From Bacteroidota bacterium (GTDB lineage: Bacteria; Bacteroidota; Bacteroidia; Bacteroidales; Prolixibacteraceae): a DNA stretch of 64,000 nt. Every line of letters starts with the position of its first letter. Positions within the stretch are counted from its first letter, which is position 1. Where the stretch lies: positions 5,194-69,193 of the forward strand of contig JAHEYU010000022.1 of assembly GCA_023251435.1 (NCBI GenBank), given 5' to 3'. Shown here in pieces: positions 1 to 64,000 of this stretch. Under the pieces are notes generated by a model. It worked only from the letters and a program-made list of their open reading frames with translations, did not search any database and had not been told where the DNA came from. The position numbers and the translations under genes were made by a program.

Positions 1-813
1 CTCTTCGCCCCATTTGAACCATTGCCATTCGCTGGTGGTAACCGGTCCGCAAATTTTTATTTCCGGGAACAAAGCACGGGCTTTTTTTGCCACTTCGATA
101 TAATTATCCATAAATTTCGAAGCCGATATGAGGGTAGGCATCACATCGTCATGCGTTCCGTTCCATACATCGGCCTCATTATCCATGTTCCAGTAAAGAA
201 ATTGATTTTTATTCAACCCTATGCCTTTCGGACCAAACCAATGGTCCAGGATTCCTACAGTAGAATCGGCAGGCCAAACTTCTGTATAAAGATCAGGATT
301 ACCTGCTTTTGCTGCTTTACCTTTATTCGTGCCGGTGGTATTCGGAGTTCCTCCTCCAGCTAAATTTTGATGAACTCCTTCCCACCATTGCGATTGATTG
401 TATCCCCAATCGTTAAAGTTATGAGCGGTACTTGAAGCAACACGTCCAATCAACTGAAATGCCCACATCACCTGCATTTTGGGATGGCTTGTTGTTACGT
501 CTTTAGAAGTTTTGTCCCAATTATTAGGGTAAACATTGTTATACCAGTCGGGGTGGCTCCCAATTTTTTTTCGCCAGTTGTATTTGGTTGCATTATTGCC
601 ACCGTTCATCCTTGCAAAACGCAAACCTGCATCTTTATAGAAAGTTGCAGGTTTGTCAAAACTTTCATTTCGACCGTAGATATAAGGTGAGATCGCCTTT
701 TTGTTCAATGTAGCATTTACCGTAACAGTAACATCTTGTGCTTGTATTGTAGTAATTGCCAAACAAAAAAGCAGAAGTGCTAAATGATAATGTTTAATCG
801 ATTTTGGTTTCAT
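1..813 (-). CDS. Glycoside hydrolase, GH44-like (N-terminal 271 codons; gene runs off the left edge)
   Basis: Absent from the ORF track because no stop lies in the window. My hand translation of the reverse strand from the ATG at 813-811 is open to base 1. It reads MKPKSIKHYHLALLLFCLAITTIQAQ (signal peptide) ...ISPYIYGRNES...RFARMNGGNNATKYNW...LYWNMDNEADVWNGTHDDV. I associate the GGN..T.YNW and DNE..VW..TH motifs with GH44 endoglucanase/xyloglucanase. The family call is from memory only. Confidence 0.55.
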   Translation of the reverse strand, partial: MKPKSIKHYHLALLLFCLAITTIQAQDVTVTVNATLNKKAISPYIYGRNESFDKPATFYKDAGLRFARMNGGNNATKYNWRKKIGSHPDWYNNVYPNNWDKTSKDVTTSHPKMQVMWAFQLIGRVASSTAHNFNDWGYNQSQWWEGVHQNLAGGGTPNTTGTNKGKAAKAGNPDLYTEVWPADSTVGILDHWFGPKGIGLNKNQFLYWNMDNEADVWNGTHDDVMPTLISASKFMDNYIEVAKKARALFPEIKICGPVTTSEWQWFKWGEE

Positions 814-866
814 AAGATTCAGAATAGGAGTTGTTTATCTTTAGTTTCTACCGACCATCAAAAAGG

Positions 867-2456
867 TTACTTAGTATTTTCTTCATAATCAAACCAGTCA
901 AAATCGGCAGGATGTGTATTTTTGTTTTCGTTCCCCGAAGCATACATTCCAATAAAGGTGCCTGTAAATCCACCAACAACTTCAGTCGATAAATCTTTTG
1001 TATTTGCTGTACCTACCAATACGGCTTTCTTTCCTTTTCTTTGCATCCAAAATTGATATTCAAGATCGGTTGAGCTGATTCGCAAAATCAGGTCTCCACC
1101 AGGAATTTCTTTAAACACAGTACTAAACTCCTTATCCTTCAGGTATTTTCGAAGCAGTACTACCCGTTTTCCGTCACGCATGGTAATCAGAAAGTCATAA
1201 TGGTTGGCATCATCTGCGCGAACCACCAAACCGGCTTCTTCATTGGTTGCAGTAGGTACAAAGCTTAATTTGGCAGCAGCAACCATATCGTAGGCTGTTT
1301 GACGGCGACAAACAAATGCCGGAGAATCTTTCTCTTTAAAGCTGATTTTTGACCCATTTAATCTGAGAAAACCCGGCTTTTCCGTTAGCGACCAGTCTTC
1401 CGAATGTGGATTCCGAACAAAATTCCAGTTCAGGTTCAATTTGGAAACGTCAAAGCCATCGCGAACGGGTTCCTTTTTCCAAATATGCAGCGGTAAGTTT
1501 GGCGCAGGATATTCTTCTTTGACAATGCCATCGGTTCCTACTTTGGGCCATCCGTCGGCATTCCAGGTAACGGGTGCCAGAAAAGTTTCGCGCCCCAGGT
1601 GGTGATAGTTGCCATTTCGGGGTCTGAAACCCAGACATACCAACCACCAGCTATCATCCGGAAGTTGCAACAAATCGGCATGTCCAATGGCCTGAAAGGG
1701 ATGACCGGGAGCCTTCATATTCGAAGCAACCGGGTTGATTGGGCTTGCCTCAAATGGTCCGTAGGGCGACTTACTGCGTTGGATGACTTCACGGTGCTCG
1801 TAACCGGTTCCGCCTTCTGCGGACATTAAGTAGTAATAATCGTTTATCTTGTACATGTGAGGTCCTTCAGGAGCTGAACCACCAAGTCCTGCGGCAATCA
1901 ATTTCAATGGCTTGTGGTGTTTATTCGTCTTAAGATCCAGCGTCCCCGTTAAGAAACTTCCTTTGTTATCAGGACTCAGATAATAAACACTGTCATTTTC
2001 AAACATGAGCGATGGGTCAACATACCAGTTGCTTAACCAGTGAGGATCAGACCACGGACCGGCAGGATTGGTGGCTGTTACATAAAACACTCCTTGCGAA
2101 CCCCTCCCTCCATAGTTGGTACAAATTACATAAAAAGTGCCCTCGTGATAGCGGATTGTTGGCGCATATTGGCCGCCTGTGCCTGATGCTGCTCCCATTA
2201 GAGGATTATTTGCGGGGGTTGACAATGCATGGCCAATTAATTTCCAATGCACCAAATCCTTACTCTGATAAATGGGCACTCCGGGAAAATATTCGAAAGT
2301 AGAAGTGATCAGATAATAATCCTCGCCTACCCGGCAAATGCTCGGATCGGGATTCATACCGGTTAAAATTGGATTCCTGAAAGTTGTTTGTCCGTTTATG
2401 GAACCTACCCATAAGATCGCCGACAGTAGCATCAATAAGATAACTTTTGCTTGCAT
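867..2456 (-). CDS. GH43 beta-xylosidase / alpha-L-arabinofuranosidase (propeller + C-terminal beta-sandwich)
   Basis: 529 aa with signal peptide MQAKVILLMLLSAILWVGSINGQ. NPILTGMNPDPSICRVGEDYYLITSTFEYFPGVPIYQSKDLVHWKLIGH is the canonical GH43 N-terminus. Length and C-terminal half fit XynB-type enzymes. Confidence 0.9.
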   Translation of the reverse strand: MQAKVILLMLLSAILWVGSINGQTTFRNPILTGMNPDPSICRVGEDYYLITSTFEYFPGVPIYQSKDLVHWKLIGHALSTPANNPLMGAASGTGGQYAPTIRYHEGTFYVICTNYGGRGSQGVFYVTATNPAGPWSDPHWLSNWYVDPSLMFENDSVYYLSPDNKGSFLTGTLDLKTNKHHKPLKLIAAGLGGSAPEGPHMYKINDYYYLMSAEGGTGYEHREVIQRSKSPYGPFEASPINPVASNMKAPGHPFQAIGHADLLQLPDDSWWLVCLGFRPRNGNYHHLGRETFLAPVTWNADGWPKVGTDGIVKEEYPAPNLPLHIWKKEPVRDGFDVSKLNLNWNFVRNPHSEDWSLTEKPGFLRLNGSKISFKEKDSPAFVCRRQTAYDMVAAAKLSFVPTATNEEAGLVVRADDANHYDFLITMRDGKRVVLLRKYLKDKEFSTVFKEIPGGDLILRISSTDLEYQFWMQRKGKKAVLVGTANTKDLSTEVVGGFTGTFIGMYASGNENKNTHPADFDWFDYEENTK

Positions 2457-2616
2457 AGATGTAATTTTTGTGAATCGCTTAATTTGATCTTCGAATATTT
2501 ACAAAGCTAGCTGAAGTCGATTATTCACCTTTTACAAAAAGCGACAAACTGTTTGCAGAATGAGATATACTGGAAAAACATTTACACAAAAACGGCAAAA
2601 CCTTTTACAAAAAGGT

Positions 2617-3744
2617 TCACAGTTTGTGTTTATCGCGGTATTCAGTGGGACTGATCTGCAATTCGGATTTAAAAACTCTGTTAAAATGACTTTGATTGTT
2701 AAACCCAACTTTGAAAGCGATTTCTCCAATATTAAGTTCTTTATCAAGGAGTAATCGTTTCGATTCGGTAATTCGTAAACGATTGATATAACTTTTAAAA
2801 TTACAACTAAACTGATTTTGTATATCATTCGTTATTCTTCGCTGGCTAACGCCTGTTTCGCCGGAAACAAGATCTAGGGTAAGTTCACTGTTTTGAAAAT
2901 TGCTGTTGATAAAATCAATAAAATCGGATTTCGAACTTTCAGTCGTTCTATTCTCAATAGCTTTATAGGTGATTGTTATCGTTTGTTTTTTCTCCCTCAT
3001 TTTCTCAATAATATATAATGCTACGAAAACAAGGAGAATAAATAAAAATTCCAGCGCTATTATCAAATAAATCAGCGGTTTATTATTTCTGGAAAAGGCC
3101 AGCGAGTAAATTTCAAAGGATTGTGTTTTTCCGGTATTGTTGGTAAATGCACTGCTCACATTGATTGTTTCCAGATTTTTTAAATCAGGTTTAATGGTTG
3201 ATGCATCTTCAATCCGGTTATTCTCGCCCCACCAGTCGGGCACCTCAAATTTATCCGTGCTAATTTTGTAAGTATTAATTCCTGATGAGATTTTAAAAAT
3301 GTGGTAAAACAAAATATCCTGACTTTTAAATTCAACTTTTTTCAAGGAATTCCGGGTAACTAAAGCGATTCCAACACCATTTATTTCATACCCCTTCAGT
3401 CTAATTATTAGCTGGTTATAATGTCCTAGATTAATCGATTTACTATTTTTTGGTCCGACATTTAATCCTGCATACGGAGCATTTATCTTATTGCTAATTT
3501 GAAAATCAAGTCTAATAAGGCTATCAGTAATAACCTTCTTAAGAATTTTTGAATCACCACCGGCCGTACTATCGGAGTAAAACGTATAATCAAAAATTTG
3601 ATCATTCGGAAAAACACTAAAATCCCTGATACTTAAAAAATATACAAGAATTATAGTTCCTAAAACCAATACGGGTATAGTACTCCAAATAAACAATTTT
3701 GACCTGAGTACTTTTATCGCCAATCTATCATGAGAAAATCGCAT
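2617..3744 (-). CDS. Membrane-anchored AraC/XylS-family transcriptional regulator (2 TM helices flanking an extracytoplasmic domain)
   Basis: 375 aa. Hydrophobic helices LFIWSTIPVLVLGTIILVYFL and LIYLIIALEFLFILLVFVALYII bracket about 200 aa. C-terminal AraC HTH: LNIGEIAFKVGFNNQSHFNRVFKSELQISPTEYR. Confidence 0.8.
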   Translation of the reverse strand: MRFSHDRLAIKVLRSKLFIWSTIPVLVLGTIILVYFLSIRDFSVFPNDQIFDYTFYSDSTAGGDSKILKKVITDSLIRLDFQISNKINAPYAGLNVGPKNSKSINLGHYNQLIIRLKGYEINGVGIALVTRNSLKKVEFKSQDILFYHIFKISSGINTYKISTDKFEVPDWWGENNRIEDASTIKPDLKNLETINVSSAFTNNTGKTQSFEIYSLAFSRNNKPLIYLIIALEFLFILLVFVALYIIEKMREKKQTITITYKAIENRTTESSKSDFIDFINSNFQNSELTLDLVSGETGVSQRRITNDIQNQFSCNFKSYINRLRITESKRLLLDKELNIGEIAFKVGFNNQSHFNRVFKSELQISPTEYRDKHKL

Positions 3745-3792
3745 TTATAACTCTAATTTTATGTATCCGTTTTACTATACAAACTACGCCGA

Positions 3793-4887
3793 CTACCCCT
3801 CCCTGTATTGAGTGGGCGTTTTTCCAATCGTTTTCTTAAAGGCCAGATTAAAAGCGCCTTTGGTGTTAAAACCCGATTCGTACATTACCTCGAAAACGGG
3901 TTTTTCCCTATCGGCAAGCAACAACCTGCAGGCATGCTCTATTCGGAGTGAATTGATGTAATCGTTCAGATTTCTTTGCTGAATGGTGTTGATTGCTTGT
4001 GAAATATTTCGTTCTTTTTCGTTCAGAGCAGTGGCAATTTGCTGAAGGTTTAATTCAGGTTCAAGGTACATTTTCTGAACTGCCACCAGTTCCTCAATTC
4101 GTTTCATCAAAAATTGCATATCAGTGCTTGGCAAATTTCCAGATTTAGGTTTTACCTCTTCCTCTTCGCTGAATAGTTTATGTGTAATGGTATTGTAAAA
4201 AATAGCGAAGAAAAAAAGAAAGAAATACGAAATACTGATAAGGTTGACCAAAGAAGCTATCGGACTATTTATCAAGTCAACTACCATAACGGCAATTCCA
4301 CCCAGGCCTCCCAAAGCGTAGCCATACACAATAAAACGTAGCCATCTGATATCAATTCCTGATGACGCAGTTTGCTTCTGAAGAGTTCTTTTCTTTTCAA
4401 TATGGAACAACAATCTGATCGTCAGAAAATTATAAAACAGATATTGTACTTTAACTGTAAGATCAACCGCAAGAGCCGTATTATTAAGAAAAGTACCCTG
4501 CTGATATAAATTCTCCCAGATGTAATGATTTCCTTTCAGCATCCAAATCAGCAGGAAGAAAATCAGAAAAGCCACAAAAGGGATGAAATGAATCAGGTGC
4601 TTTTTATTCAGCTTAAAACCAGAGGAAAAACAGTAGCGGATATAAAAATAAAACAATGGAACCCACAAACAATACAAAGGTTTGTAGATGAAATGCAAAA
4701 CCGGAAACTGGTCGAAAAAACTATTCCCGCCCGAAAGTGTCAGACTGTTCAATCCATTGGTTAGCACTTCAACCGAGGCGTAAATTGCCAGCATCAGGCT
4801 TGGCGGATGCTTTCTTCCCTTGTGAAACAGTAACAGGGTTAGCACCAGCATGGTGTACATGATCAGCAGATGAACAGTCTTCTCCAT
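3793..4887 (-). CDS. Polytopic-membrane AraC/XylS-family transcriptional regulator
   Basis: 364 aa. The N-terminal ~230 aa consist of multiple hydrophobic helices. C-terminal AraC HTH: VFEVMYESGFNTKGAFNLAFKKTIGKTPTQYR. Confidence 0.8.
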   Translation of the reverse strand: MEKTVHLLIMYTMLVLTLLLFHKGRKHPPSLMLAIYASVEVLTNGLNSLTLSGGNSFFDQFPVLHFIYKPLYCLWVPLFYFYIRYCFSSGFKLNKKHLIHFIPFVAFLIFFLLIWMLKGNHYIWENLYQQGTFLNNTALAVDLTVKVQYLFYNFLTIRLLFHIEKKRTLQKQTASSGIDIRWLRFIVYGYALGGLGGIAVMVVDLINSPIASLVNLISISYFFLFFFAIFYNTITHKLFSEEEEVKPKSGNLPSTDMQFLMKRIEELVAVQKMYLEPELNLQQIATALNEKERNISQAINTIQQRNLNDYINSLRIEHACRLLLADREKPVFEVMYESGFNTKGAFNLAFKKTIGKTPTQYREG

Positions 4888-5063
4888 AATTCACAAACAG
4901 GTTGAAAGGGTAAAAGTAGTAAATTTCAGACGCTACATGAATGAATTTTTTCGAGATAAAACGGTCAAATATCATGTTTCTGTACCTTCTTTCCGTATTT
5001 TGGCTCTACTTTTATCAATTGAACTAATTCAGGCAAACAATACTAAATATAACTAAACTGGCA

Positions 5064-6503
5064 ATGGTTAAAAAACTGGCATTCTTTGCTGCAATCCTTC
5101 TTTCTTGCTTTCAACCTAAAGCACAGTTAGCAACCATTGATCTTGGGAATGTTAAGCAAATTATTGACGGCTTTGGAGCCAGCACTGCGTGGCACGCTCA
5201 ACTCACAACTGCTGAGGCTGATGCTGCTTTCAAAAATGAAAATGCGGAACAGATGGGATTGAGCATTTTAAGGGTAAGGATATCTCCGAATTCTACAGAT
5301 TGGTCAGGGTGGGCAGATGAAAAAGCGAATGCCCAAAAAGCAAAGGCACGCGGAGCCATGATTCTTGCGTCGCCCTGGTCTCCTCCGGCCAGTATGAAAA
5401 ACAACAATAATTTAATTGGTGGCGAACTAAAACCAGAATCCTATTCAACTTATGCCAGCCACCTGAAAACTTTTTGCACCTATTTAGGAAATGTGGATGT
5501 GGTTTCGATACAAAATGAACCGAATATTGAGGTGGGTTATGAATCATGTAACTGGACTCCGACGCAGCTTCTGGCTTTTTGTAAGAACAATGCGTCAGCC
5601 ATTGGAAAACCTGTAATGGCGCCGGAAGCCTATAATTTTGATAAAAATTATTCCGAGCCAATTTTGAATGATTCAACCGCAAATGCCCATGTTCAATACA
5701 TTGGCGGGCATTTATACGGAGCCAAAGCTTACAATTATACCAACGCCATTACAAAGGGGAAAAAGGTTTGGATGACGGAAAAGTATTTTAATCCGGATGA
5801 CATAGCAACTTGTCTGGTGATGGCAAAGGAAATTACTGAATGTATGTATTTTAACATGAACGCATACATTTGGTGGTATCTTCGTCAGCCTGGGTGTAAC
5901 CTGATGGATGCCGGTGGAATGCTTAAAAAGAAAGGCTATACAATGGGGCAGTTTTCGAAATTCGTGCGCCCTGGCTATTCTCGGGTTGAAGCTACCTATC
6001 AGCCTGTTACCTGGGTTTATGTAGTAGCCTTCAAAGGAAAAGACAGAAATGTAGTTGTAGTGGCCAACCAAAATACGACCGCGAAAACGCAAGCTTTTAC
6101 TTTTAAAAATGAGACTATCACAAGTGTCAGAAAGTACGTTACTTCAGCCACAAAAAACATAAGCGACGAGGGAGTTATTCCCTGCTCAAACAATTCATTC
6201 AGCGATATCCTTGAGGCACAAAGCATCACTACATATATCACCCAGAATTTTCCTACAGGAGCAAATTCCTCAAAGAATCCTGAAATAAAGATTTTCCCCA
6301 ATCCTGCTTCCGATTATTTTCAGCTTTCATCGTTGATGGATGTGACAAGCCTGGAACTTTCCAATTTACTTGGACAGCGACTTACTGTTATGACTCATCC
6401 GCAAAGCTCAAAAATTGATATATCATCGCTTACTCCGGGAATTTACCTGATTAAGATACAAAAGAAAGATAGTAAACAGAGTTTCAGACTTCTTAAAAAG
6501 TAA
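5064..6503 (+). CDS. GH30 subfamily 8-type glucuronoxylanase with T9SS C-terminal domain
   Basis: 479 aa, collinear with my memory of Bacillus XynC: IDGFGASTAW, LSILRVRISP, ASPWSPPASMK, VSIQNEPN, WMTEKY, YIWWYLR, FSKFVRPGY. The tail IKIFPNPASDYFQL...GIYLIKIQ is a T9SS sorting domain. Confidence 0.9.
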   Translation: MVKKLAFFAAILLSCFQPKAQLATIDLGNVKQIIDGFGASTAWHAQLTTAEADAAFKNENAEQMGLSILRVRISPNSTDWSGWADEKANAQKAKARGAMILASPWSPPASMKNNNNLIGGELKPESYSTYASHLKTFCTYLGNVDVVSIQNEPNIEVGYESCNWTPTQLLAFCKNNASAIGKPVMAPEAYNFDKNYSEPILNDSTANAHVQYIGGHLYGAKAYNYTNAITKGKKVWMTEKYFNPDDIATCLVMAKEITECMYFNMNAYIWWYLRQPGCNLMDAGGMLKKKGYTMGQFSKFVRPGYSRVEATYQPVTWVYVVAFKGKDRNVVVVANQNTTAKTQAFTFKNETITSVRKYVTSATKNISDEGVIPCSNNSFSDILEAQSITTYITQNFPTGANSSKNPEIKIFPNPASDYFQLSSLMDVTSLELSNLLGQRLTVMTHPQSSKIDISSLTPGIYLIKIQKKDSKQSFRLLKK

Positions 6504-6530
6504 GCTTCAAATCAAAAAAGTGAATCTACC

Positions 6531-8468
6531 ATGAACCGAATATTTAAGATATTTTTCAGCATCTTCATCCTGATTTTGTTGATCGCCCAAACCGGGAATA
6601 GTCAGGTGCGACTGCCGAAACTGGTGAGCGATGGAATGGTCCTTCAGCGCGAAACTCCGGTGAAGATCTGGGGTTGGGCGAGTGCAGGAGAAAATGTAAA
6701 ACTCAATTTCAACAACCAATCGTTCGAAACACTTACCCCGGCTGACGGCAAATGGATGATTACCCTTCCGGCACAAAAGGCGGGCGGACCATTTGAAATG
6801 AAAATCACTGGCAGCAATCAAATTATCCTGAAGGACGTTCTCTTTGGCGATGTTTGGCTGTGTTCAGGCCAATCGAACATGGAAACGACGATGAGCCGGG
6901 TTTCTCCTCTTTACGGAAAGGACATTGAAACCTGCATGAATCCCAACATCAGGCTATTTCAGGTTCCGGTACGCTGGAATTATACCAAACCGCAAGAAGA
7001 CATTCAAGGTGGAAAATGGGAAGCAGCCAATCCGCAAACAATTTTAAAATATACAGCAGTGGGCTATTTCTTTGCCCGCGACCTTTACGAAAAGTATAAA
7101 ATTCCGGTCGGAATTATCCAGTGTGCCGCCGGTGGCTCATCTGCCGAAAGCTGGATCAGTGAAGAGTCGCTGAAAGCTTTCCCCGATCAGTTTAAAATTG
7201 CCAAACAGCTTTCAGATACAACTTACCTGAAAAACCTGCTCAATTCGGAGCGAACTGCACAGTCGAAATGGTTCGATGAGCTGGGGAAAAGTGATCTGGG
7301 AAGAAAGGGAATGCCCTGGCTCATTTCGCAACTTGATGATTCTGACTGGCCAACTTTGCAAATACCATCTTCGTTTAGGGAAGCAGGTATGGATTTTAAA
7401 AGTGGTGCCGTTTGGTTTCGTAAGGAAATAGAACTTCCTGAAAGTTGTTCAGGAAAACAAGCTCTTCTTGAACTTGGAACGATCGTTGACAGCGATTCAG
7501 TTTTTATAAACGGGAAATTTGTTGGGACAACAGGCTACCAATACCCACCACGCCGCTATGCTGTAGCTTCCGGTATTTTAAAATCAGGCAAAAACAACAT
7601 TACTGTGCGGGTAATCAGCCAATCGGGTAATGGTGCTTTTATCAAAGAAAAACCTTACCAACTGACCGTTGAAGGACAAACCTTCGACCTGAAAGGAACC
7701 TGGAAATACAACATCGGAGCGAAATGTGGACCCAGTCCAATTGCAACCTTTTTCCCCGGAAAACCGCTTGGATTGTACAATGCAATGCTTTCTCCTATTG
7801 TGAACTACACCTTGAAGGGGATGGTTTGGTACCAGGGCGAATCGAATGCTGAACGCGCTCACGAATACAAAACTGTTCTCGCTACCTTGATTGGCGAATG
7901 GCGAACACTCTGGGGACAAGGCGATCTACCGTTCCTTTTTGTTCAGCTTCCCGACTTTATGGAACCAAAGAATGAACCTTCTGAAGGCGGTTGGGCAACG
8001 CTTCGTAATCAGCAGTTGAAAACACTTTCAGTACCCAACACAGCCATGGCAGTTACCCTCGGATTAGGCGAAAAGAACGACATTCATCCACTTCGTAAAA
8101 AAGAAGTTGGACAACGACTTGCCCTTGCTGCCGAAAAGATTGCCTATGGCGATAAAAAAGTGGTAGCCTCGGGACCAATGTATCAGTCAATGAAGATGAA
8201 AGGCAACAAAATCGAACTGACTTTTTCTGATTGCGGAAGTGGACTGACCACCAATGATGGCAAGGAACTGAAACATTTTGCCATTTCCGGAGCCGACAAA
8301 AAGTTTGTATGGGCTAGAGCAGAAATCATAGGAAATAAAATAATTGTTTGGAACGAAGCTGTTCCTAAACCGGTTTCGGTGCGGTATGCCTGGGCTGATA
8401 ATCCTGCCGGTGCCAATCTGTATAACAAAGAAGGATTGCCCGCTTCGCCATTTAGTACCGAAAAGTAA
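6531..8468 (+). CDS. SASA-domain (sialate O-acetylesterase-like, CE6-type) carbohydrate esterase, probable acetylxylan esterase
   Basis: 645 aa with a signal peptide. GDVWLCSGQSNME is an SGNH-type nucleophile block. An inserted beta-sandwich is present (AVWFRKEIELP...FINGKFVG). Second half contains WYQGESN. Confidence 0.85.
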   Translation: MNRIFKIFFSIFILILLIAQTGNSQVRLPKLVSDGMVLQRETPVKIWGWASAGENVKLNFNNQSFETLTPADGKWMITLPAQKAGGPFEMKITGSNQIILKDVLFGDVWLCSGQSNMETTMSRVSPLYGKDIETCMNPNIRLFQVPVRWNYTKPQEDIQGGKWEAANPQTILKYTAVGYFFARDLYEKYKIPVGIIQCAAGGSSAESWISEESLKAFPDQFKIAKQLSDTTYLKNLLNSERTAQSKWFDELGKSDLGRKGMPWLISQLDDSDWPTLQIPSSFREAGMDFKSGAVWFRKEIELPESCSGKQALLELGTIVDSDSVFINGKFVGTTGYQYPPRRYAVASGILKSGKNNITVRVISQSGNGAFIKEKPYQLTVEGQTFDLKGTWKYNIGAKCGPSPIATFFPGKPLGLYNAMLSPIVNYTLKGMVWYQGESNAERAHEYKTVLATLIGEWRTLWGQGDLPFLFVQLPDFMEPKNEPSEGGWATLRNQQLKTLSVPNTAMAVTLGLGEKNDIHPLRKKEVGQRLALAAEKIAYGDKKVVASGPMYQSMKMKGNKIELTFSDCGSGLTTNDGKELKHFAISGADKKFVWARAEIIGNKIIVWNEAVPKPVSVRYAWADNPAGANLYNKEGLPASPFSTEK

Positions 8469-8485
8469 TCATTGAAATAAAAACG

Positions 8486-10129
8486 ATGGATCATTTTAAA
8501 AAGATATTCTGGTTAGCGCTTTCATTGTTGATAGTGTTGTTTCCTGCTCAGATGCAGGCACAAACAGCCATTCAAACCAATGTTCCTGCGCTGAAAGTAG
8601 TGTACGCCAATGATTTTAATTTCGGTTATATTTTATCGTATCCTCACATCGGATTTTCTACAGATCCTTATGTTTCTGGACAGGGATCGGTTGTTGCACC
8701 ACAGGGCGGCAACCTTGTAAAATTTCATGCGAACAGTATGACACCCGGCAACAACATGAAATCGATTTATACGATCGATATTTCAGCAAGCGCAAAAGCT
8801 TTTCAGGCGGCAACAACTCAGGCAGCTAAAGATTCCATTGAAACCCATCCGGTATTGAAATTTAACGGGAACCTGATTGCACAACTCAATTGGGCCAAAC
8901 GACAGGGTTTTACATTCAGAGGTCACACCCTGGTTTGGCACAGTCAGAGTCCTGCTGAATTTTTTCGTTCAGGATATACAGCAACAGGAACTCGATTGAC
9001 CAAAGAAGTGATGACTCTGCGGATGGAAAACTACATCAAAGAAGTAATCAGGCTATTGCATCAAAACTGGCCTGGTTTATTATCAGCAATGGATGTCGTA
9101 AATGAGGCGATTAGCGATAGTAACGGCGCTTTCAGAACTTCAGGAAATGAATGGTACACCACTTTTGGCGACCAGACTTATATATTAAAAGCTTTTGAGT
9201 TGGCTCGGAAATACACCATTCAGTACGGCGAAACTCAAATGAAACTGTACTATAACGATTACAATACAAGTAGCGCTTCGAAAGCTGATGGAATTGTGAA
9301 ATTGTGCAAACCCATTTTCGACGCCGGTTATCTGGACGGAATCGGGATGCAGGAACACAATTCAATGACCTCTCCAACAGCATCGAGCTGGATCAGTGCT
9401 TACAATAAATATTATCCGATCTGTAGCGAAATGGCGGTGACCGAACTCGACGTTACCACCAGCAGCGGCACCAATACGCCTTCAGCAGCAATTCTGACGA
9501 CACAGGCCAACCAATATGCGATGTTGTTCAAGTGCTTTGTTGAACGAAGCTATAAATCAGGAAGGGGAAAAATTATTAGTGTTACCAAAGATGGGTTGAA
9601 CGACCAATACACTTTTGTTACCAACCAGTCATCATCGTTGTGGGATGTTAACAATCAGTGTAAACCAGCATTTTATGCGGTGGCAAATGTTGGAATTTAT
9701 TACAACAGACTCGATTCGTTGATTGCCGCTACGCAAAAACTAAATTCGGGCAACTATTCAACCCAAATGTGGCAAAATATCACCACCGCTTTGAATTCGG
9801 CAAAAAGCTCATTATCTCAAAACTATTCGGCATCATCATCGGCAGTAACCGGATTGAGCAACGCCATTGCCAATCTAAAAAAAGCCCTGATTACGTATCC
9901 TACGCAGGTTAATGAACTCCGCGACAAAATATCGGTACATACTTTTTGCGGAACCATCCATATAAACAATTTATCAAAGGGGGCGCAGATAGCTGTTTAC
10001 GGGTTGAATGGTGCTTTACTGCATTCAGTAAGAGCATCGTCATCCAACATTTCGGTTCCTTATACTGTACCATGTATTGTGCGTGCTGTAGACGGTAAAG
10101 ATATGTTTACAAGAAAAATCATACAGTAA
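8486..10129 (+). CDS. GH10 endo-1,4-beta-xylanase with helical linker and T9SS-like tail
   Basis: 547 aa with GH10 blocks FRGHTLVWHSQSP, VVNEA (acid/base), YYNDYN, GIGMQEH and VTELDV (nucleophile). C-terminal beta-rich tail ...AQIAVYGLNGALLHSV...FTRKIIQ. Confidence 0.9.
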   Translation: MDHFKKIFWLALSLLIVLFPAQMQAQTAIQTNVPALKVVYANDFNFGYILSYPHIGFSTDPYVSGQGSVVAPQGGNLVKFHANSMTPGNNMKSIYTIDISASAKAFQAATTQAAKDSIETHPVLKFNGNLIAQLNWAKRQGFTFRGHTLVWHSQSPAEFFRSGYTATGTRLTKEVMTLRMENYIKEVIRLLHQNWPGLLSAMDVVNEAISDSNGAFRTSGNEWYTTFGDQTYILKAFELARKYTIQYGETQMKLYYNDYNTSSASKADGIVKLCKPIFDAGYLDGIGMQEHNSMTSPTASSWISAYNKYYPICSEMAVTELDVTTSSGTNTPSAAILTTQANQYAMLFKCFVERSYKSGRGKIISVTKDGLNDQYTFVTNQSSSLWDVNNQCKPAFYAVANVGIYYNRLDSLIAATQKLNSGNYSTQMWQNITTALNSAKSSLSQNYSASSSAVTGLSNAIANLKKALITYPTQVNELRDKISVHTFCGTIHINNLSKGAQIAVYGLNGALLHSVRASSSNISVPYTVPCIVRAVDGKDMFTRKIIQ

Positions 10130-10165
10130 AAAAAATACCAATCGGCAACTTAAAACATTTATAAA

Positions 10166-12931
10166 ATGCAAAATACAAATAAATCAGACCAACGTTTCAC
10201 TTCCAAAAGGCTGAAAATATTTGCTCTTATGAGTTGCATCTGTCTCTTGGCTAACACACCTGCATCAGCACAAAATACCGACAGGACCTTGAGACAACGC
10301 ATTTCCATCAACGAAGGCTGGAGTTTTTTCAAATACGAATCGGCTACAATAGCTGATAAGCTGATTTACGATATTCGACCTGAAATTACCGATTTAACTG
10401 AAAACAAGGTAGCCGATGCCAAACCTACTGAAGCGGTTGAAGTGGAAGCTAAACAGGAAGTGCTAAAACCCTGGATTCTTCCGTCTGCGAATGATTTCAT
10501 CAAAGATCCGGCAAAAAGACATGCTCGTCCCGAAGGAAATCCCGGCGGTGATTTTCCCTTCGTTCAAAGCAATTTCGACGACCGTTTATGGGAAAAAGTA
10601 AACCTGCCGCACGACTGGGCGATCAAAGGCCCTTTTCAGAAAGGTTGGAATTCTGAAGTGGGCGGTGGCATGGGGCGTTTGCCCGTTAACGGAGCGGCCT
10701 GGTACAGGAAAAAACTCGACGTTCCGGCAGCGGATGCAGGCAAATCCATCTTTCTTGATATTGACGGAGCCATGTCGTATACCATCGTTTGGTTGAACGG
10801 CCAACTGGTTGGGGGCTGGCCTTATGGCTACAATTCGTTTCGGTTAGATCTGACTCCGTTCATCAAATTCGGAGGTGAGAATCAATTGGCCATCCGCATC
10901 GACAATCCCAACCATTCTGCCCGTTGGTACCCCGGTGCAGGGCTTTACCGCAATGTTTGGCTGACCAAAACCAACCCGATCCACGTTGGTCAGTGGGGAA
11001 CTTACGTGACCTCAAAAGATATTTCAAAGGAATCTGCCACCATCAATCTGGCAGTTTCCATTGACAACAATACAAAATCAGATGCAACAGTTGAAGTTTC
11101 AACTTCAGTTTATGCGTTGGATGCAAAAGGGAACAAAACATGTAAGGCTGTTGGTCGCTTTTCAAGCCTGAAATCGAAAGTTGTTGCTGACGGAATCGCC
11201 AAAGTTGAAAACTCGGTTATCCTCAAAAACCCCAAACTCTGGGGGCCTCCGCCAACACAGCAACCGAATCTTTATGTAGCCGAAACTACTTTGTCTGAAA
11301 ACGGCAAAATTATCGACACCTACGAAACCCGGTTTGGAATTAGGTCAGTAGAATTTAATCCCGATAAAGGAATAGTTGTCAACGGTGAACACATTAAAAT
11401 ACAAGGGGTCAACCAGCACCACGATCTGGGCGCTTTGGGTTCTGCGTTCAATACGCGCGCTGCTGAACGCCAACTAGAGATTTTACGCGAGATGGGTTGC
11501 AACGCCATTCGTATGGCGCACAATCCGCCAGCGCCGGAGTTGCTCGAATTAACCGACCGCATGGGTTTTCTGGTAATCGACGAGATTTTTGATTCGTGGG
11601 AACGAAAAAAGACTCCGCATGATTTCCACCTGATTTTTCCTGATTGGTCAGAAGCCGATACACGCGCATTTATTCGTCGCGACAGGAATTGCCCTTCAGT
11701 AATTATGTGGAGTTTTGGAAATGAAGTGGGAGAACAATATACCGACAAAGATGGTGCTGCCGTAGCAAAACGGTTATCCGATTTTGTAAAGGAAGAAGAC
11801 CCAACGCGGCCAACTACTCTTGCCATGAATTTTGCAAAACCGGACATGCCTTTACCCCAGATTCCCGATGTAATTGGTCTGAATTATCAGGGCGAAGGGA
11901 TTCGCACTGCTCCGGAATTTGAAGGAACCGATCGCATTCGGACTTCTCCGCAATACTATTCTTTCCATGCAAAATTTCCCAACAAAGTAATTCTCAGCGC
12001 TGAAACCGCTTCAGCATTCAGTAGCCGTGGCATTTACCTGTTCCCCGTTTCGAAAGAGAACAGTGCACCGGTACGCGATGGCCGTGGCGGCGATTCGAAA
12101 ATTTGTCAGGTTAGTTCGTACGAACTCCATGCAGTTGACTTTGGCTCATCCGCCGATAAAGTTTTTGGGTCACTCGACCGGCATCCTTTTGTGGCGGGCG
12201 AATTCGTCTGGAACGGATTTGATTACATTGGTGAACCAACTCCTTATTATGAGGCGCGGAGCTCGTATTCAGGCATGATCGATCTGGCAGGTTTCAAAAA
12301 AGACCGGTTTTATCTTTATCAATCCCGCTGGCGCTCTGATCTGCCCATGGCTCACATTCTTCCACACTGGAACTGGGCGGAACGCGTTGGAGAAGTCACT
12401 CCGGTACATGTATTTACTTCGGGCGACGAAGCAGAATTATTCCTGAATGGAAAATCATTAGGGAAAAAGAAAAAAGGAGATTACGAATACCGTTTGCGTT
12501 GGGACGATGTGAAATATGAACCGGGCGAATTGAAGGTAGTCGCGTATAAAAATGGGCAGAAGTGGGCAGAAGAAATGGTAAAAACCACCGGAGAAGCATC
12601 GCAACTTCAGGCCACAGCCGACCGTAGCCAAATTGCTGCCGACGGAAAAGATTTGACCTTCATTACCGTGAAAATAACTGATAAGAATGGATTGATGGTA
12701 CCACGATCAAATAACCGGATTGAATTCAGTATTGAAGGTCCGGGCGAAATTGTGGCCACCGATAACGGCGATTCATATAATCTGGAATCCTTTGCTTCAA
12801 ACCAACGTGAGGCTTTTAACGGATTGGCGCTGGTGATTGTAAGGGCGAAATCTGGAGAAACGGGAACCATAACCGTGACAGCAAAATCAAACGGTTTGGC
12901 TGAAACCAAGATGACAATCAAAAGCAAATAG
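10166..12931 (+). CDS. GH2 family glycosidase (beta-galactosidase/beta-glucuronidase-like)
   Basis: 921 aa with WYRKKLDVP, LNGQLVGGWPYGYNSFRLDLTP, GVNQHHDLGALG, NAIRMAHNPP and MWSFGNEVGE (acid/base NE). C-terminal Ig-like domains. Confidence 0.9.
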   Translation: MQNTNKSDQRFTSKRLKIFALMSCICLLANTPASAQNTDRTLRQRISINEGWSFFKYESATIADKLIYDIRPEITDLTENKVADAKPTEAVEVEAKQEVLKPWILPSANDFIKDPAKRHARPEGNPGGDFPFVQSNFDDRLWEKVNLPHDWAIKGPFQKGWNSEVGGGMGRLPVNGAAWYRKKLDVPAADAGKSIFLDIDGAMSYTIVWLNGQLVGGWPYGYNSFRLDLTPFIKFGGENQLAIRIDNPNHSARWYPGAGLYRNVWLTKTNPIHVGQWGTYVTSKDISKESATINLAVSIDNNTKSDATVEVSTSVYALDAKGNKTCKAVGRFSSLKSKVVADGIAKVENSVILKNPKLWGPPPTQQPNLYVAETTLSENGKIIDTYETRFGIRSVEFNPDKGIVVNGEHIKIQGVNQHHDLGALGSAFNTRAAERQLEILREMGCNAIRMAHNPPAPELLELTDRMGFLVIDEIFDSWERKKTPHDFHLIFPDWSEADTRAFIRRDRNCPSVIMWSFGNEVGEQYTDKDGAAVAKRLSDFVKEEDPTRPTTLAMNFAKPDMPLPQIPDVIGLNYQGEGIRTAPEFEGTDRIRTSPQYYSFHAKFPNKVILSAETASAFSSRGIYLFPVSKENSAPVRDGRGGDSKICQVSSYELHAVDFGSSADKVFGSLDRHPFVAGEFVWNGFDYIGEPTPYYEARSSYSGMIDLAGFKKDRFYLYQSRWRSDLPMAHILPHWNWAERVGEVTPVHVFTSGDEAELFLNGKSLGKKKKGDYEYRLRWDDVKYEPGELKVVAYKNGQKWAEEMVKTTGEASQLQATADRSQIAADGKDLTFITVKITDKNGLMVPRSNNRIEFSIEGPGEIVATDNGDSYNLESFASNQREAFNGLALVIVRAKSGETGTITVTAKSNGLAETKMTIKSK

Positions 12932-12969
12932 AAACAAAGACATCATCTAAAATCAAGGGGAAACTAAAA

Positions 12970-14223
12970 ATGAAAACGAGATTAAAAATTCAGGTACGCA
13001 TACTCATTTTATTATTGATTGTATCAGCGAGCCTAAGTTTATCTGCTCAAAAAATTCCTCTTGTTTATGGAGTTGAGAACACTGGGGCGAAATTTACGAA
13101 GCCGGTTTTACCTACGCTAGAACAACTGCCAGTCATTGATCCCCTGACCGATCCGTTCGCATGGTCTGATGGTAAGGGGCGTTCAACCAAATTCAAAAAC
13201 TGGAGTAAGCGACGTGCCGAGATTGGCGCTGAAATACAACATTACGAGATCGGCAAAAAGCCTGATCGTCCGGACACCATTACTGCAAGTTTTTCTGATG
13301 GCACACTCACCGTAAACATTACCGAAAATGGCAAAATACTCACCCTAACTTCAAAAATTACCCTTCCTGAAGGGAAAGGTCCATTCCCTGCAGTGATCGG
13401 GATTGGACGTGGTTCGGGCAGTTTACCCGCTGAAATATTTGCCAGTCGCGGTATTGCGCAAATCCCTTTTAATTTCACACAGGTAATGGCTCATAACCAG
13501 AAACGAGGCAATGAACCAATCAATAAACTTTATCCTGAACTTGTTTCAATGGGTGCCTATTCTGCCTGGTCTTGGGGAGTCAGCCGACTGATTGATGGAT
13601 TGGAACTGGTTTCGAAAGAACTTCCCATCGATTTAAAGCATCTGGCAATAACCGGTTGCTCTTTCGCCGGAAAAATGGCGCTTTTTGCAGGAGCTTTCGA
13701 TGAACGTATCGCACTGACGATTGCCCAGGAATCCGGTGGCGGTGGGGCCGCAGCCTGGCGCGTTTCACAGTCGTTGCCTGTTAAAGTGGAAACGCTGGGC
13801 GCTACCAGTCATGTCTGGTTTCAGGAAAGCATGTTTCAATTTGCGGATAAGAATGTTTCGAAACTGCCATTCGATCATCATGAGTTAATGGCCATGATTG
13901 CGCCCCGTGCATTGCTTGTACTTGGAAACCCTGACTTTGTTTGGCTTGCAGATGAATCAGGTTACGTATCCTGCCGGGCGGCACACGAAGTCTGGAAAAC
14001 TTTTGGCATACCCGATCGCTTTGGTTTTTCGATTGTGGCCGGGCATGGACACTGCCAACTCCCCAAAAGTCAATATCCGGAAGTGGAAGCTTTTGTTGAA
14101 AAGTTCCTTCTTGGAAATACATCCGCAAATACAAACGTTACAATCAGTCCCTATCCACAAGTTGATTATTCCCGTTGGTTTGATTGGTGGGGAAAAGGAA
14201 AACCAGCATTCAAGAAAAATTAA
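12970..14223 (+). CDS. CE15 glucuronoyl esterase-like
   Basis: 417 aa with a signal peptide. TGCSFAGKMAL matches the CE15 GCSRxG nucleophile block, but with F in place of R. Also AQESGGGGAAAWR and VAGHGHCQ. Confidence 0.8.
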   Translation: MKTRLKIQVRILILLLIVSASLSLSAQKIPLVYGVENTGAKFTKPVLPTLEQLPVIDPLTDPFAWSDGKGRSTKFKNWSKRRAEIGAEIQHYEIGKKPDRPDTITASFSDGTLTVNITENGKILTLTSKITLPEGKGPFPAVIGIGRGSGSLPAEIFASRGIAQIPFNFTQVMAHNQKRGNEPINKLYPELVSMGAYSAWSWGVSRLIDGLELVSKELPIDLKHLAITGCSFAGKMALFAGAFDERIALTIAQESGGGGAAAWRVSQSLPVKVETLGATSHVWFQESMFQFADKNVSKLPFDHHELMAMIAPRALLVLGNPDFVWLADESGYVSCRAAHEVWKTFGIPDRFGFSIVAGHGHCQLPKSQYPEVEAFVEKFLLGNTSANTNVTISPYPQVDYSRWFDWWGKGKPAFKKN

Positions 14224-14265
14224 ATATGATTGAATGTTTACATATCTATTTGGCATTTCACGTCA

Positions 14266-14351
14266 GTCATTGGTCGTCAATTATTGTCATTCTGTTGTCA
14301 TTTCCTGGCAACTTAATGACTGCCAAATGACAATTGAATGACTTTTATGAC
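14266..14351. repeat. Helically phased array: 4 x GTCA(T/A) then 4 x ATGAC in inverted orientation
   Basis: GTCAT/GTCAA start at 14266, 14276, 14286 and 14297 (spacing 10, 10, 11). ATGAC starts at 14316, 14327, 14338 and 14347 (spacing 11, 11, 9). ATTGTCATT (14283-14291) is the exact reverse complement of AATGACAAT (14326-14334). The array lies in the only long gap (191 nt) of the xylan gene array. Confidence 0.7.
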
Positions 14352-14414
14352 ATTGGGTAAATTAAGGATATCTATAAATTTAAATACATGATTAGTACTT
14401 AAGATCGAAATTTT

Positions 14415-15554
14415 ATGAGAAAGCAAAAAAAACATACAAGTTTATTGATTGGATTGATCCTGTTGGGCATGAATGCTTTTTCACAAGATCCGGATTTCCA
14501 CATTTACCTGTGTTTCGGACAGTCGAACATGGAGGGAGCAGGTGCAATTGAAACGGTTGATAAGACCGTTGACCCACGTTTCAAAGTTATGGAAGCTGTT
14601 GACTGTTCAAATCTGGGAAGAACAAAAGGGAAATGGTACACCGCTGTTCCGCCTTTGACCCGATGTTATTCCGGTCTCTCGCCTGTCGATTATTTTGGCA
14701 GAACGATGATTGCAAACCTTCCAACCAGCGTTAAAGTCGGTGTAATCAATGTTTCTGTGGGTGGCTGCAAAATCGAACTGTTCGACAAAGTTAACTATCA
14801 GACGTATGTTTCAACAATCACTGCAGATTGGTTGAAGAACATCATTGCCGAATACAGCGGAAACCCTTACGCCCGTTTGGTTGAAATGGCCAAACTAGCG
14901 CAGAAAGATGGTGTCATCAAGGGCATTCTGTTGCACCAGGGTGAGTCGAATACGGGTGACAGCCAATGGCCCACCAAGGTGAAGGGAGTTTACAACAACC
15001 TGATAACCGATCTTGCACTTGACCCGACCAAAGTGCCGCTGCTTGCCGGTGAAGTCGTTCATGCCGATCAGGGTGGCGTTTGTGCCAGCATGAATACCAT
15101 TATCGCGAAATTACCTCAATCACTTCCGAATTCTTATGTCATCTCTTCGAGCAAGTGTACAGATCAGGCAGACAATCTGCATTTCAATTCGGCAGGTTAC
15201 AGGGAAATAGGAAAAAGATATGCCAATAAAATGCTTTCATTAATGGGTATTATACCAACTGGTATTCCTGAAATCCTTTCAGCAGTGAGCGATGGGTTCC
15301 GTTTAGAACAAAACTATCCAAATCCGTTTAACGGAAAAACCAACATTTCATTTGAGATTCCAAGTGCCGAACATGTTTCGTTAAAAGTTTATAATATACT
15401 CGGGAAAGAGATGGCCGAACTTGCCGGAAGAGAATATTCACAGGGAGTTCACTCAATAGAATTTGATCCGGGAAATCTTAAAGGAGGAATATATTTCTGC
15501 TGGCTTAAAGCTGGTAGGTTTTCAGCAAGTCAAAAAATGGTGATTCAGGATTAA
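14415..15554 (+). CDS. SASA-domain (CE6-type) carbohydrate esterase with T9SS C-terminal domain
   Basis: 379 aa with LCFGQSNMEG, LLHQGESN and DNLHFNSAGY. Tail NYPNPFNGKTNISFEI...GIYFCWLKAG. Confidence 0.85.
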   Translation: MRKQKKHTSLLIGLILLGMNAFSQDPDFHIYLCFGQSNMEGAGAIETVDKTVDPRFKVMEAVDCSNLGRTKGKWYTAVPPLTRCYSGLSPVDYFGRTMIANLPTSVKVGVINVSVGGCKIELFDKVNYQTYVSTITADWLKNIIAEYSGNPYARLVEMAKLAQKDGVIKGILLHQGESNTGDSQWPTKVKGVYNNLITDLALDPTKVPLLAGEVVHADQGGVCASMNTIIAKLPQSLPNSYVISSSKCTDQADNLHFNSAGYREIGKRYANKMLSLMGIIPTGIPEILSAVSDGFRLEQNYPNPFNGKTNISFEIPSAEHVSLKVYNILGKEMAELAGREYSQGVHSIEFDPGNLKGGIYFCWLKAGRFSASQKMVIQD

Positions 15555-15593
15555 TTGTTACAAGATGGTGTAAGTTTAAGTATTAAAAAAGTG

Positions 15594-17225
15594 ATGAAGA
15601 TATTATTGAGTTTGATATTGTTGATGCTGGTGGTTGGTTTTGCCAATGCGCAAAAACAAATTTCAGTGAAAGCCGCTATTAAGAAGCAAACCATCGATGG
15701 TTTTGGCGGTTCAATTGCCTATTACGAAAACTGGGTGGTAGCGCATCCCAAACGCTCCATGATTTACGATTACCTGTTTCGTGATTTAGGCTTAAGTATT
15801 TTGCGGTTACGAAATGAATACATGAATGAGGGAGGTTCAAATTCAGGGGTTAACGACACACGGACGTTTTTTTTGGAAGGAAAGAAAAGAAGTTCTTTCG
15901 ATATTATGATGTCGTCGTGGTCGCCTCCAGGCAAGTACAAAAGCAACGGAAAACCTGCCAATGACGAAACCATGGCCACATTGGCAACTGATGCAGCCGG
16001 AAATTTTGTTTATGGCGATTTCGCCAAGTGGTGGTACAAATCGTTGCTCGATTACAAAGCGAAAGGCATTGATGTCAAATATGTCAGCATACAAAACGAA
16101 CCCAACTGGAATCCGGGATATGAAGGTTGTATTTTTATGCCTACCGAACAAACTGTTTACGATAAAAAGCTGGCACAGAATGTAAAAGTGGCATCGTATA
16201 CCAAAGCGTTTAATGCCGTTTACGATACACTTTCCAAATACAAAACGAGCCTGAATATTGGCGCCAAAATGATTGGACCTGAAGTTTTAGGTATAGAAAA
16301 CGCCTGGTCGGGACGCCCGGGCGATTATACCAAATACATGGATATGACCAAGTGTTATGCCGTTGCCCACCATTTATATACTGGTACCGACCCGGCAACC
16401 ATGGTTACAAACATGACGGTTTTAAACAATGCATATCCTTCCATCCCCAAAATGCAAACAGAATATTGTGACAAGGATTGGCTTACACTGTCGCAAATTA
16501 TTCACAATTCGCTGGTGGTTGAAAATGTTTCAGCTTATTTGGTTTGGAAACTGATATGGCCCGACAGCGACTTTATCCACATGGAAAACCCATGGAATTC
16601 AGGTTCGTGGATAAATCCCAATGGCTTTAAAGTTGGCACAAAATATTATATGTTTAAACAATTCGCCAACTTCATCAAGCCCGGTTACACCAGGATTGAA
16701 TCATCTGGTAGTACCAGTACAATAAAAGTATCTGCATTTCTTAGCCCCGATGCACAAAAAATGAGCATCGTCGCCATCAATGCGGCCGCAACAAAAGATT
16801 CCATATCTGTTTCAACCCAGGATTATACTATTTTATCGGGCAATATTTATAGAACCTCTGAAACTGAAAACTGCATTTTATCGGGCACCTATTCTGGTGG
16901 GAACATTGTACTTCCGCCAAAATCGGTTACAACCATCGCGTTACAAGCAGCGCCCCTAAATGTTGGAATAAAAACAATTGACAATGAAGCAAGCCAGGTT
17001 TTGGCATTTCCAAATCCATTTAGCAGCGAAATAACATTGAATCTGAAGAATTTCAGCATCAACACCATAGTCGAAATAGCAAATCTTTCGGGACAAATTC
17101 TCTATCGCGAAAAGGCTGAAAATATTACTTCCGGAAAAATTGGATCAGAATTACACCCAGGTATGTATATTCTTGGAATTACCAATGGAGACAAACGTAT
17201 AACGAAAAAAATAATAAAACGTTAG
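15594..17225 (+). CDS. GH30 family glycosidase (non-subfamily-8) with T9SS C-terminal domain
   Basis: IDGFGGSIAYYENW, LSILRLRN, SSWSPPGKYK, YVSIQNEPNW. Tail FPNPFSSEITL...GMYILGITNG. I moved the start from the track's TTG at 15555 to the ATG at 15594, which begins a signal peptide (MKILLSLILLMLVVGFANAQ). Confidence 0.85.
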   Translation: MKILLSLILLMLVVGFANAQKQISVKAAIKKQTIDGFGGSIAYYENWVVAHPKRSMIYDYLFRDLGLSILRLRNEYMNEGGSNSGVNDTRTFFLEGKKRSSFDIMMSSWSPPGKYKSNGKPANDETMATLATDAAGNFVYGDFAKWWYKSLLDYKAKGIDVKYVSIQNEPNWNPGYEGCIFMPTEQTVYDKKLAQNVKVASYTKAFNAVYDTLSKYKTSLNIGAKMIGPEVLGIENAWSGRPGDYTKYMDMTKCYAVAHHLYTGTDPATMVTNMTVLNNAYPSIPKMQTEYCDKDWLTLSQIIHNSLVVENVSAYLVWKLIWPDSDFIHMENPWNSGSWINPNGFKVGTKYYMFKQFANFIKPGYTRIESSGSTSTIKVSAFLSPDAQKMSIVAINAAATKDSISVSTQDYTILSGNIYRTSETENCILSGTYSGGNIVLPPKSVTTIALQAAPLNVGIKTIDNEASQVLAFPNPFSSEITLNLKNFSINTIVEIANLSGQILYREKAENITSGKIGSELHPGMYILGITNGDKRITKKIIKR

Positions 17226-17251
17226 AACAGAAACGAATTAAAACAGAGCGT

Positions 17252-18265
17252 ATGAATCACATCAAATTGACACTGTTTTTTTCTGTTTTCCTGATTGTGG
17301 GAGAAGTATCGCAGGCACAACTTCGGGTGGTAATCTCATCCGACTTTCCTCCTTTGGACGTTGTCATGTCGGGTGGCGCAGCTGATCATACCAGCGACCC
17401 GGATGATATACAGTCGATGGTTCGTTTCTTACTTTACACCAATGAGTTTGATGTTGAGGGGCTAGTCGTTTCATCAGCCACCTTTGCCAATATTGCGAAA
17501 AAGCAAAATATGCTGGACATGATTAACCTCTACGACAAGGTCGATGAAAACCTAAGGAAACATGATCCCAGCTATCAAACTGCTGATGAATTGCGTGCTG
17601 TCACTTTTCAGGGACGGTCAGGTACCTGGGGCAAGTCGGTTGGCAATAACATTGGTGAAGGTAAAGATAGCGAGGCATCTGAAGCGATCATCAATATCGT
17701 CGATAAGCCAGATTCCCGGCCGGTATGGTTCTCGGTCTGGGGCGATTGCAGCAACATAGCGCAAGCGATCTGGAAAGTGCAAAATACAAGGAGCGCTCCT
17801 GAACTGAAGACCTTTCTCGGTAAGATTCGCATCTATCAGATCGCTCATCAGGATGATACCATAGACTGGCTGCTTAGTAATTTTCCAGACCTGTTCATTA
17901 TCTATTCGGAGTCTACTTTCATGGGCATCTTTGGTGGTTCTACCGATCCGCTTGGAAACCTTGCCTGGATCAACTCGAACATACGTCAAAACCACGGTCC
18001 TCTGGGTGCTGTATATCCAACAGCATCGATGGGCGTCGATGGACTCAAGGAGGGCGATACGCCTTCGTTCCTCTACCTGGTGAGCGCTGCGCATGGGATG
18101 AACAACCCTGAAGATCCCACTCTGGAAAGCTGGGGCGGACAATTTGTCCGGTCAGGTACAACCAATCATTGGGTTGATGGGCCGGGCCCATTGAGCATTT
18201 CAAAGTGGAAATCAAAATATCAGGAAGAGTTTGCCAAACGAGCCGATTGGATGCTCGACCAATAA
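17252..18265 (+). CDS. DUF1593 (Sde182-type nucleoside-hydrolase-like domain) protein, short paralogue
   Basis: 337 aa with a signal peptide. VVISSDFPPLDVVMSG...SDPDDIQSMVRFLLYTNEFDVEGLVVSS, SVWGDCSNIAQAIW, YQIAHQDDT, EGDTPSFLYL. It is collinear with the next gene but stops at ...RADWMLDQ, before the Ig-like domain. Confidence 0.7.
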   Translation: MNHIKLTLFFSVFLIVGEVSQAQLRVVISSDFPPLDVVMSGGAADHTSDPDDIQSMVRFLLYTNEFDVEGLVVSSATFANIAKKQNMLDMINLYDKVDENLRKHDPSYQTADELRAVTFQGRSGTWGKSVGNNIGEGKDSEASEAIINIVDKPDSRPVWFSVWGDCSNIAQAIWKVQNTRSAPELKTFLGKIRIYQIAHQDDTIDWLLSNFPDLFIIYSESTFMGIFGGSTDPLGNLAWINSNIRQNHGPLGAVYPTASMGVDGLKEGDTPSFLYLVSAAHGMNNPEDPTLESWGGQFVRSGTTNHWVDGPGPLSISKWKSKYQEEFAKRADWMLDQ

Positions 18266-18291
18266 TAATCATCGATATAAATCAATATAGC

Positions 18292-19749
18292 ATGAATAAA
18301 AAATTGCATTTAGTTGGATTGCTCGGGTCGCTAATTTTTGGGTTACTAAATCCGGTTTCGGCCAATCCATCAAAAGGTATTCCGACCGAAAAGCAGCACC
18401 GAATGATTGTATTATCGGATATTGAAGCAGAAGTTGACGATACCGAATCTTTTGTTCGCCTGCTTTTATATTCCAACGAAATTGATCTGAAAGGATTAGT
18501 TGCGACTACCTCTGTCTGGAAAAGAACAAGTGTAGCTCCTGAAGCAATTGTAAAAATAATTCAGGCATATAACAAAGTGCAGCCAAACCTTTTAAAACAT
18601 GAAGCAGGTTTTCCTGTAGCTGAATCGCTTTTAAAGATGGTCAAAAAGGGCTTACCCAAATACGGTATGCTGGGAGTTGGTGATGGCAAAGATTCTGAAG
18701 GATCGGACTGGATTATCAAAGTACTGGAAGAAAAAGATGAGCGTCCATTATGGGTATCTGTTTGGGGAGGCTCGAATACACTCGCTCAGGCATTGTACAA
18801 AATTAAACATACAAAAACAGAAGCCGAGGCTAAAAAATTAATCGCCAAACTCAGGGTCTATACTATATCCGATCAGGACGATAGCGGCATCTGGATCAGG
18901 AATACTTTTCCCAATTTATTTTACATCGTCAGTCCGGGCGATGATTATGGCAGCGCAACCTGGAGCGCCATCAACAGTTTTGTAAAAGGCATCAACAACG
19001 AAAAGATAGGAAACGCCTGGTTGGCCGAAAATATTCAGCAAGGTCATGGTCCATTGGGTGTGGAATATCCTGATGTTGCCTGGGGAGTGGAAGGAGATAC
19101 CCCATCCTGGTTATCATTAATTCTAAACGGACTAAATGCACCGGAACATCCTGAATGGGGTGGCTGGGGCGGTCGTTACGAGTTGTACAAACCCGATTTC
19201 TCCAAGCTGAAAAAAGGAAATTCAGGTGTTCCGTTTGAGCCCGAAACACGGGAAATATGGACCAATGCAATTGACAGTTATACTCCGTTTTTGCCTAATA
19301 ATTATGGGCGGACATTAATAGCCGACACCGTTACTTTTACAGACTATAAAGTAACCTTGTGGCGTTGGCGCGACGATTTTCAAAACGATTTTGCAGCCCG
19401 AATGGATTGGTGCATTAAAGCTTATCAGGAAGCTAATCATCCACCGGTTCCGGTTTTGAGTCATCCTGAAGAAATAACCGTAAAATCAGGTGAAGGATTT
19501 GGTTTGGATGCCGGCAATTCTACAGATCCCGACGGAGATCATATCAGCTACCTGTGGTTCAGTTATCCGGAGGCTGGCAGCTATAAAAAAAAGCTCATTA
19601 CTGAAGCAGAGGTTGCACATGGTGTTTATGTGAAAGCGCCTGTCGTTGAGAAAACAGAAACTGCGCATATAATCCTTAAAGTTACTGATAAAGGCAAGCC
19701 ATCTTTATCAAGATATAAAAGGATTATTGTTACGATCATTCCGAAATAG
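18292..19749 (+). CDS. DUF1593 (Sde182-type) protein with C-terminal Ig-like domain, long paralogue
   Basis: Start moved to the ATG at 18292 (MNKKLHLVGLLGSLIFGLL signal). LSDIEAEVDDTESFVRLLLYSNEIDLKGLVATTS, SVWGGSNTLAQALY, YTISDQDDS, EGDTPSWLSL. C-terminal HPPVPVL...STDPDGDHISYLWFSYPEAG. Confidence 0.7.
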   Translation: MNKKLHLVGLLGSLIFGLLNPVSANPSKGIPTEKQHRMIVLSDIEAEVDDTESFVRLLLYSNEIDLKGLVATTSVWKRTSVAPEAIVKIIQAYNKVQPNLLKHEAGFPVAESLLKMVKKGLPKYGMLGVGDGKDSEGSDWIIKVLEEKDERPLWVSVWGGSNTLAQALYKIKHTKTEAEAKKLIAKLRVYTISDQDDSGIWIRNTFPNLFYIVSPGDDYGSATWSAINSFVKGINNEKIGNAWLAENIQQGHGPLGVEYPDVAWGVEGDTPSWLSLILNGLNAPEHPEWGGWGGRYELYKPDFSKLKKGNSGVPFEPETREIWTNAIDSYTPFLPNNYGRTLIADTVTFTDYKVTLWRWRDDFQNDFAARMDWCIKAYQEANHPPVPVLSHPEEITVKSGEGFGLDAGNSTDPDGDHISYLWFSYPEAGSYKKKLITEAEVAHGVYVKAPVVEKTETAHIILKVTDKGKPSLSRYKRIIVTIIPK

Positions 19750-19783
19750 CGTTTTTAATTAACTAATTGCGAAAAATAATAGC

Positions 19784-22009
19784 ATGCAAAAAATAGCATT
19801 CATCATATTGGCTCTGGTATATTTTCTGAATGTATTCGGCCAATCTCCTTCGTTTAAAACCTACATGAACCCGGTGATTCCGGGCGATCATCCTGATTGT
19901 ACCATTACCAAAGTGGGGAAAGATTATTACACCACTGGTTCGTCATTCAATGTGACTCCTGTAATTTACCATTCGACCAACATGGTTCATTGGGAAGCCA
20001 TTGCACAACCGGTAAGTGCATCGTGGATGGGGTTCGATGACAAACCGGGTGGCGGATGCTGGGGAGGTCACATTGTATACTACAATGGCAAGTGGTGGGA
20101 TTTCTTTTCGAGGGGAAATGTCATGCATTTTGTGAAAGCCGACAAGCCAGAAGGTCCATGGAGTGCACCGACCAAGGTGAACAACCCATCGACGCTTCCT
20201 TATGGATTGGGATATGACAATTCGATATTTATCGATGATAACAACAAATGGTATCTGGTAGTGAAAAACGGCCAGCCCAATGGTGGTATTGTCGAACTGG
20301 GAAGTACAGGCCAACCAACAGGAGTAGTTTACGATCTGAAGTGGCTGAATCCAAGTCCTGCGCTGCCTTACAGTTGGGCCGAAGGGCCAGTGATGTGGAA
20401 ATATAAAGGCTATTACTACTATTCGTTTGCCCGCGACTTGTCCGGAGGGCAAAAGTCGATGCGCAGCAAAACGCTGACTGCCGATCAGGCCGCATGGGAA
20501 ATGATGGGCGATTTTTTCAATGAGAGCGATCCGTTGAAATCGGGTTCACTGTTTTCTGCACCAAATCATGCTTCGAATACGGTAATGATTGGCGACAGCA
20601 CTTCGTGGGTAATTCATCCGGTTTATGCCAAAGGCGAGTGGAAAGGTCAAGGGCGACAGGGTTTGCTGAACCAGGTTCGGTACAATGCAAGTGGCCGACC
20701 GATTGCCGATTATCCGGTAAACAAATCGTTTACCGCACCCAAGCTTCCGAGCAGCGGCATTCCGTGGATGGTTCCCAAATCCGATAACTTCTCAACCGCC
20801 AAACTTCATCCTGAATGGTCTTCACTGGGTTATACAGCTTCCGGGAAAAACTCGCTAACCGAACGCCCGGGCTGGTTACGGTTGTCGCCCAAAAGCACAA
20901 TTAAAGGCAATACGGTAACCAAATACGATGGCGAACACAATTATTCATTGATAACGCGTCTCGATTTTGCGGCCAAATCGAACAATGACCAGGCCGGATT
21001 GAGATTATTACGTGGCGACGAAACCAAATTTGTTAAACTCGTCAGTTCGCTAAATGCTGAAGGAAAAAAGGTGATTGTTTTTAGTTTTGAAAGTACCATC
21101 CACCAAGTCGAAAATACTGTTGGCGATACGCTTTGGCTCAAAATGGTGAGGGTAAACCATAGTATAACCGGATACTTCAGTGGCGATGGCAATAACTGGA
21201 CACAGGTTGGCCAGCCTTTCGATGTATCGGTGATTGATTCCTATTCCGACTTTTCCTCATTCACAGGCACTCTTCAGGGACTGTATGTTCAGGGAGCCGG
21301 CAATGCATACTTCGACCTGTATATTTACCGCGATGCCTACACGCCTATTCTGGCCGAATGTCCGGCCAACCAGTTTGGCACCACAAAAGTTTCGGTGGGT
21401 TCCGGTATCAGTGTTCTCGACAATATTCACAACAACGATTGGGCGCTTTACGCCGGAGTGGAATTTGGAAATACCGATTACAAAGCTGCACCCGATTCAG
21501 TAGAATTTACCGCATCAGGCATCACTTCCGGTGGCAAGATTGAGGTTTGGCTCGATTCAATTGATTCAGGAATTAAAGTAGCTGAATGTACCATTGGCAA
21601 TACCGGTAGCTGGAGCACATTTAAAAAGTTTAAAGCGCCGGTAACTGCCATTTCCGGCAGCCACGATGTATATTTGAAATTCGTGGGAGCAGGAACCGCC
21701 AAGCTTTTTCAGCTTAAATGGATGAATTTCATCAAGAAATCTTTACCAACCACCACTTCAACGGGAATGGGAAAACCGGGAGATCTTTCAATTTATCCTA
21801 ACCCGGCAAAAGACCGGATTTCAATTTATTCCGGATTTCCGTTTAATACAGTTGAAATATTCAGCATCAATGGAAAAATGGTCTTTCAGGAAAGAAATGA
21901 AGCAACCCAAAATTCAATACTGAACCTTCATCTTGACAATGGAGTATATGTTTTAAAAGTTAGCAGCGAAAAGGATGTCGCATCCTCTAAGCTTATGATA
22001 GAATTATAA
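19784..22009 (+). CDS. GH43 + beta-sandwich + CBM6-like module + T9SS C-terminal domain
   Basis: 741 aa. YMNPVIPGDHPDCTITKVGKDYYTTGSSFNVTPVIYHSTNMVHWEAI is a GH43 start. CBM6-like block: YAGVEFGNTDYKA...IEVWLDSIDSGIKVAECTIGNTGSWSTFKKFKAPV...HDVYLKFVG. Tail IYPNPAKDRISI...GVYVLKVSS. Confidence 0.9.
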   Translation: MQKIAFIILALVYFLNVFGQSPSFKTYMNPVIPGDHPDCTITKVGKDYYTTGSSFNVTPVIYHSTNMVHWEAIAQPVSASWMGFDDKPGGGCWGGHIVYYNGKWWDFFSRGNVMHFVKADKPEGPWSAPTKVNNPSTLPYGLGYDNSIFIDDNNKWYLVVKNGQPNGGIVELGSTGQPTGVVYDLKWLNPSPALPYSWAEGPVMWKYKGYYYYSFARDLSGGQKSMRSKTLTADQAAWEMMGDFFNESDPLKSGSLFSAPNHASNTVMIGDSTSWVIHPVYAKGEWKGQGRQGLLNQVRYNASGRPIADYPVNKSFTAPKLPSSGIPWMVPKSDNFSTAKLHPEWSSLGYTASGKNSLTERPGWLRLSPKSTIKGNTVTKYDGEHNYSLITRLDFAAKSNNDQAGLRLLRGDETKFVKLVSSLNAEGKKVIVFSFESTIHQVENTVGDTLWLKMVRVNHSITGYFSGDGNNWTQVGQPFDVSVIDSYSDFSSFTGTLQGLYVQGAGNAYFDLYIYRDAYTPILAECPANQFGTTKVSVGSGISVLDNIHNNDWALYAGVEFGNTDYKAAPDSVEFTASGITSGGKIEVWLDSIDSGIKVAECTIGNTGSWSTFKKFKAPVTAISGSHDVYLKFVGAGTAKLFQLKWMNFIKKSLPTTTSTGMGKPGDLSIYPNPAKDRISIYSGFPFNTVEIFSINGKMVFQERNEATQNSILNLHLDNGVYVLKVSSEKDVASSKLMIEL

Positions 22010-22022
22010 CCAAATGAAAAAT

Positions 22023-22088
22023 AAACACATAGACACATAGTTCACATAAAACCATATTATTCTATATGGCCTATGTTCCTATGTGTTT
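22023..22088. repeat. Imperfect 18-nt inverted repeat (AAACACATAGACACATAG / CTATGTTCCTATGTGTTT), 30-nt loop
   Basis: The left arm 22023-22040 and right arm 22071-22088 are complementary at 16 of 18 positions. The repeat lies between GH43-CBM6 and GH10. Confidence 0.6.
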
Positions 22089-22104
22089 AATTAATTTTTT
22101 TACG

Positions 22105-23628
22105 ATGAGATACAAAAATTTACTTTTAGCATTCTGTATGTTGGCCAGTTCGGCGGTATTTGCACAAACCCCGACAGTTAAACCCATTGCCGACGGAAAT
22201 GAAAAATTTCTGGGCAGTGCATGGAGTACCGGGCAAAACACAAATTTCCAAAACTACTGGAATCAGATTACACCTGAAAACGGAGGGAAATGGGGAAGCG
22301 TTGAAGGCACCAGAAATGTGATGAACTGGTCGAGTATGGATGCGAGCTACGCCCTGGCCAAGAAGTACAACATGCTTTTTAAGGCGCACACCCTGATTTG
22401 GGGAGCCCAGCAACCTTCGTGGATTGCCACTTTAGATACGGCCTCGCAAAGACAGGAGATAGAACAATGGTTCTCGCTACAAGCTGCCCGCTACCCCGAT
22501 ATGGCTTATATCGACGTGGTAAACGAACCTCTTCACAATGCACCCAATGGAATGCTTCCGTGGGGAAGCACAACAAAAAATGTTGATTATGCAAAAGCTT
22601 TGGGCGGAGCCGGGGTGACCGGTTGGGACTGGATCATTAAATCTTTCCGTATGGCCCGAAAATATTTCCCGAAATCGAAATTGATTATCAATGAATATAG
22701 TGTCATCAACAGCTCTACAGAAACACAGAAATATATTAAAATAATTAAACTTCTTCAGGCCGAAAATTTAATAGATGGTATTGGCGAGCAGGCACATGCG
22801 TTCACAACAGCCGGTACCTCTGCAACAACCTTAAAAGCGAATCTCGATGCACTGGGAGCAACCGGATTGCCAATATATTTGACCGAGATGGATATTGACG
22901 GAGCGACTGATCTTATTCAATTGAATGAGATGAAACGGGTTTTCACGGTTTTCTGGAAGCACCCTGCTGTAAAGGGAATTACCATGTGGGGATTCAGAGT
23001 TGGCTTGTGGCGTAACGACCAGAAAGCATACCTGATCAACTCAAATGGTACAGAACGACCAGCATTGAAGTGGATGAGAGCTTATGTGAACGATAGCCTT
23101 GTAAATACAAGCTCAATTGCAGTTTCTGCCAGCGATGGAAGTACAACCATCAGCACAAAAGGTGCTTTTTTGAATATGGTTGCAAACGTATTGCCGTTGA
23201 ATACAACTATTCCAAATGTTACCTGGACTGCAGCTCCAACAACACTGGCCACGATTGATGCAACCGGAAAATTAACCGCGTTGGCCAATGGTACTGTAAC
23301 CGTAACGGCAACAGCATGGGATGGATCGGGAATTAAGGGCACGGTAAGTATAATTATTTCGAACCAGACCACCGGAATCTCAGAAAAAGAACTTGCAGAA
23401 AAGATTACAGTATTTCCAAACCCTGCAGTAAATGGAAATTTCACAATTAACGGAATTGAAAATATCGAACGAATTGAATTAGTCAATTTGATTGGTGAAA
23501 AGGTGACGGGATATGATAATTTAAACCAGTCATCCATCAATATTCAGGTTAATGTTCCTGAAGGAATATATATCCTGAATCTGTTTGACGGGAAACAGTC
23601 TGTTATAAAGAAGATTGTAATTAAATAA
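22105..23628 (+). CDS. GH10 endo-1,4-beta-xylanase + Big_2-like module + T9SS C-terminal domain
   Basis: Start moved to the ATG at 22105 (MRYKNLLLAFCMLASSAVFAQ). FKAHTLIWGAQQPSW, DVVNEPLH, INEYS, GIGEQAH, LTEMDI. Big_2-like block: VTWTAAPTTLATIDATGKLTALANGTVTVTATAWDGSG. Tail FPNPAVNGNFTI...GIYILNLFDG. Confidence 0.9.
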   Translation: MRYKNLLLAFCMLASSAVFAQTPTVKPIADGNEKFLGSAWSTGQNTNFQNYWNQITPENGGKWGSVEGTRNVMNWSSMDASYALAKKYNMLFKAHTLIWGAQQPSWIATLDTASQRQEIEQWFSLQAARYPDMAYIDVVNEPLHNAPNGMLPWGSTTKNVDYAKALGGAGVTGWDWIIKSFRMARKYFPKSKLIINEYSVINSSTETQKYIKIIKLLQAENLIDGIGEQAHAFTTAGTSATTLKANLDALGATGLPIYLTEMDIDGATDLIQLNEMKRVFTVFWKHPAVKGITMWGFRVGLWRNDQKAYLINSNGTERPALKWMRAYVNDSLVNTSSIAVSASDGSTTISTKGAFLNMVANVLPLNTTIPNVTWTAAPTTLATIDATGKLTALANGTVTVTATAWDGSGIKGTVSIIISNQTTGISEKELAEKITVFPNPAVNGNFTINGIENIERIELVNLIGEKVTGYDNLNQSSINIQVNVPEGIYILNLFDGKQSVIKKIVIK

Positions 23629-23736
23629 TAAACTAAGCATATGGAACCATCCAACCCATTGACGGGGAAGCGAAATAACTGAATATCGGGAGTTCGACCT
23701 AAGTTCTAAATAACTAAAGAAGGCAATAGGAAACGA

Positions 23737-23795
23737 CAGAAGGCAATTGAACGTAATTGTTTTCCAACGTTTTTTATTGCCTTCGTCTGTTTTTA
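23737..23795 (+). terminator. Possible intrinsic terminator after the xylan gene array (long-loop hairpin + T-run)
   Basis: GAAGGCAAT (23739-23747) pairs with ATTGCCTTC (23776-23784) and is followed by GTCTGTTTTT. The loop is 28 nt, so this is atypical. Confidence 0.35.
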
Positions 23796-23990
23796 ATCTG
23801 ATTTTACTTCGCACTGACATAATACCGATTGGAGAAATGTTATAGTCCAATTATCGCACACTCAATTGGCCTAACATTTCTATCCATCGGCATTCTACCA
23901 TGAACGCATTTGGATTAATCTATAATTCACTATGGTATAAAATCACATAAAACCTTTATTTTAGAAGTCTCAATTTTAAATCTAAACCCA

Positions 23991-25991
23991 ATGAAACCAA
24001 ACCTCCTCAAAAACCTGCTTGCATTTTCATTTTTACTTTTTGCTACCTCACTTACTGCATCTGCACAAAAAACCGTCAAAATCAAGTTCGACAGCAATAA
24101 AGAAGTTTCAGGACAAAAATTTGCCATTCGGGATATTACACCCGGACTACCAGCAAACTGGGATGAATACAACTTTGTGGTTCTCGAATTTAAGATCACG
24201 ACCTCACAGCGATTTCATGTAGGTTTTACCACAGAAACAGGCTATAACGAGCTGCGTATAATGAGTTACACCGCCAACGGCTGGAACAAACTGGCCATTC
24301 CACTGAAATTTTACCGCCGTTTGCCCGATGCAGCGCTCGATCTTGCCGCAACTTACAATCAACCCCGATACACAGGCTGGATCAATCTGGGCGGTAATCG
24401 CGGGCCGCTTCGTGGCATGGACAGCATTGGCATCCGTATGAACGCACCCATCAACAACCCAACTTTGGAACTCCGCTCCATCGCACTCTCGGTTGAAGAC
24501 CCGGGTGATCAATATCTGGGTGAAAAACCTGTTGTTGACGAATTTGGGCAATGGAACCTGGGCGAATGGGAAGGCAAAGCTCATTCGATCGATCAGCTGA
24601 AACAAGAATGGGCAGCGGAAGAAAAAGACGTGGAGACATCAGTAACCCAAAAGATTAGGAATATTGACACTGGAGAACTCATAGTTAAGACTATCACAAA
24701 AAATCCTTACAACTATTCCACTTACGGTGGTTATATACTGGCAAAAGGCAAAGCCACGGGATTTTTTCATACCGAAAAAATCGATGGTCGCTGGTGGTTT
24801 GTCGATCCGCATGGATACCTGTTCCTTTCGCATGGAGTCGATTGTGTGAGTCCGGGTGGTGGAGGAAATATCCGCGATCTGGATAAACGGGATGGTATGT
24901 ACAAGGAAGTGCCCCCGCAAAATATTAGTTCAAATCAGGGAAGACGAGGCGGAGCTTCGTTCGGAACCTGGAATCTTTTCCGCAGATATGGCGAAGATTA
25001 TCCTGAAAAATCGCGCGAAATGATCATCAAACGAATGGACAAATGGGGGTTGAACACCATTGCCAACTGGTCGAGCCCCGAAGTGATGAACATGAACCGC
25101 AAAGCATTTATGTTTCAATTGCGGGGCGTCGGAATTGAGGGCGGACTGATGGGATTGCCAGATGTTTATACCAATGATTTTGCCTCGAAAGTTGATGCAG
25201 GTTGCAAGGCATCGGTTGAACAATACAAAGACAATCCCTGGCTGATTGGCTATTTTACCGGAAATGAACCGTCGTGGCTCGAACAGGAACTAAGGCTTTG
25301 TGACATGATTCTGGAAGGTGACGATCGTCCGATCAAAAAAGAACTGACGGCCTGGCTGGCCAAAGGCGATACACCTGAAAACCGGAAGCAGTTCATATTT
25401 AAAACTTTCCGCATCTTCCTCGAAACGGTTGACAGCGCCATCAAAAAATACGACCCCAACCACCTCAACTTAGGAATCCGCTTCGGAAATGTGATGCACA
25501 TCGACCGCGAAATTCTGGAAATATGCAAAGATGTTTTCGACGTGTTCAGCTTCAACTGCTACGATCTTTATCCTAAAAAGGAAATGATGGATCGGGCAAT
25601 GGAAATGACCGGATTGCCCATGATTATTGGCGAGTATCATTTCGGAACGGTTGACCGCGGAATGGCACAATCGCTGTGGCAGGTTAATTCGCAGAAAGAG
25701 CGTGGAGTTGCTTACCGGTATTACACCGAACGGGCCTACCAACATCCCGGACTGATCGGAACAGCATATTTTCAATGGTGCGACCAGGATTATTCAGGAC
25801 GACGTGACGGAGAAAACTACAACTGCGGGCTGGTTGATGTAACCGACCGCCCTTATAAATATCAGGTTGAAGCCATGATGGAAACTGCAAAACGGTTGTT
25901 CGACATTCATACAGGCAACACTAAACCAGTTGAACAGGCTCCGGTAAAAGCCCGCGGCCATGGCGGAATGCCGGATTTCTGGAATAAATAG
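23991..25991 (+). CDS. Uncharacterised secreted protein: N-terminal beta-sandwich + putative clan GH-A TIM-barrel glycosidase
   Basis: 666 aa with signal peptide ...LTASAQ. Candidate acid/base IGYFTGNEPSW and candidate nucleophile PMIIGEYHFGT. AYFQWCDQDYSGRRDGENYNCGLVDVTDRPY near the C-terminus. I cannot assign a CAZy family. Confidence 0.5.
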   Translation: MKPNLLKNLLAFSFLLFATSLTASAQKTVKIKFDSNKEVSGQKFAIRDITPGLPANWDEYNFVVLEFKITTSQRFHVGFTTETGYNELRIMSYTANGWNKLAIPLKFYRRLPDAALDLAATYNQPRYTGWINLGGNRGPLRGMDSIGIRMNAPINNPTLELRSIALSVEDPGDQYLGEKPVVDEFGQWNLGEWEGKAHSIDQLKQEWAAEEKDVETSVTQKIRNIDTGELIVKTITKNPYNYSTYGGYILAKGKATGFFHTEKIDGRWWFVDPHGYLFLSHGVDCVSPGGGGNIRDLDKRDGMYKEVPPQNISSNQGRRGGASFGTWNLFRRYGEDYPEKSREMIIKRMDKWGLNTIANWSSPEVMNMNRKAFMFQLRGVGIEGGLMGLPDVYTNDFASKVDAGCKASVEQYKDNPWLIGYFTGNEPSWLEQELRLCDMILEGDDRPIKKELTAWLAKGDTPENRKQFIFKTFRIFLETVDSAIKKYDPNHLNLGIRFGNVMHIDREILEICKDVFDVFSFNCYDLYPKKEMMDRAMEMTGLPMIIGEYHFGTVDRGMAQSLWQVNSQKERGVAYRYYTERAYQHPGLIGTAYFQWCDQDYSGRRDGENYNCGLVDVTDRPYKYQVEAMMETAKRLFDIHTGNTKPVEQAPVKARGHGGMPDFWNK

Positions 25992-26138
25992 ATAAAAATT
26001 TCAACTTTTTTCTTAACCCATTTACTTTTATTTCCGTAAACTTTTTCATAAAATATCAGATTTCTGATACGTGTGTTCCATGTTTCAGTTGTATTTAATA
26101 GAATACAGGTTCTTATACTATACACTAAATCAAACACT

Positions 26139-28346
26139 ATGAAATTTAAAGCTTTACTTTCGTTTGTGCTTTTCACAATGTTGGTAAATCTGGCAGCAAT
26201 AGCCCAGATTCCTGAACGAAAAGGTTGGTGGAAATTTGATGATTCAGCTAATTTATTAAAGGCTCAAATTGGTTCTCCACTTGAGGTTGTTGGTACACAA
26301 AAATCGGTGGATGGCCCGGTTGCCGGAAACAAAGCCACGCAGGTAGACCCGGGGAATTTCTTGATTATGACCCACGGAATTGCTGCCAACGGTGGTGGCA
26401 CAAAAGTGAATGAATACTCGATTCAGATCGACTTTAAGGTTCCGGAAATAGGTATCTGGCATTCGTTTTTCCAGACCGACCCTGCAAATTCTGGCGATGC
26501 CGACCTTTTTACAAGCACTACCAATTCGGTTGGAATTTCCGAAATTGGGTATTCGCCTAAAGGTATTGCCGACAACACCTGGTACCGGATGATTATCTCG
26601 GTTAAGAATGGTGGATTCTTTAAAGTATATTTAAATGGCGCTTTATGGCTCGACGGAGCTGGTCGTCTCCTCGATGACCGGTTTAGCCTGGCAAGTTCAT
26701 TGTTGATATTCGCCGATAATGATGGTGAAGACGGAACCATTATTTGTTCTGAATTAGCTATCTGGAACGTTCCGCTTACTGCCGATCAGGCGTTTGCTCT
26801 GGGTGGAGTAACAGGTGAAAGAGTTCCTGTAAGAGACAAAATGGGATGGTGGAAATTTGATGATCCGGCCAACCTGCTAAAAGCAGAAATAGGGAAACCA
26901 CTTCAATTAACCGGAACACAACAATCAGTTAACGGACCGGTTGTTGGTAACCTGGCAACAAAATTAGATGTAGGAAGCTTCCTGAATATGAAAACCGGCA
27001 TTTTACCCAACGGCGGTAATCTGACAAATGAATACACACTCCAAATTGATTTTTCAATCCCGCAAGCCGGTATCTGGCATGCGTTTTTCCAGACTGATGC
27101 GAAAAATGAGAGCGATGCCGAATTATTTACAAATACTAATAACGAAATTGGAACGTCGGCCACGACTTATTCAAGCTTGGCAGCTTCGGCAAATACATGG
27201 TACCGTATGCTGATTGTCGTTAAAAACGGCGAATACTTCAGAGTATATATCAATGGAGAACTCTGGGTCGATGGAGCCGGCCAGCCTGTTGACGGACGAT
27301 TTGCCCTGGCAGATGAGCTTCTGTTATTTGCTGATGATGACGGAGAAGACGGCAGCATCATCTGTTCTGAAATTTGTATTTGGGAGGTTGCCCTTAACGA
27401 AGACGAAATAGCCGACATAGGCGCAAGTCCGGCCATCCTTTTCCCCAAAAGAATGGGATGGTGGAAATTTGAGGATCTTGCATCACCACAAAAAGCGGAA
27501 ATAGGATTACCGCTCATTATTAGTGGGAATGTTGCACCTGCCGCTGGTCCAAGTGTTGGGAATAAAGCCATTCAGGTTGATTTGGGAAAATATTTGCGAA
27601 TGAACCATGGAATTTACAGTAACGGCAATGGAATGATGGTGAACGAATACAGTTTACAAATTGATTTCTCTGTTCCGGAAGCAGGAATATGGCATGCGTT
27701 TTTCCAGACCGATAAAGCCAATGGTGGCGATGCCGACCTGTTCACCAACAAAGCCAATTCAATTGGGACAGCTACCACCACTTACAGTGCCAAAGGTATT
27801 TCTGCAAACAAATGGTACCGAATGGTTATCACGGTTAAAAACGGATCGTATTTCAGGGTTTATATTGATGGAGAAATTTGGCTCGAAGCAGTAGGACAAC
27901 CCATTGACGGACGATTTGCGCTGGATACTGAATTGCTGATTTTTGCTGACGACGATGGAGACGACGGTAGCATTTACTGTTCGGAGCTGGGTATCTGGGA
28001 AGTTCCACTCACTGCCGAACAGGTAAAACAATTGGGAAATGTTAATACTATTCCAACAAGTATTCCTGATATGCTCGAAAGTCAGAATATAAATCTTGGA
28101 CAAAATTATCCCAATCCATTCACCGACCATACCACATTCCCTTACCAAATTACTGAATCGGGCAAAGTGAGTTTCAGGGTGCTGGATATTACCGGAAAAG
28201 AAATACGGACAATTAGTGAAGGAACAAAATCTCCCGGCAAGTACAGTCTAAGGCTTGGTTCTGAAAGACTCACCAGCGGAATATACTATCTTCAAATGAT
28301 TACGAATAAACAAACAAGCACACGTAAAATGGTGTTTATTCAATAA
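26139..28346 (+). CDS. Secreted protein of three tandem LamG (Laminin_G_3 / concanavalin-like lectin) modules + T9SS C-terminal domain
   Basis: Start moved to the ATG at 26139 (MKFKALLSFVLFTMLVNLAAIAQ). There are three ~205-aa repeats. Each reads GWWKF(D/E)D...NEY(S/T)(I/L)QIDF.VPE.GIWH.FFQTD...DA(D/E)LFT...WYRM.I.VKNG.(F/Y)F(K/R)VY(L/I).G..W....G...D.RF.L...LL(I/L)FAD(N/D)DGEDG(T/S)I.CSE..IW(N/E)V.L. Tail NYPNPFTDHTTF...GIYYLQMITN. Confidence 0.8.
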   Translation: MKFKALLSFVLFTMLVNLAAIAQIPERKGWWKFDDSANLLKAQIGSPLEVVGTQKSVDGPVAGNKATQVDPGNFLIMTHGIAANGGGTKVNEYSIQIDFKVPEIGIWHSFFQTDPANSGDADLFTSTTNSVGISEIGYSPKGIADNTWYRMIISVKNGGFFKVYLNGALWLDGAGRLLDDRFSLASSLLIFADNDGEDGTIICSELAIWNVPLTADQAFALGGVTGERVPVRDKMGWWKFDDPANLLKAEIGKPLQLTGTQQSVNGPVVGNLATKLDVGSFLNMKTGILPNGGNLTNEYTLQIDFSIPQAGIWHAFFQTDAKNESDAELFTNTNNEIGTSATTYSSLAASANTWYRMLIVVKNGEYFRVYINGELWVDGAGQPVDGRFALADELLLFADDDGEDGSIICSEICIWEVALNEDEIADIGASPAILFPKRMGWWKFEDLASPQKAEIGLPLIISGNVAPAAGPSVGNKAIQVDLGKYLRMNHGIYSNGNGMMVNEYSLQIDFSVPEAGIWHAFFQTDKANGGDADLFTNKANSIGTATTTYSAKGISANKWYRMVITVKNGSYFRVYIDGEIWLEAVGQPIDGRFALDTELLIFADDDGDDGSIYCSELGIWEVPLTAEQVKQLGNVNTIPTSIPDMLESQNINLGQNYPNPFTDHTTFPYQITESGKVSFRVLDITGKEIRTISEGTKSPGKYSLRLGSERLTSGIYYLQMITNKQTSTRKMVFIQ
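26208..28037 (+). repeat. Intragenic tandem repeat, 3 copies (periods 621 and 612 nt) encoding the LamG modules
   Basis: The Gly codon of the GWWKF motif falls at 26223, 26844 and 27456. Confidence 0.85.
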
Positions 28347-28370
28347 AAAGAAATATGTGCTTTTAATTAC

Positions 28371-28405
28371 GAGGGTGCTTCTCCTGCTGAAGCACCCTCT
28401 TTTTT
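28371..28405 (+). terminator. Rho-independent terminator
   Basis: Perfect 11-bp stem GAGGGTGCTTC / GAAGCACCCTC, 7-nt loop, then TTTTTT (28400-28405). It lies 24 nt after the stop and ends 10 nt before the next ATG. Confidence 0.85.
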
Positions 28406-28415
28406 AATCATTAAG

Positions 28416-30923
28416 ATGAAAAAATTCCCATTTCTCCTTATTTTAGCAATACTGGTTACAAATCTGTCAATCGCGGTAATTCCTGAAAGAACCGGTTGGT
28501 GGAAGTTCGACAACGCTTCAACGCTGCTAAAGGCAGAATCAGGATATGGCGAGGCGCTAAGCCTGATTGGGACACATTACCCAATGGCCGGACCTGAAAG
28601 TGGAAATGGGGCAGCTCTCATCGGCACAGGCAGTTACTACAAAATGAACCACGCAATTGCACCCAATGGCGGAGGCAGCAAGGTAAACGAATACACCCTT
28701 CAGTTCGATTTTAAAATCCTGAAAAATGGGGTATGGAACTGTTTTTATCAAACAGCACCGGCCAACAATAACGATGGAGAATTATTCATCAATACTTCAG
28801 GAAATATTGGGGTAGCTGCCGTTGGATACAGCACAGCAACTGTTACGCCGAATGAATGGTACCGCTTACTCATTTCGGTTAAGAATGGGAAACAATTCAC
28901 CTACTACCTCGATGGCGAACTCCTGCTGAGTGGCGTTTCGCAAGCCATCGACGGACGATTTTCGCTGGAAAATCAGGTGCTTGTTTTTGCTGATGAGGAT
29001 GGAGAAGATGCTCCTGTTTACTGCGCCGAACTTGCCATCTGGAACCGTGCGCTTACCGCCGCCGAAGCAAAAGAACTCGGCGGATATGGACATAAATATG
29101 AATTGCCGGTAATGACCCGAATTCCATATCTGCAATCGCCCGGACAAACAAGCATGACTGTTTGCTGGCACGATTCGATTAAAACAGGTACAAAAGTGGA
29201 ATATGGAACCGATTCGCTGAAATTACTTCAGGAAAAAACGGGAACTTCAGAAATTGTGAGTCTGCCCTATTGCTGGCACAGCGTAAAACTAACCGGTCTG
29301 GCTGCCAACACCCGTTACTTTTACAGGGTTAGCAGCGGAAATGAACTATCAGAAACCTATTCGTTTAAAACCTTGCCTGATGCAAGTTATCAGGGGAAAC
29401 TACGATTTGTTTTGCTTAGCGATACACATGCCACAGACACGACCATGGCCGGAAAAATAATACGGGCAGCCAAAGTAAAAATCACAGGTTTATATGGTCC
29501 CGACATTGAAAATCATCTGAATGGGATTTTTCATTCGGGCGATATTGTGGTGAGCGGCAATTCTCCCGACCATTACACCAAACAGTACTTTATGCCCATG
29601 TCGTCGCTTTCACCACATCTGCCAACAATGGTAGTCGCCGGAAATCACGAAGGTGAAAGTCAATTCTTTTACCGCTACCTCAAAATGGACGAGCTTTCTG
29701 CCTATCCGCAGTTAACTGCTTTGAACGAAAAAATATGGCAGCTAAAAATTGGAAATTCGCTGTTTTTAGGATTGAATACAAACATTATCAATGAATACGG
29801 TACAGCCCAGGCCAACTGGCTCGATACAAAACTGAAAGAAACTGAACTGGACGCCAGTATTGATTTTGTCTTCCTTTTTATGCATCATCCTCCCTATTCC
29901 GAAATTTGGAATGTGGTAAATACCTTTGACGTAGGCGCTAATTATGTGCGGGATAAACTCATTCCAGTCATAAAGAAATACACCAAAGTACAGCAACTGA
30001 CTTATGGGCACACCCACGGTTTCGAGAGAGGAACCGTTCAGTCTGAAAAACCGGATGGCGATTTCAGAATTGTTTGCGGAGGCGGAAGCGGCGGACCTTT
30101 GGATCCCTGGACGCCGGGAGCCAACCGCGATTACAACAATATTCATATAAGTTACAGTCATTATTGTTTCCAGATACTTGAGATCGATTTGGCCGAACAC
30201 TCCTGGCAAAATTCGATGTACAGTCTGGGAAACACAAATAATTCAGGAAATGTGGTGGGTTTAGACACATGGTACAAGCGAAAAAATCAGACTGCACCTG
30301 CAACTCCGGCGATAGAAAGCGCAATTAACACGAATGGTAATATTGTGGTCAGCCTATCGGATTTCTCCGGATCAGACTCCATCATGTCGGTTCAGTTTCA
30401 GATTACTGAGAGCGCTAACATAGTGCTCGATTCCATGATTCACTGGACGAATATTTACGGTATTTCAGGAAATAATGTGCCGGTTGACAAAAATGCCGGC
30501 ATAAATCTGAAACGACTTTCAATTAGACAAACGCTTATTCCTGAAGGTAAAACTTATAAATTCAATGTTCGTTACCGCGACCACAATTTAAAATGGAGTG
30601 CTTGGTCCGAGCCATATTTATACCAAACTACCGGAATAAAAAACCCTACAGGACAAGATAACAACCGTTTCCTTGGCCAAAACTACCCCAATCCATTTCA
30701 CTTAAAAACAACGATTAACTACGAACTGGCTGAAAAGGGTGAAATACATTTTCGCATTTATGATGTGAATTTCAGCCTGGTTGCCGAAATAGCCGAAGGA
30801 GTAAAATCCAAAGGCAGCCACAGCCTTGTTTTAAATGCCGGACATTTAAAAAGTGGTGTCTATTTCTACGAAATAATCGCGAAAGATTTTTCTGTTATGA
30901 AAAAGATGATCAAAATTGATTGA
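28416..30923 (+). CDS. LamG module + purple-acid-phosphatase-like metallophosphoesterase + T9SS C-terminal domain
   Basis: 835 aa. The N-terminal LamG copy belongs to the same family as the upstream gene (TGWWKFDN...NEYTLQFDF...WYRLLISVKNGKQFTYYLDG...LVFADEDGEDAPVYCAELAIWNRAL). PAP N-domain: RIPYLQSPGQTSMTVCWH...TRYFYRV. All five calcineurin-type motifs are present: LSDTHA, SGDIVVSG, AGNHEG, MHHPPYS, YGHTHGFE. Tail NYPNPFHLKTTI...GVYFYEIIA. Confidence 0.85.
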   Translation: MKKFPFLLILAILVTNLSIAVIPERTGWWKFDNASTLLKAESGYGEALSLIGTHYPMAGPESGNGAALIGTGSYYKMNHAIAPNGGGSKVNEYTLQFDFKILKNGVWNCFYQTAPANNNDGELFINTSGNIGVAAVGYSTATVTPNEWYRLLISVKNGKQFTYYLDGELLLSGVSQAIDGRFSLENQVLVFADEDGEDAPVYCAELAIWNRALTAAEAKELGGYGHKYELPVMTRIPYLQSPGQTSMTVCWHDSIKTGTKVEYGTDSLKLLQEKTGTSEIVSLPYCWHSVKLTGLAANTRYFYRVSSGNELSETYSFKTLPDASYQGKLRFVLLSDTHATDTTMAGKIIRAAKVKITGLYGPDIENHLNGIFHSGDIVVSGNSPDHYTKQYFMPMSSLSPHLPTMVVAGNHEGESQFFYRYLKMDELSAYPQLTALNEKIWQLKIGNSLFLGLNTNIINEYGTAQANWLDTKLKETELDASIDFVFLFMHHPPYSEIWNVVNTFDVGANYVRDKLIPVIKKYTKVQQLTYGHTHGFERGTVQSEKPDGDFRIVCGGGSGGPLDPWTPGANRDYNNIHISYSHYCFQILEIDLAEHSWQNSMYSLGNTNNSGNVVGLDTWYKRKNQTAPATPAIESAINTNGNIVVSLSDFSGSDSIMSVQFQITESANIVLDSMIHWTNIYGISGNNVPVDKNAGINLKRLSIRQTLIPEGKTYKFNVRYRDHNLKWSAWSEPYLYQTTGIKNPTGQDNNRFLGQNYPNPFHLKTTINYELAEKGEIHFRIYDVNFSLVAEIAEGVKSKGSHSLVLNAGHLKSGVYFYEIIAKDFSVMKKMIKID

Positions 30924-31099
30924 ACAAAATCCGGTTCAAATTATACCTGCATTGGTGAAGTAAAGTCCATAAATATTTTTTGTAGCTTTTAGCATAAAGT
31001 CCGACGATTTTTGTTCTGAAACACATAAATTCACCGGACTTTTACTTTTTGCTTTTGTCAGGAAAATTTGTTGTTTATTCAATTCATATCCAAAACTTT

Positions 31100-33382
31100 A
31101 TGAAGAATTATATTATTCCTATACTGCTTTCCGCGTTTTTATACTGCGGAGCTTATGCACAAACCCTCTCTCCGGTTGATTACGTCATTACCCTTATGGG
31201 CTCCGATTCGGAATATAAACTTTCTTCCGGAAATACCTATCCGGCAATTGCAATGCCCTGGGGGATGAACTTCTGGACACCGCAAACCGCGAAAATGGGC
31301 GACGGCTGGGTTTATGCATACGATGCTTATAAAATTCAAGGCTTCAAACAGACACATCAGCCAAGTCCTTGGATCAACGATTACGGCCAGTTTTCACTTT
31401 TCCCGATGACCGGCGAACTGAAAATTGCAGGTGAAGAACGTGCCAGCTGGTTCTCGCACAAGGCCGAAGTGGCCAAACCGCATTACTACAGCGTTTATCT
31501 GGCCGATTACGATGTAACCACCGAAATCACTCCAACCGAACGGGCTGCGATGTTTAGGTTTACTTTTCCTGTAAACGAAAAATCGTGGGTGGTGGTCGAT
31601 GCTTTCGACAAAGGTTCGTACATCAAAATTATTCCTTCAGAGAATAAAGTGATTGGTTATACAACCCGCAACAGTGGCGGGGTACCACAAAATTTCAGGA
31701 ACTATTTTGTGATTGTTTTCGACAAACCATTTGCTGAAAACCAGGTTTGGAGCGGAAAAGAAATCGTCGCCGGAAAATCGGAACTTCAGGATAACCACGT
31801 AGGTGCAGCCCTCCGTTTCATTACAAAAAAAGGAGAACAGGTTCATGCCAGGGTAGCTTCGTCGTTCATCAGTTTCGATCAGGCCGAACTAAACCTGAAA
31901 GAACTGGGGAAAGACAATTTCGATCAGGTCTGCCAAAAAGGAAAAGATACCTGGAACAAGGAACTGTCGCGCATTGCAGTTGAAGGCGGAACGACTGATC
32001 AGGTCAAAACTTTCTATTCGTGTCTGTACCGCACCATGTTGTTTCCCCGGAAGTTTTTCGAGTTCGGCAAAGATGGTAAAATGGTACATTACAGCCCATA
32101 CAATGGCGAAATTTTGCCCGGCGCAATGTTCACCGACAACGGATTCTGGGATACTTTTCGCGCTGTTTTCCCCTTCTTTAACCTGATGTATCCAAGCCTG
32201 AATGCCCAAATTCAGGAAGGATTGGTAAATACCTACAAAGAAAGCGGATTCCTTCCGGAGTGGGCCAGTCCGGGCCACCGCGACTGCATGATTGGCTCGA
32301 ATTCGGCTACCCTGATTGCCGATGCTTACCTGAAAGGCGCCCGCGGTTACGACATCAATACCCTTTACGAAGCCGTGATTAAAAATACGAAAACCGAAGG
32401 CCCGTTAACCTCGGTTGGCCGCGAAGGGGTTGACTACTACAACAAACTGGGATATGTTCCGTACGATGTGAAAATCAATGAAAACACTGCACGAACACTG
32501 GAATATGCTTTTGCCGACTGGACCATCTGGAAACTGGCCAGGGAATTGAAACGTCCGCAGGAGGAAATTGATTTGTTTGCCAAACGTGCCTTGAATTACC
32601 GCAATGTGTTCGATCCGGAAACCAGGCTGATGCGTGGAAAAAATCAGGATGGAACGTTCCAGAAACCTTTCAACCCGTTTAAATGGGGCGATGCCTTTAC
32701 CGAAGGAAACAGCTGGCATTACACCTGGTCGGTTTTCCACGATGTACAGGGATTGATTGATTTGATGGGCGGTAAAAAAGAATTTGTTGGAATGCTCGAT
32801 TCTGTTTTTGTGGTTCCACCAATTTTCGACGATTCTTACTACGGACAGGTGATTCACGAAATACGCGAAATGCAGATCATGAACATGGGCAACTATGCGC
32901 ACGGCAACCAGCCCATCCAGCATGCGATTTACCTTTATAACTATGCCGGCCAACCCTGGAAAACACAAAAATGGGTGCGCGAGGTGATGAACCGCATGTA
33001 CGCTCCTACTCCCGATGGCTATTGCGGCGACGAAGATAATGGACAAACATCGGCCTGGTATGTATTTTCGGCCATGGGTTTTTACCCGGTGACTCCCGGA
33101 AGCGACCAATATGTTTTAGGTGCACCGCTGTTCAACAAAATCACCATAAAGCTCGAAAATGGCAAAAAAGTGGTAATCAATGCTCCTGAAAACAGCGCTG
33201 AAAACAAATACATTCAGTCTGCCAGTTTCAACGGAAAAGCCCACACCAAAAACTGGCTGAGCTACCCTGAACTGATGAAAGGTGCGAACATCGATTTCAG
33301 GATGGGCGCCACACCCAATATGAAGCGTGGAATTGACATCAAAGATTTCCCTTACTCGTTTACAAACAAGGTGAAAAATTGA
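31100..33382 (+). CDS. GH92 alpha-mannosidase
   Basis: Start moved to the ATG at 31100 (MKNYIIPILLSAFLYCGAYAQ). NTYPAIAMPWGMNFWTPQT and GYCGDEDNGQTSAWYVFSAMGFYPVTPG are GH92 hallmark blocks. Confidence 0.9.
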   Translation: MKNYIIPILLSAFLYCGAYAQTLSPVDYVITLMGSDSEYKLSSGNTYPAIAMPWGMNFWTPQTAKMGDGWVYAYDAYKIQGFKQTHQPSPWINDYGQFSLFPMTGELKIAGEERASWFSHKAEVAKPHYYSVYLADYDVTTEITPTERAAMFRFTFPVNEKSWVVVDAFDKGSYIKIIPSENKVIGYTTRNSGGVPQNFRNYFVIVFDKPFAENQVWSGKEIVAGKSELQDNHVGAALRFITKKGEQVHARVASSFISFDQAELNLKELGKDNFDQVCQKGKDTWNKELSRIAVEGGTTDQVKTFYSCLYRTMLFPRKFFEFGKDGKMVHYSPYNGEILPGAMFTDNGFWDTFRAVFPFFNLMYPSLNAQIQEGLVNTYKESGFLPEWASPGHRDCMIGSNSATLIADAYLKGARGYDINTLYEAVIKNTKTEGPLTSVGREGVDYYNKLGYVPYDVKINENTARTLEYAFADWTIWKLARELKRPQEEIDLFAKRALNYRNVFDPETRLMRGKNQDGTFQKPFNPFKWGDAFTEGNSWHYTWSVFHDVQGLIDLMGGKKEFVGMLDSVFVVPPIFDDSYYGQVIHEIREMQIMNMGNYAHGNQPIQHAIYLYNYAGQPWKTQKWVREVMNRMYAPTPDGYCGDEDNGQTSAWYVFSAMGFYPVTPGSDQYVLGAPLFNKITIKLENGKKVVINAPENSAENKYIQSASFNGKAHTKNWLSYPELMKGANIDFRMGATPNMKRGIDIKDFPYSFTNKVKN

Positions 33383-33421
33383 CTAATTTTACTTACTCAA
33401 ACCAATATAAAATTTTAAAGT

Positions 33422-33649
33422 ATGATTGATTACAGAAAAATAATCACCATTGAAGCAGGAAAAAGAGGAGGAAAACCTTGTATTCGTGGAATGAGGATTA
33501 CTGTTTATGATATACTTTCATGGTTGGCTTCAGGAATGTCAAACGCAGAAATAATTGACGAATATCCAGAGTTAAATGCTGACGATATTTTTGCCACTTT
33601 GAGTTATGCCGCTGACCGTGAACGGAGCATCTATCAAATAGCTGTATGA
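33422..33649 (+). CDS. DUF433 protein (putative antitoxin)
   Basis: 75 aa: GKPCIRGMRITVYDILSWLASGMSNAEIIDEYPELNADDIFATLSYA. The stop overlaps the next start in ATGA (33646-33649). Confidence 0.8.
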   Translation: MIDYRKIITIEAGKRGGKPCIRGMRITVYDILSWLASGMSNAEIIDEYPELNADDIFATLSYAADRERSIYQIAV

Positions 33650-33993
33650 AACTGCTTTTTGACCAAAATATCTCATTCCGCATTTTGAAAAAACTTTCTG
33701 AAGCTTATTCAGATTCAAGTCATGTAAAAACTGAAGGATTGATGAATGCCTCAGATATGGAAATATGGGAATACGCTAAAAATCAACATTTCATCATTGT
33801 CACTCAGGATTCAGACTTTAATGATCTGTATCTGATGAAAGGATTTCCGCCAAAGATCTTATGGTTTCAAACTGGCAATCTTCGAACTGATGAATTTGTC
33901 CAAATCCTTGAAAACAGGAGTAATGACATTTTTGAATTCAACAACAATGGCGAATTGGGATGCTTTGAAATTTCACGTCTCAAATCAATTTAG
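33646..33993 (+). CDS. DUF5615 PIN-like protein (putative toxin)
   Basis: 115 aa: MKLLFDQNISFRILKKL...ASDMEIWEYAKNQHFIIVTQDSDFNDL...PPKILWFQTGN matches the DUF5615 pattern. Confidence 0.75.
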   Translation: MKLLFDQNISFRILKKLSEAYSDSSHVKTEGLMNASDMEIWEYAKNQHFIIVTQDSDFNDLYLMKGFPPKILWFQTGNLRTDEFVQILENRSNDIFEFNNNGELGCFEISRLKSI

Positions 33994-34082
33994 CAGATTT
34001 TATTTTCGGAATTGACGATAAGAATTTACAGTATTCTTTCCCAAATTGGATGAGATAATATAAAAGCTCATACAAATACAAT

Positions 34083-34122
34083 CAGCCGGAGTTTTCTCAT
34101 TGCAGAACTCCGGCTGTTTTTT
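34083..34122 (+). terminator. Rho-independent terminator after the TA pair
   Basis: Stem CAGCCGGAGTT (34083-34093) / AACTCCGGCTG (34106-34116), 12-nt loop, TTTTTT at 34117-34122. Confidence 0.8.
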
Positions 34123-34146
34123 CAAATAACAACTTTATTCCCTTGA

Positions 34147-35232
34147 TTAGAAGGGCACATCAATGCTATCCGTTTGTTTATCCTCATTACGTAAATAGAA
34201 CGGGAGATGAATTCCCAACTCTTCCAGTTCTTTTCTTTTTTTCATGTGGAAACCCAATAAATCGTATTCGTGTATTTTTTCTTTCCAATCGTCTTCTTTG
34301 GCTATTTGGTCTTCCTCATCGCCAGTATAAATTGTGTATTTGGCTAACAATTCATAATAATGTTTACACATAGCCTTGAAAAAAGAATAGACTTCCGAGA
34401 ATACTTCTCCTGCAAACAAATATTTGTCAAACTCGGAAAAAGCATAATCCTCACCATCTTTCACGAGGAAATACTTCATTTCTAAAGTTCCAATGTGATA
34501 AATTTCTTCGTATGCAACTACCCAATCAATGAGCTTCTGCTCAGTCCAATTCTCATTGTACTCACGATTGGCTTGACTAATTTTGTCTAAGTTTGGAGAA
34601 ACAACTTCTGCAATTTCATTTAATTTATAGTAAAGAAAAAGAAAAGGGGACCACTTCAGCGGTCGTAGTAGTAATCTAAACCCACCCAACCGCTCATATA
34701 ATCCGGCATATCTCCCTAGCCAGGACTCAATTTCCTCGAAACTAAGTTTGCGGGGTGGTTGGGTGACTATTTCGTTGTAGGCACCCTGCGCAGCATTAAC
34801 ACGAATCCAGTAGGATGCTGGTTTGGGAAAGTTTGCAGTTTCGTCACGATCAATATCGATGGAAGATTTCTCACCTAAATCAGGAACCTCGATGTCGGAT
34901 TTGAACTGCGAACAGCTGTAAATATCGGTAATTTCGTCGCCATTCAGCTCAAAAATCAGGTTCAGATAATTTTTGGAGTGGTTGCCCACCAGGCGATAAC
35001 CCTTTTTGCCACAATTGGGGCAATCAGCGCCTGCACAAACTCCTTCGTACATCCACAATTCCTTATCGCCCGCCTTGCGGAATACTTCAAAAATGCGTTC
35101 TATCTTATCGAGAAAAACTTCTTTGGTGGCTTCCTGGTAAGTGTATTTGTCTTTCAAATAATACCGAAGCAGGTCGATATCCATGTTGCAAAAAAAGCAG
35201 AGAATGGATTGTAGGTAGGAGGTTGTGGGCAT
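34147..35232 (-). CDS. Orphan 361-aa protein, no recognisable domain (cassette gene 4)
   Basis: Long ORF starting 5 nt after the stop of the FRG gene. The only motif I can point to is a Cys cluster, EGVCAGADCPNCGKKG. The C-terminal tail is acidic. Confidence 0.65.
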   Translation of the reverse strand: MPTTSYLQSILCFFCNMDIDLLRYYLKDKYTYQEATKEVFLDKIERIFEVFRKAGDKELWMYEGVCAGADCPNCGKKGYRLVGNHSKNYLNLIFELNGDEITDIYSCSQFKSDIEVPDLGEKSSIDIDRDETANFPKPASYWIRVNAAQGAYNEIVTQPPRKLSFEEIESWLGRYAGLYERLGGFRLLLRPLKWSPFLFLYYKLNEIAEVVSPNLDKISQANREYNENWTEQKLIDWVVAYEEIYHIGTLEMKYFLVKDGEDYAFSEFDKYLFAGEVFSEVYSFFKAMCKHYYELLAKYTIYTGDEEDQIAKEDDWKEKIHEYDLLGFHMKKRKELEELGIHLPFYLRNEDKQTDSIDVPF

Positions 35233-35237
35233 GTCCT

Positions 35238-36041
35238 TTATGATTTTAGAAACTTGGCTATATTGCTATCGCTCAGTTTTGAGTAATGAAGTTTTAAAAT
35301 CGCTGCATAATAATCAAGCTCATTTTTGCCAGCAAATAAATCATATACCATTTCTCCCATTTTTATAATTTCTTTGAGGATGTCTAATTTTAATTCTTTG
35401 GGAATGTGAACTTTTATAAGACTGTCAGTATGTGCCTGATCCTTTGACAAACAACTAAATAGGCTACGTGTATCACGATATAAGAATTTACTTCCTTGTA
35501 AAATCTTTCTGATTTCACTTAATCTAAACTCATTATTCTCTTTCTTTCCTAGTTTGGGGGCTGGAATAAAGAATGATTCATCATACCCGTTACTGTAAGG
35601 ATTGCTAAATATTGAAAGATCTTTTTGTTTAGCGGTAGGATTTTCATAAATGATTAATGCCCCTTCTTTATTAAGGTATTGTATGTCAGCCACTGCAAAT
35701 AAAAGTGCAATGATTTTATCGTGCGAAAAGTCCAGTAGCCTTGTTGGAAGTCCACTGTGTTGGGAGATCATCGAAATAATCCAACTGTGGTCATAACCTT
35801 CAACTTTAGGAATGAGAAACTCCAGGTTATTTTCTTCGATTTTCTGCTCGAACTTTTTAATAAGCATGTTCTCAATCGGAAGTAGAGAGTCAATGTCCAT
35901 AATACCCCTATTTCTTACTAGAGTCGGTGTAATATCCCATGAGAAATCTGCCTGACCACGATAGTAATTATCTCCATTACTATGATATTTTCCAACGAGT
36001 TTTAGAAATTCTTCAATTGATTTTGGTCTTTTTATTTCCAT
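35238..36041 (-). CDS. FRG-domain protein (cassette gene 3)
   Basis: 267 aa. NYYRGQADFSWDITPTLVR and MISQHSGLPTRLLDFSHDKIIALLFAV match the FRG-domain signature ((F/Y)RGQ ... QH.GlPTrLLDw). Confidence 0.8.
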   Translation of the reverse strand: MEIKRPKSIEEFLKLVGKYHSNGDNYYRGQADFSWDITPTLVRNRGIMDIDSLLPIENMLIKKFEQKIEENNLEFLIPKVEGYDHSWIISMISQHSGLPTRLLDFSHDKIIALLFAVADIQYLNKEGALIIYENPTAKQKDLSIFSNPYSNGYDESFFIPAPKLGKKENNEFRLSEIRKILQGSKFLYRDTRSLFSCLSKDQAHTDSLIKVHIPKELKLDILKEIIKMGEMVYDLFAGKNELDYYAAILKLHYSKLSDSNIAKFLKS

Positions 36042-36090
36042 TTCATTTTAGGTTAATATTGCTTTAGAATCCTTAAAATTCCATTTTCGA

Positions 36091-36819
36091 TCAAATAAAA
36101 AGTATATCAATAATTTCTTCAAAAAGCAGATGAACCTCATTTTTACTTTTTAAACTATGGAGTTCCTTACCTGAATATCTAAGAACTTCCTTCCATCCAC
36201 TTTTCTTTAATTTTCGGGTTCGAATATCATCATTCCTTTTTTGCTCAGGGCTTGAATGATAATCATATCCATCGCATTCCAGAGCTACCTTTTTAGATTC
36301 TATTATTTTCCCATCAAATGTTTTCCTATTTAAAATTACTGCAATATCTAATCGATATTCAATACCATCAATTGCAACAGAATATTGAGGTCGAACCTCA
36401 AATTCGCGAAGAACAAGCTCATCAATTAAGGGCGAATTAGATTTTGATTCTATGGTGTTAATTGGGATACCCTCACATCTAGAATCTTTTACCTTGAAGC
36501 CAATGTTTTTAAGAAACATAAGTTCTGCTTTCCGATAATTGTATTTTTTAACTCTCTCCTTAAGTTTTATATTTTCAAATAGAGAAATATCAGGGTCACC
36601 AAACATGATCTCATCTTCAATAAACTCTAATTCATAGTACCTGTTAAACCAATCGCCATTTTCTCTATGCTTTTGAAAATACCGGTAAAGCTGTAAAAGC
36701 ATCAATTTCTCAATTTCCGATTCGCAAATAGATAGAACTTCATCGATTTGTAAATTGAATTCCTTTACAATACTATAAGTAATCTCATTTTTGAGACTTT
36801 CAACTTTAGGGTCGCTCAT
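36091..36819 (-). CDS. DUF559 / Vsr-like PD-(D/E)xK nuclease-fold protein (cassette gene 2)
   Basis: 242 aa. An ESEIEKLMLLQL helix, then ...QYSVAIDGIEYRLDIAVIL...KKVALECDGYDYHSSPEQKRNDDIRTRKLKKSGWKEVLRYSGKEL. This follows the pattern D...E.DG..H....D..R...L...GW.V.R. A ~90-aa insert follows the first helix. Confidence 0.65.
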   Translation of the reverse strand: MSDPKVESLKNEITYSIVKEFNLQIDEVLSICESEIEKLMLLQLYRYFQKHRENGDWFNRYYELEFIEDEIMFGDPDISLFENIKLKERVKKYNYRKAELMFLKNIGFKVKDSRCEGIPINTIESKSNSPLIDELVLREFEVRPQYSVAIDGIEYRLDIAVILNRKTFDGKIIESKKVALECDGYDYHSSPEQKRNDDIRTRKLKKSGWKEVLRYSGKELHSLKSKNEVHLLFEEIIDILFI

Positions 36820-36840
36820 GAGTATGAGTTTTAATGAAAA

Positions 36841-37047
36841 TTAGTTAGAAGGAGAAAGTTCAAGGTCTTCTTCGTTTATCTCTTGCCTATGAGATCCATT
36901 ATCTTGCCATTCACATGTCCATTTGTCCCTTGTTGTTTTATAAGGCAAACCTCCTCTAACAGTTCGGCCAACTATGGTCATGACTGGAGACGTAGTCCCA
37001 ATTCTAATAACTCTATCTCGTTCTTTAAATTTTTCGGTTTTATCCAT
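36841..37047 (-). CDS. DUF2158 (YodC-like) small protein (cassette gene 1)
   Basis: 68 aa from the ATG at 37047: MDKTEKFKERDRVIRIGTTSPVMTIVGRTV...KWTCEWQDNGSHRQEINEEDLEL. The track's longer version (to 37110) adds 21 residues with no support. Confidence 0.6.
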   Translation of the reverse strand: MDKTEKFKERDRVIRIGTTSPVMTIVGRTVRGGLPYKTTRDKWTCEWQDNGSHRQEINEEDLELSPSN

Positions 37048-37118
37048 GATTAGAAATTTAAAAGATGTGGTACATAAATTTTGAAAATGAATAAGTGATC
37101 TTTCCCTCAAATTTAACC

Positions 37119-37126
37119 CATAAAAC
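37119..37126 (-). promoter_or_regulatory. Candidate Bacteroidetes -7 box (TAAATTTG) for the four-gene cassette
   Basis: The reverse complement of CAAATTTA at 37119-37126 matches TAnnTTTG, 72 nt upstream of the ATG at 37047. Motif match only. Confidence 0.25.
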
Positions 37127-37290
37127 CATCAATAACAACACAAAATGTGGAACCGTGAAAAGTTTTTCACATAATATAGCTTTAAAATGTTTTTATACTG
37201 ACGAGGTGACTTATTATACCGATTGCACATTCATAATAGTCCAATTGCGACTTCGTCTTATTGTACTATATTCATGTAGCATCGGCATTA

Positions 37291-37308
37291 ATCCCGATTA
37301 ATCGGGAT
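37291..37308. promoter_or_regulatory. Perfect 18-bp palindrome ATCCCGATTAATCGGGAT
   Basis: All nine base pairs checked position by position. It lies ~245 nt upstream of cassette gene 1 in a 410-nt non-coding stretch. Confidence 0.5.
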
Positions 37309-37453
37309 AATTTATATTTTCTCTTTGGACTGAAATATAAATACAATTGGTATTAATCGACAGAACTGCTAATAGTATCAATCAGGAACATCGAACGAGA
37401 GTCACCCCGTCAGTTGCAACTGCAAATACCGGTTCATTTACCCAAATTGACGT

Positions 37454-37496
37454 AAAAAAAATGCCGTTTGATTTATAGCAAATCAGGCGGCATTTT
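37454..37496 (-). terminator. Rho-independent terminator of the permease gene
   Basis: On the minus strand: AAAATGCCGCCTGATTT / loop / AAATCAAACGGCATTTT with two G-U pairs, followed by a T-run (A54-A61 on the plus strand). Confidence 0.75.
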
Positions 37497-37522
37497 ATTA
37501 TTGTGCAATCTTGGAATAGTTA

Positions 37523-38932
37523 TTACTCCAATTCATCATCCTCTTTCGCATATTTTCGTTTCAGCCAGAAATAAACCGGTATTCCTGACAGGATAAGAAT
37601 CAGACCGATAACTGCTTCGCGTGGGCGGGTTGCAATAGTATTGACGAACAGTCCGATACAAAAAAGAATAAAAATTGCCGGAACATACGGGTAGCCCCAC
37701 ACTTTGTAAGGCCGGTGCGCATCGGGCATTTTGCGTCGCAAAATAAATACCCCGAGCGTGGTAGCGCCGTAAAAGATAAAAACGGCAAAAATCACCATGT
37801 CGGTCAACTGATCGAAGGTACCCGACAGCACCAGCACCGAAGCCCATAATCCCTGCCACAAAAGCGAGTTGGAGGGAACATTAAATTTGTTCAGCTTTTT
37901 GATACCCGAAAAGAAAAGCCCGTTGCGGGCCATCGCATAATATGGACGCGAACCTGTAAGAATACTGGCATTGGTGCATCCCAGTGTGGTCAGCAAAATC
38001 AGCAGTGAAATGAACAAAACCCCTCCGGTTCCCCAGAAACTCCGGACAGCCTCAACCGCAGCAATCTGATTGCCCGCTTCGTGAACCTGAGTCAATTGAG
38101 GAATCGATAAAAGCGACATGTAAGTCACATTCACCAGCAGATAAACAGCGATCACCACAAAAACGCCCATCACAATTCCTTTCGGAATATTTCGGGTAGC
38201 ATCTTTAATCTCTCCACCTATAAAACCAACTGAAACCCATCCCTGATATGCCCAGAAAGCAGCAAGCATTGCCGTAAAAAAGGAAGAGAATGTAACGCTT
38301 CCGCTGATAAGATCGCGGCTATCCATAAAATTGGCCGGTGTGGCAACCGAACTACTTAGTCCAAAAACTATAATCAAAAGAAGGCCTGCACATACCATAA
38401 AAAGTATTGCTCTACTCACCCCTGCCCCACTTTTCAAGCCTGAAATATTGAGAATTGTTAATATCAGGATCAGCAGAATGGCGACAAGCTTAACCCCAAA
38501 ATCCTGAAATGGGAAGAAAACGCCTCCTATCGAAAGATGTTGCAGCGACGAAAAAACTTCGGGAATGGGAATGATGCTGTTCAGCGACTGGGCAAAAACA
38601 TAAGCAAGGGAAGAAATGGTTGCCGTTTGAATAATGGTGAACAGCGACCAGCCATATAAAAAAGCGAAAAAACGGTTGTAAATTTTTTTCAGATAAACAT
38701 ATTCGCCACCGGTATCGGCCAATAATCCGGCCACTTCGGCATTGCTCAAAGCGCCAAAAAGGGTGATAATTCCTCCGACAATCCATGCCGCAAGTATCCA
38801 CGACGATGACTGAAGTTCGGCGGCCATCGGAGCAATTTTCTTATACACTCCTGAACCAATGATATTTGCGACTACAAAAATGATGACATATCCCAATCCG
38901 AGCGTCTTCACCAAATTTCGTTGATTACCCAT
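37523..38932 (-). CDS. APC-superfamily amino acid permease
   Basis: 469 aa, about 12 hydrophobic helices. N-terminal IIGSGVYKK and SNAEVAGLLADTGGEYVYL are typical of amino-acid/polyamine transporters. Confidence 0.9.
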   Translation of the reverse strand: MGNQRNLVKTLGLGYVIIFVVANIIGSGVYKKIAPMAAELQSSSWILAAWIVGGIITLFGALSNAEVAGLLADTGGEYVYLKKIYNRFFAFLYGWSLFTIIQTATISSLAYVFAQSLNSIIPIPEVFSSLQHLSIGGVFFPFQDFGVKLVAILLILILTILNISGLKSGAGVSRAILFMVCAGLLLIIVFGLSSSVATPANFMDSRDLISGSVTFSSFFTAMLAAFWAYQGWVSVGFIGGEIKDATRNIPKGIVMGVFVVIAVYLLVNVTYMSLLSIPQLTQVHEAGNQIAAVEAVRSFWGTGGVLFISLLILLTTLGCTNASILTGSRPYYAMARNGLFFSGIKKLNKFNVPSNSLLWQGLWASVLVLSGTFDQLTDMVIFAVFIFYGATTLGVFILRRKMPDAHRPYKVWGYPYVPAIFILFCIGLFVNTIATRPREAVIGLILILSGIPVYFWLKRKYAKEDDELE

Positions 38933-39106
38933 ATAGAAAGGTGTTTGAAAATGAATAAAGATTCGAAATTAAGAAATTAGTTAGATTTTAGATGATCATT
39001 TTATTTCAGGAAAAGTTTGCTGTTAAAGACTTATTTCAAAACCAATAATTTATTGGCATGGCCTTATACTTTAGGTAAAGTTAATCCTGAATAGAAAACA
39101 TTTTTC

Positions 39107-39114
39107 TACTTTTG
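39107..39114 (+). promoter_or_regulatory. Candidate -7 box TACTTTTG upstream of the ECF sigma gene
   Basis: Exact TAnnTTTG match ending 5 nt before the ATG at 39120. This would imply a near-leaderless transcript. Confidence 0.3.
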
Positions 39115-39119
39115 CTATT

Positions 39120-39704
39120 ATGCAAATTATCCATGGAATACATGAAAAAGATCTGATTGTGCGCCTTAAAAATGGCGACCAAACAGCATTTGAGCTGTTA
39201 TTCCATTTTTATTATCCTGGATTGGTAATGTATTCAACCCAGTTTACTACCGACCGGATGGAAGCCGAAGAAATCGTGCAGAATTTCTTTGTTCGATTCT
39301 GGCAAAAACATCAACAAATTATTCCTTCCGACTCGCTGAAAAACTACTTGTTTTTATCGGTCAAAAATGGCAGCCTGAACTATTTGAAACATAAACGGGT
39401 CGAAGAAAAGTACATCAGGTCGATGAGCGAACTATCCAACCAGCATCTGATTTTCGAACCTGATGTGTATGTAGAAACAGAACTTCAGGAAAAAATAAAA
39501 AATGCAATTGATCTTCTTCCTGAAAAATGCCGCGAAATATTTATCATGAGCCGGATACGCGGACTGAAAAACGAAGAAATCGCCACCGAACTAAACCTCT
39601 CGAAACGAACAGTAGAAACGCAAATCAGCAAAGCGCTGAAAGTAATGAGGATTGAACTGAAAGACTACGCCGGATTATTGGTTTTACTGGGCATCTGGCA
39701 ATAA
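39120..39704 (+). CDS. ECF-type RNA polymerase sigma-70 factor
   Basis: 194 aa. Region 2 (FELLFHFYYPGLVMYSTQF...AEEIVQNFFVRFW) and region 4 (LPEKCREIFIMSRIRGLKNEEIATELNLSKRTVETQISKALK). Confidence 0.9.
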   Translation: MQIIHGIHEKDLIVRLKNGDQTAFELLFHFYYPGLVMYSTQFTTDRMEAEEIVQNFFVRFWQKHQQIIPSDSLKNYLFLSVKNGSLNYLKHKRVEEKYIRSMSELSNQHLIFEPDVYVETELQEKIKNAIDLLPEKCREIFIMSRIRGLKNEEIATELNLSKRTVETQISKALKVMRIELKDYAGLLVLLGIWQ

Positions 39705-39878
39705 TCACGTTTCAAAATAAGAATTTTGTATCGATACCTATTTAGCCTTCACCAAAGCCATTCGGGGCAAACAGACTTCCCTTCCACAAAATAAACTTCC
39801 GGCAATTTCGCGTTCGGGATACGTGTATATTCGGTTTCGGTTGTTTTAATATCAAACAAAAATACATTGGTTAGTAAA

Positions 39879-40853
39879 ATGGCAGAAAACAAGCACATAC
39901 AACAAAAAATTGAAGACCGGTTAACCAGACTTACGAATCAGGAACCTGCAGAGCAAATTCTTTCAGCTCAGCAAATCGTTTCAGAAATTGAAACCATCAA
40001 CAGTCATGCAGCATTTGCTCTGGTTCAAAAACGAATTCAAAACAACAAAAGCACAATTTCTTTGCTGAATACTTTCAGCCGGATTGCCGCCATTCTTTTT
40101 ATTCCGCTGCTGCTTGCTTCTGTCTGGTTTTTTTACAATCAGCAAAAACCAACGCACCAACAATTTGCCATTCAGAAAATTACCAGCCCTCCGGGAATTC
40201 GCTCACAGGTAATTTTGCCCGACGGATCAAAAGTCTGGCTTAATGCCGAAAGTACCATTAAATTTCAGGTACCATTTCAGGAAAACAGCCGAAACATTGA
40301 TATCGTGGGTGAAGCTTTTTTTGATGTCGCCAGAAATCTCGAACAACCTTTTATCGTTCAATCGGGCAGCGTGATGGTAAAAGTATTGGGAACGCGTTTC
40401 AATTATAAAGCATTTGCTGAAGACAAAAATATTGAAGTGGTGCTTGAAGAAGGCAAAATAGCGCTGAACCTGCAAAATGATTCTGAAAATAAGGAAACAA
40501 TTTTGCGCCCCGGCGATCATGCGGTGATTGAAAAAGAAAGTAACAAGACTATCGTCAAGAACGAAAATATTAACAAATACATTGCCTGGCACACCGGGAA
40601 ACTGGTTTTCGACAACAGCCCAATGAGCGAAGTTGCCCGCTTACTCGAAAGATGGTACGGTGTTGAGGTGCAGGTTCAGGATTCGGAAATAATGAACTAC
40701 CGATTTACGACCACTTTCGAAAACGAATCGCTTTTCCAGGTTATCGAATTGCTTGGACTGTCATCACCAATCCGAATCAAATACGTTCCGGCCACAGTTG
40801 GAAAAAATAATCAGGCACAAACAAAATCAAAAGTTATCATCAGCAAAAAATAA
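39879..40853 (+). CDS. FecR-family anti-sigma factor
   Basis: One TM helix (IAAILFIPLLLASVWFFY). FecR core: LPDGSKVWLNAESTIKF...GEAFFDV...PFIVQSG.VMVKVLGTRFN. C-terminal ERWYGVEV. ATG at 39879 preferred over the TTG at 39867. Confidence 0.9.
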   Translation: MAENKHIQQKIEDRLTRLTNQEPAEQILSAQQIVSEIETINSHAAFALVQKRIQNNKSTISLLNTFSRIAAILFIPLLLASVWFFYNQQKPTHQQFAIQKITSPPGIRSQVILPDGSKVWLNAESTIKFQVPFQENSRNIDIVGEAFFDVARNLEQPFIVQSGSVMVKVLGTRFNYKAFAEDKNIEVVLEEGKIALNLQNDSENKETILRPGDHAVIEKESNKTIVKNENINKYIAWHTGKLVFDNSPMSEVARLLERWYGVEVQVQDSEIMNYRFTTTFENESLFQVIELLGLSSPIRIKYVPATVGKNNQAQTKSKVIISKK

Positions 40854-40979
40854 AAACCAATTGCCAATGACAAATTAATTCTCTTTTTAACGAAGAAAGG
40901 AAGTGCGCCAACACTTCCTTCCGGGTTACCCTTAACGGGCAGATCAATAATTGTTTCAAAAAATTAATCATTCAAATCT

Positions 40980-43900
40980 ATGAAAAAAAAGATGAAAATC
41001 TGTTGTTCGGCCCTTGCCGGACACCGAAAAACCTTTAGAATTATGCGGGTTTCACTATTTCTAATCCTGATAAGCGCTTTTCAGGTCCTTGCAGGAGCCA
41101 GTTATTCACAAACGACACGCTTGTCGTTAAACATGAAAAACACAACAGTTAGAGAAGTGCTTGGTCAGATTGAAGACCGAAGTGACTTCTATTTTTTGTA
41201 TAACAACCAACTGATTGATGTAGAGCGAAAAGTTGATGTAGATGTTACAAACGAAAAAATCGACAACATACTTTCGAAACTCTTCGACGATGGTACTGTG
41301 AATGTTTTAATCCGCGATCGTCACATCATTATTACACCGGCTGACGGCGTTTCTTCTATGCAGCAACAAAAATCCGTTTCAGGAAGAGTAACCGACAATT
41401 CAGGAATTGAATTGCCCGGCGTTACGGTTGTTATAAAAGGAACCCAAACCGGAACTGTCACATCGGGCGATGGAAGTTTTTCGCTTGCCGGTATTCCTGA
41501 AAATGCAACCCTGCAATTTTCGTTTATTGGCATGAAAACCCAGGAAGTTTTTGTGGGGAACAAGAGTAATCTGGCAATTACAATGGAAGTCGAAACCTTT
41601 GGTGTTGACGAAGTGGTGGTTACCGCACTCGGTATCAGACGATCGGAAAAAGCGCTGGGATATGCTGTTCAGAAAGTATCGGGCGAAGTTTTAACCACGG
41701 TAAAAGGAATAGATGTTGCAACCTCACTAACCGGTAAGGTGGCCGGGTTAATGGTAAAAAACAGCACGGAGTTTACCGCAGAACCTGATATCCAGATTCG
41801 TGGCGAAAATCCAATTATAGTAATTGATGGTATTCCTTATGGAAACATGACCATGCGTGACGTTCCCTCCGATGACATTGAAACGATTAGTGTACTGAAA
41901 GGAGCTACGGCATCGGCACTTTATGGTTATCGCGGTGCAAGTGGTGCAATCATGATCACCACAAAAAAGGGAAGTGAAAAGAAAGGGCTTTCAGTTGACA
42001 TCAATAGTGGCACCATGTTTTCAGGCGGTTTTCTGGCAATACCCGAAATGCAATCAACCTACGGACGGGTGGTTAATACAGGCACCAATACTTACGCACG
42101 CTCCGGCGATGGTTCATGGGGAGTTCCGTTAGATGGACGTGAAGTAATCCAATGGAACCCAATTTCGAAAACCATGGAAGCCATGCCTTATTTGCCAACG
42201 GGAAAAGACAACTTCAAGAATTTTCTGGAACAAGGTTATATTTTAAACAACAACGTTAGTGTGGTGCAACAAGGCGAATTTGGAAGCTTGCGTTCCTCTG
42301 CCACATGGGTACAAAATAAAGGGCAATATCCAAATTCCAAGTTTGAAAAGATAACCTACAGCTTAGGTGGAGACATGAAAATCAACAAATTCACCTTGTC
42401 ATCCACCATGACTTACAACAAACAGACTTCTCCAAATACTGGCTTTAGCGGATATACCGGCTATGATCCTATGTACAACATCCTTATTTGGGCAGCACCT
42501 GATTACGATATAAGGGATTATAAAGATTACTGGGTTACCAGGAACGAATCGCAAAATAGTAGCTTTACTTCTATTAACAACAACCCTTACTTCGACAGGT
42601 ACGAAAGGACCCACAGCTTAAACAGGGATATTTTTAATGGTACCCTTGCATTAAGTTACGATTTTACAAATTGGCTCAAGGCGACGTTCCGCACCGGCTA
42701 TGACACTTATAGTGACCGTCAGGTGGTTCAGATTTCAAAAGGATCATTCCAGGGTGGAGGAACTTCTACCGTAATTAAAAATGGAACACAGATTTGGGGC
42801 GAATCAATGAAAGGGTCATACAATGTTGGGCTTGGAAGAGGCCACAGCATTAATAACGACTTGATTTTGACAGGTGATAAAACGCTTGGCAATTTTTCTC
42901 TTGACGGACTGGTAGGTGGAACAATTTATTTTAATCAGGATGAAGGTATTGAAGCCAGGACGCAAGGCGGGCTAACCATCCTAGGCTACTATTCACTTAA
43001 ATCTTCCACAAATCCGGCGGTAGTTGGTTCAGTCCTATACAGGCGACAAGTAAACAGCGCGTTTGGACGAATGGCTGTATCGTGGAAAAACATGTTGTAT
43101 GCAGAAGGAACATTCAGAAACGACTGGAGTTCTACTTTATCAGAGAACACCCGTTCTTATTTTTATCCCTCATTGTCAACAAGTTTTATCGCTTCCGAAT
43201 TATTGCCTGAAATGGATTGGCTGTCACTCTGGAAATTGCGCGGATCATGGACAGCTGCAAAAACACCTCCGGGTATTTACGATATAAACAAGGTATATAA
43301 AGTAGAACCAGCAGGTGCAAATGCCTGGGGGACTTTGGGCATGGCAGTATATCCTACTACCATCAGGTTAGAAGATGTTTTTGCTGATGGCAGCGAAACT
43401 TTTGAAATAGGCACAATCATCAAAACATTTCAGAACAGGGCTTCATTAGATGTGTCATATTACAGCAAACGGATGTACGATTTTTTGAGAGCAACAGGGG
43501 TAAGCCCAGCCTCCGGTTTTACAAATAACTATATCAATTCAAAAGAGGAAATTACGCGCAGGGGTTTGGAAATTTCGGCCAATGTGACGCCAGTTAAATC
43601 GGATGACTGGCAGTGGAACATCAACCTCAACTGGTCGAAGTATGCGCGCTACTATACCAAGTTGGATCCTGAATTTTCTGCTGACAAACCATGGGTGAAA
43701 GTGGGAGAACGGGTCGATCACTATATTTTACGCGACTACCAGCGGGATCCTGACGGGAATATCATCCACAATAATGGAGACCCCTTATTTTCGGCTTATG
43801 ACTCCAAGTTTGGCTATTCCGATCCCGATTGGATTTGGGGGGCAAATTCAAGTTTGAAGTACAAAGCTTTTCAATTCAATATCTCAATAGATGGTCGTGT

Positions 43901-44414
43901 AGGTGGCATCGCCCAAACAACCACCGAAATGTATATGTGGATTTCTGGTTCTCATCCAAATTCTGTGATTCCCGAACGTTACCTGGACGCAACCGTAGCT
44001 GGTTCAAAAAATTATATCGGAGAAGGTGTGAAAGTGATGTCGGGAGCCGCAACTTACGATACGTATGGCAACATTCTTACTGATACACGGGTATATGCAA
44101 CAAACGATGTTGCGACAACATACAAAGCTTATATCGCAAAGTATCACAAAGGAACTGCTTGGGGCGGTTCGCCATCGCCTGTCGATGCATACGATGCAAC
44201 CTTCTTCAAAATCAGGGAAATGTCGCTTACCTACGAGTTGCCGAAAAATATTTGTGCTAAATTTTATGCCAAGGGGGCTTCGGTGTCCGCAGTAGGCCAA
44301 AACGTTTATTTATGGGCAAAACAGTTTAAATATTCCGACCCGGATGGGGGCTCTGAAAACTTTAGCGACCCTTCGCAGCGTTACCTTGGTTTTAACCTGA
44401 AGTTTAATTTCTAA
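40980..44414 (+). CDS. SusC/RagA-type TonB-dependent transporter with N-terminal STN signalling domain
   Basis: 1144 aa. STN: NMKNTTVREVLGQIEDRSDFYFLYNN. CarboxypepD_reg: VSGRVTDNSGIELPGVTVVIKGTQTGTVTSGDGSFSL. Plug: VVVTALGIRRSEKALGYAV. Terminal ...FNLKFNF. Confidence 0.95.
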   Translation: MKKKMKICCSALAGHRKTFRIMRVSLFLILISAFQVLAGASYSQTTRLSLNMKNTTVREVLGQIEDRSDFYFLYNNQLIDVERKVDVDVTNEKIDNILSKLFDDGTVNVLIRDRHIIITPADGVSSMQQQKSVSGRVTDNSGIELPGVTVVIKGTQTGTVTSGDGSFSLAGIPENATLQFSFIGMKTQEVFVGNKSNLAITMEVETFGVDEVVVTALGIRRSEKALGYAVQKVSGEVLTTVKGIDVATSLTGKVAGLMVKNSTEFTAEPDIQIRGENPIIVIDGIPYGNMTMRDVPSDDIETISVLKGATASALYGYRGASGAIMITTKKGSEKKGLSVDINSGTMFSGGFLAIPEMQSTYGRVVNTGTNTYARSGDGSWGVPLDGREVIQWNPISKTMEAMPYLPTGKDNFKNFLEQGYILNNNVSVVQQGEFGSLRSSATWVQNKGQYPNSKFEKITYSLGGDMKINKFTLSSTMTYNKQTSPNTGFSGYTGYDPMYNILIWAAPDYDIRDYKDYWVTRNESQNSSFTSINNNPYFDRYERTHSLNRDIFNGTLALSYDFTNWLKATFRTGYDTYSDRQVVQISKGSFQGGGTSTVIKNGTQIWGESMKGSYNVGLGRGHSINNDLILTGDKTLGNFSLDGLVGGTIYFNQDEGIEARTQGGLTILGYYSLKSSTNPAVVGSVLYRRQVNSAFGRMAVSWKNMLYAEGTFRNDWSSTLSENTRSYFYPSLSTSFIASELLPEMDWLSLWKLRGSWTAAKTPPGIYDINKVYKVEPAGANAWGTLGMAVYPTTIRLEDVFADGSETFEIGTIIKTFQNRASLDVSYYSKRMYDFLRATGVSPASGFTNNYINSKEEITRRGLEISANVTPVKSDDWQWNINLNWSKYARYYTKLDPEFSADKPWVKVGERVDHYILRDYQRDPDGNIIHNNGDPLFSAYDSKFGYSDPDWIWGANSSLKYKAFQFNISIDGRVGGIAQTTTEMYMWISGSHPNSVIPERYLDATVAGSKNYIGEGVKVMSGAATYDTYGNILTDTRVYATNDVATTYKAYIAKYHKGTAWGGSPSPVDAYDATFFKIREMSLTYELPKNICAKFYAKGASVSAVGQNVYLWAKQFKYSDPDGGSENFSDPSQRYLGFNLKFNF

Positions 44415-44426
44415 AATACGATCGAT

Positions 44427-45956
44427 ATGAAAAACAAGTATAAATATATAGGTATATGTGCTATCCTCATCTTTTCGTTGCTTTCAAGTTGCAACCAATT
44501 TGAGGAAATGAACACAAACCCTGATACCACTACCACGGTAAGTGCGTCTCTTTTGTGTACAAATGTGGTGTTGAAAGTCGCCAAATTTCCGGGCATTGAT
44601 GCGAAAGCGATGATTTCGGAGAATGCTTTGTCCAAATATGTTGGTTATGCCAACGAAGGCCAGATGGGTACACAATATAACACCATCGGAGGCACCGATT
44701 TTGGAGGATTGACCATTCTTCCGAATATTGAAAAACTGGTAGAATATGCCATAGGAAGCCCCAGTGAAAACTCATACAGGGGTGTAGGCAAATTTGCGAA
44801 AGCCCTTATGTTTTACCGGCTGACCATGCAAGTGGGCGACATGCCATACAGCGAAACAAACCAAGGCGAAAGCGGTAATTTCCGTCCCAAATATGATACT
44901 CAGGAAGCGATACTAACAGGCATATTGGATGAGCTGAAAGAAGCTGACCAATATTTTGCCAATGGGACAACTTTTGCCGGCGACCCTACACCATATAATG
45001 GCGATCCTGCCAAGTGGCGCAGGGCTACCAATGCTTTAGCGCTCAAAATTTTGATGTCGCTGAGCAAAAAAGAAAATGTTGCTTCATTAAACGTGAAAGC
45101 GCGTTTTGCGGAAATTGTAGCCTCAGGCAATCTTTTAACAAATACAACAGGTTATTTTGGACTTGTTTATAATTCAATAAATAAACAGCCAATTTATAGT
45201 ACAAGTCCACTTTTTACCGGTAGAACAATTCTCAGTTCCTTGCTCGTTAACAACCTGAAAAACCTGAACGACAGGCGGATGTATTATTTTGGTGAACCTG
45301 CCCCTGCTGAAATAGCTTCAGGAAAAACCCAAACTGACCCGAACGCTTATGTGGGCGTGGATGTTGCAATGGAATATTCACAAATGAATGCCAACCACAG
45401 CGCCAATAAATACTCGCTGATCAACCTTCGTTACCAGAAGGAAGAAGTTAACGAACCGCGCATGTTGCTTACTTATGCCGAACAACAATTGATACTTGCC
45501 GAAGCTCGCATAAAAGGATGGATTACGACCGGTACAGCAAAAGATTATTATGAGCAAGGAGTTAAATCGGCCTTGGCATCTACAATGGCGGTTAAGTCGG
45601 AATATGCCCATGGGATGGCCATCAACCAAGCTTATATTGATGGTTACTTTACAGGTGAGGCTGCATTTAAAACCACATCTGCAGACCAGTTAAAACAGAT
45701 TTGGATGCAACGGTACATCCTTAATTTCTTTCAGGATGCTCACGGCAGCTTCTTCGAATACAGACGGACAAGTTATCCGGAGTTTCCTATTAATGCGGCA
45801 ACAAGCCTGAATGAGAACAACAAAAACGGAATACCGATGCGTTGGTTGTACCCAAGTTCGGAAACCAATTACAACCGCGAAAACCTCATCGAAGCATTGG
45901 ATCGTCAGTACGAGGGGTTCGATGAAGTAAACAAACTCATGTGGTTGCTGAAATAA
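44427..45956 (+). CDS. SusD/RagB-family outer-membrane lipoprotein
   Basis: 509 aa with lipobox LLSSC. Sits 12 nt after SusC. TPR-like helical content (YAEQQLILAEARIKGW, QIWMQRYILNFF). Confidence 0.85.
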   Translation: MKNKYKYIGICAILIFSLLSSCNQFEEMNTNPDTTTTVSASLLCTNVVLKVAKFPGIDAKAMISENALSKYVGYANEGQMGTQYNTIGGTDFGGLTILPNIEKLVEYAIGSPSENSYRGVGKFAKALMFYRLTMQVGDMPYSETNQGESGNFRPKYDTQEAILTGILDELKEADQYFANGTTFAGDPTPYNGDPAKWRRATNALALKILMSLSKKENVASLNVKARFAEIVASGNLLTNTTGYFGLVYNSINKQPIYSTSPLFTGRTILSSLLVNNLKNLNDRRMYYFGEPAPAEIASGKTQTDPNAYVGVDVAMEYSQMNANHSANKYSLINLRYQKEEVNEPRMLLTYAEQQLILAEARIKGWITTGTAKDYYEQGVKSALASTMAVKSEYAHGMAINQAYIDGYFTGEAAFKTTSADQLKQIWMQRYILNFFQDAHGSFFEYRRTSYPEFPINAATSLNENNKNGIPMRWLYPSSETNYNRENLIEALDRQYEGFDEVNKLMWLLK

Positions 45957-46085
45957 TACTGTTTCGGCCTGTTGAGAAAAAGTAAATATGTATATTTTTG
46001 AAGAATAAGAAATGTGGGCAGCCAGTGAAATAAATAGATTTCCGGAGTTGCTCACATTTATTTTATAAACCCTAAAACCTAAAGA

Positions 46086-46898
46086 ATGATGCGAACAATA
46101 TTTCTATTTCCTGCCATTTTCATTTTCCTGCTGTTGGTACAGCCGTCAACCGCGCAGACCACGGGTTCCGTAAATCAGGATAATTTCCTGAAAAATGGTG
46201 TTGTTGCGCACCGCGGAGCATGGAAAAAAGACGGACTACCTCAGAACTCGATTGCTTCGCTAAAAAAGGCTATTAGCTTGGAAGTTGCCGGATCGGAGTT
46301 CGACGTGCAACTAACCGCCGACGGAGTTTTGGTACTAAACCACGATGCGGTTTATGAAGGTATGCACATCGAAAAAACAAAATATTCAGGTCTGAAAAAG
46401 CATCCGCTAAAAAACGGGGAAGTTCTCCCAACCCTCGATAACTATCTGAAAATTGGAATGAAACAGCAAAAGACCCGGTTAATTCTTGAATTAAAACCCT
46501 CGCAAATCAGCAAGGAAAGATCGTTGCTTCTGGCGCAGAAAGCGGTCGCGAAAGTTAATAAAATGCGGGCGCAACCCTGGATTACCTATATCAGTTTCGA
46601 CTATGACATTCTGAAAGAAATAGTTCGTTTAGACCCATCGGCAAAAACGATGTACCTCAACGGGGATGTTTCTCCGGAACAGCTAAAAGCTGATGGAATT
46701 TCCGGAGCAGATTATCATTTCAACGTTTTCAGAAAAGACGAAAATTGGATCAGCAATGCCCATAAAGCTGGAATTGAAACAAATGTATGGACTGTAAATG
46801 ATCCTTTGCTGATGGACTATTTCCTTGCCCGCGACATTGATTTTATTACTACCGACGAACCAGAAACCTTGCTGAAAAAAGTAGCTGAAATGGAATAA
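46086..46898 (+). CDS. Glycerophosphodiester phosphodiesterase (GDPD) family, secreted
   Basis: 270 aa with a signal peptide. VVAHRGAWKKDGLPQNSIASLKKAI...SEFDVQLTADGVLVLNHD and ...VWTVND are GDPD blocks. Confidence 0.85.
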   Translation: MMRTIFLFPAIFIFLLLVQPSTAQTTGSVNQDNFLKNGVVAHRGAWKKDGLPQNSIASLKKAISLEVAGSEFDVQLTADGVLVLNHDAVYEGMHIEKTKYSGLKKHPLKNGEVLPTLDNYLKIGMKQQKTRLILELKPSQISKERSLLLAQKAVAKVNKMRAQPWITYISFDYDILKEIVRLDPSAKTMYLNGDVSPEQLKADGISGADYHFNVFRKDENWISNAHKAGIETNVWTVNDPLLMDYFLARDIDFITTDEPETLLKKVAEME

Positions 46899-46966
46899 TT
46901 TTTTCGGCATGTTGTCAACGTGGGTAATCTTCCTAAATTTGACAGACTATACCGAAATACATCAAG

Positions 46967-48691
46967 ATGAAAAAATTAATCTATTCCGTTGTAATTCTTT
47001 GTTTTGCCATTCAAGCCTTTCCGCAAAAATATGTACAAGTATGGGGCGACGAATTCAACAAACCGGGTTTGCCCGACAGCACAAAATGGAATTACGAAGT
47101 GGGCAAAATACGCAATTCCGAATTGCAGTATTACACCTATAAACGCAGCGAAAATGCCCGTATTCAGGATACCGTTCTGATTATTGAAGCACGCAAAGAA
47201 CCTTTTCAGGGGGCAGCCTATACATCTGCAAGTTTAATTTCAAGGTACAAAGGCGACTGGCTGTACGGCAAATTCGAAATCAGGGCAAAAGTTCCCGGTG
47301 GAAAAGGAACCTGGCCGGCAATCTGGATGATGCCAACTGACAGCGAATATGGCGGATGGCCCAAAAGTGGAGAAATGGACATCATGGAATATGTGGGTTG
47401 GGATATTTCAAAATTGCATTTTACAACACATTTTGAAGGAACAAACGGAAGTGGCCATCAACAATCAGGAACTTCAGTATTTACCGCGCAACCTTACAGT
47501 AAGTTTATAACTTTTACATTTGTATGGACACCAACCAAACTTGAATGGTATGGCGACAACAAATTGTTTCACACCTATACAAAAACGTCCACCGATCCGA
47601 AAGTATGGCCTTACAATAAGATGTTTTATATGATCCTCAACCTGGCTTATGGTGGAAGCTGGGGTGGCCAGCAGGGAATCGACGATACAAAACTGCCACA
47701 CAAATTTTACATCGATTACGTCAGGGTTTATCAGTTACAAGAATCAGAAGGGCCGTTCTCTTTGAATATTGAACCTGCAACAGGCGGAACAGTAGAAGTT
47801 TCTCCCAAAATGGAGACTTATCCCGAAGGAACGATGGTAACCTTTACAGCCACCCCTGCAGAAGGCTATGAATTTGACAAATGGCTGCACCTTGGGTCGG
47901 CCAATCCGATGAAGGTTGAGGTAGTAAAAAACATGACTGTGATCCCGGTTTTTAAAAAGAAAAACGAGATAATTATTAATGGCGATTTCAGCCAGGGAAC
48001 AAAAAACTGGGGAAACTGGTATTTCCAAAGTACACAATGGAAAGCCACCGGAATAGTTGTTGACGGTGTTTATAAAATTAATGTAACACAACCGGGCACA
48101 GCCTACTGGCACATCGTAGATCAGCAACTGGCAATTCCGTTGGTAAAAGACGTCACTTATCTCGTTACTTTCGACGCTTGGGCCGACAATCCAAATTCGA
48201 TGGATGTTTTCCTTTCGAAAAACCATTCCGATTATGGAAACTACTATTCTACCGTAAAATCCATAACCGCAACAAAACAAAAATTTTCGTGGACTGTAAA
48301 AATGGCTCAGGCAAGCGATCCCAACTGTCGCTTTGGGTTTGGAATAGGCAAGTTTACGGGCAATGTTTACCTCGACAATGTAAGCATCGTAAAGCAGGTT
48401 TCAACCGGAAATAAAGATTTGACAAATATTGAAAATGTTGGATTTAGCCTTTTCCCTAACCCGACTACAGGCGAAATAATCATTTCAGGCGATTCGTTCA
48501 ATTCACCTGTCACACTTTGCCTTTTCAATCTTCAGGGACAATTGATTTCAACTATTCTGAATAATCAGTACCTCATGAAAGGAAATCCGGTTAAAATCAA
48601 TTTGAAAGAAGAAGGTGCAAGTCAGGGAATTTACCTTCTCCGTTTAACTACAAGGGATAATTCCTTTGTCCGGAAAGTAATTCTGAACTAA
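46967..48691 (+). CDS. GH16 (laminarinase-type) + beta-sandwich modules + T9SS C-terminal domain
   Basis: 574 aa with WGDEFN, GKFEIRAKVPGGKGTWPAIWMMP and the catalytic block GEMDIMEY (ExDxxE). Followed by a GGTVEVSP...GYEFDKW repeat and a CBM4/9-like module. Tail FPNPTTGEIIIS...GIYLLRLTT. Confidence 0.9.
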   Translation: MKKLIYSVVILCFAIQAFPQKYVQVWGDEFNKPGLPDSTKWNYEVGKIRNSELQYYTYKRSENARIQDTVLIIEARKEPFQGAAYTSASLISRYKGDWLYGKFEIRAKVPGGKGTWPAIWMMPTDSEYGGWPKSGEMDIMEYVGWDISKLHFTTHFEGTNGSGHQQSGTSVFTAQPYSKFITFTFVWTPTKLEWYGDNKLFHTYTKTSTDPKVWPYNKMFYMILNLAYGGSWGGQQGIDDTKLPHKFYIDYVRVYQLQESEGPFSLNIEPATGGTVEVSPKMETYPEGTMVTFTATPAEGYEFDKWLHLGSANPMKVEVVKNMTVIPVFKKKNEIIINGDFSQGTKNWGNWYFQSTQWKATGIVVDGVYKINVTQPGTAYWHIVDQQLAIPLVKDVTYLVTFDAWADNPNSMDVFLSKNHSDYGNYYSTVKSITATKQKFSWTVKMAQASDPNCRFGFGIGKFTGNVYLDNVSIVKQVSTGNKDLTNIENVGFSLFPNPTTGEIIISGDSFNSPVTLCLFNLQGQLISTILNNQYLMKGNPVKINLKEEGASQGIYLLRLTTRDNSFVRKVILN

Positions 48692-48732
48692 ATAATCACA
48701 TACTCAAAACCAAGATTAAACCAAAACAAACC

Positions 48733-50118
48733 ATGAAACTAAAATTAGCCTGCCTTATGGCTGCATTTACCTTTCTATTTGCTGTTCCAAATCTTGTGGC
48801 GCAACCATATCAGGCCACCTGGGAATCGCTCGATTCGCACAAAATGCCCGATTGGTACCACGATGCTAAAATCGGATTGAGTATGCACTGGGGTGTTTAT
48901 GCCGTTCCGGCCTGGGCACCGCGCGAAAAAGAAATTTCGTATGCCGAATGGTATGGAAGGCGAATGATGGAACCTAAAAATCCGACATATACCTACCACC
49001 GTAAAAAATATGGCGAAAGTTTTACCTACGACGATTTTATCCCGATGTGGAAAGCCGAATCATATAAACCAGATGAATGGGCGAAGTTTGCCAAGCAGAT
49101 GGGCGCAAAATACATGTTTATTACCTCGAAACACCACGATGGGTTCTGCTTGTGGCCCACCAAATACACCGACCGAAACGCAATGAAGATGGGCCCGAAA
49201 AAGGACATTTTGGGCGAGTATTTTAAAGCAGCCCGTAAAGAAGGACTAAAAGTTGGTTTGTATTATTCGCTTTACGAGTGGTTCAATCCACTTTACACAG
49301 GTAAAGATATTCCATATTCAGGCCTGAAAAAGGTCAACAATTATGTCGATGATTTTATGATACCGCAAATCAAGGAACTCATTGATCTTTATCATCCGGA
49401 TTTTTTCTTTTTCGATGGGGAGTGGGACCATCCGGAACCATTCTGGAAAATGAAGGAAGTGGTCGCCTATTATTATAATGAGGCGGCCAAACGCAACCAG
49501 GAGGTTTTTGTGAACGACCGCTTTGGCAAGGAAAACCGCGGAAAACATGGCGATTTGTACAATGTTGAGTATAGCTACGAAAAGGGTAACGAAGGTTTGC
49601 TCACACACAAATGGTCGTTCTGGCAGGGTATCGCAAAAACATTTGGCTACAATCAGGACACCGATATGGAAGATTGTCTTAGCCCCAAACAGTTTATCGA
49701 CAAAACGATCGACGGCGTTGCCCGCAACGGGAATTTCGACATCAATGTTGGACCTACTGCCGCCGGATTGATACCAGAATACGAGCAATACCCGCTACTG
49801 AAATTGGGTGAATGGCTGAAAGTAAACGGGGAAGCTATTTACGGCACACGCCCATGGACCACCCAGGTAGAAGGCGATGCCCGCTTCACTTCGAAAGGTG
49901 AATTTGTATTTGCAACTTTCCTGAAATGGCAGGGCGAAGAGTTTAAACTGAAAGCAGTTAAACCACTGGAAGGCTCGAAAATTACAATGCTTGGTGTTCC
50001 CGGCGAACTGGAATGGAAATGGAATACGGCTGATGGTCTGACCATTGTTTACCCGCGTGATAAAGCCCGTCCAACTTTGTGCAGCTATGCATGGGCATTC
50101 AAAATTCAGGTGAAATAA
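48733..50118 (+). CDS. GH29 alpha-L-fucosidase
   Basis: 461 aa with WYHDAKIGLSMHWGVYAVPAW, YMFITSKHHDGFCLWPT and FFFDGEW. Confidence 0.9.
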   Translation: MKLKLACLMAAFTFLFAVPNLVAQPYQATWESLDSHKMPDWYHDAKIGLSMHWGVYAVPAWAPREKEISYAEWYGRRMMEPKNPTYTYHRKKYGESFTYDDFIPMWKAESYKPDEWAKFAKQMGAKYMFITSKHHDGFCLWPTKYTDRNAMKMGPKKDILGEYFKAARKEGLKVGLYYSLYEWFNPLYTGKDIPYSGLKKVNNYVDDFMIPQIKELIDLYHPDFFFFDGEWDHPEPFWKMKEVVAYYYNEAAKRNQEVFVNDRFGKENRGKHGDLYNVEYSYEKGNEGLLTHKWSFWQGIAKTFGYNQDTDMEDCLSPKQFIDKTIDGVARNGNFDINVGPTAAGLIPEYEQYPLLKLGEWLKVNGEAIYGTRPWTTQVEGDARFTSKGEFVFATFLKWQGEEFKLKAVKPLEGSKITMLGVPGELEWKWNTADGLTIVYPRDKARPTLCSYAWAFKIQVK

Positions 50119-50127
50119 GATCTGTTA

Positions 50128-50216
50128 AAATCGTCAACGTAATGACTAAATTACCATTAAATTCGTCAATACAATGACTGAATTAATAGTAAATTCGTCA
50201 ATGCAAATTAATTTCC
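50128..50216. repeat. Tandem repeat, ~2.8 copies of a 32-bp unit containing GTCA-N6-TGAC
   Basis: CGTCAA starts at 50132, 50164 and 50196 (period 32). Units 1 and 2 contain GTCAacgtaaTGAC and GTCAatacaaTGAC; unit 3 is truncated. The repeat ends directly at a -7 box. Confidence 0.8.
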
Positions 50217-50224
50217 TATATTTG
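50217..50224 (+). promoter_or_regulatory. Candidate -7 box TATATTTG for the AAA+ ATPase gene
   Basis: Exact TAnnTTTG match, 23 nt upstream of the ATG at 50248. Confidence 0.4.
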
Positions 50225-50247
50225 CAAAACAGTAATACTCACAGAAA

Positions 50248-51387
50248 ATGAATACGTTAGACCGTATTTTGACAAGGAAAATCAAAAGCAAGCTGTTACC
50301 GAATAAGGTCATCCTCCTATTTGGAGCAAGAAGGGTTGGTAAAACGGTACTAATCCGTCAGATTATTCAGGATTTTGAGGGCAAAGTAATGATCTTAAAT
50401 GGCGAAGACGAAGACTCAATTGCACTTTTGAATGAAAAGAGCATTTCCAATTATCGAAATCTGCTCAAAGGAATAGATCTTTTGGTAATTGACGAGGCAC
50501 AAAACATAAATGAAATAGGACTAAAATTAAAACTAATGGTTGATGAAATCGATCAAATCAGAATCATTACCAGTGGTTCATCCTCATTCGATTTGAACAA
50601 CAAAGCCGGAGAACCATTGGTGGGGCGAAGTTTTACCTATTTGCTTTTCCCATTCAGTCAGCAGGAACTTTCAGTTTTGGAGAACCTACTCGAAACCCGA
50701 AGGAAGCTGGAATCCAGACTAATCTATGGAACTTATCCGGAAGTGGAATTGCTGGAAAGTAATGAAGATAAAATGGAGTATTTAAAAGATATGGTGAATT
50801 CGTATCTCCTGAAAGATATCCTTGCCATTGAGGGTATCCGGAATTCAGGAAAAATGAAAGAACTCCTGCGTCTGATAGCTTTTCAGACAGGCAATGAAGT
50901 GTCCTATGAAGAATTGGGCAAACAATTGTCTATGAGTAAAAACACTGTAGAAAAGTACCTTGATTTATTATCTAAAGTATTTATTATCTATCGTTTGGGC
51001 GCCTTTTCACGAAACTTGCGAAAAGAAGTAACCAAAGCAGGAAAATGGTATTTCTACGACAATGGAATACGAAATGCACTGATCTCGAACTTCAATCCGA
51101 TTGTTTTACGTCAGGATGTTGGTCAATTGTGGGAAAGCTACCTGATTTCGGAGCGCATGAAAAATAAGTATTTCAATACAGAATCGGTTGAATATTATTT
51201 TTGGAGAACCTACGACGGACAAGAAATTGATTTAATTGAAGAATCCGGCAATCAGATTGCAGCAATTGAATTCAAATATTCAGAAAGAAACATAAAGATA
51301 CCCAAGGCTTTTTCAGAAACATACCCCGAAGCATCATTCAAACAAGTACACAAGGAAAACTACTTGCAATGGTTGTTAAACACATAG
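50248..51387 (+). CDS. AAA+ ATPase with DUF4143 C-terminal domain
   Basis: 379 aa. Walker A LLFGARRVGKTVL, Walker B LLVIDEAQ. C-terminal ...YFWRTYDGQEIDLIEE is typical of AAA_14/DUF4143 proteins. Confidence 0.85.
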   Translation: MNTLDRILTRKIKSKLLPNKVILLFGARRVGKTVLIRQIIQDFEGKVMILNGEDEDSIALLNEKSISNYRNLLKGIDLLVIDEAQNINEIGLKLKLMVDEIDQIRIITSGSSSFDLNNKAGEPLVGRSFTYLLFPFSQQELSVLENLLETRRKLESRLIYGTYPEVELLESNEDKMEYLKDMVNSYLLKDILAIEGIRNSGKMKELLRLIAFQTGNEVSYEELGKQLSMSKNTVEKYLDLLSKVFIIYRLGAFSRNLRKEVTKAGKWYFYDNGIRNALISNFNPIVLRQDVGQLWESYLISERMKNKYFNTESVEYYFWRTYDGQEIDLIEESGNQIAAIEFKYSERNIKIPKAFSETYPEASFKQVHKENYLQWLLNT

Positions 51388-51425
51388 AACAGCCTTACTT
51401 GCCCGAAAAACCTAAAACTAAAACG

Positions 51426-52325
51426 ATGAAACTCAATTTCAAAAAACAATCAAAAAGTATTAGTCTCATTCTCCTACTTGTAGTAATTTTTCCTTTGGCA
51501 GGAATTGCGCAACACAAACTTCCAACGAAATTAAAGACCAGCCTGAATGCCTACTCTTTCAATGGTCCGCTGACGAAAGGCGAAATGAATCTGGACGATT
51601 TATTGGAGTACTGCGCAACCAATCAGTTCGATGCAGTAGATATTACCGCCTATTATTTCCCGGGTTATCCTGAAGTTCCTTCGGATGAATATTTATACCA
51701 TATCAAACAAAAGGCATTTTTGCTCGGTCTTGAAATCAGCGGAACCGGGGTACGAAATGACTTTACCGATCCTGATCCTGCCAAACGAAAAGCAAGTGTT
51801 GAGTTGGTAAAAAAATGGATTATTGCTTCCGAAAAACTGGGAATTCCGGTCATTCGAGTATTCTCCGGAGTGGCAGACACTAAAGATATTCCGCGTGAAA
51901 AGGTGGTCGATTATATGGTCAAAGACCTGAAAGAATGTGCTGAATTTGGCAAAGCTCACGGAGTTATCGTGGGAATACAAAACCACCACGATTTTATCAA
52001 AACTGCCGACGAGACGATCGAAATCATCAAACGCGTTAATTCCGACTGGTTCGGACTGATTCTGGATATTGGCAGCTTTCGAACCGATCCGTACAGGGAA
52101 ATAGAAAAGACAATTCCTTATGCGGTAAGCTGGCAGTTGAAAGAAAACTTATACGTCGATGGTGTAGAGCAAAAAACTGACCTATACAAACTGATGAAGA
52201 TTATTCAGCAATCGGGTTATCGTGGATATATTCCGCTGGAAACACTGGGTGCAGGAGATCCGAAAGTGAAAGTTGCAGGTTTCCTGAAAGAAATAAGGGC
52301 AGCTATGGCAACGATTGGCCAATAA
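51426..52325 (+). CDS. Secreted xylose-isomerase-like TIM-barrel protein (sugar phosphate isomerase/epimerase family)
   Basis: Start moved to the ATG at 51426 (MKLNFKKQSKSISLILLLVVIFPLAGIAQ). DAVDITAYYFPGYP, IRVFSG, IQNHHDF, GYRGYIPLE. Confidence 0.8.
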   Translation: MKLNFKKQSKSISLILLLVVIFPLAGIAQHKLPTKLKTSLNAYSFNGPLTKGEMNLDDLLEYCATNQFDAVDITAYYFPGYPEVPSDEYLYHIKQKAFLLGLEISGTGVRNDFTDPDPAKRKASVELVKKWIIASEKLGIPVIRVFSGVADTKDIPREKVVDYMVKDLKECAEFGKAHGVIVGIQNHHDFIKTADETIEIIKRVNSDWFGLILDIGSFRTDPYREIEKTIPYAVSWQLKENLYVDGVEQKTDLYKLMKIIQQSGYRGYIPLETLGAGDPKVKVAGFLKEIRAAMATIGQ

Positions 52326-52445
52326 TCGTAATAAACTGTTAAAGTTATCTTAAAGTGCCATTTCCGATTTAACCTTTTTGCTTTTACTTAATCAAAGGTG
52401 CAAATGAGTTCAGATTTAGAAAAAAGATTTTTAAAATTAGAGATT

Positions 52446-52931
52446 ATGAAAGCAAAAATTTTAATGCTTGTGGTATTGATGAGTATGTCGGCTGTATTAG
52501 TTGCTCAACCCGCCGGAAGGGGCAGTAAGAAACCTTTTATCGAACGAGATAAGGTATTGCTCATGAATGAAGGACAAAGAGGCCCCGGGGAGGGATTGAA
52601 CCTGACAGTCGAGCAAAAAGAAGCCTTCAAGAAAAGTATGCTCGAAGTGCAGAAACAATTACAACCAATCCGCAACGAACTTGGTGAAGCCGAAGCCCGC
52701 CAGAAAACGCTGACTACTGCTGAAAAACCAGACTTGGAAGCCATCAACAAAAACATCGAAAAGATTGGTGCGTTAAAAATTGAAATGGCAAAAATTCAGG
52801 CAAAACACCGCCTCGATATGCGCGCTCAATTAACTGACGAGCAACGGCTTAAATTTGATATACACAAGGGAAAAATGATGCAGAACAGAGGTCCGAAAGG
52901 AATGAAACATCGTATGAGAATGCAAGGATAA
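52446..52931 (+). CDS. Spy/CpxP-like periplasmic LTXXQ-motif protein
   Basis: Start moved to the ATG at 52446 (MKAKILMLVVLMSMSAVLVAQ). Two LTxxQ motifs (LNLTVEQKEAF, QLTDEQRLKF). Helical and basic. Confidence 0.7.
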   Translation: MKAKILMLVVLMSMSAVLVAQPAGRGSKKPFIERDKVLLMNEGQRGPGEGLNLTVEQKEAFKKSMLEVQKQLQPIRNELGEAEARQKTLTTAEKPDLEAINKNIEKIGALKIEMAKIQAKHRLDMRAQLTDEQRLKFDIHKGKMMQNRGPKGMKHRMRMQG

Positions 52932-52962
52932 AATCAATTCTGAAGAATCAGAAAAATATAGG

Positions 52963-52997
52963 CCAGCATCCGGTATTTCGGAATGCTGGTCTTTTTT
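52963..52997 (+). terminator. Rho-independent terminator
   Basis: CCAGCATCCGG / loop / TCGGAATGCTGG (one bulged A) followed by TCTTTTTT. Confidence 0.75.
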
Positions 52998-53232
52998 GTT
53001 TAGTCCTGAATTATAATCAAATGGTTAGCCGAGGTATAATATTAATTCATCACCTGAAACAAAAAGGCATATAATTTTGTATATTTAGTTCACACAATAC
53101 TATATATCAGCAAAAAGAAAAACCAAAATCTTAGCTGAAAAACCATTATTCAATGTATTAACAAGATGGATCATGTTAAGAGATCAGTCAAATTTCAATA
53201 TAAAAAATAATCTGCTGTCTTTCGAAAAGAGA

Positions 53233-54099
53233 ATGACGGTAGGTTTATTTTTTGCATTGATCCTGGCACTTTTCCCTATTTCCGGATTTTCATCTTCACT
53301 AACCTATGGGTTCCCGTTATCATCAGCGAATCTAAACGGTGAATTGACCAAAACAAGGATAAACGAAACCTACGAATCATCATTTCTGAAGCAAGATCCT
53401 GTATTGGGAATAAAAAATCAAACTGCCAATTCGGGATATTTCCCCCTTGCTTATACTGGGAATGGAATTGATCACATGAATATTAATCTTGTTGCGCTAA
53501 ATTCTACAGGTATAAAAATTGGTGATGAAATTGGGGTTTTTGATGGGGATTTATGCGTAGGCGCTGCCATTATCGAAGACAAACACATAAAAGAAAACGG
53601 TATCAGTATTCCTGCGTCGGCTAACGACCGAACAGAATCCAAACCAAACGGATACACTTCCGGACATAAAATAATACTTAAATTACACCGAAAAGACATC
53701 GTTTACCTTCTATATTTTGTAGTAGTTAACAATAGCCGTGATATTTTCGAAAAGAACGAATCGATGTTTGCTTTGATAGATTTTTCTAAATCAACCAGTA
53801 CCAGTAATTTTCTAAACCAAAAAGAAATCAATCTTTATCCAAACCCATTTAACCATTCTATAAAGATTGAAATTTACCTGTCGCAACCACAAAAACTGGT
53901 TTGCGAAATATTTGATGTAAATGGAAATAATATACGCACATTCGCTCCTGACGATGCTGAAGCGAACAATAATTTGGTTGAATTTACCTGGGATGGAAAA
54001 AATAATGACGGGCAAAGGGTGGCTTATGGAATATATTTTTGCCGGACAAACCAAACAATTACCAAAATAATATTCAACTCCTCGCAAAATTCTAATTAA
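53233..54099 (+). CDS. Hypothetical secreted protein with T9SS C-terminal domain
   Basis: Start moved to the ATG at 53233 (MTVGLFFALILALFPISGFSS). Central module ...IKIGDEIGVFDGDLCVGAA...GHKIILKLH. Tail LYPNPFNHSIKIEI...GIYFCRTNQ. Confidence 0.6.
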   Translation: MTVGLFFALILALFPISGFSSSLTYGFPLSSANLNGELTKTRINETYESSFLKQDPVLGIKNQTANSGYFPLAYTGNGIDHMNINLVALNSTGIKIGDEIGVFDGDLCVGAAIIEDKHIKENGISIPASANDRTESKPNGYTSGHKIILKLHRKDIVYLLYFVVVNNSRDIFEKNESMFALIDFSKSTSTSNFLNQKEINLYPNPFNHSIKIEIYLSQPQKLVCEIFDVNGNNIRTFAPDDAEANNNLVEFTWDGKNNDGQRVAYGIYFCRTNQTITKIIFNSSQNSN

Positions 54100-54638
54100 A
54101 CAAAGCAGTTAATTAGAATCTTCACATCAATATAATAAATGGGTAAAATTACTACCTTTTTAATTGCACAAAAGTATCTAACCCTTTGGTTTTGAATTTT
54201 AAATTCTTTAATTTTAATAGCAGTTATAAGTTTTCTGCACCGTTCATCAGAAAAAAATTGGTTTTTATATTTAAAAAAGTTTTATATTTGATTACAAGAC
54301 AAAAGAGTCTCATATCCTTAATAGATATTATTGCGAGTCGTTTTGTCAGTAGGTAATGTGAAGTGACTTTAGTGATTTGTGCTGATTCCCGATAAGATGT
54401 TGAGCGTCTTATAATTTGCCACGAAAATTCCTGCTCTGGCATTAACAAACAGATTTATTCCAGTTTTTATCAAAAAACTAAGATACCGACCCATAGCATA
54501 GAGATATGCCTGTGATTACCGGCTTCATTATACTGGTGTTCTCTCTCTCGAAAAAGGGGAAGTAATATTTGCAAATGAAGTTTTTTTGAGTCATCGTTTG
54601 CTTTTTAACGCTCAATCATAATTTAAAACTTTACGAAT

Positions 54639-57600
54639 ATGAAAAAGTGTATCCTATTATTCATCGGTGCAATCCTTTTCGCAATTGGACTAAATGCTCA
54701 AACCACCATTCCCGGAGGTTATTTTTCAGTTGACAGGACTTTAACTCTGGCTAACAGTCCTTACATAACTTCAAATCAGGATATTGCTGCAGGAGTAACA
54801 GTTACAATCGAGAATGGAGTAGAAATCAGATTTAATCAGGGTTGTTATTTCCAGGTTTTCGGCACCTTAAATGCCACAGGAACTAAATTTACTGCGAACA
54901 ACAGCACTGCAAAAGGTTTTTGGGACGGCATTTATGTGTCTTATGAATGGTATGCCGCAGTTGGTATTGTAACGCTTGATAATTGTACCCTTGAGTATGC
55001 TAGCAACATTTGGGTGAGGAAAGGGCAGCTTACTTTAAAGAAATCCACCATTAATAATTTTTCAGATATGGGTGTCCGACTCTATGCAACGGGAACTTTG
55101 GACATCACTGAAACAACAATAAAAAATTGCAATTACCCCCTCCATTTAAATGGACCTGGGATAATAAAGGCAGGAAGCGGAAATATCTTAACCGGAAATA
55201 CATACAATACTGTTTATCTCCAATTTCAGGAAATTTCCGGTACTTTTTATATGCCCGATTTAGGCATTCCTTACCGATGCGATTATATGAATGTTACCAA
55301 TACAGGCAATCTGCTGATTTCGCCTGGAGCTAAGCTCTGGTTCGTTAATTGCGAATTTACGGTTCAGGGAAAAATTAAAGCTCTTGGAACCAGCGAAAAA
55401 CCAATCGTTTTTGATATGCATCCGGGAGTCTCTTACTACCTTGGAATAAACATAACAGACAGTGCAATTGATTCTGCAAGTATTTTCAAAAACTGTATCT
55501 TTAAAAATGCCCAATACGATTACGATGGCTATTCTGCAATGGCAATTGATGCGGCATCACCAAAATTTGAAAACTGCGAATTTTCAGCAAACGGGCGAAA
55601 CCTGATGGTAACCGGAATAAGCCAACCAACTTTTTCTAATTGTATTTTTAAACCTTCGACCATTCTAAACGGTGAGGCTTATAACATCGCTGTAGATATG
55701 AACACAAATATTGATTTTTCTACCGATTCTATCAAGTTTAACAACAAAGAAATCCGTGCAATTAGAATTCTACCATCTTCAGTAACAGGCAATGCACAAC
55801 TAAAAAAAATATCCTTCAAAAATCTTGAAAATCCAACTTATTGCCTTTATGGTACTACCACTGTTGATGAATCTGCCACTTTGGTAATCGATCCCGGGGT
55901 TGTAATTAAGTGCAGGCAATACAATTCATTAATTGTTGCAAACGGTACATTTACCGGCATTGGTACTGAAACAGAACCCATTATTTTCACCCACCTTGCC
56001 GATGATAATTTTGGTAATCCTCTTGACTCTGAAAACAACGGACAAGCTAATATAAGCAACAGTAATTCAGGTAGGATTGCCATTTATGGTACTGCAACAT
56101 CAAAAATTAAAAACTGGAAGATCTATTATGGCGGCTACGATTCGAATAACTGGGCTGTTTATGTTTCAAAGGGGAATATCGTAGAAAATTGCGAAATAAA
56201 AAATTCATACCGTGGTATCTATTTCTATGATAATGCTCAGGTTCTGAATAACACATTCGTTAATATTAATTATTACCCCGTTGGGAGAAAAGTTAATCAG
56301 GGGAATCCGGTTTTATTGGGTAATACAATCTCAAACGTTGGATATATAGGGATCCTAATTGGCGAATTTGGTACTGATTCTCCGACTCTTAAACAAATGG
56401 ATTTTGTTGGGGTCACCAACGTAGCCTATATTATTGAATCGCAGCTATCTATCGCAGAAGGAAATGTAGTTACCATTGATCCGGGAGTAGTGATTAAATT
56501 TAATCAAAGGTACTACGGATATCTTTCTGTTAGTGGTGCACTGAAAGCAAACGGAGAAGCAAACAATAAAATCATTTTCACCTCTATAAACGATGACTCG
56601 GCAGCAGGCGATACCAATAACAATGGAACTGCCTCGGTAGCCAACAACTATGATTGGCAAGGTTTGGATTTCGCCGGAACTGCAAGTGATACTGAAAATA
56701 TCCTTAAAAACTGCGAAATCAGGTACTGTGGTTATCCCGCTTATTGGGATGGAGCAATACGAATTACTGATTGCCGGGTAGTGATTGATTTAACCAAAGT
56801 GAATTTTAGCTATAGTGGCGCATTGTGCATATTTGGTAATGCAAATCCGGAGATAACCAACAACTTATTTTATAATCTGGGCAATGCACCTATCTATATG
56901 GATATGTTTTCGAATCCCACGTTCTCTGGAAACTTGTTATCCAATGTACCACGGAGAGGCTTACGAATTCGAGGTGGGGCCATTAATGGAACTATCCCGG
57001 TGAGAAACTTTGCCGGTTTTAATAACATTACTTATATAATAGAAGAAACCATGACTGTTACCAACCAGTTAACCATCCCGGCTGGATTAACATTTAAGAC
57101 CGGAAACGGAAATGGAAGATGGAACATACAGGGAAAACTTGATATACAAGGAACTACTGAAAAGCCTGTTATATTTACCACTCAGGAAGATGATTTGTAT
57201 GGCAGTCCGAATGATTTACAAAATAATGGGCAACTCGGATTGAATAATTACGGAAGCTACTTTGTTTTCTACGACCAGGCGGATGATGCCAGCACAATCG
57301 ATTATGCGTTATTCCGGTATTCCTCATCAAATTCAATACAAACGACCAATGCGTCACCCAAAATACTAAACACAACATTCCAAAACTTACCATATCCTGG
57401 GATTGCCCTGGCAGGATCAAGTACTCCATCCATAAACGGTTGTACTTTCAACAACGCAGTATTCCCGTTCACTACCTCATTGGTAACCTATCCGGCAGAA
57501 ACTACCGGCAACACCATTTCGGGCACAACAGGAAGGGCCATCAGGGTTTCCGATGAAACGCTGACGCGGGATGTAACGCTGATTAAACGCGATTTTGCAG

Positions 57601-59150
57601 GAATAACAAACATTCCATACATCTTCCAGAATTATACCGTTGGTAATGGAGCTATACTTACCATCAACCCGGGAATAGTATGTAAGTTTATGCAAAACGG
57701 ATATCTTTATATCTATAACGGGTTACTGGCTAAAGGTGGCAGTACAACTGGCAGTACGATTGTATTCACCGCCGATCGCGATGATTTTTATGGCGGTGAT
57801 ACTTATGCAAACGGTGATGCAAATCTTCCAACCAAAAATTGGTGGCGCGGCATCTATTTTTTTAATGAATCGATTGATGAAAACTGCTTCCTCGAAAACT
57901 GCATTTTGAAAAATGCCTCATATAGTTCCAGCAATGGAGCTGTAACTTTAGACAATGCCTCGCCAACAATTAAGAATTGCCTTTTTGAAAGTAATTATTA
58001 TGGTATTATTTCAAACAATACTTCATTGCCTATAATAACCGATTGCGATTTTGTAGGAACAGATCCATCCTCCGGTTATGGTATTTGGAACAAGACTGCA
58101 ACCAATACTGTGACTGCCGAAGGCTGCTGGTGGAACAGCAATACAGGGCCAAGGCATGCCTCTAATCCGTTAGGAACAGGTGAGCGGGTATCCGATTATG
58201 TAGATTTTACTCCTTGGGCAACTCAATTGGCTAAGCCTGTTTTAGGTGATGTTAGCATGAACGGAGAAGTAAAACCATTTGATGCATCATTGGTATTACA
58301 ACATGCAGCAACTGTTATCACTTTAACTGATAAGCAGAAAGGTGTTGCCGATGTTAGCGGGAATAGTATGATTACTTCTTATGATGCATCGCTGATACTT
58401 CAATACACCGTTGGGTTAATTAGCAGATTTGATCCAGAACCCCTTGGAATAAAATCGGCCATCATTAGTGATTATGCTTCAATCTCATTCCCCGATAACG
58501 TAAGCGAACCAGTTAAGAAAACATTCGAAATACCTATAACTATCACAACATCCAAAGGCATCAAAGCCCTGGATATGAAATACTCAATCAACCAAAACCA
58601 TGTTAAGTTTTTAAGAATCAACAAAGCAAAACTTCCGGCAGGAATTGCTGTTGAAGCAGGATTTAATCTTAAAAACAGCGAAATCACCATTTCAATGGCA
58701 TCTGCTTACGATTTGGAATTGATCGACAAACAATTAATTCTTGAATTCGAATTTAGGGATTCAGGCATAACCGAATCGCAGTTTAACCTGAACACCGCAA
58801 TGGCCAACGATCACATTCTGAATGAGAATCTGGGTTATGCTACAATCAGCAGTAAATCGTCGATTACATGGTCCGATAACCAATCGAAACTGAATGAACC
58901 AATTGTATTTGCAGATCAGTTTGCAATACATGCAAAATTTGAATTAGCCAAAGCTAATCAGGATTTGTTTGTACAGGTAACTGATATGACTGGCAGAATA
59001 CTCTACAAACGGACTGTAAATAACCTTAGCGCAGGACTTCAGTATATCGATTTACGATATACTGACTTTGACCGGCCAGGCAAGGGCGTCTATATCCTGA
59101 ATCTACGGGCTGAAGAATTCAGCTATTCAAAAAAACTTCTGATAAAGTAA
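54639..59150 (+). CDS. Giant (1503 aa) T9SS surface protein: repeated parallel-beta-helix-type modules + dockerin-like + cohesin-like modules
   Basis: Signal peptide MKKCILLFIGAILFAIGLNAQ. At least four recurrences of the block (I/V).PG(V/I)V(I/C)KF ... G.(L/F)...G....P(I/V)(I/V)FT...DD..G...(N/D)..NG. Dockerin-like and cohesin-like segments are listed separately. Tail GVYILNLRAEEFSYSKKLLIK. Confidence 0.85.
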   Translation: MKKCILLFIGAILFAIGLNAQTTIPGGYFSVDRTLTLANSPYITSNQDIAAGVTVTIENGVEIRFNQGCYFQVFGTLNATGTKFTANNSTAKGFWDGIYVSYEWYAAVGIVTLDNCTLEYASNIWVRKGQLTLKKSTINNFSDMGVRLYATGTLDITETTIKNCNYPLHLNGPGIIKAGSGNILTGNTYNTVYLQFQEISGTFYMPDLGIPYRCDYMNVTNTGNLLISPGAKLWFVNCEFTVQGKIKALGTSEKPIVFDMHPGVSYYLGINITDSAIDSASIFKNCIFKNAQYDYDGYSAMAIDAASPKFENCEFSANGRNLMVTGISQPTFSNCIFKPSTILNGEAYNIAVDMNTNIDFSTDSIKFNNKEIRAIRILPSSVTGNAQLKKISFKNLENPTYCLYGTTTVDESATLVIDPGVVIKCRQYNSLIVANGTFTGIGTETEPIIFTHLADDNFGNPLDSENNGQANISNSNSGRIAIYGTATSKIKNWKIYYGGYDSNNWAVYVSKGNIVENCEIKNSYRGIYFYDNAQVLNNTFVNINYYPVGRKVNQGNPVLLGNTISNVGYIGILIGEFGTDSPTLKQMDFVGVTNVAYIIESQLSIAEGNVVTIDPGVVIKFNQRYYGYLSVSGALKANGEANNKIIFTSINDDSAAGDTNNNGTASVANNYDWQGLDFAGTASDTENILKNCEIRYCGYPAYWDGAIRITDCRVVIDLTKVNFSYSGALCIFGNANPEITNNLFYNLGNAPIYMDMFSNPTFSGNLLSNVPRRGLRIRGGAINGTIPVRNFAGFNNITYIIEETMTVTNQLTIPAGLTFKTGNGNGRWNIQGKLDIQGTTEKPVIFTTQEDDLYGSPNDLQNNGQLGLNNYGSYFVFYDQADDASTIDYALFRYSSSNSIQTTNASPKILNTTFQNLPYPGIALAGSSTPSINGCTFNNAVFPFTTSLVTYPAETTGNTISGTTGRAIRVSDETLTRDVTLIKRDFAGITNIPYIFQNYTVGNGAILTINPGIVCKFMQNGYLYIYNGLLAKGGSTTGSTIVFTADRDDFYGGDTYANGDANLPTKNWWRGIYFFNESIDENCFLENCILKNASYSSSNGAVTLDNASPTIKNCLFESNYYGIISNNTSLPIITDCDFVGTDPSSGYGIWNKTATNTVTAEGCWWNSNTGPRHASNPLGTGERVSDYVDFTPWATQLAKPVLGDVSMNGEVKPFDASLVLQHAATVITLTDKQKGVADVSGNSMITSYDASLILQYTVGLISRFDPEPLGIKSAIISDYASISFPDNVSEPVKKTFEIPITITTSKGIKALDMKYSINQNHVKFLRINKAKLPAGIAVEAGFNLKNSEITISMASAYDLELIDKQLILEFEFRDSGITESQFNLNTAMANDHILNENLGYATISSKSSITWSDNQSKLNEPIVFADQFAIHAKFELAKANQDLFVQVTDMTGRILYKRTVNNLSAGLQYIDLRYTDFDRPGKGVYILNLRAEEFSYSKKLLIK
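58245..58422 (+). other. Dockerin-like duplicated Ca-binding segment
   Basis: GDVSMNGEVKPFDASLVLQHAA ... ADVSGNSMITSYDASLILQYTVG. These are two ~22-residue repeats, each with a D.S.N(G/S).....D loop followed by an (A/S)L(V/I)LQ helix, as in type I dockerins. Confidence 0.55.
58473..58850 (+). other. Cohesin-like module (in the 1503-aa protein)
   Basis: ISFPDNVSEPVKKTFEIPITITTSKGIKALDMKYSINQNHVKFLRINKAKLP...EITISMASAYDLELIDKQLILEFEF follows the cohesin pattern (F.IPV........I...D....Yd...l.f..i......... i.i..a......... l..l.F). Coordinates are approximate. Confidence 0.45.
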
Positions 59151-59313
59151 GCAAATCGGAGAAAAGCGCCTGCCTTATGGCAGTGTGGTTTTCAACCGGC
59201 AGCAAGCATTTTAGATGAAATCGCATTTTTGCCATTACGATCAGATTAACCGATCGACAGGCACAAATGCTTTACTGGAAACAGTACCAGACACTAAAAT
59301 AAAATTTATACAG

Positions 59314-62300
59314 ATGAACAGATTTATAAGATATATTTTTGCCTCTTGCCTTTGGATATGTTGCTTCACATTGCTTTCAGCAAGCACAGCGACAGCCCAA
59401 ACAACCATTGGTTTCAGTATCGACGGGGCAACAGTTCTAGAAAAAAACACCTTCACCATAGCGGTGAAAGCCAACACTCTGCTAACCGGAAACGATATTT
59501 ATTCTTTCCGCTTTGGGTTGTCCTACAACGCCAACTACCTCGAATTTCTGAACATTGAATCAGTTGGACCAGTGCTGGAAAACTGGGGAATGCCAACATA
59601 CAGCAACAGGACCCCCGGTCAAATCATCATAGCCGGAGCAGGTTCTTCGCAGCTTACCGGAGATGGAGTTATGTTTTACCTGAAATTCAAAGCTTTGCGA
59701 GGTGGTGGAACATACGTTGATAACATTTCAGGCCTAAGTTATCTGAATGAAGGGTTACCAGCGATGACACTTACCAGGTGCTATATCAATGCAACCTATC
59801 GCTCCTATCCCAATATCTCACCTGACTCAAGAACATTGTTTGTTGGAGAAGAGGTACAGATGACTGTATCCGGAGGAGCTGCTCCATACGTTTACAGTAC
59901 AGTCGATACGGAAGTTGCAGTAATCAATAACTTAACCAAAGTCAAAGGCAAAGCTCCGGGGATAACCCAGGTTTTTGTTACAGACAACGATGGTGAAACA
60001 AATTACACAACTGGCAATTTTGACGTAAGGGCAATTAAAATGAGTGTGATACGCAGTAGCGCGTGGCCTCAGGAAACTTTTAATTTGCCAATAAAAATAG
60101 AAATTGCACCAGGGACAACGGTTTACTCGGGATATTTTGAACTCACGCACAATACAAACGTTCAGGGAATAAAAGAAAGTGTCCAAACCGGAGATTTTGA
60201 GATTTCGATTCAAAGAAATGCTGTTACAAATCTAACACGGGTTTCATTTTCTTCAGTCAACGGAATAACCGGAACCGGAATTCTTTGCAACCTGGGATTC
60301 AAGGCCATAAACAGTGGGAATCATTATTTCGATTTTCAAAACATGAAATTCGACGAGAAACTTTTAGCATTTGATTACCGTGAATATGTGCAGGTCTACA
60401 CCTTACCTACCCTAACAATTACGCCAAACAGCGGCACACTGATGTGGGGGGCAACACAAAAAATTACAGTTGCCAATGGAACTCCACCAATTAGTTATTC
60501 AGTGTCAAATCCTTCACTTGCATCCATCGACGAATTGGGCAATCTGAGTGCTTTATCCGGAGGGTTTGTAAAAGTTACTGCAACGGATACTCATGGGGCA
60601 ACAAAAACGAGTGGCGATTTTAAAATACTTGATAATCAATTTTCAATTATCAATACCGATGGAAATCTCGATTATGTAACCCGCGTTCCAATTTCAACAT
60701 CGCCATTACCAGCGGGGAAATTAATTTATGATTTCGACGGTACAATTACTTTTGTGGAAAATGACCTTGAGTTTATCGGAATTGACCCGGTAGGATCGAG
60801 TATGTTGACAGAATTTGTCAGGACAGGAAATTCGGTTCATATTGTCGGAGCAACAAGTACCGGAATTCCATCAGGAATAATCTGTTATTTAAAATTCAAA
60901 ATAAAGAATACATTACCTATTGATGGTCAGTCAACAATCACCATAAATTCACTCACTGCCAATGAAGCTTCACTGTTCTCGACCACTGCCAATGGAAAAA
61001 TCACACGCGTTTTTCAATTGAGTTACCGGCCTGTTGCTAATGCAGGAATCAATAAAACTGTATCCGAGGGTGTCAGCGTTCAACTTGATGGCTCAGCTTC
61101 TTATGACAATGATGGCAATGCGCTTACCTATTTATGGACTGTACCACCGGGAATAACGTTAGATGATAAAACGCTGCAAAAACCCACCTTTATTGCTCCT
61201 GAAGTGAATGTAAATACCATTTACCCCTTCTCGCTGATTGTAAACGATGGAACTTCTGATTCCGATCCTTCCAGTGTGACCATCAACGTTCTTCAAATTA
61301 ATAAAGCGCCGGTAGCCAATGCCGGCCCTGAGAAAAGTTACAATGAAGGAATTTTCATATCGCTTGATGGCAGCCTGTCATCCGATCCTGATGGAGATGT
61401 GATCTCCTACAAATGGACTTCGCTGGATGGAATTATTCTTTTTGATCCGCTTAGTGTTTCACCATCGTTTATTGCGCCACAAGTGAATGCCGACAAAAAT
61501 TATCGTTTTAAGCTCGAAGTAGCTGATGGGGTGCTTACTTCACCTTCAGATGAAGTTACCATTACGATTACAAATCTGAACAAAAAACCCGTTGCCCGTG
61601 CCGGAGACGATCAAAATGTAAATGAAGGCGCTTTGGTTCAACTTGATGGATCGTTATCAGCTGATGTTGACGGAGAAGCCATAACCTTTAAATGGACTGC
61701 ACCGGCAAATGTAGTTTTATCCTCACCAACTGCAAGTAAACCAACATTTACGGCGCCAATGGTCCATCTCGACTCAACAGTGGTTATTTCGCTGGTGGTG
61801 AATGACGGACATGTAGATTCGGATCCAGACAATGTTTTGATTAAGATTAAAAACCTGAATATACTGAGCACCGAAGCACAAATACTGAACGGACAACTTA
61901 CAGGAGCTGATTCAGTAAAAGTTGATCAGGCTTTGCTTCAGGTAAATTTATATCTGCCATACGGAACGAATCCAACTGCACTGGCTCCAACTTTCCAGAT
62001 TTCACCGAAAGCAAATATTGTCCCGGCTGGCGGATCTGTCAGAAATTTTACCTCACCGGTTAACTATACGGTAACTGCCGAAGATGGAACAACTAAAAAA
62101 GTATATTCTGTCAGAGCCTTTATACCCACAGTTACCCTGAAAAGAGCACTCGCTGCAGGATGGAACTGGATTTCGTTAAGTGTTGTTCCTCCAGATATTA
62201 AAATAACACCGGTTTTAGAAAGCCTTTCGCTTGCAAACCTTGACTATATAAAATCGGCAACAACTTCGGCAGTGTATTACACACCTTCAGGTTGGTTCGG

Positions 62301-63300
62301 CGATTTGGTCAATATTCCGCAATACGAAATGCTGATGTTCAAAAAAACAACCGCTCAATCATTTACTTTATCAGGAAAAGAGATTAATCCAACCTTGACA
62401 ACCATACCAGTTTCAACGGGCTGGAACCGTATCGGGTATATTCTGAAAGGCAATGCAAAACTGAGCGAAGCATTTGAAACAACCAGTCTTCCAACCGGAG
62501 AAATACTGCTGAAGAGCAAAGAAGCTTCAGCCGTTTATTACCCTGCGTCAGGATGGGCGGGCGACCTCGATTCACTGAGAATCCTGACTGGATACATGAT
62601 GAAAACAGTTTCGAATGCCAACCTGAAATACTTGGCCAATAGCGCCAAATTGAAATCGGCACAGCAATCCCTTTTCACCCGGAGTAATTTGTATCGTGAA
62701 TATCAGATCAATCCGCCAGCATTCGAAAATTCGGCTAACCTGATTGGTGAACTGGTAAATTCGAACAACGAAAATATGATCCGGAAAGGAGACCTGCTCC
62801 TCGCCTATTCGCAAAACGAACCAAGAGGTGTTACCGAAGCTTGTTTTGTTCCGGCACTTAACCGTTATGTTTTTATTCTGACCATGTTCTCTAATGCGAA
62901 CCACGAAAAACTTAACTTCAGGATAAAATCGCTGGCAAACAATTCGGAGGAAGAAATAGCTGACCAACTGGTTTTCAATACCGACGAAGTTTACGGACAG
63001 GCTTTGAATCCATTCCAGCTTCATCTGACCAATCCCACAGGAATAAAGGAAACAGTTACTGATCCAACCGTATTGGTGTATCCAAATCCGGTGACCGACG
63101 AACTTCAAATCATATCGGAAGCTAAAATACAATCAGTCACCCTTTCCGGATTGTCAGGCAATTGCATTCAAATTCTCTCCAATATTTCAGAATATACCTT
63201 GCTGATGAATACCAGAAACCTGGTGAAGGGAATGTATATGCTGAAAATTGAAACATCGAAAGGCATCGCAATCAGGAAACTGATTAAATCAACCAACTGA
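59314..63300 (+). CDS. Giant (~1328 aa) T9SS surface protein: 3 cohesin-like modules interleaved with Big_2-like modules, 3 PKD-like repeats, cadherin-like and C-terminal modules
   Basis: Start moved to the ATG at 59314 (MNRFIRYIFASCLWICCFTLLSASTATAQ). Big_2-like: LFVGEEVQMTVSGGAAPYVYSTVDTEVAVI...GITQVFVTDNDG and ATQKITVANGTPPISYSVSNPSLASIDELGNLSALSGGFVKVTATD. Tail VYPNPVTDELQI...GMYMLKIETS. Confidence 0.85.
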   Translation: MNRFIRYIFASCLWICCFTLLSASTATAQTTIGFSIDGATVLEKNTFTIAVKANTLLTGNDIYSFRFGLSYNANYLEFLNIESVGPVLENWGMPTYSNRTPGQIIIAGAGSSQLTGDGVMFYLKFKALRGGGTYVDNISGLSYLNEGLPAMTLTRCYINATYRSYPNISPDSRTLFVGEEVQMTVSGGAAPYVYSTVDTEVAVINNLTKVKGKAPGITQVFVTDNDGETNYTTGNFDVRAIKMSVIRSSAWPQETFNLPIKIEIAPGTTVYSGYFELTHNTNVQGIKESVQTGDFEISIQRNAVTNLTRVSFSSVNGITGTGILCNLGFKAINSGNHYFDFQNMKFDEKLLAFDYREYVQVYTLPTLTITPNSGTLMWGATQKITVANGTPPISYSVSNPSLASIDELGNLSALSGGFVKVTATDTHGATKTSGDFKILDNQFSIINTDGNLDYVTRVPISTSPLPAGKLIYDFDGTITFVENDLEFIGIDPVGSSMLTEFVRTGNSVHIVGATSTGIPSGIICYLKFKIKNTLPIDGQSTITINSLTANEASLFSTTANGKITRVFQLSYRPVANAGINKTVSEGVSVQLDGSASYDNDGNALTYLWTVPPGITLDDKTLQKPTFIAPEVNVNTIYPFSLIVNDGTSDSDPSSVTINVLQINKAPVANAGPEKSYNEGIFISLDGSLSSDPDGDVISYKWTSLDGIILFDPLSVSPSFIAPQVNADKNYRFKLEVADGVLTSPSDEVTITITNLNKKPVARAGDDQNVNEGALVQLDGSLSADVDGEAITFKWTAPANVVLSSPTASKPTFTAPMVHLDSTVVISLVVNDGHVDSDPDNVLIKIKNLNILSTEAQILNGQLTGADSVKVDQALLQVNLYLPYGTNPTALAPTFQISPKANIVPAGGSVRNFTSPVNYTVTAEDGTTKKVYSVRAFIPTVTLKRALAAGWNWISLSVVPPDIKITPVLESLSLANLDYIKSATTSAVYYTPSGWFGDLVNIPQYEMLMFKKTTAQSFTLSGKEINPTLTTIPVSTGWNRIGYILKGNAKLSEAFETTSLPTGEILLKSKEASAVYYPASGWAGDLDSLRILTGYMMKTVSNANLKYLANSAKLKSAQQSLFTRSNLYREYQINPPAFENSANLIGELVNSNNENMIRKGDLLLAYSQNEPRGVTEACFVPALNRYVFILTMFSNANHEKLNFRIKSLANNSEEEIADQLVFNTDEVYGQALNPFQLHLTNPTGIKETVTDPTVLVYPNPVTDELQIISEAKIQSVTLSGLSGNCIQILSNISEYTLLMNTRNLVKGMYMLKIETSKGIAIRKLIKSTN
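59401..59796 (+). other. Cohesin-like module 1
   Basis: TIGFSIDGATVLEKNTFTIAVKANTLLTGNDIYSFRFGLSYNANYLEFLNIESVGPVLENWGMPTYSNRTPGQIIIAGAGSSQLTGDGVMFYLKFKALRGG, 132 aa by my count. Confidence 0.5.
60040..60395 (+). other. Cohesin-like module 2 (approximate bounds)
   Basis: ETFNLPIKIEIAPGTTVYSGYFELTHNTNVQGIKESVQTGDFEISIQRN...VSFSSVNGITGTGILCNLGFKAINSG. Confidence 0.45.
60640..61015 (+). other. Cohesin-like module 3 (approximate bounds)
   Basis: VTRVPISTSPLPAGKLIYDFDGTITFVENDLEFIGIDPVGSSMLTEFVRTGNSVHIVGATSTGIPSGIICYLKFKIKN. Confidence 0.45.
61030..61866 (+). repeat. Three exact-period 279-nt (93-aa) tandem repeats encoding PKD-like modules
   Basis: The Pro codon of PVA(N/R)AG falls at 61030, 61309 and 61588. 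Each unit reads PVANAG....EG..V.LDGS.S.D.DG..(L/I).(Y/F).W..........KP.F.AP.V.......F.L.V.DG...S....V.I. Confidence 0.85.
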
Positions 63301-63500
63301 TAAGGGCTCATAATCAAACACGCAAATACATGGAAAAAGTGAATAAAAATCCATTAAGCTGTTGGAATTGTGATTTACTAATGAGAAAAAACCGACCGAT
63401 TATGAAAAAATCTATCCATAAAAATAGTCAACTGCTTTCCCCTGAAATTCAGGCTGAATTCAGGATAAGTAGATGGAGTTTTGAACGAATCGACACAAAA

Positions 63501-64000
63501 ATGATTCGAAACATAGCCCTTGCCCTGCTCGTTTGGTTGCCTATGGTTGTAAACGCTGCGCTGACATTGCCTGCCATTCCGAGCAACGCCAGCCTGGCCA
63601 AACGGTTTGAGCTAAGCACTGAAATGATTTTCAGGGTGAAAGTGGGCGAAACCTATTTGCCCAGCGGAGCACTGATTGCCTATATCAACGGCGAAATCAG
63701 AGGTGCACAAACTGCTTCGGTAAATTTTCCTGCCACTGGAAATAATGTTTATAAAATGTTGGTTTTTAATGACAAAGCAGGAGACCAAATCAGTTTTAAA
63801 TACTACGATATATTTACTGAGAAAATTTATGACATCACCGAGATCATCGAATTTGTTCCAAATCAGGTTCCTGACTATGCTAATCCAATAATCCTGACCG
63901 CATTTTGTAAGCCCATTACAATTGTTACCGGGTTGATACCTGAAAATGGTCAGGAAAAACTAAACTCCACATTAGACCTATTCTGGCAGCCATCGCCCAA
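63501..64000 (+). CDS. Hypothetical secreted protein (N-terminal part; runs off the right edge)
   Basis: Hand translation is open from the ATG at 63501 (MIRNIALALLVWLPMVVNAA signal) to the window end. An in-frame ATG at 63330 is an alternative start. It contains the same GE/GD...(A/V)(Y/F)..GE.RG module as 53233-54099 and the C-terminal part of 59314-63300. Confidence 0.5.
   Translation, partial: MIRNIALALLVWLPMVVNAALTLPAIPSNASLAKRFELSTEMIFRVKVGETYLPSGALIAYINGEIRGAQTASVNFPATGNNVYKMLVFNDKAGDQISFKYYDIFTEKIYDITEIIEFVPNQVPDYANPIILTAFCKPITIVTGLIPENGQEKLNSTLDLFWQPSP

Follow-up and report, generated by a model that had tools for sequence, protein, structure and literature searches.

The window analyzed here, a 64,000-nt stretch of a contig from a member of the Bacteroidota, contains four consecutive minus-strand genes (genes 1 to 4; Table 1) separated by only 21, 49, and 5 nt, and the list of open reading frames bears out this arrangement as described in an earlier annotation made without database searches (the sequence-only reading). 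Gene 1 has an alternative start, a TTG at position 37110, that would lengthen its product to 89 aa. Both flanking hairpin terminators noted earlier are present. The terminator of the upstream amino acid permease gene is the 5' limit of the four-gene unit, and the terminator that follows gene 4 has a stem of 13 bp, flanked on both sides by T/A runs. Between these lie a conserved promoter element and the four genes, so that the unit (37191-34083, minus strand) has an operon-like architecture. The proposal of a single transcription unit is supported by the promoter region ahead of gene 1 and the terminator downstream of gene 4, and we predict that the unit is one operon.

Table 1. Features of the four-gene locus and its immediate surroundings (positions in the window)
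Feature	Position	Strand	Basis and remarks
DUF433/DUF5615 (PIN-like) pair	33422-33993	plus	Pfam
Bidirectional hairpin terminator	34083-34116	both	Between gene 4 stop and convergent DUF5615 gene
Gene 4	34147-35232	minus	ORF list; 361 aa
Gene 3	35238-36041	minus	ORF list; 267 aa
Gene 2	36091-36819	minus	ORF list; 242 aa
Gene 1	36841-37047	minus	ORF list; 68 aa from ATG
Conserved non-coding promoter/regulatory element heading the operon	37100-37191	minus	~92 nt; nucleotide comparison across loci
Putative -7 box TAAATTTG	37108-37115	minus	Matches Bacteroidota -7 consensus TAnnTTTG
Terminator of upstream amino acid permease gene	37455-37499	minus	T-run after hairpin

Pfam confirmed the DUF433/DUF5615 pair beside the cassette (E = 3e-24 and 2e-33, respectively). 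This pair forms a unit of its own, encoded on the other strand within the same variable island; in one related locus (L034), it flanks the cassette from the opposite side and is therefore not part of the operon. The AT-richness claimed for the cassette also holds, and the two underlying counts (18 and 29 G+C) were exact: the GC content of 34147-37126 is 0.354 compared with 0.415 for the whole window, and the cassette ranks ninth lowest among 611 sliding windows.

The promoter element is retained at 87-92% nucleotide identity in L001, L003, L011, L031, L059, and L060; the match in L034 is longer (169 nt) and 85% identical, and nhmmer detected weaker matches in L028, L015, L038, L057, L009, L061, and L037. 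It is always located just 5' of the first small gene in an array ending with a gene 4 homologue, and its conservation ends ~10 nt past the putative -7 box, which is near-invariant in an alignment of nine loci. The motif TAnnTTTG is the -7 consensus of Bacteroides promoters, and the transcription start is predicted from this box. The element also holds a palindrome, GTGAAAA-AC-TTTTCAC, that is imperfect, as it is in most of the loci aligned. No Rfam family matched the element.

Gene 1 matched nothing in Pfam, PADLOC, NCBIfam, or PHROG. Its proposed similarity to DUF2158/YodC was not borne out: Pfam yielded no DUF2158 match even at E ≤ 1, and BLAST produced no alignment with a hand-entered Escherichia coli YodC query sequence. 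Homologues of gene 1 directly precede gene 2 homologues in L034 (91% identity), L060 (91%), and L037 (52%), and a 49% identical homologue lies ~2.4 kb upstream of gene 4 in L027.

Gene 2 combines an unassigned N-terminal domain with a C-terminal MTES_1575/DUF559 (Vsr-like PD-(D/E)xK) domain. The C-terminal 90 residues match PF18741, marginally for the window protein (39.0 bits; cutoff, 38.2) and in 87 of 87 homologues; the DUF559 score (18.9 bits) falls below the cutoff of 20.6. Among 30 homologues, E37 (SEIEK), D158 (YRxDIA), E181-C-D183-G184, and H188 are invariant, as are Q193, R200, and R202, and K194 is nearly so. The assignment to DUF559/Vsr-type nucleases made in the sequence-only reading is thus supported by the above-cutoff PF18741 match and by the invariance of the catalytic-type residues, and we consider gene 2 to be a predicted PF18741-type nuclease with an intact catalytic motif. 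The same domain matches, more weakly, the C-terminal regions of PADLOC PDC-S37, Hhe, and NCBIfam ProA; a profile search against the PDB sequences found nothing.

The assignment of gene 3 to the FRG family was confirmed by Pfam (PF08867, E = 1.6e-15, 58.2 bits; cutoff, 25) and by motifs that are invariant in 32 homologues, Y27-R28-G29 and Q94-H95-x-G97-xxx-R101-xx-D104-F105 (YRG and QHxGxPTRLLDF). This protein additionally matches many PADLOC PDC-S15 models (best E = 1.2e-23); the literature searched contained no experimental validation of PDC-S15 anti-phage activity. The earlier description of FRG as a domain with no known function is outdated, given that the Aravind group has placed Frg in the ADP-ribosyltransferase (ART) superfamily, with a predicted role as NADase or antiviral effector (PMC9503650). 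Foldseek returned nothing significant for the AF2 model of gene 3 (pLDDT 90.1); three of the four best weak matches are ARTs, and the best PDB matches, 4z9c, 4k6l, and 8swz, score E = 1.5-6.6 with TM ~0.22-0.26.

Gene 4 belongs to no family in Pfam, PADLOC, or NCBIfam. Nevertheless, a profile search retrieved 999 cluster representatives at E ≤ 1e-3 (~1,000 clusters at 50% identity). In the family alignment, C66, C71, and C107 are invariant and an NCG motif is nearly so. The AF2 model (pLDDT 88.8) consists of an NTF2-like N-terminal domain and a helical C-terminal domain, with helix-helix-beta-hairpin elements at residues 231-265. No significant relative was identified by structure or sequence, so that a "sensor" role for this protein is a guess. 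Some relatives are fused to TPR repeats. Gene 4 is chromosomal, with no occurrence in the plasmid, phage, and IMG/VR collections. It represents an undescribed protein family and is the one protein that stays constant in the operon family described below.

We compared the window with ~35 related loci, all of which, wherever the source is named, come from Bacteroidota; the gene contexts were derived mostly from short metagenome contigs by simple in-house ORF calling. In the emerging plan, the ~92-nt promoter region is followed by a small ORF, then by one or more exchangeable middle genes, and finally, at or close to the 3' end, by gene 4, usually with an FRG gene directly before it. The middle genes are often nucleases (Vsr-like, DEDDh, or PLD), with or without FRG. 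The promoter element and a terminal gene 4 occur together in the window and in L001, L003, L009, L011, L015, L028, L031, L034, L038, L057, L059, L060, and L061; in L037, the element and the first genes are present, and the contig stops short of the gene 4 position. Seven independent loci (window, L009, L011, L029, L059, L060, and L061) have FRG and gene 4 adjacent, with a spacing of 3-6 nt and identities of 48-65% for FRG and 39-83% for gene 4; sampling from the FRG side, gene 4 directly followed two of two FRG homologues. In six of the seven loci, the array with this pair also encodes a nuclease of one fold or another, which directly precedes FRG in five: the Vsr-like gene 2 (window and L060), RNase_T/DEDDh + WG repeat (L011 and L029, in the latter assigned by homology clustering), and PLD (DrmC-like) + WG repeat (L061). 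The nuclease of L059, a PLD (DrmC-like) + DnaJ protein, is encoded two genes further upstream of FRG. The presence of non-homologous nucleases (DEDDh and PLD) ahead of FRG-gene 4 is the pattern expected of an exchangeable nuclease effector.

The complete four-gene set recurs once, in the same order but in a different chromosomal setting (L060). Genes 1 and 2 accompany gene 4 without FRG in L034, L028, and L038, and FRG-gene 4 occurs without genes 1 and 2 in L009, L011, L029, L059, and L061. The spacing between genes 2 and 3 varies (49 nt in the window and 6 nt in L060), whereas that between genes 3 and 4 is always 3-6 nt. All gene 2 homologues with at least 68% identity (window, L034, L028, L038, and L060) have gene 4 no more than 1 kb downstream; the settings of distant homologues are unrelated, such as a position between umuD- and umuC-like genes. 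Gene 4 occurs without FRG or a recognizable nuclease in L001, L003, L057, and L058, alone beside housekeeping genes in L006, and as tandem paralogues in L019 and L020; it is thus not strictly dependent on these partners. Co-conservation of the four genes thus stands as far as the shared order in L060 and the recurrent FRG-gene 4 pair are concerned, but the genes are not a fixed set: gene 4 is constant, genes 1 and 2 are separable, and gene 4 also occurs with other partners or alone. By this comparison, the window locus is one copy of a recurring, modular, rapidly exchanged Bacteroidota operon family.

The mode of exchange can be traced in L034, where only the FRG slot is replaced relative to the window: genes 1 and 2 and gene 4 align, gene 3 does not, and the breakpoints fall where gene 2 stops and gene 4 starts. 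The FRG allele of L060 is 57% identical to its window counterpart, compared with 82-91% for the neighboring genes. Breakpoints that coincide with conserved genes on either side (genes 2 and 4) are as expected for homologous recombination. Both of these genes carry nonsense codons in L034, that of gene 2 being located at the catalytic residue E37; we interpret this as joint decay of genes 2 and 4 where FRG was lost. In related genomes, the flanking housekeeping genes (GH92 and permease) are 86-96% identical, whereas gene 4 is only 47-67% identical, and the interior genes of L001, L011, and L031 are unrelated. Judging from these alignments, the locus is hypervariable at a fixed chromosomal site. 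Partner genes match the PDC-S15, PDC-S31, PDC-S48/DEDDh, and DrmC models, and the neighbors of the loci include toxin-antitoxin pairs, transposases, and PIF1 helicases.

Taken together, these findings delineate a previously undescribed multi-gene candidate defense operon. The modular operon is most likely an anti-phage or anti-mobile-element (plasmid) defense locus, with a probability of roughly 0.55. This reading draws on the unit boundaries, the recurrent FRG-gene 4 pair preceded by swapped nucleases, the linkage of gene 2 to gene 4, the clean replacement of the FRG slot, the joint decay in L034, the hypervariability at a fixed site, the matches of partners to defense candidates, the chromosomal location of gene 4, and the low GC content. 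Weighed against it are the occurrence of gene 4 without FRG or nuclease, the distant gene 2 homologues in unrelated contexts, the best Foldseek E value of 1.5 for the ART fold of FRG, and the lack of relatives of gene 4. Under the defense reading, we infer a division between sensor and effector in which gene 4, with its NTF2-like pocket domain, Cys cluster, and helical domain, would be the constant sensing or controlling subunit, partnered by the translationally coupled FRG protein, a predicted ART-fold NAD-consuming or ADP-ribosylating enzyme. The Vsr-type nuclease would be the exchangeable DNA-degrading effector, and gene 1 could be its adaptor or inhibitor.

It is conceivable, albeit speculative, that FRG and gene 4 are the central pair of an immune module of a new kind, NAD-linked and built on two components. 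Upon infection, the FRG protein, through its ART fold, would make an ADP-ribose-derived product or ADP-ribosylate a target, gene 4 would sense or control this output through the NTF2-like pocket and the Cys cluster, and would then license whichever upstream nuclease is present (Vsr-like, DEDDh, or PLD). The module would be housed in a promoter-to-gene 4 "cassette holder" in which effectors are swapped by homologous recombination. It would share the logic of Thoeris, with every part undescribed.

A rather doubtful but serious alternative to the defense operon is that two independent small modules share one promoter in a hypervariable island, the halves having no functional interaction: genes 1 and 2 would be a small protein plus a nuclease, perhaps toxin-antitoxin-like, and FRG-gene 4 a candidate system of two genes. 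The occurrence of each half without the other's characteristic genes, the variable spacing between genes 2 and 3 next to the constant spacing between genes 3 and 4, and the broader spread of the gene 2 family are all consistent with this view. If the halves were independent, however, the nucleases found with FRG-gene 4 would be a coincidence, and neither the constant presence of gene 4 downstream of close gene 2 homologues nor the inactivation of both genes 2 and 4 in L034 fits easily.

Gene 4 could also regulate transcription of the locus by acting on the conserved promoter/operator, similarly to BrxR/WYL-type regulators of diverse defense cargo, with functionally independent cargo genes; it would then combine an NTF2-like domain that binds a ligand with a helical domain, possibly a winged helix. 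Only two parts of the operon family are constant, the promoter element and gene 4, and the palindrome within the element and the helix-helix-beta-hairpin elements of the model would suit such a role. We nevertheless regard it as improbable: Pfam, the PDB profile search, and Foldseek identified no DNA-binding family for gene 4, the palindrome is imperfect in most loci, the TPR-fused relatives point to protein rather than DNA binding, and the identities of the element and gene 4 are uncoupled (88% and 47%, respectively, in L001, and only a weak element match in L057 despite 70% gene 4 identity). Very unlikely, in our judgment, is a store of interbacterial-competition cassettes (orphan toxin/immunity genes), as in the acquired interbacterial defense clusters of Bacteroidales, rather than anti-phage genes. 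Co-directional strings of small, fast-exchanged, mostly orphan Bacteroidota genes have this appearance, NTF2-like folds are known among the immunity proteins of polymorphic toxin systems, and toxins commonly carry nuclease and ART-like domains. Yet, no secretion-associated domains (Rhs, PAAR, or T6SS/T9SS markers), no recombinase, and no repeated inter-cassette sites were detected in the unit; the nuclease and FRG proteins are stand-alone and cytoplasmic-type, without delivery domains, and several partners match phage defense candidate models.

If the operon is indeed a defense locus, a large undescribed family (~1,000 clusters at 50% identity, no Pfam model) would join the prokaryotic immune repertoire, and the FRG domain, until now a single-gene candidate, would gain its first defined multi-gene context. 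Three unrelated nuclease folds swapped before one two-gene core constitute a natural experiment, and the fixed promoter and fixed last gene offer a handle for mining further unknown cargo genes in Bacteroidota, whose defense systems are, to our knowledge, poorly explored experimentally.

In agreement with the sequence-only reading, the combination is not a named system: PADLOC-DB 2.0 and NCBIfam called none on the window cassette, and flagged gene 3 alone, as the single-gene candidate PDC-S15. Gene 3 shares the models and motifs of PDC-S15/FRG, but here FRG is part of a multi-gene operon, with the gene 4 protein encoded 3-6 nt downstream. The C-terminal nuclease domain of gene 2 resembles that of the helicase-nuclease defense proteins Hhe, ProA, and PDC-S37, whereas gene 2 is small and stand-alone, with a novel N-terminal domain, no helicase, and a small ORF upstream. 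Integron-like and rAID arrays similarly have a common promoter ahead of small genes that are co-directional, closely packed, and rapidly exchanged, but the cassette lacks an integrase or recombinase and attC-like repeats between genes. Given that neither a recombinase domain in the unit (Pfam) nor a repeat family between the genes was found, an integron/recombinase cassette array was rejected. Lamassu, CBASS, Thoeris, and Avs combine a constant core with exchangeable effectors, and the operon resembles them in design principle only, with a constant gene 4, non-homologous nucleases, and a predicted NAD-related enzyme fold, and in its setting in a hypervariable island beside toxin-antitoxin genes and transposases. 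The cassette differs from these systems in having no SMC, cyclase, TIR, SLOG, or STAND NTPase match in PADLOC, and its constant protein comes from an undescribed family.

The ORF list contains all four minus-strand ORFs read earlier from the sequence, with identical boundaries and with the same intergenic gaps of 21, 49, and 5 nt, and hairpins flank the unit on both sides, as had been described. The neighboring toxin-antitoxin-type pair was recovered as well, with matches to DUF433 (E = 3e-24) and DUF5615 (E = 2e-33). Because this pair lies on the opposite side of the cassette in L034, one of the related loci from other genomes and metagenome contigs (L-numbered throughout), we consider it a separate resident of the island. 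The GC content of 34147-37126 is 0.354, compared with 0.415 for the whole window, and ranks ninth lowest among 611 sliding windows, in agreement with the low GC claimed in the sequence-only reading, whose two G+C base counts are both exact. Among 3-kb stretches of the window, the one with the lowest GC (52900-55900, 0.35) has no relation to the operon; it codes for proteins of 308 and 1503 aa that begin with signal-like sequences and contain repetitive regions rich in beta structure.

Features of the four-gene unit and its borders
Feature	Position	Strand	Length	Description
gene 1	36841-37047	-	68 aa	small protein (ORF list)
gene 2	36091-36819	-	242 aa	predicted Vsr-type nuclease (ORF list)
gene 3	35238-36041	-	267 aa	FRG protein (ORF list)
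gene 4	34147-35232	-	361 aa	orphan protein (ORF list)
conserved element	37100-37191	-	~92 nt	non-coding, heads the operon
hairpin	34083-34116			separates the end of gene 4 from the convergently oriented DUF5615 gene
hairpin	37455-37499			T-run after it on the minus strand; terminates the upstream amino-acid permease gene

Gene 4 represents an undescribed family. It has no family in Pfam, PADLOC, or NCBIfam, and its PHROGs match is non-significant (E = 0.04). A word-indexed search recovered 31 relatives, and a profile search against 1.84 billion representatives recovered 999 at E <= 1e-3 (238 at E <= 1e-30), indicating that the family is sizeable. All 21 genome-collection matches come from Bacteroidota MAGs wherever the phylum is given, one being labeled only "uncultured bacterium"; the named hosts include Prolixibacteraceae, Mariniphaga, Draconibacterium, Cyclobacteriaceae, and Daejeonella. 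Searches of plasmid, phage, and IMG/VR collections recovered no member. When 24 and later 75 family members were scanned against Pfam, no match was consistent; SNaCT9, matched in 2 of the 24 (E = 7e-4) and absent from the 75, was dropped as an assignment. Three relatives carry N-terminal TPR repeats. Three cysteines (C66, C71, and C107) never vary within the family, and a fourth, C74, almost never does. AF2 modeling of gene 4 (pLDDT 88.8, a confident model) revealed three helices and a five-stranded curved sheet in residues 1-112 and an all-helical domain in residues 139-338. The N-terminal domain weakly resembles the NTF2/SnoaL-like fold (best Foldseek probability 0.87, E = 0.1); Foldseek searches of the model against PDB and BFVD detected no significant structural match, and the profile had no match among PDB sequences.

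Gene 3 matches the Pfam FRG domain (58 bits, cutoff 25), many PADLOC PDC-S15 models (best E = 1.2e-23), and the unannotated PHROGs family phrog_4962 (E = 2.5e-15). PDC-S15 is a single-gene phage defense candidate for which, as for FRG, no experimental test or validation turned up in the literature search. The earlier description of FRG as a domain with no known function is outdated at the level of prediction: Frg has been assigned by the Aravind group to the ADP-ribosyltransferase superfamily and predicted to be an NADase or antiviral effector (PMC9503650). AF2 modeled gene 3 with confidence (pLDDT 90.1, pTM 0.87), and the model has no significant Foldseek match in PDB; three of the four best weak matches are ADP-ribosyltransferases, namely EcPltA, typhoid toxin PltA, and the PARP4 ART domain (E = 1.5-6.6), which is consistent with, albeit no proof of, the published classification.

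For gene 2, the proposed DUF559/Vsr-type nuclease motif is borne out by sequence comparison. The protein scores barely above the cutoff for Pfam PF18741 (REase_MTES_1575; 39.0 bits, cutoff 38.2) and slightly under the Pfam cutoff for DUF559, and PF18741 is present in 87 of the 87 homologues found. When 30 homologues were aligned, E37 (SEIEK), D158 (YRxDIA), E181-C-D183-G, H188, Q193, R200, and R202 showed no variation, so the set of catalytic-type residues of Vsr/DUF559 proteins is complete. Matches of the same domain type extend to the C-terminal nuclease regions of PDC-S37 and Hhe (PADLOC) and ProA (NCBIfam); the gene 2 profile had no match among PDB sequences, nor the protein in PHROGs. Gene 4 was not seen near distant gene 2 homologues (<=48% identity). 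Homologues with 43-47% identity lie between genes for a UmuD-like S24 peptidase and a UmuC-like Y-family polymerase (L040:1414-2613 and L044:5549-7982), which points to a second, SOS-operon-like context for this nuclease family. The labeling of gene 1 as DUF2158-like is unsupported: Pfam, PADLOC, NCBIfam, and PHROGs all lack a match to the protein, and BLAST did not align it with YodC. Comparison with an alternative small first-ORF family (c7) also revealed no similarity, and this candidate was rejected.

Approximately 35 independent related loci were compared by BLAST clustering of genes from our own ORF calls. FRG and gene 4 form a tight pair: the two genes are adjacent, with a gap of 3-6 nt, in the window, L009, L011, L029, L059, L060, and L061 (FRG identity 48-65%, gene 4 identity 39-83%), and gene 4 is directly downstream in both close FRG homologues (2/2) approached from the FRG side. 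The four genes do not travel as one invariable set. The complete cassette was found again in one locus, L060 (gene 1, 91% identity; gene 2, 82%; FRG, 57%; gene 4, 83%), where the FRG allele has diverged far beyond its neighbor genes and the chromosomal setting differs, the upstream genes encoding an epimerase and a short-chain dehydrogenase; otherwise, the members combine with other partners. A gene 2 homologue (P0094, 43%) and an FRG homologue (P0143, 52%) each come from a 6104-nt Logan contig, and this match in contig size hints at another co-occurrence of the two genes.

The slot between genes 2 and 4 is exchangeable. Genes 1-2 (87% nt) and gene 4 (75% nt) of L034 align with the window but gene 3 does not, the breakpoints being the stop of gene 2 and the start of gene 4; in place of gene 3, L034 contains a membrane-type ORF of 194 aa together with a small, decayed gene. 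A 141-aa gene fills this slot in L028 and an 83-aa ORF in L038. The L034 gene 2 homologue (7884-8606) is interrupted by a stop codon precisely at the putative catalytic E37 (CESEI*K), and the gene 4 homologue (9425-10510) has an in-frame stop at QAN*AFKK; thus, in this lineage, where FRG is replaced, both genes have been inactivated together. The shortened gene 2 product of this type was read on five contigs, and alignment of three L034-type loci (L034-L036) gave identical matches.

Judging from domain matches, three unrelated predicted nuclease folds fill the position of gene 2 across loci. Upstream of the FRG-gene 4 pair, L011 encodes an RNase_T/DEDDh and WG repeat protein (PADLOC DEDDh, 1.8e-24) that clusters with its counterpart in L029 (614-627 aa for the two). 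A PLD (DrmC-like, 1e-13) and WG repeat protein is encoded immediately 5' of FRG in L061, and a PLD and DnaJ protein (1.4e-10) farther away, two genes further upstream of FRG, in L059. PADLOC searches with 20 partner proteins were informative for 4, gave weak coiled-coil-type matches for 1, and none for 15. Gene 4 also occurs with other, mostly orphan partners (L001, L003, L015, L057, and L058), with partner pairs of 627 and 170 aa (L025, L030) or 242 and 62 aa (L018, L024), with a PDC-S31-like partner (L031), and alone, adjoining a PIF1 helicase gene (L006). Tandem or near-tandem gene 4 paralogues, ~40% identical to the window protein, are present in L019:65-2424 and L020:8001-10869.

The conserved element is 87-92% identical in L001, L003, L011, L031, L059, and L060, 85% identical over a longer 169-nt match in L034, and detectable with nhmmer in L028, L015, L038, L057, L009, L061, and L037. 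It always lies directly 5' of the first gene of a co-directional array, and this gene always encodes 50-135 aa. Conservation stops ~10 nt past TAAATTTG (37115-37108), a sequence that fits the Bacteroidota -7 consensus TAnnTTTG. Given its position and this boundary, the element is probably a promoter with an upstream regulatory region. An Rfam search of the region had no match. An exceptionally conserved, special recombination site was considered and rejected: its conservation is about equal to that of the housekeeping genes on either side within this clade, and we therefore treat it as a conserved promoter. The element, a small first ORF, a variable interior, and gene 4 define an operon family of which the window contains one member. 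Mobile-element genes gather at the 5' edge of these operons: REP-associated/IS200-like (Y1) transposase genes just 5' of the element (L001:4625-5296, L037:1295-1912, and L009:3264-3701), those of L001 and L037 being RayT-like and outside the unit, and a DDE transposase in L003. The permease-gene 1 intergenic region of the window has ~136 extra nt (37217-37352) without counterpart in L011 and L031, where the flanking conserved segments abut; this stretch, which holds the hairpin ATCCCGATTAATCGGGAT (37291-37308), may be a small inserted repeat element.

Extreme variability at one fixed chromosomal site characterizes the locus. The window, L001, L011, L031, and L034 share a site between amino-acid permease and GH92 genes, with flanking proteins 86-96% identical compared with 47-67% for gene 4. 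Interior genes are unrelated to those of the window in L001, L011, and L031, the last having a permease 96% identical to that of the window and a wholly different interior. Direct repeats of the att type were sought on either side of the cassette, and those present were all short and at chance level. The 6.4-kb metagenome contig L059 has both ends inside amino-acid permease 3'-end fragments in the same orientation (1-63 corresponding to window 37532-37594, and 6352-6420 to 37664-37732), with ~60 nt between the gene 4 stop and the fragment downstream of it; possible explanations for this repeat are a target-gene end duplicated by an insertion event, a circular or tandem arrangement, and misassembly.

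We favor, with a probability of roughly 0.55, the prediction that the four-gene unit is an anti-mobile-element defense locus. This role appears most likely given the low GC, the rapid gene turnover at one unchanging site, the toxin-antitoxin genes, transposases, and helicases nearby, the partners matching PDC-S15, PDC-S31, PDC-S48/DEDDh, and DrmC-like PLD models, and the swapping of non-homologous nucleases ahead of a constant pair, each of which is a hallmark of such loci. Gene 4 would be the constant subunit, responsible for sensing or control, and FRG would be the enzyme with which it is obligately paired; gene 2 would supply an exchangeable nuclease effector, and gene 1 might serve as an adaptor or inhibitor. 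The chief alternative, two independent modules (genes 1-2 and genes 3-4) with a common promoter, seems distinctly less probable. That gene 4 is a transcription regulator of the locus is improbable, and slightly more so is an array that serves as a store of interbacterial-competition cassettes.

As had been claimed, no named defense system was called here. FRG has so far been known only as a single-gene candidate, whereas here it lies within a multi-gene operon, the design of which, an unchanging core combined with effectors that can be swapped, is already known from other defense systems.

Follow-up and report, generated by a model that had tools for sequence, protein, structure and literature searches.

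A conserved pair of neighbouring genes for dockerin- and cohesin-bearing secreted proteins with type IX sorting domains in Bacteroidota

The window, by which we mean the whole 64 kb stretch of DNA that was analysed, carries two large adjacent genes, A and B, both on the forward strand. Gene A (54639..59150, + strand) was identified as an open reading frame of 1503 aa, and the gene calls of the source contig likewise give it 1503 aa. Its modules occur in the order signal peptide, beta-helix, dockerin, cohesin (here cohesin X), and T9SS sorting domain. The putative Sec signal peptide MKKCILLFIGAILFAIGLNAQ (54639..54698, +) was recognized by inspecting the translation by eye. It is followed by a passenger of approximately 1170 aa (aa 21-1193; 54699..58217, +) that is predicted to form a right-handed beta-helix (PF13229 Beta_helix, 6.9e-29, 6 stretches); a search of the PDB with its sequence gave no match. 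The 250 aa just upstream of the dockerin are 55% conserved among 68 non-duplicate cassettes. At the C-terminus, a type-A T9SS sorting domain (58902..59147, +) was detected by Por_Secre_tail of Pfam and by TIGR04183 (32.5 bits, cut-off 23), and AF2 modelled it as a beta-sandwich (model residues 229-309). The tail unit of dockerin, X, and sorting domain (about 310 aa) is constant in length across cassettes. Within this 310-aa tail, 82% identity is shared with the nearest relative, a Prolixibacteraceae MAG, which agrees with the Bacteroidota host assumed earlier.

An earlier note on this DNA had taken a duplicated 22-residue segment at 58245-58422 for a dockerin, and this assignment was borne out. 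The dockerin comprises aa 1202-1261 of A (58242..58421, +), with the duplicated segment at aa 1203-1259 (nt 58245-58415). Its halves, DVSMNGEVKPFDASLVLQ and DVSGNSMITSYDASLILQ, are near-identical and each consists of a Ca-loop plus a helix. Dockerin_1 (PF00404, cut-off 22.9 bits) gave 26.0 bits for A as a whole and 32.6 bits when the segment was scanned alone. PDB dockerins were matched by sequence (8x39 at 6e-10; C. thermocellum Xyn10B, 2ccl, at 2e-4); the dockerin is type-I-like. The AF2 model consists of three helices with a pLDDT of 90-97. The consensus of each half reads DVS.NG.[VI]..[YF]DASL[VI]LQ, in which D, S, N, G, D, A, L, and Q are near-invariant; position 3 of the Ca-loop is Ser, whereas Asn or Asp is canonical.

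A linker of about 18 aa (58422..58475, +) connects the dockerin to cohesin X. It is predicted to be disordered (pLDDT <50 at model residues 76-83, AF2), and its length is conserved at 17-23 aa in 70 of 74 cassettes. Cohesin X (aa 1280-1406; 58476..58856, +) has diverged more than any other cohesin of the gene pair, and a Pfam scan of its single sequence gave no hit. Comparison by hhalign with the cohesins B1, B2, and B3 of gene B yielded a probability of 96-97% (E 7e-11 to 4e-9), and AF2 predicted a beta-sandwich with a pLDDT of about 90. The top single-domain Foldseek matches in the PDB were nearly all cohesins (2vo8 at 9e-9, then 4dh2, 2jh2, and 5nrm), with TM-scores on the target of 0.6-0.66. 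Pfam Cohesin is present at the position of X in the distant orthologues P0034, P0035, and P0038. The cohesin-type module of about 125 aa that had been suspected after the dockerin is thus confirmed. In all four cohesins, beta6 carries Ala, beta7 carries Phe, and beta8 ends with Asn-Glu; the loop motifs common to B1-B3 are absent from X. For the dockerin and X alone, AF2, whose training included cohesin–dockerin complexes and which does not distinguish cis from trans contacts, gave a pLDDT of 86 and a pTM of 0.83 despite the disordered linker. Because X makes up only 57% of this chain, such a pTM would call for a confident placement of the dockerin relative to X. The model suggests that the dockerin may dock on X, either in cis or in trans, and lends indirect support to the earlier proposal that A could bind to itself.

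Gene B (59314..63300, +) encodes a protein of 1328 aa. Its mechanical ORF starts at 59215, and Met34 at 59314 opens a signal peptide (MNRFIRY...); a 1328-aa gene is called on the source contig, and the true start is almost certainly Met34. The N-terminal modules are arranged as Coh–Big_2–Coh–Big_2–Coh and are followed by PKD/Ig spacers and a T9SS sorting domain. Cohesin B1 (ORF aa 64-195 by HMM envelope; 59404..59799, +) lies directly behind the signal peptide and scored 35.3 bits with PF00963 (cut-off 24.1). Cohesin B2 (ORF aa 272-397; 60028..60405, +) reached 24.2 bits with the same model and matched B1 by hhalign at 99.8%. The two Big_2 Ig-like modules (59812..60018, +, approximate borders from the alignment; 60412..60612, +, ORF aa 400-466, the best stretch) were detected by PF02368 (51.4 bits, 2 stretches). 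Cohesin B3 (ORF aa 474-601; 60634..61017, +) gave no hit in a Pfam scan of its own single sequence. Its match to B1 in hhalign reached 99.6% (E 3e-24), a profile of its orthologues found type-I cohesins of the PDB (5nrm_A, 4e-8), and 8 of 10 orthologous B3 modules reached Pfam Cohesin. Taken together, the Pfam models PF00404 and PF00963 recovered the dockerin, B1, and B2 above their cut-offs but missed X and B3, both of which were recovered as cohesins by profile comparison and the former also by structure prediction. This agrees with the earlier description of gene B as opening with a cohesin and containing two more, interleaved with Big_2 modules. The spacer region consists of three PKD/K319L-like PKD modules (61027..61884, +; PF22352 4.4e-27 and PF18911 7.9e-24, 3 stretches each) and a DUF5018-type Ig-like module (61978..62130, +; PF16410 5.4e-9, slightly under the cut-off) that matches the N-terminal domains of PDB 3s30 and 3hbz. 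The type-A T9SS sorting domain (63076..63288, +) scored 39.6 bits with PF18962 and 36.6 bits with TIGR04183 (cut-off 23 bits), so that both proteins end in such domains, as had been noted before. No CBM was found in B by the Pfam scan.

The arrangement of both genes is strictly conserved. In the window and in 84 related loci, every A-like ORF contains one dockerin and one cohesin. A B-like ORF follows directly on the same strand in 83 of the 83 loci with downstream DNA, and each complete B-like ORF contains exactly three cohesins. The resulting cassette of one dockerin to four cohesins is invariant over the 83 loci, whatever the genomic context. Four B-like proteins were found independently (P0056, P0061, P0062, and P0067), and directly upstream of each lies a gene for a protein with beta-helix, dockerin, and CTD, a cohesin being detected in three of these four. 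The genes upstream of the pair are not conserved in the related loci, indicating that A and B move as a unit. A third gene, C (start at 63402..64000, +; a CARDB/PKD/T9SS-CTD protein of about 3433 aa according to the source-contig gene table), belongs to the cassette only in a closer clade (L001, L002, and most of L005-L062). The pair occurs in Bacteroidales, Ignavibacteriales, Chlorobiota, and Zixibacteria; Prolixibacteraceae, Draconibacterium, Saccharicrinis, Paludibacter, and Melioribacteraceae are among the taxa represented. The family matches 877 clusters at 50% identity (E<=1e-30) when searched against 1.84 billion representative proteins. Of all modules the dockerin shows the highest conservation, with a mean pairwise identity of 69% (74 cassettes), followed by B1 (43%), B2 (41%), B3 (35%), X (30%), and the CTD (27%). 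Correlation of the distance matrix of the dockerin with that of each cohesin gave a partial r of 0.19-0.31 for all four and singled out no partner.

The strict linkage, seen also from the side of B, strongly backs the earlier proposal that A would dock onto B or onto itself. We consider it somewhat better than an even chance that A and B are the two genes of a dedicated cohesin–dockerin surface module, one that is found widely across the FCB superphylum. Both proteins would be exported through Sec and then by type IX secretion and, as is established for T9SS cargo with type-A sorting domains, would be expected to be attached to the outer membrane or set free there. Protein A would then expose its long beta-helix passenger on a membrane-proximal, rigidly conserved tri-module of about 310 aa, in which the dockerin is separated from cohesin X by about 20 aa. 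Protein B would present three more cohesins at its distal N-terminus, with the Ig-like modules as spacers. The single two-fold-symmetric dockerin could act as a plug and the four cohesins as sockets. Binding, which would presumably be Ca-dependent, might involve cohesin X of the same chain, X of another A molecule in a head-to-tail manner, and/or B1-B3. As an outcome, the beta-helix proteins would be multimerized or cross-linked on the cell surface, forming a non-enzymatic adhesin or coat array rather than a cellulosome that recruits enzymes.

Alternatively, the dockerin might only clasp X in cis and form a structural base by the membrane anchor, while the cohesins of B would be spacer or adhesin modules with non-dockerin ligands, and A and B would not dock. 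The pTM of 0.83 for the dockerin and X, the short linker of conserved length, and the constant length of the whole tail are in line with such a clasp, as is the lack in X of the loop motifs common to B1-B3. Cohesin-like folds also have non-dockerin uses, for example in the CLIPPER domain of a fibrillar adhesin (9ifr), which is among the structural matches. However, the invariable adjacency of A and B calls for a functional tie, and B1-B3 retain the residues on beta6, beta7, and beta8 common to all four modules. Furthermore, conservation of the dockerin far above that of X suggests constraints beyond X; the least conserved cohesin fits poorly as sole socket for a very highly conserved plug. We regard this explanation as fairly unlikely.

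Decidedly unlikely, in our view, is a true cellulosome-like system, in which B would be the scaffoldin for dockerin-tagged enzymes encoded elsewhere and A one of its clients. B does combine three tandem cohesins with a surface-anchoring domain, and the window is a region for hemicellulose degradation that encodes many secreted CAZymes, these making up most of its at least 9 T9SS-tailed secreted proteins. In addition, related dockerins occur on other CTD-bearing metagenome proteins (P0033-P0049), and a comparable model has been proposed for Cloacimonadota (PMC8542988). However, the P0033-P0049 proteins could not be placed in cassette-bearing genomes, and the neighbourhood of one of them lacks a cohesin. 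A six-frame search of the 64 kb window gave no second dockerin in any frame, the CAZymes and other T9SS-tailed proteins included (best non-A score E=1.6); further dockerin-bearing proteins may be encoded elsewhere in the genome. The cellulosome reading, which had framed the earlier note, is disfavoured because there is one dockerin, none on the CAZymes of the window, no CBM in B, and a fixed stoichiometry, whereas cellulosomal client sets vary. Finally, the modules might be decayed remnants, or owe their resemblance to chance, and bind nothing, as the Pfam misses of X and B3, the score of B2 right at the cut-off, and the Ser in the Ca-loop might suggest. This is already disfavoured and highly improbable: no other part of the cassette is as well conserved as the dockerin, whose Ca-loop and helix residues are near-invariant in 74 cassettes, profile and fold evidence is strong for all four cohesins, and at least 877 clusters at 50% identity belong to the family.

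The two-gene module shares features with several known systems. Structurally, cohesin X is matched best by the cohesins of Clostridium perfringens glycoside hydrolases (GH84C, GH33; 2w1n, 2vo8, 2jh2), which are used in non-cellulosomal protein-protein assembly. These belong to Gram-positive toxin/enzyme complexes with a different dockerin context, and the sequence identity is only 11-15%. Clostridial type-I pairs (CipA cohesin/Xyn10B dockerin, 1ohz/2ccl; A. cellulolyticus ScaB Coh6/Cel5 dockerin, 5nrm) likewise have a dockerin of duplicated Ca-loop and helix with internal symmetry; the A dockerin matches theirs by sequence, and the cohesins match in profile and fold. A protein with several cohesins and an anchor to the cell surface is likewise part of clostridial cellulosomes. 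In contrast to these SLH- or sortase-anchored complexes, the cassette described here is Gram-negative and anchored by a T9SS sorting domain, has one dockerin, none on the enzymes of the window, and no CBM, combines dockerin and cohesin in one polypeptide about 20 aa apart, uses D-x-S-x-N-G loops, and keeps a fixed stoichiometry across phyla. In the non-cellulolytic Archaeoglobus fulgidus, cohesin and dockerin are likewise said to be parts of a single protein whose neighbour supplies another cohesin (AF2375/AF2376), and 2xdh, a cohesin of this archaeon, was matched here in both sequence and fold. This archaeal system has no T9SS, beta-helix passenger, or three-cohesin partner and is not known as a widely conserved cassette; work on it as a non-cellulosomal system is cited in PMC9012536 (refs 167-168). 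For Ca. Stygibacter (Cloacimonadota), also of the FCB superphylum, a T9SS-anchored scaffoldin with signal peptide, tandem cohesins, and T9SS C-terminal domain has been proposed from sequence only (Williams et al. 2021, PMC8542988). There, the dockerin-bearing proteins are GH18, GH57, and peptidases, and CBM2/CBM3 are present on the scaffoldin, suggesting a cellulosome-like enzyme complex, whereas our fixed two-gene unit has a single beta-helix client and no CBM. In the Chlorochromatium epibiont, an FCB-group member, the adjoining genes Cag_2037 (cohesin) and Cag_2038 (dockerin) encode giant Ig-rich surface proteins with complementary modules whose binding has been modelled (bioRxiv 10.64898/2026.03.19.712371). 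This pair is exported by a T1SS with an RTX domain, has a single cohesin and an alginate-lyase-like passenger domain, and is lineage-specific, in contrast to the widely conserved cassette.

We concluded that the cassette is a real cohesin–dockerin surface module and not a cellulosome, with binding partners that would be found among its own four cohesins. The A–B pair thus represents a widespread, uncharacterised cohesin–dockerin surface cassette that is conserved in a fixed two-gene form.

Gene A (54639-59150, forward strand) encodes a protein of 1503 aa in which a beta-helix passenger is followed by a dockerin, a cohesin referred to here as X, and a T9SS sorting domain (CTD). It is co-directional with the neighbouring gene B, whose ORF spans 59215-63300 and almost certainly starts at Met34 (59314), giving a product of 1328 aa with the cohesins B1, B2 and B3 in front of the remaining modules and a CTD. 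The architecture of the two proteins is one dockerin and four cohesins. A scan for sigma-70 promoters and terminators around both genes gave results at chance level, the sigma-70 model being unsuited to Bacteroidota promoters.

Type I dockerins consist of two tandem segments of ~22 residues, each formed by an EF-hand-like Ca loop (D-x-[ND]-x-[DN]-G...D at position 12) and a helix. A has two such segments, DVSMNGEVKPFD and DVSGNSMITSYD. Pfam PF00404 (Dockerin_1) matched aa 1202-1256 with 26.0 bits when the full-length protein was scanned and with 32.6 bits for the segment excised (curated cut-off 22.9 bits). In a plain sequence search the segment also matched the PDB dockerins 8x39 (6e-10), 2ccl (Xyn10B of C. 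thermocellum, 2e-4) and 4uyq (ScaB dockerin, 3e-4). The dockerin that the earlier note had read from the duplicated segments is thus confirmed. AF2 predicted helices at model residues 20-30, 38-44 and 54-65 with pLDDT values of 90-97, corresponding to a three-helix fold.

Positions 1, 5 and 12 of the Ca loops in A are canonical. At position 3, canonically Asn or Asp, Ser occurred in 74 of 74 complete cassettes (an A-like gene plus a B-like gene) in loop 1 and in 72 of 74 in loop 2; judged by sequence, the resulting D-x-S-x-N-G loop is a family-specific variant of the dockerin Ca loop. The consensus of the first half across these cassettes, GDVS[LM]NG.[VI].[PA][YF]DASL[VI]LQ, is nearly identical to that of the second, ADVSGNG.I[ST][SA][YF]DASLILQ, with Asp1, Asn5 and Asp12 of the Ca loop and Ala-Ser-Leu..Leu-Gln of the helix being near-invariant. 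The internal symmetry of clostridial type-I dockerins underlies their dual binding mode; by analogy, such a mode is only a possibility for the symmetric dockerin of A.

A related dockerin variant, GDVSGNGEITAFDASLIL...ALDAALVLQYTVGLITEFP, was found on the metagenomic proteins P0033, P0036 and P0039-P0046, where a helical linker and then a sorting domain of the FlgD_ig type come after it. On these metagenome contigs the passengers comprise LVIVD-repeat, CARDB and other modules. In the one neighbourhood examined, that of P0036, an unrelated protein with dockerin and CTD, no cohesin gene was present.

The cohesins were recognized at different levels of similarity. The Pfam scans that the earlier note had proposed detected, besides PF00404 on A, the cohesin family PF00963 (cut-off 24.1 bits) on B1 with 35.3 bits and on B2 with 24.2 bits, barely over the cut-off, but gave no Pfam match for B3 and X from the single sequences. 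We therefore prepared sub-alignments of orthologues for the cohesin modules and used them for hhalign and profile searches. By hhalign, B1 matched B2 with 99.8% and B3 with 99.6%, and X matched B1, B2 and B3 with 96–97% (E 7e-11 to 4e-9). The B3 profile recovered type-I cohesins of the PDB (5nrm_A at 4e-8; also 6kgc, 2xdh, 4uyp, 1g1k and 1aoh), and 8 of 10 orthologous B3 modules passed Pfam Cohesin individually. With the X profile, PDB matches were weak (E 0.05–0.25); the distant A orthologues P0034, P0035 and P0038 have a Pfam Cohesin match at the position of X.

Cohesins are nine-stranded flattened beta-sandwiches with a jelly-roll fold. AF2 modelled X as a beta-sandwich of 9-10 strands with a pLDDT of about 90, and in a Foldseek search of the PDB with this model 17 of the 18 top matches were cohesins; the best single-domain match was 2vo8 (9e-9), followed by 4dh2, 2jh2, 5nrm and 4uyq, at target TM-scores of 0.6-0.66. 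All four modules that had been described as cohesin-like are accordingly supported, B1 and B2 by Pfam, B3 by its orthologue profile, and X by hhalign and fold search.

Both proteins are equipped for export. Sec signal peptides were apparent by inspection of the translations (MKKCILLFIGAILFAIGLNAQ in A, MNRFIRYIFASCLWICCFTLLSASTATAQ in B), and both proteins end, as the earlier note had observed, in a T9SS type-A sorting domain (TIGR04183, cut-off 23), scoring 32.5 bits in A and 36.6 bits in B; the CTD of B additionally matched PF18962 (39.6 bits against a cut-off of 27). A type-A sorting domain is normally cleaved, the cargo then being attached to the surface. The T9SS machinery (PorK/L/M/N, Sov, PorU/V) is not encoded within the 64 kb window; at least nine other CTD-bearing proteins in the window imply a T9SS that is presumably active. 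The passenger of A had no match in a sequence search of the PDB, and BLASTP self-comparison of A at E<=1e-3 revealed no internal repeats; by eye, the motif "I.PG.V.KF...G....A.G....PI.FT...DD..G" occurs about five times. In B, Pfam placed two Big_2 modules between the cohesins. A region of ~300 aa in B (~62152-63054, aa ~980-1280), between a DUF5018-like Ig module and the CTD, is without Pfam or PDB sequence match, and in distant lineages the B-like proteins, which are short (~850 aa), lack it.

Using the tail of A, i.e. the ~310-aa C-terminal unit of dockerin, linker, X and CTD, and a few B homologues as queries, we gathered 84 related loci. Every A-like ORF in these loci contained exactly one dockerin and one cohesin. 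A B-like ORF followed directly on the same strand in all 83 loci with continuing downstream DNA, and complete B-like ORFs had exactly three cohesins each, without exception. The pairing was also evident from the B side, as the homologues P0056, P0061, P0062 and P0067 each had a gene for a protein with beta-helix, dockerin and CTD directly upstream, and in three of the four a cohesin was recognized as well. Searching 1.84 billion proteins with a tail profile returned 877 representative clusters (50% identity) at E<=1e-30; members are typically 1450-2300 aa in length and carry the tri-module at their very C-terminal end. Two poly-dockerin proteins from this search, P0080 and P0145, were discarded; they carry canonical D-x-N-x-D-G tandem dockerins, scored well only by virtue of repetition and are unrelated to the family. 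The closest relatives of the A tail occur in Prolixibacteraceae MAGs (82% identity over 310 aa), with Draconibacterium, Maribellus, Sunxiuqinia and Mariniphaga next, which places the organism among Bacteroidota of the Bacteroidales/Marinilabiliales type. Carriers of the cassette comprise Prolixibacteraceae, Saccharicrinis, Paludibacter, Ignavibacteriales, Melioribacteraceae, Chlorobiota and Zixibacteria. At least two carriers are strains in culture, Plebeiibacterium marinum D04 and Saccharicrinis sp. 156.

Genes upstream of the cassette are not conserved. Directly upstream of A, 53173-54099 encodes a protein of 308 aa that has a FlgD_ig/T9SS sorting domain and whose N-terminal ~200 aa belong to no known family; as a comparable ORF lies ahead of A at only 5 of 85 loci, we rejected it as a core member of the cassette. 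Downstream of B, a third giant gene (start 63402; ~3433 aa, with CARDB, PKD and T9SS-CTD) is conserved only in a closer clade, in most of the loci L001-L062, and there is no dockerin or cohesin on record for its product. Four MAGs carried two paralogous A-B cassettes on different contigs (L007/L008, L016/L019, L014/L017 and L018/L020), indicating that the cassette can duplicate within a genome.

The hallmark of dockerins is Ca-dependent, high-affinity binding of cohesins. For the 310-aa tail of A, AF2 predicted three helices and two beta-sandwiches (pLDDT 83, pTM 0.69). A shorter construct of dockerin and X (220 aa) gave a pLDDT of 86 and a pTM of 0.83, with linker residues 76-83 below a pLDDT of 50. 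As X makes up only about 57% of this chain, such a pTM would require a confident placement of the dockerin relative to X, and from this value we infer that AF2 docks the dockerin of A onto the neighbouring cohesin X, in a prediction on which the presence of PDB cohesin–dockerin complexes in the AF2 training set bears. The predicted cohesin binding is supported indirectly by this pTM and by the strict co-occurrence with cohesins. The earlier note had proposed that the beta-helix protein docks onto its multi-cohesin neighbour or onto itself; we infer that docking in this sense is likely.

The choice among the four cohesins was addressed by correlating distance matrices (mirror-tree). Raw Pearson r values between dockerin and cohesin were 0.83-0.87 for all four, and partial r values after regressing out the background (beta-helix end, Ig spacers and CTD) were 0.19-0.31, with no cohesin singled out. 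Cohesins contact dockerins via the 8-3-6-5 sheet. All four cohesins have conserved residues on beta6, on beta7 and at the end of beta8, and in the joint column conservation of 4 x 74 cohesins only a small number of residues were shared, without a clear patch specific to one partner. In the single-chain prediction, an intramolecular clasp of dockerin and X looks the same as a head-to-tail intermolecular contact. The unit of dockerin, linker, X and CTD is length-conserved, the linker measuring 17-23 aa in 70 of the 74 cassettes and the part after X 90-104 aa. That the contact is purely intramolecular, the cohesins of the invariably adjacent B serving another purpose, is a reading we consider unlikely.

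The earlier note had framed the two genes as a cellulosome-style assembly, and with three cohesins B does have a trait of the scaffoldin type. If B were an enzyme-recruiting scaffoldin, its dockerin clients would be encoded elsewhere in the genome. Within the window only A carries a dockerin: an HMM built from this dockerin that also recognizes clostridial dockerins, run over all six reading frames of the 64 kb, detected A alone, with the next best match at E 1.6. This sole dockerin resides on a beta-helix protein and not on a recognized CAZyme; the GH43, GH10, GH30, GH16, esterase and other proteins of the window are without one. No CBM was found on B among Pfam matches down to E=1. Judged from the window, two features that define a cellulosome are therefore missing, namely a large set of dockerin-tagged enzymes and a CBM on the scaffoldin. 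In addition, the 1:4 module count is fixed across phyla, unlike the variable client lists of cellulosomes. These results speak against the cellulosome framing and make an enzyme-recruiting scaffoldin role of B improbable. The combination of cohesin and dockerin in a polysaccharide-degrading genome need not mean a cellulosome.

A large region for hemicellulose/xylan utilization (867-33382 and 39120-50118) encodes two GH43 (one with CBM6), two GH10, GH30, GH2, GH92 and GH16+CBM4_9, together with SASA-type (acetyl) and glucuronyl esterases, a fucosidase, a SusC/SusD pair and an ECF sigma/FecR (anti-sigma) pair; at least nine of its proteins have T9SS sorting domains and none has a dockerin. Two tandem, slightly overlapping paralogues belonging to the Sde182 nucleoside-hydrolase-like family (8e-72 and 2e-108) are located at 17252-19749, the second also with a Sde0182 C-terminal domain, and a 666-aa ORF at 23991-25991 in the CAZyme cluster had no Pfam match at E<=1e-5. 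The reverse-strand segment 34147-36819, with a low GC content of 0.356-0.374 compared to about 0.43 around it, encodes an FRG-domain protein, a REase_MTES_1575-like protein and a 361-aa product without Pfam match; it looks like a small insertion, a defence or mobile islet, with the CAZyme cluster on one side and an amino-acid permease gene on the other.

Conservation within the cassette is uneven. Mean pairwise identity across 74 complete cassettes was 69% for the dockerin, 43% for B1, 41% for B2, 35% for B3, 30% for X and 27% for the sorting domain; the last 250 aa of the beta-helix showed 55% in 68 non-duplicate cassettes. That the dockerin and cohesin modules are non-functional relics appears very improbable.

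Our preferred reading is that the dockerin of A plugs into the cohesins of its own cassette. Both proteins would be exported through the inner membrane via Sec and then through the outer membrane via T9SS. The dockerin and X would then sit beside the sorting-domain anchor of A, and B1-B3 would be exposed at the far N-terminal end of B, atop a stalk of Ig and PKD modules. The single symmetric dockerin would plug into X, in cis or head-to-tail, and probably also into B1-B3. Long beta-helix passengers may thereby be multimerized or cross-linked to form an array at the surface that serves adhesion or protection, an outcome we regard as somewhat better than evenly probable. Only tentatively do we extend this to a lattice or fibre on the cell surface that would be self-assembling, non-enzymatic and widespread across the FCB superphylum; in it, the dockerin would enter X of a neighbouring A, forming a head-to-tail chain, and the sockets of B as branch points, arraying the beta-helix passengers on the outer membrane.

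The modules themselves and the general idea are already known. Sequence analysis had already pointed to non-cellulosomal cohesin and dockerin modules, some of them in Bacteroidetes (Peer et al. 2009, as cited in later papers). A T9SS-anchored scaffoldin with dockerin-tagged enzymes was proposed for Cloacimonadota (PMC8542988), adjacent cohesin and dockerin genes on giant proteins were modelled for a Chlorobiota epibiont (bioRxiv 10.64898/2026.03.19.712371), and ANME archaea have scaffoldin-like proteins (PMC9012536). The automatic annotation at NCBI labels some members of the present family "dockerin type I domain-containing" or "cohesin domain-containing". A full-text literature search found no account of the cassette of a beta-helix-Doc-Coh-CTD protein and a three-cohesin protein. 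What appears to be undescribed is the conserved cassette of two genes with its fixed stoichiometry, the Doc-Coh-CTD tri-module, which is predicted to dock onto itself, and the breadth across FCB.

The role of cohesins and dockerins outside cellulosomes has been open since these modules were catalogued in non-cellulolytic bacteria and archaea. The cassette offers a clean test case, being a fixed gene pair with one plug and four sockets that is represented by at least 877 clusters at 50% identity in several FCB phyla and is present in cultured strains. We regard the finding as moderately surprising and as a testable handle on non-cellulosomal cohesin–dockerin function. If the binding is true, the pair would provide an apparently orthogonal D-x-S-x-N-G cohesin–dockerin pair for protein engineering. 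T9SS cargo would be organized into higher-order surface structures by cohesin–dockerin contacts, and the cell surface of Bacteroidota would be seen to have a conserved architectural element of this kind; if the lattice reading also holds, cohesin–dockerin contacts would have a new role, holding together a T9SS surface coat or adhesin of Gram-negative bacteria.
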